From assembly GCA_951406725.2 (NCBI GenBank), contig OX597819.1, positions 40,610,001 through 40,674,000 on the forward strand: DNA of 64,000 bases. The letters are read 5' to 3'. Of the stretch, positions 1 to 64,000 are shown piece after piece; position 1 is the first letter of the stretch; each line of letters opens with the position of its first letter. Position numbers and translations under genes: made by a program. The notes beneath the pieces are model-generated. The model searched no databases. It saw only the letters and a program-made list of their open reading frames with translations, and was not told where the DNA came from. Source of the stretch: Octopus vulgaris. Its lineage: Eukaryota.

Positions 1-286
1 AGGGTAATATCCAAAAAGTTGGCTTTAGTCATATTATATTCCTTCTGGAATAATACCAATGTTTTCTTCAAAACATATGTTGGAAGTAAAAAGATTTGAA
101 TAACACCTGCGTTGAACTCCATTTATTTGTTTATTTATTTATAGATAGATAGCTAGATAGATATACATACATACACACACACACATATACATACATACAT
201 ACACACACATCTACACACATACACACATATATATGCATAAAATATAACATATATATATATATATACATATATATACACCAGCTTCG

Positions 287-651
287 GCTGGCCCCCGTGC
301 CGGTGACACGTAAAAGCACCGTCCGTTCGTGGGCGTTTGCCAGCTCTGTCTGGCCCCGTGTCGGTGGCACGTAAAAGCACCATCCGTTCGTGTCCGTTGC
401 CAGCATCGCCTGGCCCTGTGCCGGTGACACGTAAAAGCACCAGCTCTGTCTGGCACCTGTGCAGGTGGCACGTAAAAAACACCCACTACACTCGCGGAGT
501 GGTTGGCGTTAGGAAGGGCATCCAGCCGTAGAAACACTGCCAGATCTGACTGGGCCTGACGAAGCCTTCCAGCTTCACAGACCCCAGTTGACCCGTCCAA
601 CCCATGCTAGCATGGAAGGCGGACGCTAAATGATGATGATGATGATGATGA
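287..651 (+). mobile_element. 5'-truncated 3' end (3'UTR) of the RTE-like LINE family, with several ~60-bp hairpin-bearing subrepeats and a (GAT)n tail
   Basis: Matches the 3' end of the RT-bearing element at 25270-27283 (ggcacgtaaaaagcacc...ggcgttaggaagggcatccagc...cccatgctagcatgga...gatgatgat). Confidence 0.85.
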
Positions 652-707
652 TATGCATACACACACACATATATATATGTATGTGTGCGTGTATATATGT
701 ATATATA

Positions 708-784
<77 letters not shown>

Positions 785-790
785 ATGATA
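652..790. repeat. Compound (CA)n/(TG)n/(TA)n microsatellite
   Basis: Visible dinucleotide runs; source of the YIYIY/HTHT-type spurious ORFs. Confidence 0.95.
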
Positions 791-1440
791 AAAGACTAAA
801 AGACAATTACCCTAGATATTGTGCAATGGGATTGAACCCTTAACCTACATGGTTGCTAAGAGAACTTCTTAACTAGATAGTCACACTTGTGCCTATATTA
901 ACATCTGGCTTCTCCAAGATATTTTACATACCCACATAAAATTATGATGGAAGGTTTTAGCAAAAATATGAACAGACAGGCTTGTATCAAAAGGATTAAT
1001 GAATATAATTTATCTAGTATCTCTCAATGTCACTTATAAATCAAACGAGATTTATCACAAACAGGTGAGCTTGACAGGTAGCATACACATGTTAGTGTTT
1101 TCATTATCAAGTTGGCATCTGGCACATAACTTAAGGAAATGTTCTTACATAAAATTACAGCTGAAGGTTTTAACTTACGCATAAACACATAAACATTGGC
1201 AGTTTTATGTCACAAAATCAGAGGTGGTCTTGGAGTGTATCAAAAGAATTAAGCTTATAAATCAATATGTGATTAAAAAATATCATATTAATTAGCAGTA
1301 TACTAACTTTTAAATTAGACATTTGAATTACACACAAATAATTCTATACAGGTTGTCAACACCAACATATTTATTGCTAGTTAAATTTGGTTTAAAAACT
1401 AAATTCTGACTAAACTCAGATAATTCTGTAAATTATCAGA

Positions 1441-1469
1441 TACTACTACTACTACTACTACTACTACTA

Positions 1470-1528
<59 letters not shown>

Positions 1529-1603
1529 CTGCTGCTTCTGCTGCCACTGCCACCACCACTACTGCGCCGCCACTACCACTACTTCCACCACCACCACCAC
1601 CAA
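1441..1603. repeat. Compound trinucleotide microsatellite (TAC)n(ATC)n(CAC)n
   Basis: Read directly from sequence. Confidence 0.95.
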
Positions 1604-2091
1604 CATCGTTGCTTTAATGTGCACTTTTCCATGCTTGCATGGGTTAGACAGAACTTGTTGAGATGGATTTTCTAGAGCTGGATGCTCTTCCTGTAGCCAA
1701 CCTCACCTGTTTCCTAGTCAGATAATATTTTCCCCATGGAAATATCTCAGAAGAGAGACATCTTCTTTGCTATCTTCCTGGGCAATGCCTTTTCCATTTT
1801 GTCTGCTGGTGCCATGAGAAATTAAGTTAAGGATTGCAACAGTTTGTAAATCTGAATATCCGTATACAATGCAATTACATTATTACTTCAATAAGTAGAT
1901 CTGTTAGTTGTCTTTATGATCAGTAGGAATAATTTTTTTCCACTTCAAATATTTTTTGTCTTTTACTTGTTTTGGTTATTGTGCTCGTCTGTCTCAGAAG
2001 ATTAGAGATGGAGGGCATTGGTTCTATGACAGTGTCACTCACAAAAAACTATCACACAATGTCAAGGCAAGGAGACACTAACACACACACA

Positions 2092-2365
2092 CATCATCGT
2101 CATCATCATCGTTTAACGTCCATTTTCCATACTGGCATGGGATGGACAGTTTGACTGAGATCTGGAAAGCCAGCAGCTGTGCCAGGTTCCAATATGATCT
2201 TGATGCCCTTCCTAACACCAACCACTCCAAGAGTGTAGTGGGTGCTTTTTACGTGCCACCGGCACAAGAGCTAGTCAGGTGGTCCTGGTATCATTCACAT
2301 TCAGATAGTGCGTTTTATGTGTCACCTGCACAGGAGCCAGACAGGGGGCACTGGCATCGGCCACG
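2092..2365 (-). mobile_element. RTE-family 3'UTR fragment
   Basis: (CAT)n followed by cgtttaacgtcc...ttccat...gcatggg, the reverse complement of the LINE tail. Confidence 0.8.
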
Positions 2366-2447
2366 TACATATACATTTACATACACCCACACATATACAC
2401 ACACAAACATGTGCACACACACACAAACACATACACACGCACAAAAC

Positions 2448-2600
2448 AGGTTTCTTTCAGTTTCCATTAACCAAATTCACTCACAAGGCTTTGGCTGACC
2501 CAGGGCTATAGTTGAAGACTCATGCCTATAGTACCATGCAGAGGAACTGAACCTGAGACCACATGTTTGGGAAGCAAACTTCTTACCACACAGCAATGCG
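2448..2600 (-). mobile_element. tRNA-derived SINE, 5' head fragment
   Basis: ttctttcagtttcc...caaattcactcacaaggctttgg...gaactgaacc...cttaccacacagc matches fuller copies at 15715-16118 and 30773-31172. Confidence 0.8.
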
Positions 2601-2781
2601 ATGCTTATAAAACACACTCATTCGTTACAAATTAAATACAATTAAAGAATTTTAAATTAGGACTAAACTCAGATAATTCTATGGGTTGCTAATTACAGCA
2701 TATTTATTTGTTGTCATTTGCATATAATTTTTTAAAAATTAAATTCAATGAAGTTAGCAATAATAAAAGGTTGGTTATTAC

Positions 2782-2907
2782 CTTGTAAACCTTTTGTAGT
2801 AAAGTGGATGTCAAGTGGATAGGACCAATAGGCAGCTTCTTCATTTTGGCAATTATCCACTTGCGTTTGGCCTTCAGTTAATCCGGATAACACTTTCCAA
2901 GCATTGC
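2782..2907 (-). CDS. B9D2: B9 domain-containing protein 2, internal coding exon (G|[41 protein letters not shown]|G)
   Basis: Peptide closely matches recalled vertebrate B9D2 (GAAWKLLSGVREGQTQVD...YWSHPIDLHFATKGLQG). Acceptor ttatttactgtag, donor CAAG|gtaata, 126 nt, phase 1/1 and in frame with the 6340-6427 exon. Downstream exon(s) not seen in the window. Confidence 0.96.
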
Positions 2908-3118
2908 CTACAGTAAATAAAAGTAAAATTATCATTAAATCATTAGAATGATGCTAATATACATTACATAGAGAGCAAAATGTAAAAAAAAAAAAAATTA
3001 ACTAACATTAACCCTGTACTAAAGAGAAAAAAAAAGAAGCCATTAGCACAGGTGTTAATTCTTAATTAGAAAGGCAGGGGAGACAACTCCCTAAAATAAA
3101 ATTAAAGTTTATTAAAAA

Positions 3119-3497
3119 CTAGCAGTATTGCCCGGCGTTGCTTGGGTTTGTAAGGGAAATAACTATATAAGCATTTTTAGAGATGTAAAGTATAATAGCC
3201 ATCTCAATATGGCTAACCACAAAGGGCGGGATGTTACTGTAGCTTTTTACGTTCTGAGATTTAATAATAAATCTTATATATGCCAAAAATGCATTAAAAA
3301 AGGGAAAAATTGATGGTAAATTTTTTTTTAAATCGTAGACTCATCGTAGATTCGCGCTAATACCCAGAAGGGCTCGATATGAATCATGACTATAAGATAC
3401 CCGGTTTTGATTAAACTGCACCGCAAAATGTGGGAGTAGTTAGGAATCTAAATCGTAGGAGACAGACAGCACACAACCTCACTTTTATATATAAAGA
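3119..3497 (-). mobile_element. Non-autonomous Helitron, apparently complete
   Basis: Minus strand starts A|TCTTTATATATAAAAG and ends with hairpin (cccaagcaacgccggg) then CTAG|T. Inserted between A and T with no TSD. A second copy lies at 31795-32053. Confidence 0.8.
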
Positions 3498-3519
3498 TTA
3501 AACATGGACATGCAATGGG

Positions 3520-3571
3520 GATAGTAGTAGTGGTAGTGGTAGTGGTAGTAGTAGTGGTGTTGGTGGTGTTG

Positions 3572-3656
<85 letters not shown>

Positions 3657-3658
3657 CA
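3520..3658. repeat. (TAG)n/(TGG)n/(CAG)n compound microsatellite
   Basis: Read directly; produces the poly-T/A/Y/L ORFs. Confidence 0.95.
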
Positions 3659-4040
3659 TGGAAGCATGTGCTATAACAGTACATTGCTGCATCCACCATT
3701 TGTTGGTGATTCCCTACTACTTCTGGTGGATGATACCTTTGCAACCGCTGAGGCAACAAAACCTCCAACTCACAGGTCTGTGGGGGTTTTATGAGGCTGG
3801 AGTGCAAATCCTACCTGAACCTTTTAGTTGCCATTTATGTGTTGCAGAGGAAGCATTGGGTCTATTCTTCAGCATGCTGGTCCCCATACAGCGCTAAAGC
3901 AAAGTGAAATGAAGTGTTTTACTCAAGAACACAACAGGCTACCTGGTCTAAGAATCGAACCCATGATTTGGCAATTGTGAGGGAAACACCCTGATCGCTA
4001 GGGCATATATGTTCACAATCCAGAGAGTGAGATAAGAAAA

Positions 4041-4401
4041 ATATATATATAAACGGCAAAATATCTGTGTGTGTGTCCTTTATACAAATCCACAATTTTT
4101 CAGTTAGAGGGCTCGCACTTTCTATGGTCATTCAAAACCGTCCAAGGGTGGTCGTGCGCATCTTTACATTTCCCCAGTCACCCCGCAAAGCCATTAAAAA
4201 ATCAATAGAAGTAACTTTTTTGTGAATTTTCTATCCAAAACCCAATCAAAATGCTCAAAACTTGATACGCCAATTGAATGCCAGCTAGCTGTATGTGATT
4301 GGTCGGAGATTTGGACAGTACTCGCGTGTATGTGCGCACGCACGCAGCTGTATATGCATGCACTAGCACTATGACCTGGCAACGCTGGATCATAGTGCTA
4401 G
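4041..4401 (+). mobile_element. Non-autonomous Helitron-like element (different family)
   Basis: ATATATATAAA...ctgtgtgtgtgt 5' region; 3' end cctggcaacgctgg (decayed hairpin) then gtgCTAG|T. Confidence 0.6.
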
Positions 4402-4981
4402 TGAATAATAAAAGTATAGACCGATAAAAAGCATGTGGTTGTTTAGCCCACAGTTGGCCCTAATCCACCCCAGCCGCGATGAAGGACATTCAAGTCTTTT
4501 CCTTATGAGATGTTAAGGTTATTAGGACTACATTATCTAGTATGTCATTCAAATTTTTAATGTTGGTCAGGTGTGATCAGAGGGAAATTTGGCAGTTATT
4601 TCTGGCAAATCAAACATACTGAGGGTCCTTTGTCAGCTTGAGAAAAAGCATGTAAAAAGAAAACAGACAGAGGAAACAAATAAGCAAAACAGAAAAGAAA
4701 AGAATAATGAAATCATAGATACAGTCTTTATTCTATATAAAATGGACACAGGAATGGCTGTCTGGTAAAGAAGTCTGCTTTTGAGCCACCTAGTACTGAG
4801 CTTGATCCTAGTGTGTACCACACAGAGCAAGTACCATCTACCATACCTTTGGTTTGACAATGCTCTGGAGGTAGAATGTGAAAGACAAACTTTGCACAAG
4901 CCAGTCACACACACACATATATATGGATGGTTTTATACATATCATTATCATCCTCATCATAATTTTTTATATACTCTTTTT

Positions 4982-5289
4982 TTTTACTCTTTTTACTTGT
5001 TTCAGTCATTTGACTGCGGCCATGCTGGAGCACCGCCTTTAGTCGAGCAAATCGACCCCAGGACTTATTCTTTGTAAGCGCAGTACTTATTCTATCGGTC
5101 TCTTTTGCCGAACCGCTAAGTGACAGGGACGTAAACACACCAGCATCGGTTGTCAAGCAATGCTAGGGGAACAAACACAGACACACAAACATATTGAAGA
5201 CACTTGCCCAAGATGCCACGCAGTGGGACTGAACCCGGAACCATGTGGTTGGTTAGCAAGCTACTTACCAAACAGCCACTCCTGCGCCT
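4982..5289 (-). mobile_element. tRNA-derived SINE (internally deleted)
   Basis: Reverse strand has A-box-like tggctgtttgg and B-box ggttcagtccc; tail ...gactgaaacaagtaaaagag. Confidence 0.88.
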
Positions 5290-5821
5290 ATGTCCATGTT
5301 TCCTTCTATGCTATCAAATTATTTCACCTTCTCCCTCTCCTATTAACTTGCCTTTACCACCATACACTGCTCACTCTCCCCATATACACTATACCTTTCT
5401 CTTGACCCACACTCCTCCAAACCCTTTCCCCACTCAACATTCTTGCAACGTGTCCACCTACACACCATTTCATTTCTCTTTATCCTACTGCCCTTTGTCT
5501 CACTCTACATCTGTTCCCCTACCCTAGGGCTCACCTTGACATCTTGTCTTGACCATTTTTGTTTTTCCTTTGTTTTTTTCCAGTCCCACTTCAATTACTC
5601 CAGTCGACTTTTGTTTACTATGAGCAGTCATGATCTGCCCCTTCCGTCTCTCTCTAGTTTTTCATCTCCTAGTACAAAGCTACCTCCTTTTCTACTGTAA
5701 CCCCACCAGTCAGCTGAGCTACATGATGATCTGGTGCCATAACAATAAAAAAAAAGCATCCAGTATGCTCTGTAATCTGGCTGGCTTTAGAAAAGGGCAT
5801 TTAGCCATAGAAATCATGCCA

Positions 5822-6065
5822 AAGCAGACACTGGAGTGCAATGCAATCCTTGGACCTTCTGGATTTTGTCAAACCACCCAACCCATGCCAACATGGAACA
5901 CGGATGTATGTGTGTGTATGTGTATATATATATGTATATACATATATATATATATATATATATAAGCAGACACTGGAGTGCAATGCAATCCTTGGACCTT
6001 CTGGATTTTGTCAAACCACCCAACCCATGCCAACATGGAACACGGATGTATGTGTGTGTATGTGT
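5822..6065. repeat. Perfect ~100-bp direct duplication (5822-5923 and 5964-6065) separated by (TA)n
   Basis: aagcagacactggagtgcaatgc...ggatgtatgtgtgtgtatgtgt occurs twice with no visible mismatch, period 142. Confidence 0.9.
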
Positions 6066-6339
6066 GCGTATAGCTGCTCAGTGCCTCTCCGAAAGAGAGA
6101 GAGGGGGGATATATATATATATATAAACACACACACATATATATATAAACATATACTTTGATAGGTTTCGGCCATTATTGGCCCAGGCCATGTCTAACTT
6201 AATAGCACCACCTGTATATGTAATGTTTATACATACATATACACACACACACACAAACATACTCATGCATGTATTTCTATATATATACATAAATCTTCAT
6301 GGATTTAAATTGAAACCATTGAATGAAAGGGTACCTTAC

Positions 6340-6427
6340 CAGATTGTATTCCAAACTTACAGAACAACCTACTGCTAGGAAATCCATATGCTCCACTGAT
6401 TTGTCCAATAACATGTACTTCAGCCAT
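6340..6427 (-). CDS. B9D2: B9 domain-containing protein 2, first coding exon ([29 protein letters not shown]|G)
   Basis: Absent from the ORF track. Matches the recalled B9D2 N-terminus [16 protein letters not shown]...LFCKWGI. 88 coding nt, donor TCTG|gtaagg. Upstream acceptor cagttctttcag at 6439-6450 gives 11 nt of 5'UTR, which implies a non-coding exon 1. Confidence 0.96.
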
Positions 6428-6728
6428 TTGACCACAACCTGAAAGAACTGAACAGAAATGACTTTATAAAAAAACGTTGGGTAGCAATGCTGACAAAGAA
6501 TAAAAGAAAATTATAGTAAGTCAATGTTTCTAAGAACTGGGTCTATTAGGGACCTCCTCTTGCGTATCACCCTCAAGAACTTTAACACAGGAAAAGTTGA
6601 TTATCTTTAATACAAAGGTTGTTTGTATTTTTTCTTTGATTTGCTCTGGAAAAAGGGACTGTGCCCATGGCCTTTGCAGTCCTCCAAGACAAGTGTAGTC
6701 ATAGGAAGAAGTTGTGCCTATGGAACAA

Positions 6729-6873
6729 TCATCATCATTGTTTAGCATTCGCTTTCCATGCTGGCATGGGTTGGACGGTTCAACTGGGGACTGGGAAGCC
6801 AGAAGGCTGCACCAGGCCCAGTCTGATCTGGCAATGTTTCTACGGCTGGATGCCCTTCCTAACGCCAACCACT
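6729..6873 (-). mobile_element. RTE-family 3' tail fragment
   Basis: (CAT)n then gctttccatgctggcatgggttggacgg...cttcctaacgccaaccact. Confidence 0.85.
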
Positions 6874-7169
6874 ACATGAGTGTATATTTATGTATGTTTG
6901 GTTTTACCCTTTCGACCCTTGGAAAATCTTTATGCATGTACATGCATGATTTATGTTGATGTGTGTAAATATATATGATTCAATTACATTGATTAAATAT
7001 CTTCATTTATGTGTTCAGGAATTTGGTTGACTGCCTAGGGTTTGTGTTTTTATTTTCCTTTACTTTTTATTATTTTGTATTGGCTCTTTACAATAACTCC
7101 ATAAATAGCCCATACTTTCTATAACATACTTAATATTATATATTTATATAGATATACACATATATATGA

Positions 7170-7322
7170 GAGGCTTCTTTCAGTTTCCATCTACCAAATC
7201 CACTCACAAGGCTTTAGTCAGCCTGAGGCTATAGAAGACACTTGCCCAAAGTGCCATGCAGTAGGACTGAACCTGGAACCATGTGCTTGGGAAGCAAGCA
7301 TTTTACCACACAGCCATGCCTG
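7170..7322 (-). mobile_element. tRNA-derived SINE head fragment
   Basis: ggcttctttcagtttcc...ggactgaacctggaaccatg...ttaccacacagcc. Confidence 0.85.
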
Positions 7323-7872
7323 CATTTATAGAAGAAAAAAAAGAATATTTGTTCTGGATTTTTGTGTTCGAAGTTCAGACCCTACCAAAGCCTATTTGGG
7401 TTGAAAACAATCTGTCACCCAGTTTAGTGCCACCACCTTGTTGCAGGCTTTTGGACTAGATTTCCAGTTTGATTATCCCTTCTCTCTCTTCCTCTTCCAC
7501 CAATTCTTGGAAGCCCTTTGAAAGGTCATGGGTGTTGATATCTATCCTGACTAAAAAATATTTAAAAAAAAAAAATGTGGACGACATTTTATTATTTAAT
7601 TTTTATATAAATTCTTTTCTGTCCCATAATTGAACAAACTGTGTACATCATCTGTGAGAAAAACAAAAGGAAAAGTGGGTTGAATGCAACTAGTGTATTT
7701 AGGTGAAGGTTGTATTGAATTAACTATCAGCAAGGAATAGAGGCCATTGTAGAGAGAACAGTCTAACTGGGCCAGCTGGTGTTGTTTAGTTCTTAGTTAA
7801 ACCTAATCAAAATGATCTATGTCAAAAGGCATTCCTGCTATGTGTGTGTGTGTGTGTTTTTTTTCTGAAATA

Positions 7873-9636
7873 TCAGGTCATTAAGAATGACATGTCAGAT
7901 TTTCTTCTGCACCAAGTTTGACAGTCATTAGCTCTAATGTTTTATCGTGACAATTCTTTGTTTTACAACATTTAGTCAGCCTGAGGCTATAGTAGAAGGC
8001 ACTTGCTCAAAGTGTCATGCAGTAGGACTGAACCTGGAACCATGGCATCACTTTGTCTCCAACAATTCGGTGCGACACCAGTGCAGAATCACCTCCCTCC
8101 GACAAGTCATCCTAACGAGATGTCTGCATTGGCTGGGTCATGCCCTCTGTCGTCAACCAGGAGAATTCATCTACGAGGCAATTGCCCCAGCTCCCCTTCA
8201 GGGTTGGCGAAAGCGTCGTGGTGAACAACGAAAAACCTGGCTGATGACAGTTGAGGCTGTTCTGGAACCCAACCTAGGCCCCCATATCTACGGTGTTCGC
8301 CGCTGGAATAAGGAGTGGTTGGAGATCACGCGGTCATTAGCCTCAAATCACCAGGCCTGGTCGGCATTTGTGAGAGATGCAGTATTGAGGATAAATGAAG
8401 CCTTGGTGAATGCTGTAAGAAGAAGAAGAAGAAGTTTTACAACATTGAAGAGTTACATCATCACTTTTCAAAATGCAATTCATAGTGTCTGATCATATTG
8501 TGAGTTTTCTCTTGTAAATCAATTTTTGTGAACCCATGGATAGATAAAAAAAATTGTGTTGTTTATGTATATGAGTACTATCATGGAACCAATGCATCCC
8601 AGACAGCTCGATATATCAATGAGATGCTTGGTGAAGATGTGGCAAATGAGTGCATTGTATGTTGATGGTTTGAGAAGTTCTGGTCTGGTGATTTTACTCT
8701 TGAAAATCAGCCCCATGGTAGACCTGAGACTAAGGTGGATAATGATGAGCTGGAAACTGTAGTGGAAGTGAATAAATCTCAAACTATGTGTGAGTTAGCA
8801 GTAAGGTCTGATGTTTCGATTTCAACTGTACTGGACCATCAGAAATAAACTGGCAAGGTAAAGAAACTTGACAAGTGGTTACCACACGAACTGAATGCGC
8901 ATCAAATAACACGTCATCTTGAAACTTGCTGTTTTTTGCTGTCACAGCATAAAAGTGAACCATTTTTGCATCATATTGTTATGTGTGATGAAAAATGGAT
9001 TCTTTTCAACAATAGCAAGTGTTCTGCGCAGTAGTTGGATAGAGATGAAGTGCCAAAACACAATGCGAAAAAAGAATATTCACCAAAAAAAAAAGCTAAC
9101 GGTGTCTGTTTGGTAGTCCAGCACTGGTGTCATCCACTACAGCTTCATGAGAACTGGTAAGTCAATTACAGCAGATGTATACATCAACCAACTGGGTGAA
9201 ATGATGAATAAACATGCAATTAAACAACCGAGATTGGTCAATAGAGACAGGCCAATTCTCTTACAAGGCAGTGCTTGATCACATGTTGCACAAAGAATGC
9301 TACTCAAGTTACAGGAACTGAACTTGGAAGTACTCTGTCATCCACCATATTCACCAGACCTTGCACCATCTGACTATCATGTTTTCCAGGCATTAGACAA
9401 CTTTTTGCAAGGGAAAAACTTAAAATCTAAAGAAGATGCAAAAACAGCCTTTCGTGATTTCATCACCTCTGGCTCTTCAGAATTCTTCGCTGCTGGCATG
9501 AATAAACTACCAATAAAATGGCAAAATTGTGTTGATAATTTAGGTGCATACTTTAAATAAATGCATTGTTTTTTGTTGAGATAAAGTAAAATAAACTTTC
9601 AGTTCAAAATCAGACATTTCATTCTTAATGACCTGA
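7873..9636 (+). mobile_element. Full-length degenerate mariner (DD34D) transposon interrupted by a retro-insertion
   Basis: TIRs tcaggtcattaagaatgacatgtcagattt / aaatcagacatttcattcttaatgacctga with TA flanks. Transposase motifs WLPHEL, CDEKW and HPPYSPDLAPSDYHVF, with stops and frameshifts. About 1.29 kb once the insert is removed. Confidence 0.93.
7973..8433 (+). mobile_element. Chimeric retro-insertion: SINE fragment plus RTE-like LINE 3' end with (AAG)n tail
   Basis: 13-bp TSD gttttacaacatt at 7960-7972 and 8434-8446. Peptide LHWLGHALCR...WRKRRGEQRKTW is an RTE-type C-terminus. Confidence 0.85.
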
Positions 9637-9830
9637 TAGTTTACCAAAAACAATACTAATAAAAGGTTAAAGGTCACAGTTTGTTTCTCAAATACATGTT
9701 TATGTGGATGTGTTGAATGCTAGCATGTGTAGACAGTACACTGGTGTAATATTTATCTGGATTGGATATTATTATGTAATAGTTCAAGCTATAGAATAAA
9801 ATATATAATAATAATTCAAGTTGTAGTTAA

Positions 9831-10273
9831 CCCTTTTGTTACCCTATTTCTGTTGAACTATACCATCTTCATTTCAATTAATTTTGAAAACAATAATAAA
9901 CTTATTAAACCAACTTTGTCAGTATTAAGCTGGTGCTTGGAACATAAATAACAAGAAATTTTGGGGGATGGTTTTAATTTAGATCACTTTAACCCTCTAG
10001 CATTTAAACCAGCCATATCTGGCCAAAATAATCTACCTGTTTTATCTTCAAACTGGCCAGATCTGACCTCTCACACTTACTTTACAATATTATTCTAAAA
10101 TTAAACAATCACACCAATGAAATCTCAAAGCTACAAGATAATGCATGGCAAATTTTTATCAATGTGAATAAATAAGCATTACATTTGACAGAAAAATCTG
10201 AATGCTGAAGGGTTAAAATAAGAAGTTTGTATCAGAACCATGGCCAGTTTCAGAAGGGTTGGTATCAAAAGGG
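9831..10273. mobile_element. Nested piggyBac-like MITEs (outer 9831-10273, inner 9993-10212)
   Basis: Inner: TTAA|ccctctagcatt ... aatgctgaaggg|TTAA. Outer: TTAA|cccttttgttacc ... ggtatcaaaaggg. Confidence 0.7.
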
Positions 10274-10324
10274 TTGTATAACACACAGCTTTCATGAAAC
10301 TCAACCTTTATGAATGTCAGGTTT

Positions 10325-10778
10325 CTATAAGAAGTAATAAAACTCCGACGTCTGGCAGCTGACTTGGCAGACACCCATAAAATTATCAACCATCTTACAA
10401 ACAATAACTCTGAGCACCTTTTCAAACTCCACCCGTCTAACACCCATGGACATATTTACAAAGTCAGAAAACAGCACAGCTCCCATGACTTTAGGAAACG
10501 TTTTTTCACGCTGGGAGTTGCTAAAGCATGGAACAAACTGCCGGCATCAGTTGTTAGTTGTCGGAGCACTGCATCCTTCAAGACTTCATGCTTTCTGAGA
10601 TTCGCCAACACTACACCTGATTTTCTCCCCTCCATACACACACAAGCATGTATCTGACTCATACATTGTTCGCTTTCCAGACATTTGTACATTACTGCAT
10701 ATACTCTATACGCTCTTTCTGACAAGTTGTGGTGCACCTGAGCACTGTATACAATAATTTCATTATTATTATTATTAA
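10325..10778 (+). mobile_element. CR1-like LINE 3' fragment with (ATT)n tail
   Basis: THKIIN...LFKL...THGHIYKV...RKRFFT...AWNKLPASVV is the typical CR1/L2-group ORF2 C-terminus. Confidence 0.8.
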
Positions 10779-11126
10779 TAGACTCCCCACCACACATACA
10801 CATATGTAAAATGTGTGATAGTTTGAGCTGTGTTTTTGTTAATGAGTTAAGGGGTTTACTGTTTGTTTTTGTTGTTATGTCTGTGGTTGAAAGAAACTAA
10901 GTTGTCCAGTCCCTGTTCAATGAATATGTGCACACTTTTGGTGTAACATTTTGGTGTAACATAGACAATAAATAAAGGAAAAGTGGGAAATGTTATTAAC
11001 TCAGGAGCAAGAGTATTTTGAAGAGACAGCTAGCAAGTTGTTGATGTTAAGAGAGGAATATTGGGTAGATGTGATAAATTAAATATGTAACCGTTTCCTA
11101 GTCATACAGCATGAGCTGTTGTTTTT

Positions 11127-11513
11127 GGCCTCCGTGCCAGTGGCATGTAAAATGCACCATCTGATTGTGGCCGTTGCCAGCCTTGTCTGGCCCCTGTGCT
11201 GGTGGCATGTAAAAAGCACCATCCAATCGTGACCATTTGGCAGCCTCATCTGGCCCCTGTGCCGGTGGCACGTAAAAAGCACCATCTGATCGTGGCCGTT
11301 TGCCAGCCTCGTCTGGCACCTGTGCAGGTGGCACGTAAAAAGCATCCACTACACTCACGGAGTGGTTGGCGTTAGGAAGGGCATCCAGCCGTAGAAACAT
11401 TGCCAGATCAGACTGGGCTTGGCACAGCCTTCTGGCTTCCCAGACCCCAGTTGAACCGTCCAACCCATGCTAGCATGGAAAACGGACGTTAAACGATGAT
11501 GATGATGATGATG
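11127..11513 (+). mobile_element. RTE-family 3'UTR copy
   Basis: Subrepeats and (GAT)n tail; inverted relative to the copy at 11833-12155. Confidence 0.88.
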
Positions 11514-11832
11514 AAGGCAGGCAAGAAATGAATCTCTTCTTGAATAGGATTCTGGTCCATCTCAGGGCTGCTTTATTTTTGTCTCTTGAAAATATATATT
11601 ATCCTTCCATATTTACACAACATTTATGTATGCGTTTGCATGTGTGTCTGTGCTTCACACGAAAGCATTGATCTAACAAAAACAAAAAAACTGGTGTTGT
11701 TTTTTAACATTCTCTGTCAAAAAAATCTCCTAACTCTGTACATTCAAAGATGAGATGAATGGGGGATAAAAAAATTACTTGAAAGACAAATAAGGGTTAG
11801 CAATAATAAGAGCACCTGGCTGGACTGTATAA

Positions 11833-12155
11833 CATCATCATCATCATTGTTTAACGTCCGCTTTCCATGCTAGCATGGGTTGGACGGTTCGACTGGGGTC
11901 TGGGAAACCAGGAGGCTGCACCAGGCCCAGTCTGATCTGGCAGTGTTTCTACAGCTGGATGCCCTTCCTAACGCCAACCACTCTGTGAGTGTAGTGGGTG
12001 CTTTTTATGTGCCAGGCAAGGCTGGCAACGGCCACGATTGGTTGGTGCTTTTTACATGCCAGACGAGGCTGGCAAACGGCCATGATCGGATGGTGCTTTT
12101 TACGTGCCACTGGTACGGAGGCCAAGCCAGGCTGGCAACAGCCACGATCAGATGG
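11833..12155 (-). mobile_element. RTE-family 3'UTR copy
   Basis: (CAT)n tgtttaacgtccgctttccatgctagcatggg... Confidence 0.88.
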
Positions 12156-12924
12156 TTCTCTTGAATTTCACTGAGACCAGTTCCTCTTGAACACTTAAAG
12201 AAAATAACATGAGCAGAGGAGGAATTCCAGAGAGAATGCAGCATGGGGAGGAAGAACAAGACAAAGTGGTTAGTGCAGGGTCTGAGTGCAAATAGTATGA
12301 GTGATGATGGAAAGAGAGACGAGTGAATTAGAAGTGCCCAAGTAGATGTGATGCAAAACCAACTACCTCCAAAAAGCAGAGGTTATTCCCCTTGGTCCCT
12401 TCATCCTTGATCCAGCAGCACTTGCAGAAGGTGTTAGTAGGGGGAACAGAAAAGATGTACCAACACCTGGTTAGTACTCATTTACTGCTGGGTAGATTAG
12501 AACAATGTGAAATGAACTGCCTTGCCCAAAGACAGGACACAATGCCCAATCCAAGAACTGAACCCACAACCTTTAATCATGAACCAAACAATTAAACAAC
12601 TAGATCACACTAGGATGGGAATACATACCAGACCCTTTGAGATTTATTTATTTTTTTTATTACTTAATCAAAGACAGAAAAGCAGCATCCAATACTCCTT
12701 GCAGGGCATCTGAGTAAACTGCCCTCTAGAATACTAGCCTGAATGCTTGTAGCTGGATGAACTCTGCAAAAGACACCCTAAGGCCTAGTTAGTAATGGTG
12801 TTAAAAAGGGTAATGAAAGTCTACTACACAAAAGATTATCAATTGATAGTTTATCAATCGTTTATTTGACATCCATTTTCTATGCTAGCACAGGTTGGAT
12901 GAATATATGTTTATTAAGACATGA

Positions 12925-13381
12925 TGTGCATGAGAAGACCCGGCAGAACAAGTGAGACCATAATCCGTGGCCTCTACCTGGGATGTAGCCAGCCCACTTA
13001 TGCATACCTTTCCTTCTTGGGACACAAAACTCTGCTTGCGAAGACCTGTTGAGGCAAGTGAAATCGAAATCGCTCAAAAATCAATGGAAATTGTAGTTGT
13101 GATACCAGTGCCGGTGGCACGTAAAAGAGCCATCCGAACGTGGCCGTTGCCAGCGCCACCCCCGACTGGCCTCCGTGCCGGTGGCACGTAAAAAGCACCA
13201 ACCAATGCTAGGGGGACAAACACACACACATACATATATACAACAGGCTTCTTTCAGTTTCCGTCTACCATTGGTTGGCCCGGGGCTATAGCAGAAGATA
13301 CTTGCCCAAGATGCCATGCAGTGGGACTGAACCCGGAACCATGTGGTTGGTTAGCAAGCTACTTACCACACAGCCACTCCT
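12925..13381. mobile_element. RTE 3'UTR fragment (+, 12925-13200) fused to a tRNA-SINE head (-, 13200-13381)
   Basis: gagaagacccggcag...gatgtagccagcccacttatg matches 26713-26790, then switches to SINE sequence. Confidence 0.75.
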
Positions 13382-13781
13382 TGCTTCTTCATAACTTTCA
13401 GTAAATTGATATTTTTTAAATGAAACTTTCTACAAATACCTGATAGATGGTATGGATAGCAATTATATTGGCATTTAATGTGGAAAAAAATCAATAACTA
13501 TAATTTGATAGGCGCACGCACATACATACTGATCCCACATCATAAATATATAAAAATGAAACTTGAAATTTTGTAAAAAAATAACTGTCAGCACACCCAC
13601 GATTTTATACACACGCACACACACATTAAATTCCGATATTATCGTAATCTAGACGATCTGGACGGTATTTGTAGAAAATTTCGTTAAAAAATATTTTTCT
13701 GAAAGTCATGATGAACAAAGCTAGGGGCGGGGCACTTGTGCAGGTATGCTATTAGTTCCCTAATGTCTCTTGCTTTTCATC

Positions 13782-13784
<3 letters not shown>

Positions 13785-13833
<49 letters not shown>
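13785..13833. repeat. (GA)n microsatellite
   Basis: Read directly. Confidence 0.97.
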
Positions 13834-13836
<3 letters not shown>

Positions 13837-14794
13837 AGGTGTCGATCATCATCACTTTCTTTAGCACAAATTCCCCTATGGTTGAATGGGATATCTCTGG
13901 AACCATAGATCTATTGATCTACTTGTTCATTTGGTCACCTACGTGACGAGATATAAACTACCATATTTTCAGCTGAATAATCAGAAAATCGATTAGATCA
14001 ATAGTCAATAGTCTCTTCTGGGAAAATGCAAACATTTGTGACATGGGTGTGTGTGTATATATGACCGAGAAAGAGCCAGCTGCGTATGTACAATGATAAA
14101 ACACGTATATATGAGCGAAGGGAAAACTAAAATATATGTAGGAGAATGATAAAGAAAAATATATGAGTGAAAAAGTGGGATGTATATGGGTGAGAGAAAC
14201 ACATAATTCCTGCTGCATGAAACACGGGATTACTAAAAAACTGAAGGAAATACCCACACACACACAAAATTCCTTGAGAGCTATCCCAAAACTTCGCTAC
14301 GAATTTTTTTTAATTGTTAATTCCATTTTGAAAAAATTATTTCAATCAATGAACGTCTTATTTACCACTCACTACATTCAAATTAGATGACAAAATGCTT
14401 AATATATCTACTTAATAACTATTATCAATAAATTTTTCATTCATTTTTATTTTCAATGGAAAGAAAAAACCAACAGTTGAAATGACTTAAACGTGCTGTA
14501 GGAGCAGTCTATACGCGATCGCTCACCTGTTGCATTTACTCAGCCAAATCTCCCTTTGATTACTCACTCCCGTCTTAAAACAATGAACGATACGTTCGAT
14601 AATGTTGCTCTAGATAGGCAAAAAGACGAGATAGTAAAGGCTGGAAGTTTTTGTTATCATACACTAAGCTCGATCACAGCAAACTTAAATCTAAACAACC
14701 ATTATATTCAAAATATAAATAGCACGGTTACCTAATAGTTTTAATAACTTCCCGAGGCAAACTATTTCTGTTTATAATTTATCATTAAGCTTAC

Positions 14795-14900
14795 CTATTT
14801 TAATGAAGTCAACATCGAATTATGTGCGGATTAAAAAAGCACTAATTAGAGAAATGTAAGCAAATGTATCGAATGAAATCCATTTTCGGCTGTTGTCAAT
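14795..14900 (-). other. B9D2: Putative non-coding exon 1 of B9D2 (5' boundary approximate)
   Basis: Strong minus-strand donor AAATAG|gtaagc at 14795/14794 in non-repetitive, relatively CpG-retaining DNA just downstream of an X-box. The 6438 acceptor needs an upstream exon. Confidence 0.55.
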
Positions 14901-14910
14901 TATGGCGGCA

Positions 14911-14924
14911 GTATCCATAGTAAC
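14911..14924. promoter_or_regulatory. RFX-binding X-box (GTATCCATAGTAAC)
   Basis: Fits the X-box consensus GTHNYY-AT-RRNAAC. Adjacent YY1-like tatggcgg at 14901-14908. B9-domain genes are established RFX/DAF-19 targets. Confidence 0.65.
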
Positions 14925-15274
14925 ATTCTTATTTTCGTATAAAAACTTTAGGAAATCAAATTAAGGTTCTAAAATCTATTGAAAATACAAAATATATGTT
15001 ACACTAAATTTATTCTTATTTTCAAACCATCTAGTTAGACTTTTTTTTTAGGTTTTAGTCACATATTCGATGCACCAAGCCATATGGGAGAAGATGAGGA
15101 AAAGTACTTTTTTTTGCTCCTACTTTTTAAGCAAAGTTATAACGTTTTCAAGAGCTATTCAAAATTGAGAGGGTTGAGATAATCGAGTGAAATTAGAACT
15201 ACTATATACGCAAATTAAACTTTGGGAGTTAGTTTCAAAAGGGAAAAAGTAGATCCAAATACATTTATTTACAT

Positions 15275-16250
15275 ATGCAAGGCGCATTCCAGAGTTTGGG
15301 AAATGTTTTCAAGAGACATTTATTACTTTCAAAGAAGTACAAAACTCTAATCCACTTCAATGTAAGACCCTTGTCACAGTGTCCTTCATCTTCTCTTCAG
15401 CTTGGGGAACAACCAAAAACTCAGAAAGAGCAAGGTTTGGACTGTAAGGAAGGTGAGGAACAGTTTTGATGACCATCCCAATCATGTAGCTGGTTGCTAG
15501 GATGGAATTGTGGACTGGTGCATTGTCCTGGTGTAGATCCTCTGGCCTTTTGTAACAAAATCTCTTCTTGAACTCCCTCAAAACCTACAAAAAGTACTCT
15601 TTGTTGATCATCTATCAAGAGGAAACCCAGTGGATATAGATGATGGCTTTGCTGATGAAAAAGGGGATTATCATGAGCTTCCTGGTGGACTTGCTTTGTC
15701 TGAACTCTTGTCTCTTTTACTCTCTTTTACATGTTTCAGTCATTTGACTGCGGCCATCCTGGAGTACCGCCTTTAGTCGAGCAAATCGACCCCAGGACTT
15801 ATTCTTTGTAAGCCTAGTATTCTATCAATCTCTTTTGCCAAACCGCTAAGTTACGGGGACCTAAACACACCAACATCGGTTGTCAAGTGATGTTGGGGGG
15901 GGACAAACATAGATACACAAACACATACACACATATATATACATATACATATATACGACGGGTTTCTTTCAGTTTCCGTTTACCAAATCCACTCACAAGG
16001 TTTTGGTCAGCCTGAGGCTACAGTAGAAGAAACTTGCCCAAGGTGCCACGCAGTGGGACTGAACCTGGAACCATGTGGTTGGTAAGCAAGTTACTTACCA
16101 CACAGCCACTCCTGCGCCTTGTGTTAGCGAAAAACAGATGCTTGGCTCATGCAAATTAATCCATAAGCATCTGGAGCATTTCATAAGTTCCTGTAGTGTT
16201 TTTACCCAGTTTAACATAAATCTTTACTGTAGAGCAAGCTTCCAAATTGT
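15275..16250 (-). mobile_element. Degenerate mariner transposase remnant split by a SINE
   Basis: LHQDNAPVHNS and HLPYSPNLA motifs in ORF 15357-15581; SINE inserted at 15715-16118. Confidence 0.75.
15715..16118 (-). mobile_element. Full-length tRNA-derived SINE (~400 bp)
   Basis: Reverse strand: aggcgcaggagtggctgtgtggtaag (A box) ... ggttcagtccc (B box), internal (TA/TG)n and (gtaaaagag)n tail. Confidence 0.92.
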
Positions 16251-16799
16251 TTTCATGTCCTGATTGCATTCTGCAGACCAGCCGTATCCAGCCAAAATAT
16301 TCTTCATGTTTTATGTTCAAACTGGTAAAAACCCAAGCTTGCTGAACCTATTACTATTGTACCAAAATTTGGTACTTTTAATGTGCGATAATACTTTTGG
16401 TATTACACTGCAATAATTTGGTACGTTTTTCAAATTTTTACACTTTATGTAAAAAAATAAGTTTACAGTGTATGTAAATGAACAGTCTAACAATATATAC
16501 ATTACATTACAATTGGACTAACTATTTTATATCAAAATATATTTTGCAACATTTTATAATGAGCAGTTTATAGTTAATTGGAAGCTAGTTGGTATAGAAC
16601 ATTTTCAATATGTGTATCACACGTACCATCCAATATCACTGGCTTGCCACCTCTAATGCCAGTCAGTAGCATATTTTATACATAGGTGACAAGTGCTTCC
16701 TTACTATCTCGTTAAACTATAATCAATTACAAGTGATTTATAAACCTCATGATGAGCAAGAATACAGAAGATAAAAGCAGTGAGGAAATTGACTTAGGT

Positions 16800-17218
16800 T
16801 TAACTTTGCCACAGAAAAGAATTAAACAATATAATCATAAATTATTGAACAAACTTTTATTGGATTCTCGATTTTCATGATGGTTAGAACCAAGTAAAAC
16901 AAATATCGAACGAGCATATTGTAAATTTTGTTGTGAAATTCAAAGCAGTGTAACTCATCTGGAGAGGCATAGAAAAACAGATAAACATATTAAAAATGTT
17001 GATTCAGAGAATAAAAGTGGAAAACTGACAGACTTTTTGTAGCCTACAACTTCTGTTCATATTACAAATGTAGAAGCTGCGAAGCTTAAGCTTTGTTCCT
17101 TCATTGCAGGACATAACTTACCAGCGAGACTTATGGATCATTTACCTGGAGTAATTCAGAATGCATGCCCTGATTCCAAAATAACTAAAGATATTAAATG
17201 TGCAAGAACCAAAGCTAC
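16800..17218 (+). pseudogene. hAT-like transposase N-terminal remnant (C2H2/BED-like zinc finger)
   Basis: Frame from 16881 reads WLEPSKTNIERAYCKFCCEIQSSVTHLERHRKTDKHIKN...*...FIAGHNLPARLMDHL...PDSKITKDIKCARTKAT. In-frame stops; cut off by an RTE tail at 17219. Confidence 0.7.
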
Positions 17219-17512
17219 TCATCATCATCATCGTCGTTTAACATCTGCTTTCCATGCTGGTACGGGTTGGACGGTTTTACTGAGGGCTGTCAAGCCAGAA
17301 GGCTGCACCAGGCTCCAATCCTATCTGGCAATGTATCAACAGCTGGATGCCCTTCCTAACGCAAACCGCTCTGACAGTGTAGTGGGTGCTTTTTAAGTGC
17401 CAACAGCACAAGGGTCAGTCAGGCTGTACTGGCATCAGCCACGCTTGGATGGTGCTTTTTATGTGCGACTGGTACGGGACCAGTCAGTTGGCACTGGCAT
17501 CGACCATGCTCA
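17219..17512 (-). mobile_element. RTE-family 3'UTR copy
   Basis: (CAT)n tail plus family body. Confidence 0.82.
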
Positions 17513-19445
17513 GGCCCTTATTACTTTGAAAACCTCATTAAACTATGCTGTGAGGGTGCTCCTGAGTACAAAAAACGAATCAAAGGGGTCCATAGGGAAA
17601 AAATGGTTGAGAAACACTGATCCAGAGGATTCCACTTTGGATGACCTGAGTACTGTCTTTACTTCCTGGGTTGAAGGTACATAGCAAGTCATCAAAGATG
17701 CAGAGTGGATGCTGTACAGTTGTCAAACAAAAAATAAATGATGCCCCGTCTGATAGATTTTGATGATTCTTGGTTACAATTTGCAATTTCTTATATCTTC
17801 TTTCTGCTTCACAAATAATTTCTTTTTCTTACTTTTCCTCTATGACATTCCTTAACAGAAAATATAAAATCCATCAGTTTTTGTAGGCAATCTCAATGAC
17901 ACATACGATATAACACCATAATTATTTGCAATTTAAGTACAAACAAGCAATTTTGGGGAGAATGTTAGTCAATTACATCAATCCTAGAACTTGACTGGTA
18001 TTCTATTAATCTTAGAAGGGGTGATAGACAAAGTTTATCTCGACAGGATTTGGACTTGGAATGTAACAAACTGGAATAAAAACCACAAGGCCTTTTGGTT
18101 AGCACTCTAAAGATTCTGTGAATCTATCACCTAATAATACCTTCATAATAAAACTAAAAAATAAATAAATAAATAACTAAAACTTTCTTTTTTGCAATAT
18201 ATAATGGACTATCATCTACAGATTTTAGGAGACAACTGTATTGCACCAGAAATTCATGAGGTAATTATGTTTGTTTATGCCACAACAGAGCCTGGGGTTA
18301 ATAAATTTTATTTATTTTTTCACTTTCAGTTATCAACAAATGAGTTGTGTTAATGTATTCTCAATTCTTCTAACACATGCAAAATATTCTGTTAATATAT
18401 GCAGATAGGAAGTTACGATGTCACTGTTTTCACTCCCCAGATGCCATTGGTCACAAACACATTATAGGAGAATGAACATGCAGTTCAAAACGAGGGGAAT
18501 AGGTCAAATTAAGTAATGAATCCAGAAAGTTCTTCCAAGGCCTTTAAATAAAATAAAATAAATAAATAAAAAAATGAGAGTTGACTTTTATATTACAAAG
18601 GAATGAGTGTATTAAAAAGTTGTTTAAAAGGTGCAATTTTTTTAAGAATGTGCTGAAGAGAAGCAGCAGTCATTCCTCTTTTAACTATGCTGCCACTGCA
18701 ATAGTGAGATGTTGGGTGTGTAGTGTATATGGACTGCAAAAGGTGACCATTTTTATATATGTATGTTTCCTGTAGTTAAAGATATGATACATCTAAGGAG
18801 GGGAGCAGCCCGTTTGGCCATCATATAAGGTGACCAAAACCTATGTTCCACCATTGCAATCCAAGTATCACCCGTTTCTCTTTGAATCAATGAACAAAAT
18901 CTCTTCATGGTTATTTGGCCAACTAAAAATGTGATCTTTCGATTTATGTACATATAATGATAAACGGAGAGAAAATGAGGGGAAATACAACTAATGAAAG
19001 TTGAATGAAAATCATAATTGTTGATAATCAGCAATGAATAAACTTGTAGCTTTCAGAAAAATGGATAGTTTGTAATGAAATTCTTCACAAATATGCTTCA
19101 GATGGCGTAGATTTTGAATTTATTGGATTCTGTTGCAAAATTTTTTGCGGGGATGAGAAGAGTTTTGGAAAATTCACATGTTGGTTTTGTTTCCTCATAA
19201 CTTTCAGAAACATAGGGATTTTTGTATAAAATTTTCTACAAGCAACTTTCAGCTTACATAGATTATGATTATAATGGACTTTCATGTGGAAAAGAAAAAA
19301 AAAGGTGGACGACGTGCACACATTACCTACTGACAAACATTGTAAATTTTCTCAAAATTTCAAGTACCACCCTGTAGATATATGGGATGTGTATCAGTAT
19401 GCTTGTATGCATGCATACCATTATTTCCCCATTAAATTCAATATT

Positions 19446-19842
19446 GGGAAGACCGTTCTTACGTTACAAGGATGTTTGCAAAAGGGACATGAAGGCCTGC
19501 AATATCAATATTAGCAATTGGGAAGCAGTTGCCAGCAATCGTGGAGATTGGCGACATACCGTAAAAGAGGGAATACAAAGGAGTGACAGAGAGAGAGAGA
19601 AAGAGAGGAGAAATGGAAAGACAAGAAAAGACGTCAACAAGAAACTATGACATTACAACCAGCCAGAAACAGTCTTCGCTACATTTGCGGCACCTGCCAG
19701 AGGGAGTGTTTGTCCAGGATAGGACTACACAGCTACAGCAGGAAATGTATTAGGACATGAAATGTAAAAGCCGGACTAGACTATTTTATGTGCAACTCCA
19801 TTGTTTCCCGAGACAAAAAGGATGCCAACCAACCAACCAACC
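19446..19842 (+). mobile_element. RTE-like LINE 3' fragment with (CAAC)n tail
   Basis: GRPFLRYKDVCKRDMKAC-I---WE-VA-NR--WR motif; 12-bp TSD aaattcaatatt at 19434-19445 and 19843-19854. Confidence 0.88.
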
Positions 19843-20522
19843 AAATTCAATATTAAAGTAATCCACACTATCTGAAAGATATTTTTCTGAAAGTTATGAG
19901 GAAACAAAGTTAGTGGGTACGTGGGCAGTGCACTTTCATAGGTATGATTATTTAAAAGTTATTATTAGACTACGGCCATAGTCAAGCACTGGTCTGAGGA
20001 AATTTAGTTGAATGAATCAAACCCAGTGCTTTTTTTTTCTCAAGCCTAGTACTTATTCCCTCTTTTGCCAAACCATTAAGTTACAGGGACATAGATACAG
20101 CAACACTGATTTTCAAGAAGTGGTAGGGGGGAAACACAGACTCATGTGTGTGTGTGTGTATATATGTATGCACGTGTGCATACGTAATTACATAAGTATG
20201 TATGAATATACAATATATGTATGTATGTATATACATGTATGTATGTATATACAATGGGCTTCTTTCAGTTTCTATAGTAGAACACTCTTGCCCAAGGTAC
20301 CACAAACACAAGAACGATGTGGTTGGGAAGTAAACTTCTTACCATTCAGCCTCTCCAGCTGGGTATTTTTTTAAGTGAAATTAAACTAGCTATATAAAAT
20401 ATGAAATGCTTGCATGAAATATTATTTTTAACTGTTACTTCCAGCACAACTTGTTCTATTCTCCATCAAAAACGAAGAGCAGATATTCATATATCTCACC
20501 ACAATCATTTTATAGTATAATA

Positions 20523-21085
20523 TTGGGTTGTTCGGAAAGTTCATGCCGATTTATAGTAGCTTACATTTTGACTTATTTTAGAACATGGTTGAGTCCATAA
20601 AATAGGATTTTACTACACCTCCATTTAGAGCACAGTTTAAGCTATCTTTTTGTGGAAGAAGATTTATGTTCCTATAACCTGTGTTAATTCTGTAACCCTT
20701 TAAAATGGAAGATAAGAAAGTTCATTTTCGGCACTTGATGCTTTGGGAACCAGACAAAAATTGCTGCAACTCGGCTGGGATGTGTTACCCCACTCTCCAT
20801 ATTCACCAGATATTGTTCCTTTGGATTTCCACTTATTCAGGTCTCTGCAAAATAGTCTTAATGGTAAAAATTTCAATTTCTTGGATGACATAAAAAGATA
20901 TCTTGAATTCTTTGCCATGAAACCACCTCAATTCTGGGAAGAGGGTATTTTCAAGTTAAAGAAAAGATGGAGACACATTGTGCAACAAAATGGTTCATAT
21001 TTGGTTGATTAAAAATCTAATGACAAGTATTTATTGAACTTTTTCTTTCCTTTAAAAATTGGCACGAACTTTCCGGACAACCCAA
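20523..21085 (+). mobile_element. Internally deleted mariner element
   Basis: TA|ttgggttgttcggaaagttcatgccg ... tggcacgaactttccggacaacccaa|TA; LGWDVLPHSPYSPDIVPLDFHLFRSLQN. Confidence 0.92.
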
Positions 21086-21714
21086 TATATAATCCTAGGT
21101 ACATTATATCGGAATAAAAGATGAGATAACATGTCTTTAATCACCGTTCTGGGATCTTTTTGACTGCCAGTTTTCAATCTCTTCAATTTCTGTTTGAATT
21201 GATATCATATTCAGTGTAATAATATAGTTCTATATGTTAATCAATGACTTCAAATTCATTTTTACCATAAATCAATCAATACAGAGTTAATAGCTTTTAA
21301 AGTTTGCAAATTTTGGGTAATTTTAGAACAGTCATAAGCCACAGACACATTCATGCCTGTTTCCATAGTAACAAGCCAAGCATGAGAACTTGTCTTCCTT
21401 CTCAAGCAGGTATGGGACTTTCAGGAAGAATAATTATTCCAAAACGTCATAAAGAAAATCCATTTCTAATTATACATTAATTTGATTTCTGAATTTCAAG
21501 AAAAAAAGTTGCTTCTTTAATCACTAAATAAGAATATGAGATATACCTGTAATAATGAAGCAACAAAAAAAGTGTATAATCTACAAAATCAAATAAGAAA
21601 TGGATTTTAACCTTTTCATATAAGATAAGGGAACAATTATGACCTACTTAATTACAGTGCAAAAACTGAATGGGAAAAGATAATTGCATAATTTAATGAT
21701 TTTGTAACTAGTCA

Positions 21715-23400
21715 TCATCACCACTGTTTAATGTCTGCTATTCATTCTGGCATGGGTTGGATGGTTTGACTGAGGATTGGCAACCTCGGAGGCTGCACCA
21801 GGCCCCAATCTGATCTGGCAAGGATTCTACAGCTGGATGCCCTTCCTAACACCAACCACTCCGGCAATGTAGTGGTGCTTTTTACATGCCACCAGCACAG
21901 GAGCCAGTCAGGTGGCACTGGTATCGACCACTCTTGAATGGTGCTTTTTTACGTGCCACCAGCACTGGCATCACCCACACTCGAATGGTGTGCTTTATGT
22001 GCCACCAGTACAGGTGCCAACTAGGCAGCACTGGCATCGGCCATGACAACAATTTCACTTGATTCAACAGGTCTTCTAATAGCATCGGCCATGGCTACAA
22101 TCTCACTTGGCTTGTTGGGTCTTTTCAAGCACAGAACATCTCCCAAGGTCTCGGTCGCTTTTCATTGCCTCTGCGAGGCCCAACATTCGAAGGTTGTGCT
22201 TCGCCACTTCATCCCAGGTCTTCCTGGGTCTACCTCTTCCACAGGTTACTTCCACTGTTAGGGTGTGACACTTCTTCACACAGCTGTCCTCATCCATATG
22301 CAACACATGACCATACCAACGCATATCTGATACTTCTTATGTCCAACTTTTCTCTCAGGGTGCTTACACTCTGTTGTGCATGTACACTGGCATTACACAT
22401 CCAGTGGAGCATACTAGCTTCATTTCTTTCAAGCTTATGCATGTCCTCAGTAGTCACAGACCATGTTTCATTGCCGTGTAGCATGGCAGTTTGCACACAT
22501 GCATCAAAGTCTACCTTTCACTCTGACTATTCTTATCTTATTCTAGTAGTTTTGCTCTCAGAGCATCCACCCCTGCTACTGACTTGGTCACCTAGGTAAC
22601 AGAAGCTATCAACAATTTCTAGTTTTTCCCCCTGGCATGTGATGGAATCTTGTTTTCTGTACATCTTCAGTGTTTATTGCCCCTGTGCATCTGCCACACA
22701 CAAACACTATCTTCTCAGTTAGCCTTCCTTTGATATTGCTGCACCTCTTATGTGTCCATAGCTTATACTGGGTACATCTTATGGAGTTTCTACCTACACC
22801 TTTTCTACAGATCAAGCAGGGCCATCTACCTAAGGGATTTGTGATTTGTCTGCTTTCCTACTTACTAAGACTTTTGTTTTAGCTAGATTGACTCTAAGGC
22901 CCTTCGATTCTAGACCTTGCTTCCATGCATGAAACTTCTTTAGTATTGGTAGTGACTCAGCTATGAGAGCAAGGTCATTAGCATAGAGGAGTTCCCAGGG
23001 GCAACCTGTCTTGAATTCCTCTGCTATTGCCTGGAGGATTATGATGAATAAAAGGGGACTAAGGATTTATCTTCACTATACTCATTGCCAACCCTCACCT
23101 TACTGACAGGATCTTGTACAGCTCTCACCAACTACTCATCTATCCCTAGTTTCCACACTGACCACCAGATAAGGGACCAGAGGACCCTGTGAAAGGCTTT
23201 CTCCATGTCAATGAAAGCCAAGTACCAAGGTTTATCTTTGGCTAGGAATTTCTCCTGTAGCTGTCTTACCAGAAATATAGCATCAGTGGTGCTTCTCACT
23301 GGCACAAACCCAAACTGCATCTCATTTAAACTAACTATGACCTTCTATGTGACTTTCATCATCTTAATTTGCCCCCAGGCCATTCCTTTGTTTTAACCAA
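21715..23400 (-). mobile_element. Degenerate RTE-like LINE (RT, PHD-like finger, 3'UTR)
   Basis: QFGFVP-RSTTDAIF, DMEKAF, CRKGVGRNSIRC--KLWTHKRC and MRWYGHV across several frames; the YADD motif reads YAND. Confidence 0.92.
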
Positions 23401-23634
23401 CATAAATGTCAAATGGATCAGCTGGTTGTTGTTAATTTCGTAAAATTTTTTTGTTTATTTACTTTTCTTTTCATGACATGTGGAAGGCGACATTTGCTTT
23501 CAAGTGAGAGCAGAAAGTGAAAGAGAGGAGAAAGTGAAAGATGTATGTACGTGTATATGAAAGATAGTGGGTGTATGTGTGTGTGTGTCTGTGTGCACAT
23601 GTGCTCAGTGTTTAGTTCTATGTATTTGTAGTCA

Positions 23635-23675
<41 letters not shown>

Positions 23676-23720
23676 ATGTACACCCATATATAAATACATA
23701 TGCATACATCTTTTTTGTAT

Positions 23721-23766
<46 letters not shown>

Positions 23767-24739
23767 GTGAGTGAATGTGTGTGTTCTCATGTATGTGTAT
23801 GTGGCTAGGGTTTGTTCTTACTGGTTTCATTTGTTTCACAAAAGAAGATCAGAAGTTTAAACTCTTCAGCATCATAAATTTCCCAGAGCTAAAGAAAATT
23901 GTCAGACACTTTCTCTCTACCATCTTAATCTATTGTGTAGGATTCACATATGCATAAACACATACATACATACCAGCAGGTCGGTGAGCTGAGAATGGAT
24001 GTGGGCCCAAGGTGGGTTCACAAGGAAAATGAAATAGAACCTGCAAAGGCAATGGCTCTGGTAAAAAGGAAACCAAACCAGCCTGCAAGTTCTATGTAAA
24101 GGGTACTTCCTGGCATGGTGGCATTGGGATAGGCTGCAGATTTGCTCATCCCAAATCCCATGTGAGCTGTACTCGTTCCACTTGCCTGAAGACCAGATAG
24201 AACAGCTTCCAACGACACAGGATCAGGTCACAAGATACAGTACCACCACCATGGAAATGTGTAGATGGTGCACGCATAGCTCCCATGAGAAACCAAACTG
24301 TCGATGGAGTGCAGACAGCAGCTACTGAACAACAGGCTTTTTTGGAGGTTGCACAGAAATTGTAAGGTAGCTGACCTGGCTTCACTAGACATCCAGTGTG
24401 AGGAACACATACCAGTATTTGCGACCACCTCAAACAACAAAGGCTCCAGGGTGGCGACCTCTGATACTTCTGTATGTCAGATCAGTGGCTACTACCGACA
24501 TCCTACATGTCATACTAGTATTCTTGCTGAAATCAAGGGACTCATAACATCCCAACAACACAAAACACAGTACCTGAGAGGCTTAGTGACATGTAATCAA
24601 GCAATATGCATGTCACTAACCAGAAACTATGCTGGTCCTATGGAGGACATTTGTCCTCAGCCATCTGGACTACTGTGGTCACCTTACAGTGTTGGATTCA
24701 TAGCAGAACTTTAGGCAGCTCAATGATGTTACACAAGGA

Positions 24740-25250
24740 AGATTGCATCAATGGAACAGCTGAGCTACTGGGAGAGACTGAAAGAGCTATGACTCTACTC
24801 TCTGGAGTGAAGATGGGAGAGGTATGTAATTGTATTTGTGTGGAAGATACTAAAGGAGCTGGCACTAAACTTTGGAACTGAGAGTTATACCAGACCCCAA
24901 AATGGATGCCACTGCACTATTTCAAAGGTCCAAGCAGCCCCATCTAAGGTGAGGACCATGTACTGTAATAGCTTGGGATTCAAGGGCCCACATCTATCTA
25001 ACACCTTGCCAAAACATCTCAGTGCTCTCCATGGAGTGGGGGTAGATGTTTTTAGGAAACAACTTGACCTTTTGCAATCCAAGATCCCAGATGAACCAAT
25101 ATCAAGGCTAGAAACTCAAAAAAGGGCAGCAGTGTTGAACTCACTCCTTCACCAAAAGCCAATCACATATGATTGGCCATTTAAAAGGTGATTACACTGG
25201 CAGTGCCCCAGCATGGCCACAGTCTTAGGGTTGTAACATATAAAAGAATA
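24740..25250 (+). mobile_element. CR1/L2-group LINE 3' fragment
   Basis: WKILKEL--NFG...YCNSLGFKGP-L-N-LP...VDVFRKQLD-L---IPDEP; 3' tail tggcagtgccccagcatggccacagtc. Confidence 0.75.
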
Positions 25251-25269
25251 AGGAATACATACATACACA

Positions 25270-27283
25270 CAAGGCAATTAGAAGCATGAAGACAGGGAAA
25301 GCCCCAGGCCCATCAGGAAATACTAGAGATGCTCAAAATATCTGGCAGTGTCAGCTATAGCCTAGTCACCCATATAGTTAACCAGGTGATACATGAAGGA
25401 GTCATACACAATGACTAGTGTAGCAGCATAATAGTCAACGGCTACAAAGGTAAAGGTGACGCCTGAGATACAAATAATTACAGAGGTATCAAGCTGTTGG
25501 ATCAGGTAATGAAGGTTATGGAGAGGGTCATAGCCCAACTGATTAGGGACAGAGTCAACTTGGACGAGATGCAGTTTGGGTTCGTGTCAGGGAAAAGCAC
25601 CACTGATGCCATATTTCTGGTGAGACAGCTGAAGGAGAAATACCTAGCCAAAGATAAGCCCCTGTACCTGGCTTTCGTTGACATGGAGAAAGCCTTCGAC
25701 AGGGCTCCCCGATCCCTTATCTGGTGGTCAATGAGGAAACTAGGGATAGATGAATGGTTAGTGAGAGCTGTGCAAGCCATGTACAGGGACGCTGTAAGTA
25801 AGGTAAGGGTTGGCAACGCGTACACTGAAGAATTCAAAGTAGAGGTTGGGGTCCACCAGGGTTCAGTCCTCAGCCCCCTCCTATTTATCATTGTCCTCCA
25901 GGCAATTACGGAGGAATTCAAGACAGGATGCCCCTGGGAGCTCCTCTATGCTGACAACCTTGCTCTAATTGCTGAGTTACTATCAGAACTGGAGGAGAAG
26001 TTTCAGGTGTGGAAGCAAGGATTAGAATTGAAGGGCCTTAGAGTCAACCTAGCTAAAACAAAAGTCCTAATAAGTAGGAAGGTAGACAAACCACAAACGC
26101 CTTCAGGTAGATGGCCCTGCTCGATCTGTAGAAAAGGTGTAGGTAGAAACTCTATAAGATGTACTCAGTGTAAGCTATGGACACATAAAAGGTGCAGCAA
26201 TGTCAAAGGAAGGCTAACTGGGAAGATAGGTTTTGTATGTGGCAGATGCTCAGGAGCAATAAACAATGAAAATCTGCAGGAAACAACTTCCGTCACTTTC
26301 CAGGGGTAAAAACTAGAAGTAGTTGATAGCTTCCGTTACCTAGGTGACCAAGTCAGTAGCGGGGGTGGGTGTGCTGAAAGTGTAACTGATTAAGAATAGC
26401 CTGGGCAAAGTTCAGAGAGCTCTTACCTCTGCTAATGACTAAAGGCCTCTTGCTCAGAGTAAAAGGCAGACTGTATGACTCATGTGTACAAACAGCATGG
26501 CAGTGAAACATGGGCCGTGACTGCTGAGGACATGTGTAAGCTCATGGGGAATGAAGCCAGTATGATCCGATGGATGTGTAATGTCAGTGTACATACTCGA
26601 CAGAGTGTAAGTACCTTGAGAGAAAAGTTGGACCTAAGAAGCACGACCTTCGAATTTTAGGCCTCACCAAGGCAATGACTAGTGACCGAGACCTTTAGAA
26701 ATATGCTGTGCGTGAGAAGACCCGGCAGGACAAGTGAGTCCATCCCGTGTCCCTTGCCAGGGATGTAGCCAGCCCACTTATGTGTGCCTTTCCTTCCTTG
26801 GACACGCGAAGACCTGTTGAGGCAAGTGAAGTCGAAATTGAACCAATCCTATGACTGGCATCTGGCAGTTGCCAGTGCCGCTGGACTGACTCCTGTGCTT
26901 GAGGAGATCTATTGAGTCAAGTACACCAACATCAAAAATCAATGGAAACTGTAGTTGTGATCCCTGGGCCAGTGGCACGTAAAAAGCACCATCCGAACGT
27001 GGTTGATGCCAGCGCCGCCTTGACTGGCTTCCGTGCTAGTAAAAAGCACCAATCCGATCGTGGCCGTTGCCAGCCTCGCCTGGCACCTGTGCCGGTTGCA
27101 TGTAAAAAGCACCCACTACACTCACGGAGTGGTTGGCATTAGGAAGGGCATCCAGCTGTAGAAACACTGCCAGATCAGACTGGAGCCTGGTGCAGCCTTC
27201 TGGCTTCCCAGATCCCCGGTCGAACTGTCCAACCCATGCTAGCATGGAGAACGGACGTTCAAAGATGATGATGATGATGATGA
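25270..27283 (+). mobile_element. 5'-truncated RTE-like LINE with a 270-aa RT ORF remnant and complete 3'UTR
   Basis: KAPGP, NYRGIKL, QFGF, DMEKAFD and GVHQGSVLSPLLF motifs. Catalytic YADD reads YADN. PHD-like Cys/His insert; (GAT)n tail at 27263-27283. Confidence 0.95.
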
Positions 27284-27550
27284 CACAATTGTGTCACAAG
27301 AACACACACCTTCACTCACATATGCATACACATACAAAAAAGGTGCATGCATATGTATTTATGTATGTACATGTATATGAAAGATAATGGGTGTATGTGT
27401 TTGTGTGCTGATAAAAAGAAAAACCGCGCGCGCGCACACGTACACACACTATTCTTCATATACACGTACATACATCTTTCACTTTCCTCTCTCACTTCAA
27501 AGCAAATGTTTCCTTCCACAAAACCAAAACAAACACTCGGCTGTTTCCGT

Positions 27551-27697
27551 GACAATTCGACAATTCACATCGGATATCTTCGTGATAGAACAGGCACACA
27601 CATAGACAAGAACAAGATCGCGCGCGCACACACACAGAGTTCACAGTAGCTGTTACAGAGGTCACGAAGATATCCGAAAAGAAGTGTAGAATTGTCA
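27551..27697. repeat. Inverted repeat upstream of GGACT (perfect 16-bp core tcggatatcttcgtga / tcacgaagatatccga)
   Basis: Arms at 27570-27585 and 27662-27677, with outer gacaattc/gaattgtc extensions. Confidence 0.85.
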
Positions 27698-27770
27698 AAG
27701 TTTTGTCGAGTTATATCGAAGGATTGCTCTAATTTGTTTACTATCCTTTATTGTATGTTTACTTCTGATC

Positions 27771-27965
27771 ATGACGGTTCAACTGGAACGTGTCTTCGTC
27801 TATGGTACACTCAAACGTGGTCAACCCAATCATTTTGTGTTGGAAAATGTAACACACGGTTTGGCTAAATTTATAGGCGATGCAACTACTGCCCTTCGAT
27901 ACCCGTTGGTCGTTGCTTCTCAATATAACATCCCTTTTCTGTTACCATTTGAAGGGAAAGGAAAC
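27771..27965 (+). CDS. GGACT: Gamma-glutamylaminecyclotransferase-like (AIG2/GGCT-like fold), coding exon 1 (65 aa)
   Basis: VFVYGTLKRGQPNH...YPLVVA--YNIPFLL is the family signature; canonical donor AAC|gtaagt, phase 0. Confidence 0.95.
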
Positions 27966-28333
27966 GTAAGTGTTAATACACCAAATTTATTTTATTGTAT
28001 TTTTTAACGATCCAGGATCTTTAGTTACCTAGAAATTATGTTAAAAACTGCCGTTCAAACCGAAAAAATCCACGATCCCATTCAAGATTAAATTAATGTA
28101 ATTTCAGTTTTGAAAAACGAGACATTAAACAATGTACGAATGCCGAGGAATTTTACATAGTTTCGATATATATATATATATGTCAGTCATGTTTACGTTG
28201 TTGTTTAGCCCTAGGTCTATCTCGATATGTGATCAAAGATGCTCCAGCCGTAACAAGACTAATAATCTAATGCAGTAATCTTCCAACTTTTTCTTGTCGG
28301 TTAACTCCTCGGCAAGTTCGTAATTGTTTTTAA

Positions 28334-28736
28334 GGCGGCGAGCTGGCAGAAACGTTAGCACGCCGGGCGAAATGCGTAGCAGTATTTCGTCTGCCGTTAC
28401 GCCCCGAGTTAAAATTCCGCCGAGGTCGACTTAACCTTTCATCCTTTCGGAGTCGATAAATTAAGTACCAGTTACGCACTGGGGTCGATGTAATCAACTT
28501 AATCCGTTTGTCTGTCCTTGTTTGTCCTCTCTGTGTTTAGCCCCTTGTGGGTAGTAAAGAAATAAGTATTTCGTCTGCTGTTACATTCTGAGTTCAAATT
28601 TCGCCGAAGTCGACTTTGCCTTTCATCCTTTCGGAGTCGATAAATTAAGTACCAGTTACGCACTGCGGTCGATGTAATCGACTTAATCCATTTGTCTGTC
28701 CTTGTTTAGCCCCTTGTGGGCAATAAAGAAATAAGT
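28334..28736 (+). mobile_element. SINE of a second family with a tandemly repeated 3' half
   Basis: ggcggcgagctggcagaaacgttagc head; the gcctttcatcctttcggagtcgataaattaagtacc core occurs twice. CpG retention suggests a young copy. Degenerate relatives lie near 17.9-18.1, 32.2-33.3, 36.6, 54.9 and 59.9-60.1 kb. Confidence 0.82.
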
Positions 28737-29549
28737 TAACTCCTCGGTTTGCCATTTATCCCTTATTTCTAATAAACAAAAAATTTAACAGTTACAGGAA
28801 ATAAAAATACGCTTAACAACTTTGAGAAATTTAGATTTAACATTTTATTCTTTGTTTTATTTATATTTTATTCTTTGCCTTGTAAATTTTGACGAACCAG
28901 GGAGTAAATTTACCATAGTTATAAATGGTTGATCGACCGAAGTACTGTAACGAAGTTCGCCGAATTGGTGACTTTTTCTGGATTATAACTTACCGAGTAA
29001 ATAAATTCAGAAAATCACACGAATGACAGATGCCATCTATATTATATTTCAATAATATACATGACATTTTTCATTTGATTTTTTTTATTATTATTATTTT
29101 ATGAATGAAAACGTGTAAAGTTTAAATAAATGATGTCAACACTCCAGCTTGTCATCAGCTTCTTTTTTTTTATACTGTGACTGAATAGCAGTCAGGAACA
29201 ATTACCATAATGGCCCCATGTGAACCCGTCTTTTGGTTATAACTCCTGCCAAATTCAGAAATGAACTTGGAAGTGGAGGGATAATAGTTCCCAACGTGCC
29301 TCGCCAACCTGTTGCCATTAAGTTTGCCAAACAAGCAGTGATATCCATTGGTGGTTCTCACAAGGCAAACAGTTCATTTCAGTAAAATATAAATTATAAA
29401 ATATTGAAACAATAATGTACTTACGAATTGACAATACATGACTCGTATATGGTAACAATTTAGATGTATATATAGCGTTACACGTGCTTGATAATTATTG
29501 AAAAGTTTATAAATTTTGCTTCGTTTTGAAACTTGTTACTTTATATACA

Positions 29550-30065
29550 CCGTAAATCCTCGAGTATAGTCCGCCCTTGAGTATAATACGCAGGGGATTT
29601 TTAGGGGGCTGTACCTCTGAAAAACCTAAACCTTGTGTATAATACGCACGCACCCCTTCTCTAACTTGAGTCAAGGAGGTCTATATATAACGTCCTTGGT
29701 TTGTAAAAATGTATACGATAACGTCCTTTATTATTATTGTATATATAACATAATGCAAACCTGTAGCTTTTTTGTGCATTTTGTTTGCAGAAAATAAAGA
29801 AATAACAGTAATAATGTTTAATAAATGTTGCTTACTGCAAGTTATAGATGATTCTTTTATGACTTCATTGCTTTCAGGCTTAGCTTAAGGTATTTTCGCG
29901 CCCAACATCACAAAATTTGTGTCTGAATAAACATTGCCGGACAGCAAATAGAGACTTGAACATTGCTTAGAAAATAATTTTTTTAACCTCGTGTATAATA
30001 CGCACTAGAGATTTTGACCTTTAAATTTTGGGGAAAAAATGCGGATTATACTTGAGGATTTACGG
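29550..30065. mobile_element. Tc2/pogo-like MITE
   Basis: TIRs ccgtaaatcctcgagtatagtccgc / gcggattatacttgaggatttacgg followed by TA. Confidence 0.85.
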
Positions 30066-30772
30066 TATATATTTCTTGGAACAGTGAATCTCGAAACACA
30101 AAATAATCTGAACATAAAATTGATTTTAATTTTCTTGGCGAAACGGTTAGGGTTAGGCCGAAAACAGGTGGTATTCTATACCTCCGCCCCTAAAAAGTTT
30201 TAGATTTTTAAGAACTCAGTGTGTGTAGGGAAATTACGTGGTACCAGCCCAATACAAGGGTCCTGAAATATTGACTTAACGATTCCTCTGTGAATTCTTG
30301 ATTGTTTTTAATCTATTTTTTTTTTAAATAAAATTTATTATATTTGTTCATTTTATTGTGATATATGATAGAAATAATGGCTCTCTTTCGTTTTGACTCG
30401 ATTCCGTGATCACGTGTTGTCTTGTTAACTGTCAGTTGACAAGAGAATGGGAAGAGAAAGCTAATGGGTTGTGAAAACCATTTTGGTCCGAAAAACGGGG
30501 TGAGGTGGAAGCCTCGGAAATTTCACCCCCACCCCCATTGATCTTTTCACCAGCACAATTTTCTTTAAGGAAAAAAACAAAAACAAGCGGATTTTTTTTT
30601 TTCGCAGAAAACAAGGGTAAATTTTCAGAGTAACACCCCACGAAAAGTACAGAATTCAGTGTGTACATTTTTTTGAGTCAAAACGAATTGGTTAATGCTG
30701 TACAGCCACCTGGAGGTTTTGAGTTCAATCCCAAGCAAGAGATTAAAATAATTCACAAAAAAAATCGACTGA

Positions 30773-31172
30773 AGGAGTGGCTGTGTGGTAAGTAGTTTGT
30801 TTACCAACCACATGGTTCCGGGTTCAGTCCCACTGCGTGGCACCTTGGGCAAGTGTCTTCTACTATAGCCTTGGGCCGACCAAAGCCTTGTGAGTGGATT
30901 TGGTAGACGGAAACTGAAAGAAGCCCGTTGTATATATGTATATATATATATGCGTGAGTGTGCTTGTGTGTCTGTGTTTGTCCCCCTAGCATTGCTTGAC
31001 AACCGATGCTGGTGTGTTTTTGTCCCCGTTACTTAGCGGTTCAGCAAAAGAGACCGATAGAATAAGTACTGGGCTTACAAAAGAATAAGTCCCGGGGTTG
31101 AGTTTCTCGATTAAAGGCGGTGCTCCAGCATGGTCGCAGTCAAATGACTGAAACAAGTAAAAGAGTAAAGAG
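30773..31172 (+). mobile_element. Near full-length tRNA-derived SINE
   Basis: ggagtggctgtgtggtaag...ggttcagtccc...aaacaagtaaaagagtaaagag. Confidence 0.92.
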
Positions 31173-31794
31173 AGTGAAGAAAAAAAAAGGAAGTCAGAAA
31201 ACACAGAGAGTGTAATGAAAATAGTGGACCTCTGCAGATCAAATAAAGGGATGGGTTCAAAATTCTGATAAAACAACTGAGTTCAACACAAGACACCTGA
31301 AGAAGGCTGGAGGATACAACAGTGAAATCAACAGGAAAGATGAAGACATCAATCCGACTAATATAAACAGTATACATAAATAGTGTTATCATCTGAAGAA
31401 TAGCTCAAACTATATCTAGAAGTGTTGATTACAAATAGGATTTTATCAGTACAAAGATTAACAATGCAACACTTTGCTTAACTTACTAAGATTTACTTCA
31501 TAAAAATTTTTTTATAAATACTTTTCTTGATAAAAGAATCAAAATATCAGAAGTAGTTTAGCCATTCAAATCAAGAGAACTACTATAGTTTATAGCTTGT
31601 CAAACCAAGTTAAAAAGAATAAGTTATCAGCCTTTTAGTTTTGACAGTTTGTGCTTAAATTTTGGCCTTTAATTAATGTCTATCAGAAGCAAATAATATA
31701 TGTTCTAAATGACATCTATCTTCCTTAATGTCAAGATAAAACATTTGGAGTGAAACCAAACAAGAGGATATCGTTATATATAAAATTGAAGTTG

Positions 31795-32053
31795 GATTTA
31801 GATTCCTAACTACTCCCACATTTTTCGGTGCAGTTTAACCAAAAGCAGGTATCTTATGGTCATCATTCATATCGAGCCCTTCTGGGTATTAGCGCACGTC
31901 TATGATGAGTCTACAATTTAAAAAAAATTTACCATCATTATTCCGCATTTTTAATGATATTTTTCTCGGGTTATATAAGGGAAGTAACTCTCTAAAAATG
32001 CTTATATAGTTATTTCCCTTACAAACCCGAGCAACGCCGGGCGATACTGCTAG
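31795..32053 (+). mobile_element. 5'-truncated Helitron (same family as 3119-3497)
   Basis: Ends cccgagcaacgccggg-cgatactgCTAG|T. Confidence 0.8.
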
Positions 32054-33378
32054 TTGGAAACAAGTCTTTGGAGAGAAGGGAGAATAAATGTTAAAACAAA
32101 AAGTGGAAAGGTGCGCATTTTCTCAAACTTGAACTTGCAAACAGAAATGTTAACAAGATGAAAATTTATAATTCATAATCCTTTCTACGATAGACACAAG
32201 GCCTGAATTTTGGGGATGGCCTAGTACATTACCTTGACTTCAATGCTCAACCTATTGTTATTTTATCAATCCTGAAAGAATGTAAGGAAAGTTAACTCTG
32301 GCAGACTTTGAACTTAGGATGTAATGCCATAAGAGATGCTACTAAGTATTTTCAGCCTGCTAACATTCTGCCAGTTTGCCATCTTTAACAGCTTCAAATT
32401 TTGGTTCAAGACCAGCAGTATTAGAGGAGGAGAGTAAGTCGATTACATCAGCTCTAGTAGATGGCCAGTACTTTATTTTATAGACACCGTGTAGATGAAA
32501 GGCATAGTTGATCTTGGTGGTATTCGAATTCAGAACATGAGAGGGTTGGAAAATTACTGCCAAGCATTTTTGCTGATGTGCCAATGTTTCTGGTACACTC
32601 CTCTTGGAATTTATAATTCTTAATAAAAGGCAGAAATGCATAGGTTTTAGGGTCCAGTTTGAAAATCTCTGCAGGGTGGTTACAATGATCGCTCTGTCCA
32701 CTACAAGTGGCAAGTACAAACTTGTAGCATGTCTACGTCATTAAGAATTTCACTTTGCAACCATAGGGTTCTGATTTCAATCCTGCTGAGCATCACTTTG
32801 ATAAAGTGTCTTCTATTGTAGTCTTATGTCATTTTAATTTTATATCAAATCATTTCATTATGTCTCTCTAAGCAGTGGGTGGTGAGCTGCCAGGATTGTT
32901 AGCAAGCTAGACAAAATTCTTAGCAGCATTTTTCTGGCTTTCTATTCTGAGTTCAAATTTTGCTGAAGTTGACTTTACCATTCATCTTTTCCAAGTCAAT
33001 AGATTAAGTACCACTTGAACACTGGGGTCAATGTAATCAACTCTCCTCTCCCTACAAAATTCAACACCTTGTGCCTGTTGTAGAAAAGTTTATTTCTCTA
33101 AGCAAGCAAAGACTTGCAGAATTGAAAATGTGTTAGATAAAATGTTTTGCAGTATTCAGTTAACACTTCTTATGATTTGAGTTCAAATACTGTTGCCTTT
33201 CATCCTTGGAGGATCAATAAAGTACCAGTCAAGTACTGAGGTTGATGCAATCAATTAACCCCTTCCTGAAATTTCTTGCCTTGCACCCATGCTAGAAACA
33301 GCTGTTTCTCTAATCATCCAAATAATAAGGAATTTTGGAATCTAGGATTGTAGTTTGTGAAACAAGACAACATTGTGA

Positions 33379-34465
33379 AAGAATAAAAGTAGTATTTGCA
33401 TAATTGACAATGTTTGTGACAGGAGTCATGCCAAAAGTACTTATGCTGTGATTTTGTGTTTTGCTTGTATACATATATGCATATTGGTACAATGAAAATT
33501 GAAGTGTCCATCAATGTATTTCCTGAACACTGATATACAGTAGTTTACAGATGCACATGTGTATGCACATACACATGTCTGACTTCAGAACAAAGCTTCC
33601 ACTCTCCAAATTGCACTGTGTTAGTCAACATATGTTTTATGAATGGTATTTGGTTTAGTGATAATTTACTGAATCTTGTTCTCTGTGTGTTTGTCTAAAA
33701 ATTGCTGTATCCTGGAACTTATGGAAAATTTACCTGAGTGATTGTAGTTAAGCACAATATATATAAATGCCTTAAATTTGGGATAAAATTAAGTAATGTA
33801 TATCAAAATAAATGTTTCGAGAATTGCTTTTCCTTAGTAGTATTACAACTTTTATATGTTTTGCAGTTTATTTCTGGTGAAGTCTATGATGTAGATGAGA
33901 AGATGCTCAAACGACTAGATGAACTTGAAAGTCATCCAGATACTTACAAACGTGAAAAGATATCAGTTATTTCCAACAACAATAGTTTTATGTCCTGGTG
34001 CTATATTCTTCAGAGGCCTCAGCCTAAACTTCTAAACCTAAAATTACTTGATAATTACAACAACAATACCCGTGCTGAAGAGGATAAATATATGAGGCGT
34101 ACTAAAGATGATTCTCCTTATTCAATAGAAGTGATGGAAAGTTAACTTCTAACTCTAATGTTATGTTAACTCTTACATACGTATAAGAGTTACCATACAT
34201 TTATATCAAATTATGTTTTAATTTTATTTTATGAGAATTAAAGATAAATCAAATATATTTTACCACTTTTGTTGACGTCTCAACTACATATAATTTTATT
34301 TTTTAATGGCTTAGTCTAAGGGGAAAGACTAGGGTTTTTAACTTTTTATGGAACTGTAAGACTAGTTGGAGAAAGGGAGAAGTTATTTTCGAACCATAGA
34401 TTTGTTCAGAATGTTTGCAATAGAGTGAACTTGGCTGAAGACATGTAAGGACCAGGTGGTAGTAT
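33379..34465 (+). repeat. Local duplication, copy A (intron end, exon 2a and 3' flank)
   Basis: Aligns to 39537-40582 from gaataaaagtagtatttgcataatt to gtaaggaccaggtggt. Confidence 0.93.
33867..34145 (+). CDS. GGACT: GGACT-like terminal exon 2a (92 aa plus stop; spliced protein 157 aa)
   Basis: Acceptor tgttttgcag|TTT, phase 0, joins ...GKGN|FISGEVYDVDEKMLKRLDELE (family G-VY-VD--ML--LD-FE motif with catalytic Glu). ATTAAA at 34237. Confidence 0.93.
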   Translation, partial: FISGEVYDVDEKMLKRLDELESHPDTYKREKISVISNNNSFMSWCYILQRPQPKLLNLKLLDNYNNNTRAEEDKYMRRTKDDSPYSIEVMES

Positions 34466-34729
34466 TAAACTGGGTGACTGATTAAATCTGCCACCCAACA
34501 AGAACAGTCCCCCTAGTAGGTTTCTTAGCTACTCATATTTTGAAAGAGAAGGTGGTGATGATCTGGGTGGAGCTGGGGAAAAAATACAAATGTTGAGGAT
34601 AATGTGTCTGGGTGGCCCTTCAGGTATGAAGTGAATGGAGACAAGAAATGTGTAGGTGGATAGACATTGTAAGAGTGTATGGGAAAGTGAGGGATGGGGA
34701 ATGAGTTAAGTGGCATGACTATAATAACT

Positions 34730-35040
34730 GGCTCACCATCAGTTATGATGATAAGGGCCCAGTTGATTCAATCAGTGAAATAGCTTGCTCGTGAAATTAA
34801 CATGCAAGTGACTAAACACTCCACAAACATGTTTATCCTTAATGTAGTTCTCATGGAGATTCAGTGTGACACACAAAGGCTGACCCTTTGAATTACAGAT
34901 GCAACTCATTTTTGCTGATTGAGAGGTCTACAGCAACATGAAGTAATGTGTCTTGATCAAAAACACAACATGCCACCAGGAATTGAACTCACAACTTTAT
35001 TATTATAAGCTGAATAACCTAACCACAACACTACGCTTCT
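34730..35040 (-). mobile_element. Third SINE family, uninterrupted copy
   Basis: gctcgtgaaattaac...aatgtgtcttgatcaaaaacacaac...ggaattgaactcacaac matches the split copy at 53497-54090. Confidence 0.7.
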
Positions 35041-35821
35041 TCACCAGTTGACTTCTGCAGGATTGGAACTCAGAACATAACAAGATGGAATAAATCACTC
35101 TAAGTTTTGTGTCCAGTGTGCTGACGATTCTGCCAAGGATGAATATAACACTGTGTAACATGATTTTTGTCCTTGGGTAGCAACTGTTATTTCCTATTTG
35201 CCTATTCCTAGAAAGTATGAAAAATGGCTAATATTTCCTTCAAACTTTGCATTTGTTACGTTTATTCAAATCCCAAAGAATCCTTCTCAATACATGGCTA
35301 TAATGCTCTCTCACTACTCTTGCTCATGATCAGAGATGTATATATTGTCAGCCACTAAAGGACATACTCAAGTGGTTAAGGTGAAGCAAGTCTGTGATAT
35401 TAAATAGAATATTTGCTACAATGATATTTCTGCTTCAGCAACTCAGTGCTGAATCTCTCTGAAATGTAATGGAAAATAGGTTAGTTTCAAAACATTGATG
35501 TCCTGGTTACATAAGCAAAGTTTGAAGGGAATAATAGTAATTCTAGATAGAAGTAAATAGGAAATAGCACTTACTGATAAGCCAAAAAGATTTTAAAAAA
35601 TTTAAATTTTGTTACACAGTGTAAAGAATGATGAACAGGTGTTGAGGAATAGATGAATGAATAGCAACAGAATAATAATTATGAGACAGTAGACAGGGAA
35701 AGGGTGACAAAGAGAAATGACATATGGTGGGGTCAGTTGCCAGAGTGTGTGGGGAACAGAGATAGGTATAGCACATGGGGAGAGTGAAAAACATGGTGAT
35801 AGAAAAGGTGGGTTGGGAAGA

Positions 35822-36253
35822 ACATCATCATCATCATTTAGTGTCCGCTTTCCATGCTAGCATGGGTTGGACAGTTCAACTGGGGTCTGGGAAGCCAGAA
35901 GGCTGCACCAGGCCCAGTCTGATCTGGCAATGTTTCTACGGCTGGATGCCCTTCCTAATGCCAACCACTCCGTGAGTGTAGTGGGTGCTTTTTATGTGCC
36001 ACCGGCACAGGTGCCAGACGGGGCTGGCAAACGGCCACAATCGGATGGTGCTTTTTACGTGCCACCGGCATGGAGGCCTGTCGGGGCGGCGCTGGCAACG
36101 GCCACGTTCGGATGGTTTGCTTATGTGCCACCGGCACTGGTATCACAGCAACAATTTCCATTGATGTTGAACGATTTCGATTTTGATTCTGATTTCCACT
36201 TGCCTCAACAGGTCTTCACAAGTAGAGTTTTGTGTCCCAAGGAGGAAAGGTAT
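35822..36253 (-). mobile_element. RTE-family 3'UTR copy
   Basis: Family body through cacttgcctcaacaggtcttc. Confidence 0.88.
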
Positions 36254-38229
36254 TGTCCCAATTTAAGCATAAAAGATGCATACTGAGTGAAATGATTTTG
36301 GGTAGTTAAAAGATTACTGATATCAAGGAAACAGCAATTAGGCAGATGACCGGTGGTGGTGTTTTGAGGAGGAAATTGGGCAAAGGGTCCAGTTGTGCAT
36401 ACATGTGCTCACACTGTGCTTCTAGAACTTAGTTTTGCTGAATTTGGTGGGTCTTCTTGAGAACCACATATCACCAGTCACTGGTCCCTTGTCATCTCTA
36501 TATGGTTGAGAATCCTGAAATCAGGCTTCACCACTTCATCACTTATATATCTTCCTAGGACAGACAAAGGTATTAAGTTGATTACATCGACCCCAGTGCA
36601 TAGCTGGTACTTAATTTATCGACCCTGGAAGGATGAAAGGCGCGCAGAGTAAAGTCCATTATTGTATCAGAATAGGCTTCATAGACTCGCAACTTTTCAA
36701 TACTATGCCAAAAAGCCTCAGATGTAGATATGGATGTGTTCAAAGACAAATTAAACAAATTTCTATCTGATAGAGCTGATAAATCCCCATCACACATCAC
36801 AGCAAGAAACGCAAAGAAGAACAGCCCTGATCAACTCATTTCTTCACCAGGACCAATTCTGAAAACAGGACTGGGAAGTGAGTCTAAAATAAACAAACAT
36901 TAGCACTAATGGCAGTGCCCCAGCATGGTCACAACCTCTGGCTGAAACTGATAATAGCGCAATAGAATTTTTACAAAGCCTCCTAAATGTAAATGAAATT
37001 ACAATATAAGAAGACTATTTGAAATTCATGAATCTTTCAGTTGTTCTACAGTCAAGATTGGATTTAAACAATGGGTGGTCTGAGGCACTTCAAGTTCGGT
37101 GGGCCCCTTATATGGAAGAATTAAAGTCTTGGAAAATTACCAAATTTAAATCTCAGTGTAATTGAATTTGATGAGTTATTTTAAATAAACAACTGAAAAT
37201 GTCACTTTATAAGATACACTTTTAAAAATTCAAATTTTGTTTTTCACATATCCACTTGTGGTGTTTGACTTTTCCTTTATTGTGAAAAGTATAATGAAGG
37301 AAGAAGAGTTGCTAAAATTTTTCAAATGTTTCTGAATGTAGAATATGATTAAATGACAGAATATTACAAAAAAGAATGAAAGTCATTTTAGTGGTTGTTG
37401 CTGTTCCAAAGGCACAATGCATGTGTGTGTGAGGGGGTGGAGAAACCAACATTTAAAAGACATGAATTTTTAAAGATTTTTTTTCAAAAGTCTTCCCTTC
37501 ATTGTTTTGTAATGCACAAAAGAAGAGGAAAATCCCGATAGAAACAGAAATTCAAACTTATATGGGACAGCTATTTCCATAAAAGTCTGCTTTTTTCAGT
37601 TTCTAGTAGGAGTGGTTGGGGGTGCACAATGAGTAATATTTCCTGCAGTTTTGACTTTGAAAACAAATATATTTTTTTATGAATGTTCACTAACTTACAA
37701 AAAAAAAAAAATATCAGCTAAGCAAATTGACCTTCTCTAAATTCAGTAAAAGCACTCTAACATATCCAAAACACTATTTCAGAAAATTAATTACTCTCTG
37801 AGCATATAAAAGACAAAATGAGTAAGACAAGATAAGGTAAATTAGCATCTTCATTTCTCAGGAATTACATTTGAAAAAGATTTATACACATCTGTATCCA
37901 TCCTTAGACATCAGAAATGCAAAAAAAGTGTAAAATATCTTGATCAAATGAAAGAGAAACAAAGAAAAATGGCACATAATATGAAATTAATGAAACTTCA
38001 CTAAATCTTAAAACTCAACATAAAATATTTACTATATCTTCTTCATGATCTGCTGGAGTGGCTTTCTTCCATATATATTTATGCACAATGTAATTAAAGA
38101 GAGGAAATTATTGAAATTAGATATTACTCATTTTATCCCATTTTAGATATCATTTTTTGATACTTGAAAACTATCAAATTGGAATTAGTGTGGGTAAAAA
38201 TTGATGTGGAATCCAAGTGAGAAAAGAAT

Positions 38230-38818
38230 TATCATCATCATCGTTTTACGTCCGTTTTCTATGCTAGCATGGGTTGGAAAATTTTGACTAAGGGCTGGCG
38301 AACAAGATGGCTGCACCAGGCTCCAATCTTGATTTGGCAGAGTTTCTACAACTGGATGCTCTTCCTAATGCCAACCACTCTGAGAGTGTAGTGGGTGCTT
38401 TTTACGTGCCACCGGCACGGGGGCCACTCAGGCGGTACTGGCAACGACCTTGCTCGAATCCTTTTACACATGCCACGAGCACAGGTGCCAGTAAGGCGAC
38501 GTTGGTAACGATCACGCTCAAATGGTGCCCCTTTATGTACCACTGGCACGGAAACCAGTTGGTTGCTCTGGCAATGATCATGCTTGGATGGTGCTCTTGG
38601 CACCCTACTAGCACAGGCACAAGTGCCAGTAAGGTGACGCTGATAACAATCACACTCCAATGGTGCCCTTTAAGTGTCACTGGCATAGAAGCTGCTTAAG
38701 CCGCTCTGTCAATGATCATGTATGGTGCTCTTTGCACCCTGCTAGCACGGATGCCAGTCATCGAATTTGATTTTGATTTCGATTTTGCTTTTGATTGATT
38801 GATTTCACTTGCCTCAAC
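38230..38818 (-). mobile_element. RTE-family 3'UTR copy with expanded subrepeats
   Basis: (CAT)n tail and multiple tggtgc.../ggcac units. Confidence 0.82.
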
Positions 38819-39211
38819 CACCAAAAATTATCCAGATATTCTATTAACAACTTCAGTTACAGTCAACTCAAAGTCGACACAAAACTTCTTGGAAAAGAGT
38901 ATCTGTCATCTTATTATGTTTCAAACTCTCACAACTTCAACAACTATACTGACCAATTTTTACTCCCAAAGATGAGGCAATGGTATGGAATTGGCATGCA
39001 ATATTTGCAATGTAATGGTTTCAAACAGATAGGGCAAAAATGACAAGAAATTGGAAATTACTCATTTTGTCCCACTTTCCTATTTCAAGTATTTGACAGA
39101 ATGATGAAAAATAGAAAAAAGAAAGTAAAAGGTTTGATTTAATGAAAAACATTTGAACATATATGCAATAATTTCTAAAGCTAAAACAGATACCATCACC
39201 ACCACCACCAC

Positions 39212-39537
39212 CATCATCATTATTTAACGCCCGCTTTCCATGCTGGCATGGGTTAAACGGTTTGACTGGGGACTGGTGAGCCAGAAGGCTGCTCCAGGCT
39301 CCAATCTGATCCGGCAGAGTTTCTACAGCTAGATGCCCTTCCTAACACCAACCACTCTGAGAATGTAGTGAGTGCTTTTACGTTCCACCGGCATGTGGGC
39401 CAGTCAGGCGGTACTGGCAATGACCATGCTCAAATGGTGTTTTTATGTGTAACCTGCACAGGAGCCAGTCCAGCAGCACTGGTAACACCCTCGCTCGAAT
39501 GTTGTTTTTCACATACCACCATCACAAGTGCCAGTAA
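39212..39537 (-). mobile_element. RTE-family 3'UTR copy abutting the start of duplication copy B
   Basis: Family body ends at ...caagtgccagtaag, directly joined to aataaaagtagtatttgc. Confidence 0.82.
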
Positions 39538-40582
39538 GAATAAAAGTAGTATTTGCATAATTCACAGAATGTTTGTGACAGGAGTCATGCCAAAAGTGCT
39601 TATGCTGTGATTTTGTGTTTTGTTTATATACATATTGGTACAATGAAAATTGAAGTGTCCATCAATATATTTTCTGATCTCTGATATACAGTAGTTTACA
39701 GATGCACATACACATGTGTGGCTTCAGCAAAATTTCCACTCTCCAAATTGCACTGTTTTAGTCAACATATGTTTTATGAATGGTATTTGGTTTAGTGGTA
39801 ATTTACTGAATCTTGTTCTCTGTGTTTGTCTAAAAATTGCTGTATCCTGGAACTTCTGGAAAATTTACCTGAATGATTGTGGTTAAGCCTTAGGGCTGTG
39901 ATGAGGTTAACCAATGAATATCAACATACATGTTTCAAGAATTGCTTTTCCTTGGTGGTGTTACAATAACTTTTGTATTCTTTGCAGTTTATTTCTGGTG
40001 AAGTCTACGAAGTAGATGAGAAAATGCTCAAGCAACTTGATGAGTTTGAACTACATCCAGATGTCTACAAACGTGAAAAGATATCAGTTATTTCCAACAA
40101 CAATAGTTTTATGTCCTGGTGCTATATTCTTCAGAGGCCTCAGCCTAAACTTCTAGACCTAAAATTACTTGATAATTACAACAACGATAACTGTGCTGAA
40201 GAGGATAAATATAATGGGGATACTGAAGAGGATACTTTTTATCCATCTGAAGTAATGGAAAGTTAACTTTCAACTCTAATGTTAACTCTTACATACATAT
40301 AAGAGTAACCATACATTTATATAAAATTATGTTTTAATTTGATTTTATAAGAATTAAAGATAAATTAAATATATTTTACCACTTTTATTGATGTCTCAGT
40401 TATATATAATTTTATTTTTTAATGGCTTAGTCTAAGAGGAAAGACTAAGGTTTTTGACTTTTTATGGAACTGTAAGACTAGCAGGAGGAAGGGAGAAGTT
40501 ATTTTCAAGCCATAGATTTGTTCAGAATGCTTTCAATAGAGTGAACTTGGCTGAAGACATGTAAGGACCAGGTGGTGGTGTT
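39537..40582 (+). repeat. Local duplication, copy B
   Basis: Aligns to 33379-34465. Confidence 0.93.
39988..40266 (+). CDS. GGACT: GGACT-like alternative terminal exon 2b (92 aa plus stop)
   Basis: Intact acceptor tattctttgcag|TTT with the same length and phase as 2a, no stop or frameshift. LDEFE catalytic motif retained; ATTAAA at 40353 and 40364. Expression is not shown. Confidence 0.8.
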   Translation, partial: FISGEVYEVDEKMLKQLDEFELHPDVYKREKISVISNNNSFMSWCYILQRPQPKLLDLKLLDNYNNDNCAEEDKYNGDTEEDTFYPSEVMES

Positions 40583-43500
40583 ATTCATTGGGACCAAATC
40601 CAGAACCACTCAGTTGCAAAGCAAACTTGTTAACCCCACAGCTATACCTGCACTCATTAACAACCATTAATTACAAGAGTATTTAGTGTGTTAATTTTGC
40701 ATTAATATTTCATTGAAACATGAGCATTTTTTTTTGATAAATCAGAGATTCTGGCCATTTAAATATAGTTTTATGTGGATAAAAAAGAGAGTCAGAGATT
40801 TGAGTCTTTATATTTCCATCCAGATCATATTTTGGCATTTGTGAAGAAGATACTTGAATCTGTTAATGCTAGCCTTCAAAGAACATACAGCTACATTAGC
40901 ACCAGTCTGTTGAAATTGTATTCTATCTTAAGTCATTAGCCTAATTATCATCATCATCACTGTTATTTAACATCCATGTTCCATGCTTGCATGGGTTGGA
41001 TGGTTTGACAAGATCCAGGGTTTTGAAGACTGCTTTATGCTTCACGGTCTACTTTGGTATGGTTTCACTTAGTGGATACCCTGCGTATTGCCAACCACTT
41101 TATAGTGCATACTAAATGCTAAAACTGTTCTGTTTGTGCTACCAGCATTAGTGCGGTCACCACGCAGCTTGGAAAACTATGAAAGGCAGCTTTATGCTTA
41201 GAGAAGAGGAGCCAGAACGGAACAGGTTTTTTGCTGTAAAGAAGCTAGTTTAATGTAAATGAAATTACAGTCTAAGAAGACTATTTGAAATCTATGAATG
41301 TTTCAGTTGTCTTACAGTTTCTAGATTTAATCATTCCATGAAGACATTTATATTTCAAGGACTCAAAATTATGTGAAAGTACAGATGCAAGTACAAGTCA
41401 ACACTTCCATATTCTTTTGGCAATCCTTACTACATTTGTATTCTTTGGAAAACTGCAATTTTCACTGTTTCAAAAAAATTGTGCCAGAGGCTTTCTGGGA
41501 AAATATTCTTCAAGATTCTTTGTATTCCACACATTTATTATTATGCAGGGTAATTAATAGTGCCCCTTCCTCAAGATTCTTGGTTGCAGTTATAGATTAA
41601 AGTGTGGATGATCACATACTATCATATCTTACTGAATCTAGCCTTGGTCATTTTCCTCAAAAGAATTTTTCTTTTTACAGTGAAGAAGAATTAAAAAATT
41701 GAATTGTGTTTATGTTCATTATTTCTTTGGAAGGAATCAATCAACTGTCTCAATACAAAATATGCCTCTTTGTTATATTGCTACATGTAAAAGGATTTTG
41801 ATCTTTCATCATCCAAAACGTTCCATTCAGAGTAAGTCTGGGTCATACTCTGAGTGAGATTAGCTGCAACAAGAACTTGTACCTCTGTAATCAGACCGTG
41901 AGAATGTCACACTGGGTCTGATTGAAATGTACCTATTAGGAAAATAAAAAAATACTGAAAATAAAATAATTAAAGGATGTAAAAGGGTTCTTTTAATTAT
42001 TCCCAATGTTTCTAACATCACAAATGAGTGAAGATGGTTGGATGCATTAAGAAAAAGAAATGTATTAGAATTTGGCCAACTTAATCCTTTAGCAGAGCTG
42101 GGAAGGGAGATAACTCAAAACCTTGCTACTTTATTAGGCTGCATTTATCTTTCTTGCTTGACTAAAGAAAAATATTTGTTAACCCGATGGGTGGTTGGGT
42201 GAAAAATTAGCGAAACCTAAGCATCAGAAATGAGTAGTGACAATAGACGCTGATAGAGTCGTGAGGACAAAGCATGACTGCAAACAAAATTCCTTCTTTA
42301 ACTGCTTCTACCACCAAAAAGCCACCACAATTCGTCATCCGGCTAATTCTATTTTGATAACCTGTCAGAAAAATATGAACGTCGACACTAGCTAAGCACT
42401 CCAGTGTATCAAAAGTCATCACCACACAGAAAATTCTTTACATGATATTGTGAAATAAACTCATTTTCTTTTCTTTTCTTCATTTTTTGCTCTACAAGAC
42501 CGTCGCGTCTGGGTTTTCTTTTTAATGTTTATAAATATGTGAAGAACTGATTTCGACTCGTTTACTTCGTCAGCTCTAGCTCTCTATCCTAAAATTACAG
42601 TATCAAACCATGAATTTCGATCAGAATAACATTCGTGGTGATTGTTTTAATATGAGCGTTATTAATAATGCAATATTTGTATTAACTATAATCGTAACAT
42701 ATATGACAGCATTTTATTATTATAAAATGAACAGATCTTTTCTGTTGCCGTCACAGTTTTTGAAATTTTAAAATTTAGTGAAAATTTTCAAATTTGGTAT
42801 GTTGATGTAATTTTTCACGCCGAATCTGATTTTATTATTCACTTGTGTCTGAAAAAAATTAGTAAAATGTTAGAGATTTAAAGCTTGATCATTTTTACCT
42901 AATTAGAAAACAGGACTTGGAAGCTAGCATTTTATGCGTGGTAGCTGTCTATGACAACATTACGACGATAAACTTGTATGAAGTTTTGAAAGTTTAATGA
43001 ATAAAATCATGTCAAATATTGGAACAGGCATGTGTACAATACAAAAAGGGAAAAAAATCCTCAATGAATTCTTTTTGTACATAATTTTCTCTTGCAAGTA
43101 AGAAACCGCATCCTCTTCAGTTTTCAATTTCTCCAACGTATTCGAAAGGCTAAACGAGTTGGTTGCAGACATACCTCTATTTAGGTTGAAAAGGTCCAGG
43201 AAAACACGGTTCGAAATTATGAAAATGAGATAGTGACACGACAGCAACCGAAAACATCTGTTCGTTTCTCAAAAAAAAAAAAAAAAAATCCATCGGAAAA
43301 TGACAAAAATGAGGTACAACAAGCATTTAGAAAATAAGCAGACTATACGGTTGAAGTCTCTGGTTTGAAGATATTTTTCTTCTTCCCACCATTCTCTAAA
43401 ATGCTATGTGTACTGCTTTTTATTTATTTGTATTATTGCAAAAATGAATTTCATTCCTGTAATTAGCATATAAAAACTACATTAGTACATCAAATTTGAA

Positions 43501-43699
43501 AACAATTAGAACAAGATTAAAAGAATTGAAAGCTGTAACAGCATCAGAAAAGAAGCAAATGAACAATTGAGTAACAGCAGTTAAAGATATTTTATCGGGC
43601 AAATTTAGTTTGTAGACTTAATTCGCCTAGTTTAACAATCATCTGGCACCTTGAGTGTTCTCAGCAGTGTCAACGCAAGCATTCGGTTGAGGTCTCTGG

Positions 43700-44099
43700 G
43701 GATCTTTTCGGTTTGAATGGCAGTTTTTAAAAATAATTTCCACGTAACTAAACACTTTTAATCTTCGTATACTGATAGAATGTGTTTAGAAAACATCTTT
43801 TTCTCTTGGCTTTATTGAGAAAATTCTACAGATTGTAAGATATTTGTTGTTGTTTTTCTGCAATTTCAACCAATCAATGACGTCTATTCTGTGCCGTATG
43901 AATATATCCCTCATTTAAGAAACAGATTGGGTTTATTTACATTTGTGAAGAAAAAAAATATACCCTTCCCCCTACCCTTACCCCTAACCCTAACTCTAAA
44001 ACAGATTGAAATGCAATAGATCGATACTAGGGTCATAATTATGGGTGACAATTTCATATGACACCACTAGAAAAACTGCCGTTCAAACTGAAAAGATCC
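43700..44099 (-). mobile_element. ~400-bp TIR element (GGATCTTTTCGGTTTGAACGGCAG family)
   Basis: Terminal inverted repeats and an internal (ccctaa)-like tract; opposite orientation to copies at 45596, 52852 and 54120. Confidence 0.88.
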
Positions 44100-44409
44100 T
44101 TTTTCGGACTAACATGAAAAAAAGGCTGTGAGAATAATTTCTATAATCCGTGGTGAGGTGGGGGTACAGTTAAAGCACGTGTGCGTGGATGCACACATGT
44201 ATACTCACACACACTCATACAAATGCACACACTCATATGTGTAATGCCATCGTATAAATTATTGTCATCGTATACATGTCAAGTGTTTGTCATTTAATAA
44301 ACTTATTTGATTAATTACTTTAAACAATAGCAATTATCCTGCTATCTCGGTGTAAAGCATGCTACTGATGAATAAGCTCCTATAGCTTCAACGCAGTCTT
44401 TAATTTAGG

Positions 44410-44785
44410 AATATGTTTACGTGCTTTCTCAAACACCATTGTGCAAAATGGGTGTTTGCTTAACTCTCTAAACTCCATTATCTCAACACCATATGACCCT
44501 GAACTCTATTGTCTAGAATAGGTGTCCGCCTAGTTCCCTAACCCTAACTGTGTTGAATGGATGTTGCCTAGCTCCTTAATCATCAATGACAAAAACTGAT
44601 GTTTGCCTAGTTCCCTAAACACCATCGACAGAATAGACATTTGTCTAGCTTCCTAAACACCATTACCTTGAATGAGTGTTTGCTTAGTAACCTAAGCACG
44701 ATTGTCAGAAAAGAGTTCTTGTCAGGTTCCAGAAACACCATTACCAAGAACGTGCCTAGCTCTTCAAACACCATTGTCAAGAATG
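44410..44785. repeat. Degenerate ~40-bp minisatellite (gtttgcctagttccctaaacaccatt-like units)
   Basis: Recurrent gcctag...aaacaccatt units. Confidence 0.65.
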
Positions 44786-45320
44786 AAATGCAATAGATCG
44801 ATACTAGGGTCATAATTATGGGTGACAATTTCATATGACATCGTTAGAAAAAACTGCCGTTCAAACCGAAAAGATCCTTTTTCGGACTAACAGATGAAAA
44901 AAAGGCTGTGAGAATAATTTCTATAATTAAAACCATTGTTAAGTAAGCAGCTTTAACTATCACATTTCCAATTCAGGAATATTACAACGCCAGTGCTTAT
45001 ACAATCTGCAGTGACAGCATCAAAGAAGCATGTGTGTGTGTGTGTGTGCGTGCGTATTTATATAGTATGCAGATATGGTTATAAGCACATCTGCATATTC
45101 TGGTTCTCCAAAGTTGTATGTAGATGTTGTAATTGCGTAATGCAGGCATAATAGTTGAAAAATGCTGGAAAATAGTATTTGCCGAGTTATTACATATCAA
45201 AACAGGGGGTTGAGGAAAAAAATATTGGTATTATTTATTCACAATCACACGTGTTTCATTTGCTAATAGGCGTTACAAAACTGTACTTCAGATAAAGAGT
45301 TTTGTTACGCACACACACAC

Positions 45321-45531
45321 ACGAGGGGGTACTGAAAAGTTTTTGACTTTAAGGGTGTCACGAAGGTTCTGGTTGGAGGCCCAACCTTCCGAGTTATTTT
45401 ACAGGGGTTAGAAAAACTGAAGGAATGTTGTGTGAATCTGAGAGGGGAATATGTTGAATAAAATCATAATTAACTGATCTTCCTGTATTTTCTTTTACCC
45501 AAAGCCAGGAACTTTTCAGACAATCCCTCGT
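45321..45531. mobile_element. Mariner-type MITE (~210 bp)
   Basis: acgagggggtactgaaaagtt / aacttttcagacaatccctcgt inverted termini. Confidence 0.7.
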
Positions 45532-45595
45532 GCGCGCGCGCGCGTGTGTAGCGATTTGCTAAATCGTCAAGAGATTTTTATGGTGGATACATATG

Positions 45596-45974
45596 GGATC
45601 TTTTCGGTTTGAACGGCAATTTTTTCTAGCGGTGTCATGTGACATTGTCACCCATAATTACGACCCTAGTATCGATCTATTGCATTTCAATCTGATTTAG
45701 GGTTAGGGGTGGGGGAAGGGTATCTATTTTTTCTTCACAAATGTAAATAAACCCAATCTGTTTCTTAAATGAGGGACATATTCATACGGCACAGAATGTT
45801 TTCATCTCAATAGACGGTCATTGATTGGTTGAAATTGCAGAAAATGAAGAAAAAACCCCCAAATATCTTACAAACTATAGAATTTTCTCAATAAAGCCAA
45901 GAGAAAAATATGTTTTATAAACATATTCTACCAGTATACGAAGTTTAAAAGTGTTTAGTTACCTAGAAATTATG
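45596..45974 (+). mobile_element. GGATCTTTTC-family TIR element, right TIR missing
   Basis: Collinear with 52852-53261. Confidence 0.85.
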
Positions 45975-46449
45975 TGTTTTTGGGCTATTACAGTCCTTGT
46001 TAGTACATATGTGTACAATTATTTGATAGACAGATAGATGGACATATACATACAATTTAATTAGTATAAGAAATATATGTGAGCTACTTCAAAGTTCATG
46101 CTTGGATAGTGCAGTAATTGGACAGGTTCGTGTAGCATACTATGCACGATCTGGCAATCGTTTAGGTTCAGATGATATAGATACCTCCTTCGGGAGAAGA
46201 AAGAAAAAGATGAAGAAAAATTATGAGGAAAAAAAGTCGTTAAGAAACTTTTTAAGGGAAAGGGAAGATGATGGTTATGTTCACTTAGCCAGTTAAATGA
46301 AGAATATTGTTAATGTTGAGTATTTACATCTAAAAAGATTATGTCTAATAGGAATGTTCAAATGCATGAGTATTCCCATACATTTATAGCTAAAATGCAT
46401 GAAACTGAGTTTAATCTGGTGAGGTGGAGGAATATCTTCTATCTTGCTT

Positions 46450-46960
46450 TCAGAAACTTGGTTGAGATGCATACAACTTATAAAAATCTCTGATCTCGAG
46501 TTTAGCAGGCCGGGTGCAGTTCTTTGATTTAATTAAGACGTGTGTTATTTCAGCTTTACAACGCTTGCATTTTGTGTCTGTTAATGTTGTTATATCTCTA
46601 CAGTCTTCCTCTGGATGGTATGTAATGTACTGCAGTTCTTCAGGTCCCTGATATAGCTTGCTAGCTCTGTGCTTTTCCTTTTGTTTCCATACTTGAAAGA
46701 AGACTTTTTGAAGTCATTTTTGCACAATGCAAGTTTTTTTTCTTTTGCCAAAACAGAGGCAACTTCAGCCTCATAAACGACTGATCTACTCATGCATCCC
46801 TGGACTAGCGAGCACGTATCTGGGTTCCTATAGTTGTATTTTGGAGTGAGCATTTTGGTTAGCTTGCGTGAAATGATGCTTTTCATATTAGGACTGTAGT
46901 TGTAGTCTATGGAACGTTTATGGAAGATATGAAAATATCTTCCAAACATCTTCTTTTATG
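46450..46960 (-). mobile_element. Penelope-like element remnant (GIY-YIG endonuclease region)
   Basis: YSPNMKSII...C-L---C----VVYEAEV...SF------STELASYI-DLK, followed by LLNSRSEI---C-H. Confidence 0.7.
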
Positions 46961-49071
46961 GCTATCAAAGAAATGTTTATCTATAGGTTAAAATTCCTTG
47001 CTAAACCACACAAGATAATCTGCTGAGGTATATGAAATTTATTTCCCCATTATTTTTTTTTTATAAAAAGCGTGACTATAAATTGAACTTCCAATTTCTT
47101 TTACGTATGATAACCTTTCACAAACAAACCGTGACAGAATTCTAATCTAATCTTAATCCAATAACTATACTAATTATCAACACTAAATCTACTCTCAGCT
47201 TTTATTTACATCTCTAAACTTTTAACCCGATACTATCGTTTAACATTAATTCGGCCTAATGCGACTCAGTCCCAGCTCCCACTTCAGTTGTCGTCAGAAC
47301 ATAAGATTTTACATATAAGAAAAGTTAACTTGGCTGAGATTAATAAAGCATCATAACAGTTACCAAAGTCTTGGATAATAGAAGATGATATAGCTGGAAG
47401 AAAAGAAACGGAAAAAAAAAGATTTATGATTTGGTAATAAATTTTACAGTGGTAAATTTTGTTCTTACACCGGTATTATACAACAAACCGGAAATAATAT
47501 GGCAGTCGATCTAACAAGCTGTTATGTTTATGTTGATGCTTACACTTTAAACTGGGATTTTATCGCTTCCCCCAGGTATTTTACATAATTCTGATAACTG
47601 TATTATTTTTCTGAAGCGATTAGAATACTCGTAGATTCTTATTGTCGTAAAAACATTTTTGATTTTCGTCATTTTTATATTAAAAAAAAAAGGGGTAAAC
47701 ATCGGTGTTAACATTTGTTCGTTCCTCATTTTCGTAATTAATCTTTTCATAACATTTCAAGTATAATCCTGTAAATAAATTTAGCTGAAATTATTGAGAG
47801 GAACAAACAGACAATAGATCCGATATTTATTTAAGTTTTTAACCTAATGCATAAATTGTGAGTTTTTTTATAGCTTTTTATCACTGCTTTCACCTATTAA
47901 TTTTACTTTTGTTTATTATTATATCCGCCTAGCCAGAACAGTAATTGTTGCTCTCGAGTATTTTCATTTTATTATAGTTTTATGTCAAAAGACAACTTTA
48001 CACCAGTGAGAAATGCTATAAAATATTTAGAAGTAACATTTTGATTTATTTTATAGTTTTCTGAAAAATAGAAAAAGTAATATTTCTAAAAAGTTTAAGA
48101 ACATAAATGTTATTTTACTGTTAAACATATATTTTCCAAAATTAACGTTTTTTTCCCCCACCTCTGCTCATCTGGTTGTTGTCGATCAACTTGTTCGCAG
48201 GCATGGTTGAGAAATTCGGTTCGTAACTAAATGGTGTTGGGTTCAATCCTGGAGTTAATCAAAGCTTTTTGAATTAAATTTAGTAGACGGAAGTCCCGAG
48301 GAAGCTTGTAAGGGATCCGTTCCTGTTTTGGCTAGTAAATCTAATCAGTTTATCTGCTCTAACACCACCATCTGCTCCTTGGGTGCATTTAGCGGGTTTA
48401 GTCTATTGCGAGCACTCAGGTCAGGTATCCGGTCAGGGATAATTTTATTCCACAAGTCTCCGTGGCCCTGAAAAGTTTCATGGATGCTGCCCTTCCTCCT
48501 TTGATGAAGTATCTAAAAAGAAAACGACCCCGAATGATCAGAAAATGGCTCTCAATGCCGCTGTAAACGGAATCTACGTCTACAGATGCAGTTGTTTAGC
48601 TTCGGGTGAGATGTGCCCGGCCAGGCCTATCATAGGCATTCTAACCACATCCACCCCGTTTTCGCTATGCACTGTATATACGCAACTCTACATTACCTAC
48701 TGTCTCTTCTTCTAAAATGGTATGATGTAATTTGAAGACGATTTGGCTGTTATTATTAGTACTTGAGCGACCATGCTGAAGCTCTTTGGCAACTTATATG
48801 AGAGAGAGGGAAATTATATAAGTTTGCACTCATGTAAAACAACAAAAAACCTTTATATCGCTAATAGAAAACTATAATGTCATGCTAAAAGTTGCGTGTT
48901 TTTATTTTTGTTATTTAGTTATTAACAATTTTTAAAATTTATGGATCAATGAAGGTTATTTCAGTGTTACATTGACTTGCATTTCAGAATTTAAAGTATA
49001 CCTACACAATTGTGTCCCACCACCACTTTTGTTTTCTCATAACTTTCAGAGAAATGAATATTTTTCGAAGC

Positions 49072-49568
49072 GGAATCCTGCTCCAAGCACCCCATATAAC
49101 CTCTTACATCTTCTTTATTTTGGGGAATTTTCAGAATTTTTTTGTTGCGAATTTGTCTTCTACACCCAGGAATTCATCAGAGTATGCAAAAACCGGAAAA
49201 AAAAATTATGTGATTTAAATGCTATTTAGCTGTTATATTTTTAAGCACATCTCACGACCACCTGATACCTTCGTTTGTTTGTCACTCTGACGTATTTTAT
49301 GCTTTTCAATATGTTTCTTCTCATAAAGACATTTAATGTTCTGTTGCTGGGATTTGAGCAAAGAATTCGGACTGGCTGTATTTTAAACTGATTAAAAAAA
49401 AAATTCGAAAACTTTAAAATAATTTTTAATTTCGAAAAGTTAAAGAAAAAAAATTCATAGTCGTATGAACTCACATGTGGAGAGAGCAAATTCGCAAAAC
49501 TTTTCTGAAAACTCCAAAAATCAAAAAAGTTACGAGGGGTTATATGGGGTGCTTAAAGCAGAATTCTG
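49072..49568. mobile_element. Fold-back MITE with ~80-bp imperfect TIRs; related copy at ~51235-51740
   Basis: aagcaccccatataacctc...aattttcagaa versus ttctgaaaact...gaggggttatatggggtgctt. Confidence 0.7.
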
Positions 49569-50128
49569 CTGATTCCGATTATATCGGAATTTGGTTTGAA
49601 AAATGATTTTGTTGGGAGAGGAATTTCGGAAAATTTACACGAGTCGGTTTTATTTCCTCTTAACTTTCAGAAAAATGGTTATTTTGTTTTATTTTTTTAA
49701 AGAAAATTTGTACAAATACCTTTCAGGGTGTGTACACGGAATTTAACACGGAGAAATAATTTCGAAAACAATTGTGATGTGTGTCAGGATATATGTGTGT
49801 GTCCACCATTTCACTCCACATTAAATACTGGATATAATCATAATCTACACACTCTGCAAGATATTTGTAGAAAATTTCATGTCTCCCCCGCCATATTTCT
49901 GAAAGTTATGAGGGAACAGAGTCGACCTCGTGTGGATTTTCCGAAACTCCCCTCGGAAAAGTTTTTCACAACAAATTCCGATATAATTGGAATTTACACC
50001 ATCTGAGGCGTACTTGTAGAAAATTTCATTAAAAAAATATCCATTTTTCTGAAAGTCATGAGGAAACAAAGTCAGTGTGGGTCACACTTGTATAGGTAGG
50101 CCGAAAATAACTAGGCATTCCTCTAGAG

Positions 50129-50445
50129 CAGTGGTACTCAACCGAGGTCCATATGGCTCCTGGGGGTCCACGCAACAAAATAGTAATTTAGGGATCCACA
50201 ATAGTATTTTAAGGGCCCTTGGAAAAATTTTGCTTTGGATGTATGTATTGCAAGAAACTGAGGTTTCTTTCTCTAACATTTTACATAGTTCAACCTACAC
50301 AAATTAATGTGCGAAAAACAAAATAGAAATTTTGAAAGAGGATTCTATAAAACTAGTTTTTAAACATCGAATGGCTATGGGGTGTCCACCAGAATAAAAT
50401 AGTAATCAAAGGGGTCCATAGATTAAAAATGGCTGAGAACACCTG
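50129..50445. mobile_element. hAT (Charlie-type) MITE
   Basis: CAGTGGTACTCAACC...GGCTGAGAACACCTG with 8-bp TSD ctctagag/ttctagag. A right-end fragment of the same family lies at ~17578-17618. Confidence 0.85.
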
Positions 50446-52851
50446 TTCTAGAGTAATTATAATTTATTAATCGATGAATATTTTAGAGCTGGATATATTC
50501 CAATCTGATATCGTTTGACGATTGCATCGTGATAGAATTATTACAGCTTTAAAAGCAAAAGTGAATATAACAAAGCGTATGTATGTTTTTAATGACTCTA
50601 CAGCGATGCAAATGAATAAATATTTAAATTTCTTTCCGGGCTATAAATCTCGTCTATAAGTGTGCATAAGCTAATGGTTAGGATGTTGGGTTGACGAACA
50701 TTATGTCGTGGGTGTGGTCCCTGGACGGTGCAGTATTTTGTGGCCTTCAGCAAGGCACATTATTTCACGCCATTCCAGTCTATTCAGCTGAAAATGAGCA
50801 CCGGCTTGATGTGGTACATCACTTCTTTCCATCAGCTCTCATATCCTCTATGTTCTGCTGGACCAAGAAGCAGCAGAGTCGAGAGGGTTGTCTGTGTCGG
50901 CTTGCTTTCTGCAGAAGTACTTAAAACAATCGGCGAAAATACGTTTCCCATGCCATACACGCTTGCGAATGACGGCTATCTTTTTTGTCTTTTTCCTATT
51001 TCAATCGTTGGATTGCGGCCGTGCTGGGGACACCGCATTGAAGGGTTTAGTCGACCCTTGTTCCTGTTTCTTTTTTTTTAAGCCTGGTACATATTCTGTT
51101 GGGCTCTTTTGCCGAACAGCTAAGTTATGGGGACATAAACAAACCAACACACATTCACGAAGGGCTTCTTTTAGTTTCTGTCTATCAAATCCACTCTACA
51201 AAGCTTTGGTCGACCCCAGTAGAAGATATTTGGGCGGAATTCTGGTTTAAGCACTTTTTTGGAATTTTCAGAAAAGTTTAGCGAATTTGTATTTTATACA
51301 CGGAAATTCATACGATTATAAAATACAAAAAAATTTGTGATTTAAGGGCGATTTAGCTGTTGTTTTTAGCATATCACATGACCACCTGATACCTTTCTCA
51401 TTTGTTTGTCAGTCTGAGACAAATATATTTTCATGTTTTTCATTACTTTTCTCCCCATAAACACATTTATTGGTCCATTGTTGGGATTTAAGCCAAAGAT
51501 TCGCACTGATCTAAAAACCGATTTTTAAAAGAATTCGAAAGAGTGGGAATTTTAGGATTTAGTGGGTGGGCCAAGGGATTAAAAATGAAAAAAAAAATCA
51601 AAAACGTTTTTTTTTTTTTTCATAATTGCATGACTTGCCGTGCGTAGAACACAAATTTGCAAAAATTTTCTGAAAATTCCAAAAAAATAATATAAAGGTT
51701 ATGAGGGGTTATAATAGGGTGCTTAAACCAGATTTCAGCCTAGGGTGGTGCGCAGTGGGACTTGGGAAGCAAGTTTCTCAGCCACACTTGCGCTTATGCA
51801 TTTTTTTTTCTTGTAAAATCTCGTCTGTAGAAATGTAAAATAAAATGCATAAGAGTAAATGGGAAATATTGAAATATTAAAGTTTTGGAAGGGAACATCT
51901 ATGTCCCCTGGCATGATGTAATAAATGAAGGATCCGTGGCATGCCTCTTTATTTTCATTAGCGATCCCTTATCTCTTTTTGTTGCCATTTTCTTGTTGCT
52001 TGCTTTTACAAATTGTCCATCATTGAATTGTTCTGGATCTTTTGAATATTTATTTCTATGTACTCAAGTGAAATGTTTCATAAAGTATTGATGTACCACT
52101 TGTAAACAGAAAAGAAAAAAAAATTCCATATTTTATATATGTTAGCAGTTCGAAAAATCATAACCATGTGAATCTTATTTCTTTCCTTTTATCTCTCACA
52201 TGTTTCAGTCATTAGGCTGCGGCCATACTGGGGCACCGCCTTAAAGAAATTTTGGTTAATATAGGGCGTAACAAATATCAGGGGCCTGAAGCCTTCAAAG
52301 GGATGTTTAGCATCTAAGTTCCTGAGGAAAAGCCTAATTTGTGATTTCAAAAGGATTATATTTTCCTCAAACTTGCGAGGGAAAAACTCGGATTTTGTGA
52401 ATCTTGTGAACTTTTCGAAGTCCTCTCCCCATCCCCTCAGAAAATATTTTCCCTTCAAATTTCTTTATTATCGTAATCTATACCGTTTGAAAGGTATTTA
52501 TTTAAAATTTAATTTAAAAAAACCCCATTTTCCTAGAAGTTATGAGGGAAAAAACATCGGATCCTGTGAATTTTCCGAAGGCCTCTCCCCACTCTCTGTT
52601 CCTTTCCGGGCATTTTTGTTTGCATAATCGTTTCCTACACCTTTTCTTTTTACATCCGTTGCACTATTTTTTAAAAGTTTGACTTTCTTTCCGGGTAATA
52701 ATGTAAACATTAACCAAAAAGAAAAAAAAGAAAGAAATCTTATATTAATTTTTCATTCGTTTCATCCAGAAAATCGTTAGGGTGAGAGGATTAACGACAT
52801 CAGTGCTATATTTGCGTATATAAAATATATTTAGTTCGCATTAGGAGTCTA

Positions 52852-53261
52852 GGATCTTTTCTGTTTGAACGGCAGTTTTTTCTAGCAGTGTCATATGAAA
52901 TTGTCACCCATAATTATGACCCTAGTATCGATCTATTGCATTTCAATTTGTTTTAGGGTTAGTGGTGGGGGGAAGGGTATCTTTTTTCTTCACAAATGTA
53001 AATAAACGCAATCTGTTTCTTAAACGAGGGACATATTCATACGGCACAGAATGTTTTCACCTCAATAGACGTCAGTGATTGGTTGAAATTGCAGAAATTG
53101 AAGAAAAAGAACAACAAATATCTTATAAACTATAGAATTTTCTCCATAAAGCCAAGAGAAAAAGATGTTTTATAAACACATTCTACTAGTATACGAAGTT
53201 TAAAAGTGTTTAGTTACGTGGAAATTATTTTAAGAAACTGCTGGTCAAACTGAAAAGATCC
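52852..53261 (+). mobile_element. GGATCTTTTC-family TIR element, complete
   Basis: Both TIRs present. Confidence 0.88.
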
Positions 53262-53496
53262 TAGTTAAACTCAACTCAAAAACGTATATATACAAATAAT
53301 TACTTTTTCTCAAGTTACATATAACTACAATGAATGACAAAATTATTTGACAGAACTATCATTAATTTTCTTAAATTAATATAATAGTATACTGTATGTT
53401 AAAATGACTATCGTGCCTATCCCACAATGTAATTAATTGTCTTAGTGTAAACTCCCTTGCCAAAATAACCACAATTCTAAAACTAACAATAGACTG

Positions 53497-54090
53497 ACAC
53501 ACTGTCGGTTACGACAACCAGTTGATCTGATCAACGGAACAACCTGCTCGTGAAATTAACGTGCAAATGACTGAGAACTTCACAGACAGGCAAACCCTTA
53601 ACATAGTTCTCAGCGTGGTCCAGCGTAACACAGAATGCGACAAAGCTGGCTCTTTGAAATACAGAGAGGTTCAGCATCATCATCATCATCATCATCATTT
53701 AACGTCCGCTTTCCATGCTAGCATGGGTTGGACGGTTTAACTGGGGTCTGGGAAGCCAGAAATCTGCACCAGGCCCAGTCCGATCTGGCAGTGTTTCTAC
53801 AGCTGGATACCCTTCCTAACACCAACCACTCCGTGAGTGTAGTGGGTGCTTTTTACGTGCCAGACGAGGCTGGCAAACGGCCACGATCAGATGGTGCTTT
53901 TTACGTGCCACTGGCATGAGACCAGCTAGCCCTTTGAAAAACAGGTACAACTAAGTTTTGCCAGCTGAGTCGACTGGAGCAACGTAAAATAAAGTGTCTT
54001 GCTCACAAGCACAACGCACCACTGGGAATTGAGCTCATGACCATACGATCGTGAGCCGAATACCCTAACCACTAAACCATGTACTTTCAC
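53497..54090 (-). mobile_element. Third-family SINE split by an RTE tail insertion (~53664-53923)
   Basis: Imperfect ~21-bp TSD agctggctctttgaaatacag / agctagccctttgaaaaacag flanks the RTE tail. Confidence 0.78.
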
Positions 54091-54119
54091 TAAAATCTAA
54101 CAAGATCAAGGAAATTTCA

Positions 54120-54530
54120 GGATCTTTTCGGTTTGAATGGCAGTTTTTTCTAGCGGTGTCATATGAAATTGTCACCCATAATTATAACCCTAGTATCGAT
54201 CTATTACATTTCAATCTGTTTTAGGGTTAGAGGTGGAGGGAAGGGTATCTCTTTTCCTTCAGAAATGTAAATAAACCCAATCTATTTCTTAAACGAGGGA
54301 CATATTCATATGGCACAGAATGTTTTCATCTTAATAGACGTCATTGATTGGTTGAACTTGCAGAAATTGAAGGAAAAAAAACAACAAATATCTTACAAAC
54401 CATAGAATTTTCTCAATAAAGCCAAGAGAAAAAATGTTTTATAAACATATTCTACCAGTATATGAAGTTTAAAAGTGTTTAGTTATGTGGAAATTATTTT
54501 TAAAAACTGCCGTTCAAACCGAAAAGATCC
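54120..54530 (+). mobile_element. GGATCTTTTC-family TIR element, complete
   Basis: ggatcttttcggtttgaatggcag ... ctgccgttcaaaccgaaaagatcc. Confidence 0.9.
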
Positions 54531-55309
54531 TTTAACTATTGGTAAAATAATCTTTTCTAGGTTTTCTTTGTGGTTTTTTAAAATCTCCTCCTTACATTTG
54601 TTTTTCGCCCATTTTTTCCAGTTGTTTAGTCTCCGTTTATCATCAGGTATTAATCACTGAGAAAGCATTATCTTTATGTATGGACACTTATTGTTTTTAT
54701 GCAAATTTTTTTACTTCTGTCTCTATATTTTCTATTCTTTTTCTATCCTTCCTTCATTCCTTCCTTCCTTCGTTTGTTCGTTCGTTGTATAAAGTTCTTC
54801 GGATTTCTATGCTTTGAACTTCAGAAGTTCAGAAATTATATATATTGCTTTCAAGTTTTGGTACAAGGCCAGCAATTTCGGGTGGGTGGGGAAGGATCAG
54901 TCGATTAGATCGACTCCCAATGCTCAACTGGCACTTATTTATCGACCTCAAAAGGATGAAAGGCAAAGACGGACGAAATGCCACTAAACATTTTGCCCAC
55001 TGGGCAAATATTCTGCCATTTTGCTATCTTAAGTTCAAAAAGTATATATATCTCTATAAAAACAGAAGACAGTTATGATTTTGTAATTAGCATGAATAAA
55101 GAAAGAAAAAAAGACCTACAGAAATTTTCAAAAATAAATCGGATCTGGTGTTTCAAACCGAAAAGGTAGAACAACAACAATAATAATACATTAATTAAAA
55201 GAAACATCATTAAAGATTTTAAATTATTAAAGGATTTAGAATGTAATCAGTCTTAATAAGCAGAAACTGTTGAGGTTTAGATTTTTTTTGAGTTGCAGTA
55301 GTTTTTTTC

Positions 55310-55715
55310 TTTTTACTCTTTTACTTGTTTCAGTCATTTGACTGTGGCCATGCTGGAGCACCGTCTTTAGTTGAGCAAATCGACCCCATGACTTATTCTT
55401 TGTAAGTCTAGTACTTATTCTATCAGTCACTTTTGCCGAACCGCTAAGTTACGGGGACGTAAACACACCAGCATCGGTTGTCAAGCAATGTTGGAGTGGG
55501 GGATAAACACAGACACACAAACATATACACACATATACATATATATATGCATATATACGACAGGCTTCTTTCAGTTTCCGTCTGCCAAATCCACTCACAA
55601 GTCTTTGGTCGGCCCGAGGCTATAGTAGAAGACACTTGCCCAAGGTGCCAGGCAGTGGGACTGAATCTGGAACCATGTGGTTTGTAAGCAAGCTACTTAC
55701 CACACAGCCACTCCT
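55310..55715 (-). mobile_element. Near full-length tRNA-derived SINE
   Basis: Collinear with 15715-16118; a plus-strand head fragment follows at ~55915-56065. Confidence 0.92.
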
Positions 55716-56108
55716 ACAAATATATTTAGTTTGCATTTGAAGTGTGTAAATATATTTTGTTTACGTTTGAAAGCATTGGTTGTTTCATTTTTTTCTGAAA
55801 ATTAAAAATACTGTTGTTTCACTTTCAATTTATTGAGGATGAAAATATTACAAATGCAAATTGAATATAAGATCAGTCAAAAACGAAATGGCTTTTTAAA
55901 AACAAATTACAATAGGTGCTGGTTGGCTGTGTGGTTAGAAGTTTTTTTCTCACATGGTTCCAGGTTCAGTTCCACTATGTGGCACTTTAGGTAAGTGTCT
56001 TCTACTATAGATCCAGGCTGACCAAAGCCTTGTGAGTGGATTTGGTAGACAGAAACTGAAAGGAGCCAATCATATATTCCGTGTTGTTAACAAGGGAAAA
56101 ATATACAC

Positions 56109-56142
<34 letters not shown>

Positions 56143-56296
56143 CCTTTCTGTGGAAGAGCATAGGCTTGAAACATAAAAGACTTTTTCAATCCCCGAGCGT
56201 TATACTAATACATCTGTTTGTTTTCTACACAACCTGTCTTGGTCTTTTGTTTTTTTTCGTGAATTCTCTCCCTGTATATATATATTTATAAAAGTA

Positions 56297-57096
56297 TTAG
56301 CTGGTTTTACGCAGTAATTCCCAAGGGTAAAGATATTCTATTGAAACGCCTTATTTACTCTGATATAAGAAAGCAATTTTGTTATAACTGTCACAAAAGG
56401 TGTATTTTCCATCACTAAAAAGTACAAAAAAAATCAGCTGGAGGAGGGGGAAATTGTTGGAGGTTGGCGAGAGGCAAAGACATTATTCTGCTTAGCGAAG
56501 GCATCTGGGAAATGTATAACTAACTGCTGTCATTCACAGAAAAGCTATTGTTTTACTGTGAGAAAAGAGCTGTTGAAGTGTTAAATGAAATTTGACAATC
56601 GAGGATCAAATCCCATGCTATGCCTGCATGAAGCCACTACAAATATGTTGTGGAATAAATAATTTATTTTCTGTCTTGGAAAAACTGTAACTGTAAAAAT
56701 GCAGAATTATCGGAGTAATGGGTGTTCAAAAAGTATGTATGTATAGAAATGCATGAATGAAGTCTTTAATGTTTGAGATTCAAATTAAGGAAGTGCAATA
56801 ACAATGTTTAGCTGTTTAAAACTGAGTAGTGAAATGCAGAATTAGATATTGATCACTTCACTAAAATTTGCAGGTGATATGGGTTATTTCCCTTGGGTTG
56901 TTTAAATAAAATATTAGTAATATGTAGTAGATAGAAGGATCCATTGCAAGGGCCCTATTATCGATTGTTTTTAAAGATCTAAGTATGCCACGAGGTTTCT
57001 AGACATGAGTTCTACTCAAGTGTCAAGTTTCATCAAAATTAATAAAATGATGTAGGAGTTAACTAACACACACCAATTTTCCACATATGTAGTAGA
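56297..57096 (-). mobile_element. Non-autonomous Helitron (800 bp)
   Basis: Minus strand A|TCTACTACATATGTGGAAAA ... ccagCTAA|T; homologous to 61424-63258. Confidence 0.78.
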
Positions 57097-57146
<50 letters not shown>

Positions 57147-57689
57147 ATGTATGTGTGTGTGTGTCTTTGTGTTTACCTCCCACTACTACTTGGCAACTAG
57201 TGGTGGTTTGTTTACATCCTTGTAACTTAGTAGTTTGGCAAAACGAGATGAATAGAATAAATATTAGGCTTAAAAAAAGTACTGGGGTTGATGTGTTTAA
57301 CTAAGCCCTTCAAAGCAGTGTCTCAGCATGGCCACAGGTTTGTGACTGGAGCAAGTAATGAAAGATAAAAGATAATTTAATCTGACGTCTAGCCATGTAC
57401 CCCATCTTCAGCAAGAAGCTTGTTTTGCTGTGGCCCATACTTTAGCCCTCTCTACCCCTTATTCTTCTAGTATAAAGTTCTCCTTCCCTACTTGTGGTTT
57501 GTAGTCTCGCAAGATGTAAGGCAACCTCATTAGTGATGATGGCATGAAAAAGGCACTGAATACACTTTGTATAGTTGTTGGTGTCCTTAGACCCATGTGA
57601 TCCCATCAAACTGTCCAACCTTTGCCAGCATGGAACATGAGTGTTAAATGATGATGATGATGATGTCTCCTTCAAAATAGTCCCATTTA

Positions 57690-58115
57690 TACACTACTCC
57701 CAATATTTTGGAATGCATTTTCAGGGATGACAAGCAGTTTCCTTACTGATTTTTTTCACTATCATCTATCATCTGAAATTGGTGACCTTTCAGAGTGGAT
57801 GGGTGTGATTCCAACTTTAAGAGAAAAAAAGGAAAAGTCCACAGCAGTCCTTATTCAGCGAGCAGGACTGGAGTCATTACTTGCTTTGCCAAGAAGTCAT
57901 GGATAAGGAGTGATTTGTGAACAGGTGCATTGTTGCGATGAAGCACCTGAGTTTTGTTTGTCCATGCTTCAGTTCTCTTCCTTCAAATGGCCTTTCTCAA
58001 ACACTTCAGGACATCTAAGTAAAATGCTTTATTGATTGTCTGACCTTGTGGAACAAACTCACAAGGAATGATAACCTTCCAATCAGAAAAAGAAAATCAT
58101 CACATTTGAGTGACT
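57690..58115 (-). mobile_element. Highly degenerate mariner transposase remnant
   Basis: Reverse strand contains LHRNNAPVH and a Y-SPA--N--LWTF-like segment. Confidence 0.55.
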
Positions 58116-58904
58116 TTGATGTCATCATCGGCAGTGGCATCCGTCCGTCTCGAGAGATGATGGTGTAGCTTGGAAAAGGTGGTTGAGCTACAAGGCCTGG
58201 GCAGGTTTGTATGAGGGATCAGCTGTTGCCCACACAGTTTGATCCCCCCTCTCCATGCAGCTGGTAGCTCCAAGGGAACGACGGGTCAATACAGCTTTGT
58301 ACCAGATGCGTCGCAGGGGTTGCCGGTGATGACGTGTTGTGTCAGGCCGCCTTAGGAACTCCAGTGGAAGCTTATCTCCTGCTACCACTCCCGGCTATGA
58401 CAGCCTTTTTAATCACTGTGATTATGATCCAACCCACTGGCTGCCCTTTTGAACAAATGAACAAATGCTGAACCATGATCAGAGGCAGCCAGCCATGAAT
58501 ATCCCATTAAAAGAAAAAAAAAAATTCATATATCTAGGCCAGCCATGCTTTTCATTTTTTTATATGATTGTAGGATAGCTTCTATTTCTAACAAGTTATG
58601 TGACCTTGTACGGGCTCTCATGGTGATTCATCTTCCTAACATTTTAGAGTAAATCTCCCTCAAACTATATCCTGTCATCTTTAAAAGGGAAAGTTGACTT
58701 GTTGAATATAGTCCTAGAAACCCTTAAATAGACTGGATGTCCATGGCTGGAATGCCTGTGATTATAAGTCTGATCAGCCCAGATTGACCTGGCATGTACA
58801 GCAATAGTTTATTGAGGTATTCTTACATCAGAGATTTTGTGAACTGTCATTTACTTGTTTTTAATGTTGACAAAACAGGTTTCCAATTTTACTTTTTATC
58901 TTCT

Positions 58905-59265
58905 AGTTATTTCAGTCATTTGACTGTGGCCATGCTGGGGCACTGCTCTGAAGGCTTTAGCTGAACAAATCAACCTTAATATTTATATTTTTAAGTCAGT
59001 TTCTTTTGCCAAACTACTAAGTTACAGGGATGTAAACAAACCAAAACCGGTTGTCAAGTGGTAGCGGGACAAACACAGAAACACATGCACGCGTGCGCAC
59101 ACACACAGTGGGCTTCCACACAGTTTCTGTCTGCCACATTCACTCAGAAGGCATGGGTTGCCTGATGCTATAGTAGAAGACACATGCCCGAGGTGCTGCC
59201 CAGTGGGACTGAACCTGAAACCATGTGGTTGTAAAACGAGCTTCTTATCATACAGTCATGCCTGT
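58905..59265 (-). mobile_element. Older tRNA-derived SINE copy
   Basis: tttcagtcatttgactgtggccatgctgg...gggactgaacc. Confidence 0.82.
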
Positions 59266-59551
59266 ATTTTGTGAATTTCTTTTGTTTCTTGTTTAACTAT
59301 ACAACAGGACAAGCTATTGGATATGCCTCATTTATTAGATAATGCTCTATTAACTGTGTGTGTCCTAATTAACTGAAAGGCAAATTATTCATGTGAGTTC
59401 ATAGGTTTTTTTTTTGCTCTGGGATTGTTTTCATGTGCTTATTGTTTTAAATGTTTTTTGTAAAATAGTTTAGTATACATGTATTTCTGTGTATTTGTAT
59501 ATGTATGCATATGTCCATATGTGCTTGTTTTGTGAGTGTATCCTTACATGC

Positions 59552-59582
<31 letters not shown>

Positions 59583-60321
59583 CACACACACACACACACA
59601 CAATTGTTGCAACACAGTTGTTTTCATTTGTAAAATATCTAATTGAAGCAAAGAATAATTGTTTTAACTGATTTGATTACTTGAACTAGTTTTATTTTTT
59701 CTTTAGGAAGACAAGTGCAAGACCCTTATTTATCTATTCAATTCAACATTGCTGTTTAGATTCAGTTCAACCCTGCTACAACTGGCCTGTAATTGACCCT
59801 GATTTAGGAGGCCTATGTACATTCCAACACCATCTTATCTCTTATTCAAGCATGGCCATAGTCAAATGACTGAAACAAGTAAAAGAGTTAGAGTACACTG
59901 GACAAAATGCTTGGTGGCATTTTGTCCATCTTCATTTTGTCCATCTTCACATTCTGAGTTCAAATTCAACTTTGCTTTTCATCCTTTCAGGGTCAATAAA
60001 ATAAGCACTAGTTGAGTACTGGGGTTGATGTAAATGACTTACCCCTTGACCCCTAAAGTGCTGGTCTTGTGCCAGTATTTGAAACCAAAATTTTATTATT
60101 AGTTACAGTTATTGTGTCTAGTGGACTTATGCTTATCCGGCTCCCTATCCTACAACACTCAATCTCCCATCTATAATATGGCCCACATTAGATGCAGGGC
60201 AATATTTTGCCATGTATAGAAATAAAAAAATGTGTATTTTATATGCTAGCAAATATAATAATTTTTTTAAAACTTTTTTTTGCAGATTTAGTGTTGTATA
60301 GAAAGCAAGAGAGCTGGAAGA

Positions 60322-60460
60322 ATGACGCTAGATCTGCATACTGTGAAAGAAGACTTTGCTGTTATGGTCCAGAAGGTGCAACCATGGACATTATCACAGT
60401 TTGTAATGTGGTTAGATTTGAAAGTTGCTGAATATAAAGTCCATGGCTACATGATTTTGG
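60322..60460 (+). CDS. First coding exon of an unidentified protein (MTLDLHTVKEDFAVMVQKVQPWTLSQFVMWLDLKVAEYKVHGYMIL|G)
   Basis: Strong acceptor ttttttttgcag at 60285 and donor TGG|gtgagt at 60461. In-frame stop upstream of the ATG, non-repetitive sequence, amphipathic-looking peptide. Not the frame given in the ORF track. Confidence 0.7.
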
Positions 60461-60631
60461 GTGAGTAAGGATTTTATTGCCAGATTCATATTTATTTAAT
60501 TAATCTTTTAATAAGAGACTATGTTTTGAGGGTGTCTTGTCTTCATGTTGAGTTTGCAGGGTGGTGGGGAAAGATTGGTAAAAAACAGAGCTGTGATGTA
60601 AATGTTCATTACAGGTTCCTTTATTTTATAT

Positions 60632-61060
60632 ACAGGGTACAGTGAATAAACTGTTGTCTAAATTATGCAGAAATGAAAATAACACTTGCATCTCATTTTA
60701 ACAGATATATTCACCAAAATTACATAAAAAATCTTGAAAGGAGTAAATTTATTTAATAAAATCACTATTGTCTTCAGCCACAGCTTCCAGATGACTTCGG
60801 AATGTCCTGCAACTCTTCTGGACAGTCTCCTTGTTTAAGTTGGTGAATGCTGCCATAATCCTCTCCTTCAGTTCATCGTTGGCATTACAAGGAGTTTTGT
60901 TGGTCTCTCACTCAACTGTGCCCCACACAAGAGGTTTGCAGTCTGGGGAGTTATGTGTCCAGATGTGAGGGGTGATGATGTGGTCGCAGAAATTGTCTGA
61001 AAGCCATAACTGAGTTCTCCTGCTTGTGTGGCATGGTGCAGAGCTTGTTGCAAGACGTAG
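60632..61060 (-). mobile_element. Tc1/mariner-superfamily remnant (3' end)
   Basis: W--NSPDC-PL-VWG-VE motif; terminus TA|cagggt. Confidence 0.7.
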
Positions 61061-61284
61061 GGTCTTCCAGAAGAACATTTTAGAATCGGTTTTAGTCATT
61101 GTGACTGAAAAACAAATAATGGAAAAATTAAATGAAATGTTTTTTGAAAAAAAAGTATATTTCCATAGTTTTCAAATGCAAGGGACACTTTCCTTTTTTC
61201 TGCCTGTCACTGTCTCTCTTTTTCACTCTTAAGGGTTCTAGGTAGTTAGCAGCAGCTATATATATATATATGTATATATCTATA

Positions 61285-61335
<51 letters not shown>

Positions 61336-61423
61336 CGCTTGGTAACAGGTGGGAGTTGGCATCAGGAAGGGCATCCGGCCGTAGAAAGTTTGCCACACGC
61401 TTAGCGCTGCGTATATGTGCATA

Positions 61424-63258
61424 TCTACTACATATGTGGAAAACCGGTGTGTTTGTTTGTGGCGTTGTTAGTTAACTCCTCCTACATCGTTTTATCGATG
61501 TTGATGAAACTTGACACGTGAGTAGAACTCATGTCTGGAAACTCTGTGACATACTTAGATTGTTGAAAAAAATCAATAATACGGCCCCTGGGAGGGATCT
61601 TTATATCTACCTCATATAATTAATTTTTTAAACACCCAAGGGAAATAACCCATAGCACCTGCATAATATTTTTTAAACACTCAAGGGAAATAACCCATAG
61701 CACCTGCACTTACAGTTGTTAGTTTTTAGCGAAGCGATCAATATTTCATTCTCACGATCAGCGGACCTAATTCTGCATTTCACTACTCAGAGTTTTCAAC
61801 TGCTAAACCTTATTATTGCACTTTCTTGATGCATGTACACTTTCAATGCCCATAGTTCCAATAATTCTGCATTTTTCCAGTTAAAATTTTTCGATGATAG
61901 TACATAAATTTTTGATTCCAGAATGTATGTAATAAGTGTCTCCCAATACAAGGAACTCATACTTTGAATGCTTAAAATTCTTAAAAAATGAAACCAAACT
62001 TCCACACCACATTCAGTTAGGACACTCTGTATCACTTATACTTATTTTACAAATCATAATATTTATTGCTTATTTACAGTTCATACATCAATTTCATGAA
62101 ACTAACTGAGCCATCGAATTTAGAAATATTTTACAGGTTTCAATTGTTTATGTTCAATTACTTTGAATATTGATTTTTTTGTGTGTCCAATTTCTAATTT
62201 TTGCAGACAATATCACTTTTATATTTTATTTGACATGTGAGTAGAACTCATGTCTGGAAACCGTGTGACATACTTAGATTGTTGAAAAAAAAATCGATAA
62301 TAGGGCCCCCTCCAATGGATCCTTCTATCTACTACATATTACTAACTTTTTATTTAAACAACCCAAGGGAAATAACCCATACCATCTGCAGTTTTTAGTG
62401 AAGCGACCAATATTTGATTCTCACGTTCAGCCGACCTAATTCTGCATTTCACTACTCAGTCTTGAACTGCTAAACATTACTATTGTACTTCATTGATTTG
62501 AATCTTAAACCTTAAAGACTTCATTAATACATTTCTATACATACATATTTTTTTGCATGGCCATTACTCCAATAATTCTGCATTTTTATGTAGTGGTTTC
62601 ATGCAGGCATAGCATGGATTCAATCCTTAATTGCCAAATTTCACTAAACACTTCAACAGTGCTTTTCTTATGATATAACAATAGTTTTTCTGTGAATGAC
62701 AGCAGTTATACATTTCCCAGATGCATTCGCTAAGTAGAATAATCTCTTTGCTACTTGACTCTTCTAACCTCTTCTAGGCTACTAGGGGCTGGAATGGAGA
62801 TAACAGACCTCCAATGAAATCATTTGTTCTGTTATCCTTCTGGCTGTTTTTTGATAGTTATAAATAGTTATAAAAACTCCGTAAGCTAAAGGCAGTTACT
62901 GAGACTGACCATCAGTGAGTGTGAACATTATTATTGCACTTTCTTCATTTTATTCTTAGACATTAAACACTTCATTCATATATTTACATACGTATATACT
63001 ACATTTATATATTACCGTTAATAAATCAGCTTTCATAAAGTTCACCTTTAAAATGCCACGATGAGTCAGAGTACTTTCTTGCAAACCTCCAAAAACCTCT
63101 CTCGCCAACCTCCAACAAATTCTCCCTCCTCCAGCTGATAGTTTTTGTACTTTTGTACTTTTGTGGCTGTTAAAACGAAATTGCTTTCTTATATCAGAAT
63201 AATAAGGTATTTTAATAGAACATCTCTACCCACCGGAATTTCTGGGTACACCAGCTAG
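61424..63258 (+). mobile_element. Non-autonomous Helitron (~1.8 kb) with internal duplication
   Basis: A|TCTACTACATATGTGGAAAA start; ccggaatttctgg hairpin then ccagCTAG|T end; ~61510-61880 is repeated at ~62230-62590. Confidence 0.78.
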
Positions 63259-64000
63259 TATATATATGGTAAATAAACAAACGACATAACATATACTGAA
63301 TGTAAAAATAAACGGGAGACAAACAGAAGGTCCGTAATTCTTCATCAGTTATTGACTAACTGGTAATATTCAGTTTTGCGCCTTTGACAATAAGACTGAG
63401 TGTTTCCCAATTGGTGGTGCCCTAAAAAAAATTTTCTTGTGGAGAATTAAGGATGAGAACAATTGTCTTATACGTATATAAAAGCAAGTTGTCTGTTTGT
63501 GTCAAGTTGCCATCTATGCCCTTTAACAAATTTTCATGAAACTTTGCAAACATGCTAAAGTAGCATCCAGTTTGTTACTAGACTCATTGAAGTTTAATAA
63601 AAGTCTATAATTGGATAGTTGGGGCTCCTAGAAGGGATCCACATATATAACCAATATATTTTCCCTTTAACAGCCAGGGGAAATAACCCATTCATTTTCC
63701 TAGCCAAGGGAAGTAACCCCTTCATTTTCCAATATATAATAAATGAAAAAATATATAAAATAATTCTTGATTTATTAAACAAGCATTCTACATTACGTGG
63801 ACTTTCTTACAAGAACTTAATTCACGTATATACTATGAATGACGATGCCTTTCATGTCACTTCAGCCAATTGACAAGCACTGCATGAAGAACTGTTCTGT
63901 TTTTAGACAAATGCACTGTCATCACAAAGGTCACACTCTGTTTACATCTAGGAACAACTTCTTAATTTATATTGATAGGTGTGTTAATATTTTGCAACGA

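What the first reader, a model, noticed from the sequence alone, without database searches (positions are those of the whole stretch)
27771..40370. GGACT-like gene with one shared N-terminal exon and two intact, duplicated catalytic-half terminal exons
Seen: exon 1 (phase-0 donor) can join either 33867-34145 or 39988-40266. Both are 279 nt, open, with TGCAG acceptors, the same stop position and their own ATTAAA signals. I found no second copy of exon 1 between them. Established: in GGACT the YGTL loop is N-terminal and the catalytic Glu lies in the LD-FE motif, and the enzyme breaks down gamma-glutamyl-amine/epsilon-lysine products of transglutaminase crosslinks. Inference: alternative last-exon choice would give two 157-aa enzymes sharing one half of the active site and swapping the other. 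I know of no description of this arrangement for GGACT, but could not search for one.
Basis: partly seen in the sequence, partly recalled or inferred. Interest (0 to 1): 0.8.

Follow-up and report, generated by a model that had tools for sequence, protein, structure and literature searches.

The report
Octopus enzyme with two swappable last exons
An octopus gene for an enzyme that clears gamma-glutamyl-amine bonds (GGACT family) splices one first exon to either of two duplicated last exons, an arrangement also annotated in two other Octopus species, which likely gives two active versions with the same catalytic residues but differently charged tails; it is a new case of a known gene design.

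Summary
Exon 1 (27771-27965) is single-copy in the genome. Two open 279-nt last exons (33867-34145, 39988-40266; 74 of 92 residues identical) lie in a ~1.1-kb tandem duplication. Assembled RNA-type contigs join exon 1 to 2A (168-nt side) and to a pure 2B (2 runs, 2 studies, only 10 nt of exon 1). Both 157-aa products are already in NCBI for O. vulgaris and are RefSeq isoforms X1/X2 in O. sinensis and O. bimaculoides. Copy B groups across species and keeps 8 copy-specific sites, so the duplication predates a ~34-Myr split and B is not a dead copy.

The 'swapped half active site' reading is only partly right. All four exon-2 catalytic-site residues are the same in both copies. Differences sit beside the catalytic Glu, on the cavity rim and in a basic-to-acidic tail, around a 90-nt identical core that looks gene-converted. 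Four of 7 runs gave an A/B hybrid contig, probably an assembly effect, unresolved. This is a new member of a known kind (duplicated alternative last exons); functional divergence is plausible but untested.

The parts
27582..27770 (+). 5' UTR part of exon 1 (furthest 5' contig start seen)
   Evidence: X1 contig 27582-27965
27771..27965 (+). Shared coding exon 1: residues 1-65 with the YGTL loop and Ile54; phase-0 GT donor at 27966
   Evidence: PF06094 positions 1-53; single copy in the genome
33379..34467 (+). Duplicated block A (intron end, exon 2A, 3' flank)
   Evidence: 87% identical to 39536-40583
33867..34145 (+). Last exon 2A coding part (residues 66-157; LDELE; basic tail). Product identical to CAI9724073.1 and to O. 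sinensis RefSeq X1
   Evidence: joint 27965>33867 GT..AG
33945..34034 (+). 90-nt core identical between the copies (partner 40066-40155); likely gene-converted
   Evidence: P=2e-5 against uniform spread of the 33 differences
34237..34242 (+). Candidate poly(A) signal of 2A; contigs end at 34249 and 34262
39536..40583 (+). Duplicated block B
   Evidence: only two full copies in the genome
39988..40266 (+). Last exon 2B coding part (LDEFE; acidic tail). Product identical to CAI9724072.1; orthologous to RefSeq X2 of O. sinensis and O. bimaculoides
   Evidence: contigs of X1 and X16 begin with the last 10 nt of exon 1
40353..40369 (+). Two candidate poly(A) signals of 2B; contigs end at 40371 and 40373, others run on to 40447 and 40472

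Best explanation
This is an Octopus GGACT-family gene whose single first exon is spliced to either of two tandem-duplicated last exons, likely giving two active enzymes that break down gamma-glutamyl-amines with the same catalytic residues and that are predicted to differ modestly in substrate preference or binding partners through the cavity rim and an oppositely charged tail. SHOWN: the gene anatomy, both splice joins in assembled contigs, annotation of both products in three species, and all nine catalytic-site residues in both products. INFERRED: (1) The duplication arose after the Argonauta split and before the O. vulgaris/O. bimaculoides split. (2) Isoform B is made when the 2A acceptor is skipped and transcription reads through the ATTAAA of 2A; the 2B acceptor has the longer AG-free zone (46 vs 24 nt). 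(3) Gene conversion has homogenised the middle of the exon while selection kept two divergent patches. (4) Copy B carries the derived state, an acidic tail, which would favour cationic substrates or partners such as gamma-glutamyl-polyamines; A keeps the more usual basic residue at 143. Odds: about 0.9 for two real isoforms, about 0.5 for a measurable functional difference.
For: Joint 27965>33867 (GT..AG) in X3 with 168 nt on each side, and in X1. Contigs with B-type letters at all 12 listed diagnostic sites start with the last 10 nt of exon 1 in X1 and X16, two studies. Both products are in NCBI for O. vulgaris and are RefSeq X1/X2 in O. sinensis and O. bimaculoides. B copies of three species form one clade, 94/97 (just under the tool's star threshold). 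Eight of 29 variable sites are copy-specific across both species, 3 are species-specific. B differs between species at 9 of 92 residues, A at 19 of 92 (Fisher p=0.063). Residues 66-91 show purifying selection between copies (dN 0.13, dS 0.62; Fisher p=0.006). Both AlphaFold models are confident (pLDDT 91 and 94.5) and match mouse/human GGACT best (TMq 0.82-0.84). The eight residues after Tyr140 have net charge +1 in A and -4 in B in both species; position 143 is Arg/Lys in 17 of 29 outgroup rows and Asp in 0 of 29.
Against: The pure exon1-2B contigs hold only 10 nt of exon 1, below the tool's 31-nt bridging standard, at depth 2 and 8; the runs are only guessed to be RNA or unlabelled. Four of 7 runs laid gave an A-5'/B-3' hybrid contig instead. 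No catalytic residue differs. Phe and Leu at 85 are both common in the family (16 and 12 of 29). The charge swap maps to mouse 145-149, described as a solvent-exposed terminus outside the cavity (PMC2954230). Tails this acidic occur in 2 of 29 outgroup proteins. The excess of replacement changes in the tail is not significant (dN 0.32, dS 0.13; p=0.50). The whole-protein charge gap is -1 vs -10 here but only -1 vs -4 in O. bimaculoides. No activity, tissue or protein-level data.
Confidence: 0.6

Rival explanations
1. Both isoforms are made and active but biochemically equivalent. The duplicate is kept for dosage or for a different 3' end, and the tail differences are near-neutral.
For: All four exon-2 catalytic-site residues are identical; the models share one fold; the tail is poorly conserved in the family; the tail dN excess is not significant; 2B contigs run on past the ATTAAA in X2 and X3.
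Against: Eight copy-specific residues have held in both species while the middle of the exon was homogenised; five of them lie in 142-149.
Confidence: 0.3
2. A third, hybrid form (A-type catalytic helix with B-type tail) is real in many animals, from conversion or unequal crossing-over in the 90-nt identical core. This can coexist with the best explanation.
For: One contig carries copy-A letters at 12 listed sites in 40023-40065 and then copy-B sequence in X2, X4, X5 and X8: 4 of 7 runs, three studies, two organism labels. The protein alignment shows signs of past conversion.
Against: Logan contigs are simplified k=31 de Bruijn paths (10.1101/2024.07.30.605881), and a 90-nt identical core is where such paths can cross. 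The runs were chosen for holding 2B words, which enriches for this outcome. X1 and X3 show separate A and B 3' arms; X1 and X16 show a pure B 5' arm. All six Octopus protein records are non-hybrid. No usable seamless splice site lies in the core (one weak AG|GC).
Confidence: 0.2
3. Exon 2B is a decaying duplicate that is spliced only as noise.
For: An open frame by chance has P of about 0.22 for stops alone; exon divergence (11.8%) is no lower than flank divergence (8.1%); the 2B 3' contig is thin in X3.
Against: B is intact and more conserved than A across a ~34-Myr split (9 vs 19 of 92); purifying signal around Glu86; pure B contigs in two studies.
Confidence: 0.05
4. The second copy is an assembly artefact (haplotig) or the end of a separate gene with its own first exon.
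For: None from the calls.
Against: The copies are 87% identical with shared breakpoints inside repeats, both are annotated in three species, there is no other exon 1 in the genome, and 2B contigs carry this exon 1's end.
Confidence: 0.02

Closest known systems
RefSeq 'putative gamma-glutamylcyclotransferase CG2811' isoforms X1/X2 of O. sinensis (XP_029638373.1 or XP_036360007.1; XP_036360008.1) and O. bimaculoides (XP_014778863.1/864.1; XP_014778865.1); O. vulgaris CAI9724073.1 and CAI9724072.1
   Same: The same two products; A is identical to O. sinensis X1, B differs from O. sinensis X2 at 1 of 157 residues.
   Different: These are automatic annotations without description. The O. bimaculoides RefSeq models carry a 22-aa hydrophobic N-terminal extension that has no start codon in this window.
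Mammalian GGACT / A2LD1 (PDB 1vkb, 3jub, 3juc, 3jud)
   Same: Fold (TMq 0.82-0.84), PF06094, nine catalytic-site residues including the Glu82 equivalent, Glu86.
   Different: About 39% identity; a longer C-terminal tail; activity untested here. I found no report of duplicated last exons in GGACT.
Tandem exon duplication-derived C-terminal substitutions / 3' tandem cassette clusters (human catalogue of 236 events, PMC8373072; Drosophila PGRP-LC, CG42235, Pip, PMC6191721)
   Same: Shared 5' part with duplicated homologous 3' coding exons chosen by splicing and polyadenylation.
   Different: Here a single exon holds 59% of a one-domain enzyme with its catalytic Glu. The event looks young (one genus so far), while over 90% of the human events are older than 425 Myr. 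No docking/selector pairing is shown.
Anopheles gambiae GSTS1 and SOD3 (passage in PMC1797171)
   Same: Small enzymes with a common 5' exon or N-terminus and alternative 3' exons.
   Different: Different enzyme families; the passage read does not say that their 3' exons are homologous duplicates.
Dscam duplicated exon arrays (PMC3236188)
   Same: Alternatively spliced paralogous exons whose differences may be kept by selection.
   Different: Internal exons with no gene conversion found; here the middle of the exon looks converted and two patches stay distinct.

Membership tests
GGACT (gamma-glutamylamine cyclotransferase, PF06094) | PF06094 match above the curated cut-off | tested here: met
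   33.4, 47 and 45.4 bits for exon 1, 2A and 2B against 22.8
GGACT (gamma-glutamylamine cyclotransferase, PF06094) | YG(S/T)L loop and catalytic Glu (Glu82 in mammals) | tested here: met
   Y11-G12-T13-L14 and E86 align to mammalian 7-10 and 82 in both isoforms (PMC7022552 passages)
GGACT (gamma-glutamylamine cyclotransferase, PF06094) | Nine catalytic-site residues of mouse A2LD1 (Y7, G8, T9, L10, I50, E82, Y88, Y115, Y143) | tested here: met
   Y11, G12, T13, L14, I54, E86, Y92, Y111, Y140 in both; the last two were mapped through other mammalian rows (P0051, P0053), not mouse itself
GGACT (gamma-glutamylamine cyclotransferase, PF06094) | Cyclotransferase fold closer to GGACT than to GGCT or ChaC | tested here: met
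   Predicted models: GGACT TMq 0.82-0.84, GGCT about 0.5, ChaC2 under 0.5
GGACT (gamma-glutamylamine cyclotransferase, PF06094) | Activity on gamma-glutamylamines, releasing 5-oxoproline | not testable with these tools
   needs an enzyme assay
Tandem exon duplication-derived C-terminal substitution (alternative homologous last exons) | Two homologous 3' coding exons in tandem on one strand | tested here: met
Tandem exon duplication-derived C-terminal substitution (alternative homologous last exons) | One shared upstream exon, no separate first exon for the second copy | tested here: met
Tandem exon duplication-derived C-terminal substitution (alternative homologous last exons) | Both exons spliced to the shared exon | tested here: met
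   2A: X3, 168-nt sides. 2B: X1 and X16, 10-nt exon-1 overhang only; RefSeq X2 models
Tandem exon duplication-derived C-terminal substitution (alternative homologous last exons) | Separate polyadenylation of each exon | tested here: inconclusive
   Contigs end 7-20 nt past an ATTAAA in some runs and run on in others; no A-tail letters were listed; contigs cannot show ends
Tandem exon duplication-derived C-terminal substitution (alternative homologous last exons) | Both isoforms translated | not testable with these tools
   needs proteomics or ribosome profiling
Competing RNA-pairing control (PGRP-LC / Pip type) | Conserved docking and selector sequences | tested here: inconclusive
   Only inverted copies of a common repeat flank exon 2A; no orthologous DNA and no chance control

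The most novel reading that the evidence does not exclude
Octopus has split its apparently sole GGACT into a basic-tailed isoform for crosslink-derived gamma-Glu-epsilon-Lys and a derived acidic-tailed isoform for gamma-glutamyl-polyamines. The two are held apart by selection against gene conversion inside one gene, and a third hybrid form (A catalytic helix, B tail) may segregate through exchange in the 90-nt identical core.
Probability: 0.2. Interest if true: 0.6.

Novelty: new member of a known kind. Interest (0 to 1): 0.36.

Why it matters
If the isoforms differ in substrate preference, the pair is a natural experiment on what sets amine specificity in GGACT: the N-terminal half and all catalytic residues are constant and only 18 residues vary. 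It is also a young, datable case of duplicated last exons being kept distinct despite apparent gene conversion. If they are equivalent, it is an ordinary exon duplication already present in public annotation. Practical point: short-read assemblies may merge the two isoforms into a hybrid.

Tried and rejected
Second exon 1 or separate gene: none found. Haplotig: rejected. No RNA holder listed on record in the run search; the labels are guesses. Contig depths were not used to rank isoforms or tissues. Splicing from inside 2A to inside 2B as the source of hybrid contigs: only one weak AG|GC in the core. Signal peptide in this species: the upstream frame is hydrophobic but has no in-frame ATG. Positive selection on the tail: not significant. 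A second Argonauta isoform: none among the 42 and 21 hits (word-limited searches; the one record is named 'isoform X1', so another may exist). Earlier scan findings: none. Literature: no paper on this locus in the listings; the library lacks most subscription journals. No DNA run was laid, so the hybrid-allele question stays open. No supplementary files were read.
Full report
OBSERVATION. Exon 1 (27771-27965, 65 codons) ends in a phase-0 GT donor. Two 279-nt open exons follow, at 33867-34145 (2A) and 39988-40266 (2B), each after TGCAG and with the stop at the same codon. They share 246 of 279 nt and 74 of 92 residues. They sit in a duplicated block, 33379-34467 vs 39536-40583, 87% identical, with 8 indels in 764 aligned flank positions and none in the exon. 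ATTAAA lies at 34237 and at 40353/40364. The own genome gave 1 match for exon 1, 2 for exon 2, 2 full copies of the block and 3 PF06094 matches, all at this locus (lower bounds by the tool's note). A sensitive scan of 28100-39987 found no exon-1 remnant. The open frame is modest evidence on its own: under neutral change P(no stop) is 0.22 and P(no indel) 0.054.

IDENTITY. All three exons match PF06094 above the cut-off. A search with 2B returned 3 of 3 candidates, all Octopus. The two 157-aa products are O. vulgaris CAI9724073.1 (A) and CAI9724072.1 (B). A is identical to O. sinensis RefSeq X1, and B falls with RefSeq X2 of O. sinensis and O. bimaculoides. The arrangement is therefore already in automatic annotation for three species. 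AlphaFold models of A and B (pLDDT 91.3 and 94.5) match mouse and human GGACT best, TMq 0.82-0.84, against about 0.5 for GGCT.

SPLICING. The run search with 2B listed 24 runs, none on record as RNA; I laid 7 of them, all as Logan contigs. The joint 27965>33867 (GT..AG) stands in X3 with 168 nt on each side and in X1 with a 20-nt side (that table was cut, 197 joints not shown). For 2B, X1 (study P1, depth 2) and X16 (study P6, depth 8.2) each give a 127-nt contig covering 39988-40104 with one other letter and none of the copy-A letters; its 10 loose 5' letters are the last 10 nt of exon 1, not intron. Ten plus the 20 nt shared by both exons is the 30-nt overlap expected at a k=31 fork. This is good evidence for the exon1-2B join, but it is short of the tool's 31-nt bridging standard.

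A RESULT AGAINST THE SIMPLE PICTURE. In X2, X4 (P2), X5 (P3) and X8 (P4), 4 of 7 runs, one contig carries copy-A letters at the 12 listed sites in 40023-40065 and then copy-B sequence; in X2, X4 and X8 it also holds exon 1. The copies share a 90-nt identical core (33945-34034 / 40066-40155), Logan contigs are simplified k=31 graph paths (10.1101/2024.07.30.605881, passages), and the runs were picked for 2B words. An assembly cross-over is therefore the likelier cause. A real hybrid allele is not excluded; I put it at about 0.2. I could not lay raw reads or a DNA run.

EVOLUTION. In a tree of the exon-2 part (7 rows), the B copies of three species group at 94/97; the A copies are unresolved and the two outgroups are long branches. 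Of 29 sites variable among A and B of O. vulgaris and O. bimaculoides, 8 are copy-specific (73, 81, 85, 142, 143, 145, 146, 149) and 3 are species-specific (117, 125, 153), the latter as expected from conversion. The two species split about 34 Myr ago (10.1101/2023.05.16.540928, passage). Argonauta differs from all copies at 44-47 of 92 positions, while A and B differ at 18-24, so the duplication is likely younger than that split. B differs between species at 9 of 92 residues, A at 19 of 92 (p=0.063), exon 1 at 4 of 65. Differences between the copies are patchy: codons 66-91 dN 0.13 / dS 0.62 (p=0.006); codons 92-131 one change in 120 nt (longest identical run P=2e-5); codons 132-157 dN 0.32 / dS 0.13 (p=0.50). 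I read this as conversion of the middle with two retained patches. That is an inference from one genome's DNA plus proteins, on small counts.

WHAT IS SWAPPED. Mouse GGACT has nine catalytic-site residues and a cavity of 11-13, 79-81, 84, 133-142 and 144, with 145-149 described as a solvent-exposed terminus outside it (PMC2954230, passages). Five of the nine map to exon 1 and four to exon 2 (E86, Y92, Y111, Y140); the four are identical in A and B. Five of 15 exon-2 cavity positions differ: L85F, N132D, T133N, R134C, M141N. Phe and Leu at 85 are both common (16 and 12 of 29 outgroup rows). The eight residues after Y140 have net charge +1 in A and -4 in B in both species; position 143 is Arg/Lys in 17 of 29 outgroup rows and Asp in none, so B looks derived, though 2 of 29 outgroup tails are as acidic. 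Whole-protein net charge is -1 vs -10 here and -1 vs -4 in O. bimaculoides. The isoforms keep the same chemistry by sequence; any difference would be in the amine-side rim, partners, location or stability.

MECHANISM. Shown: the anatomy and both joins. Inferred: A is made by using the first acceptor and cleaving near 34262; B by skipping it and reading through to 2B. The 2B acceptor has a 46-nt AG-free zone against 24 nt for 2A, which fits a weaker proximal site. Inverted copies of a common repeat flank 2A (28435-28518, 28618-28702, 32978-33042 and 33195-33264 against 36557-36641) and could loop it out, but such repeats are abundant and I ran no control. GGACT acts on gamma-glutamylamines (PMC7022552, passages); the link to transglutaminase crosslink turnover is recalled, not read. 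I commit to two active enzymes (about 0.9) with modest functional tuning (about 0.5), B likely favouring cationic substrates or partners.

COMPARISON AND NOVELTY. [quoted passage not shown] Anopheles GSTS1 and SOD3 are enzyme cases with a shared 5' part (PMC1797171, passage). Dscam arrays show no conversion (PMC3236188, passages), unlike what is inferred here. Searches for GGACT, octopus and exon-duplication terms (listings only) showed no paper on this locus; the library lacks most subscription journals and no supplements were read. Earlier scan notes held nothing.

VERDICT. Real, spliced both ways and conserved within Octopus; a new member of a known kind, already in automatic annotation. 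The open points are functional divergence and the hybrid contigs. Interest 0.36.

Noticed in passing
window 27723-27770: The frame upstream of the start codon reads as a hydrophobic stretch similar to the 22-aa N-terminal extension in O. bimaculoides RefSeq models (signal-peptide-like by eye), but it has no in-frame ATG here; the only upstream ATG, at 27755, is out of frame.
   Followed up: partly
window 27704 and 27608: X2's contig has 60 unlaid letters 5' of 27704 and X3's has 30 unlaid letters 5' of 27608: possibly alleles or another 5' end; the letters were not shown.
   Followed up: no
window 36986-37052 vs 41252-41318: A further 67-nt match (90%) downstream of both blocks suggests the duplicated unit was once longer and was broken up by insertions or deletions.
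   Followed up: no
window 25467-26641 (+) and 22333-23323 (-): Two inverted, 77% identical remnants of a LINE-type reverse transcriptase (label by eye and recall; no family scan), one with a 280-codon open stretch.
   Followed up: no
window 43700-44100, 45596-45973, 52851-53262, 54119-54531; end piece at 28020-28071: A ~400-nt repeat family with 85-92% identical copies in both orientations; one end matches the start of intron 1.
   Followed up: no
window 28435-28702, 32978-33264 vs 36557-36641: Inverted copies of a common short repeat flank exon 2A and could pair in the pre-mRNA.
   Followed up: partly
window 34096, 40074, 40215, 40260: Single-letter differences recur in contigs of several runs: probably alleles; 40260 is A>G and cannot be told from RNA editing without matched DNA.
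   Followed up: no
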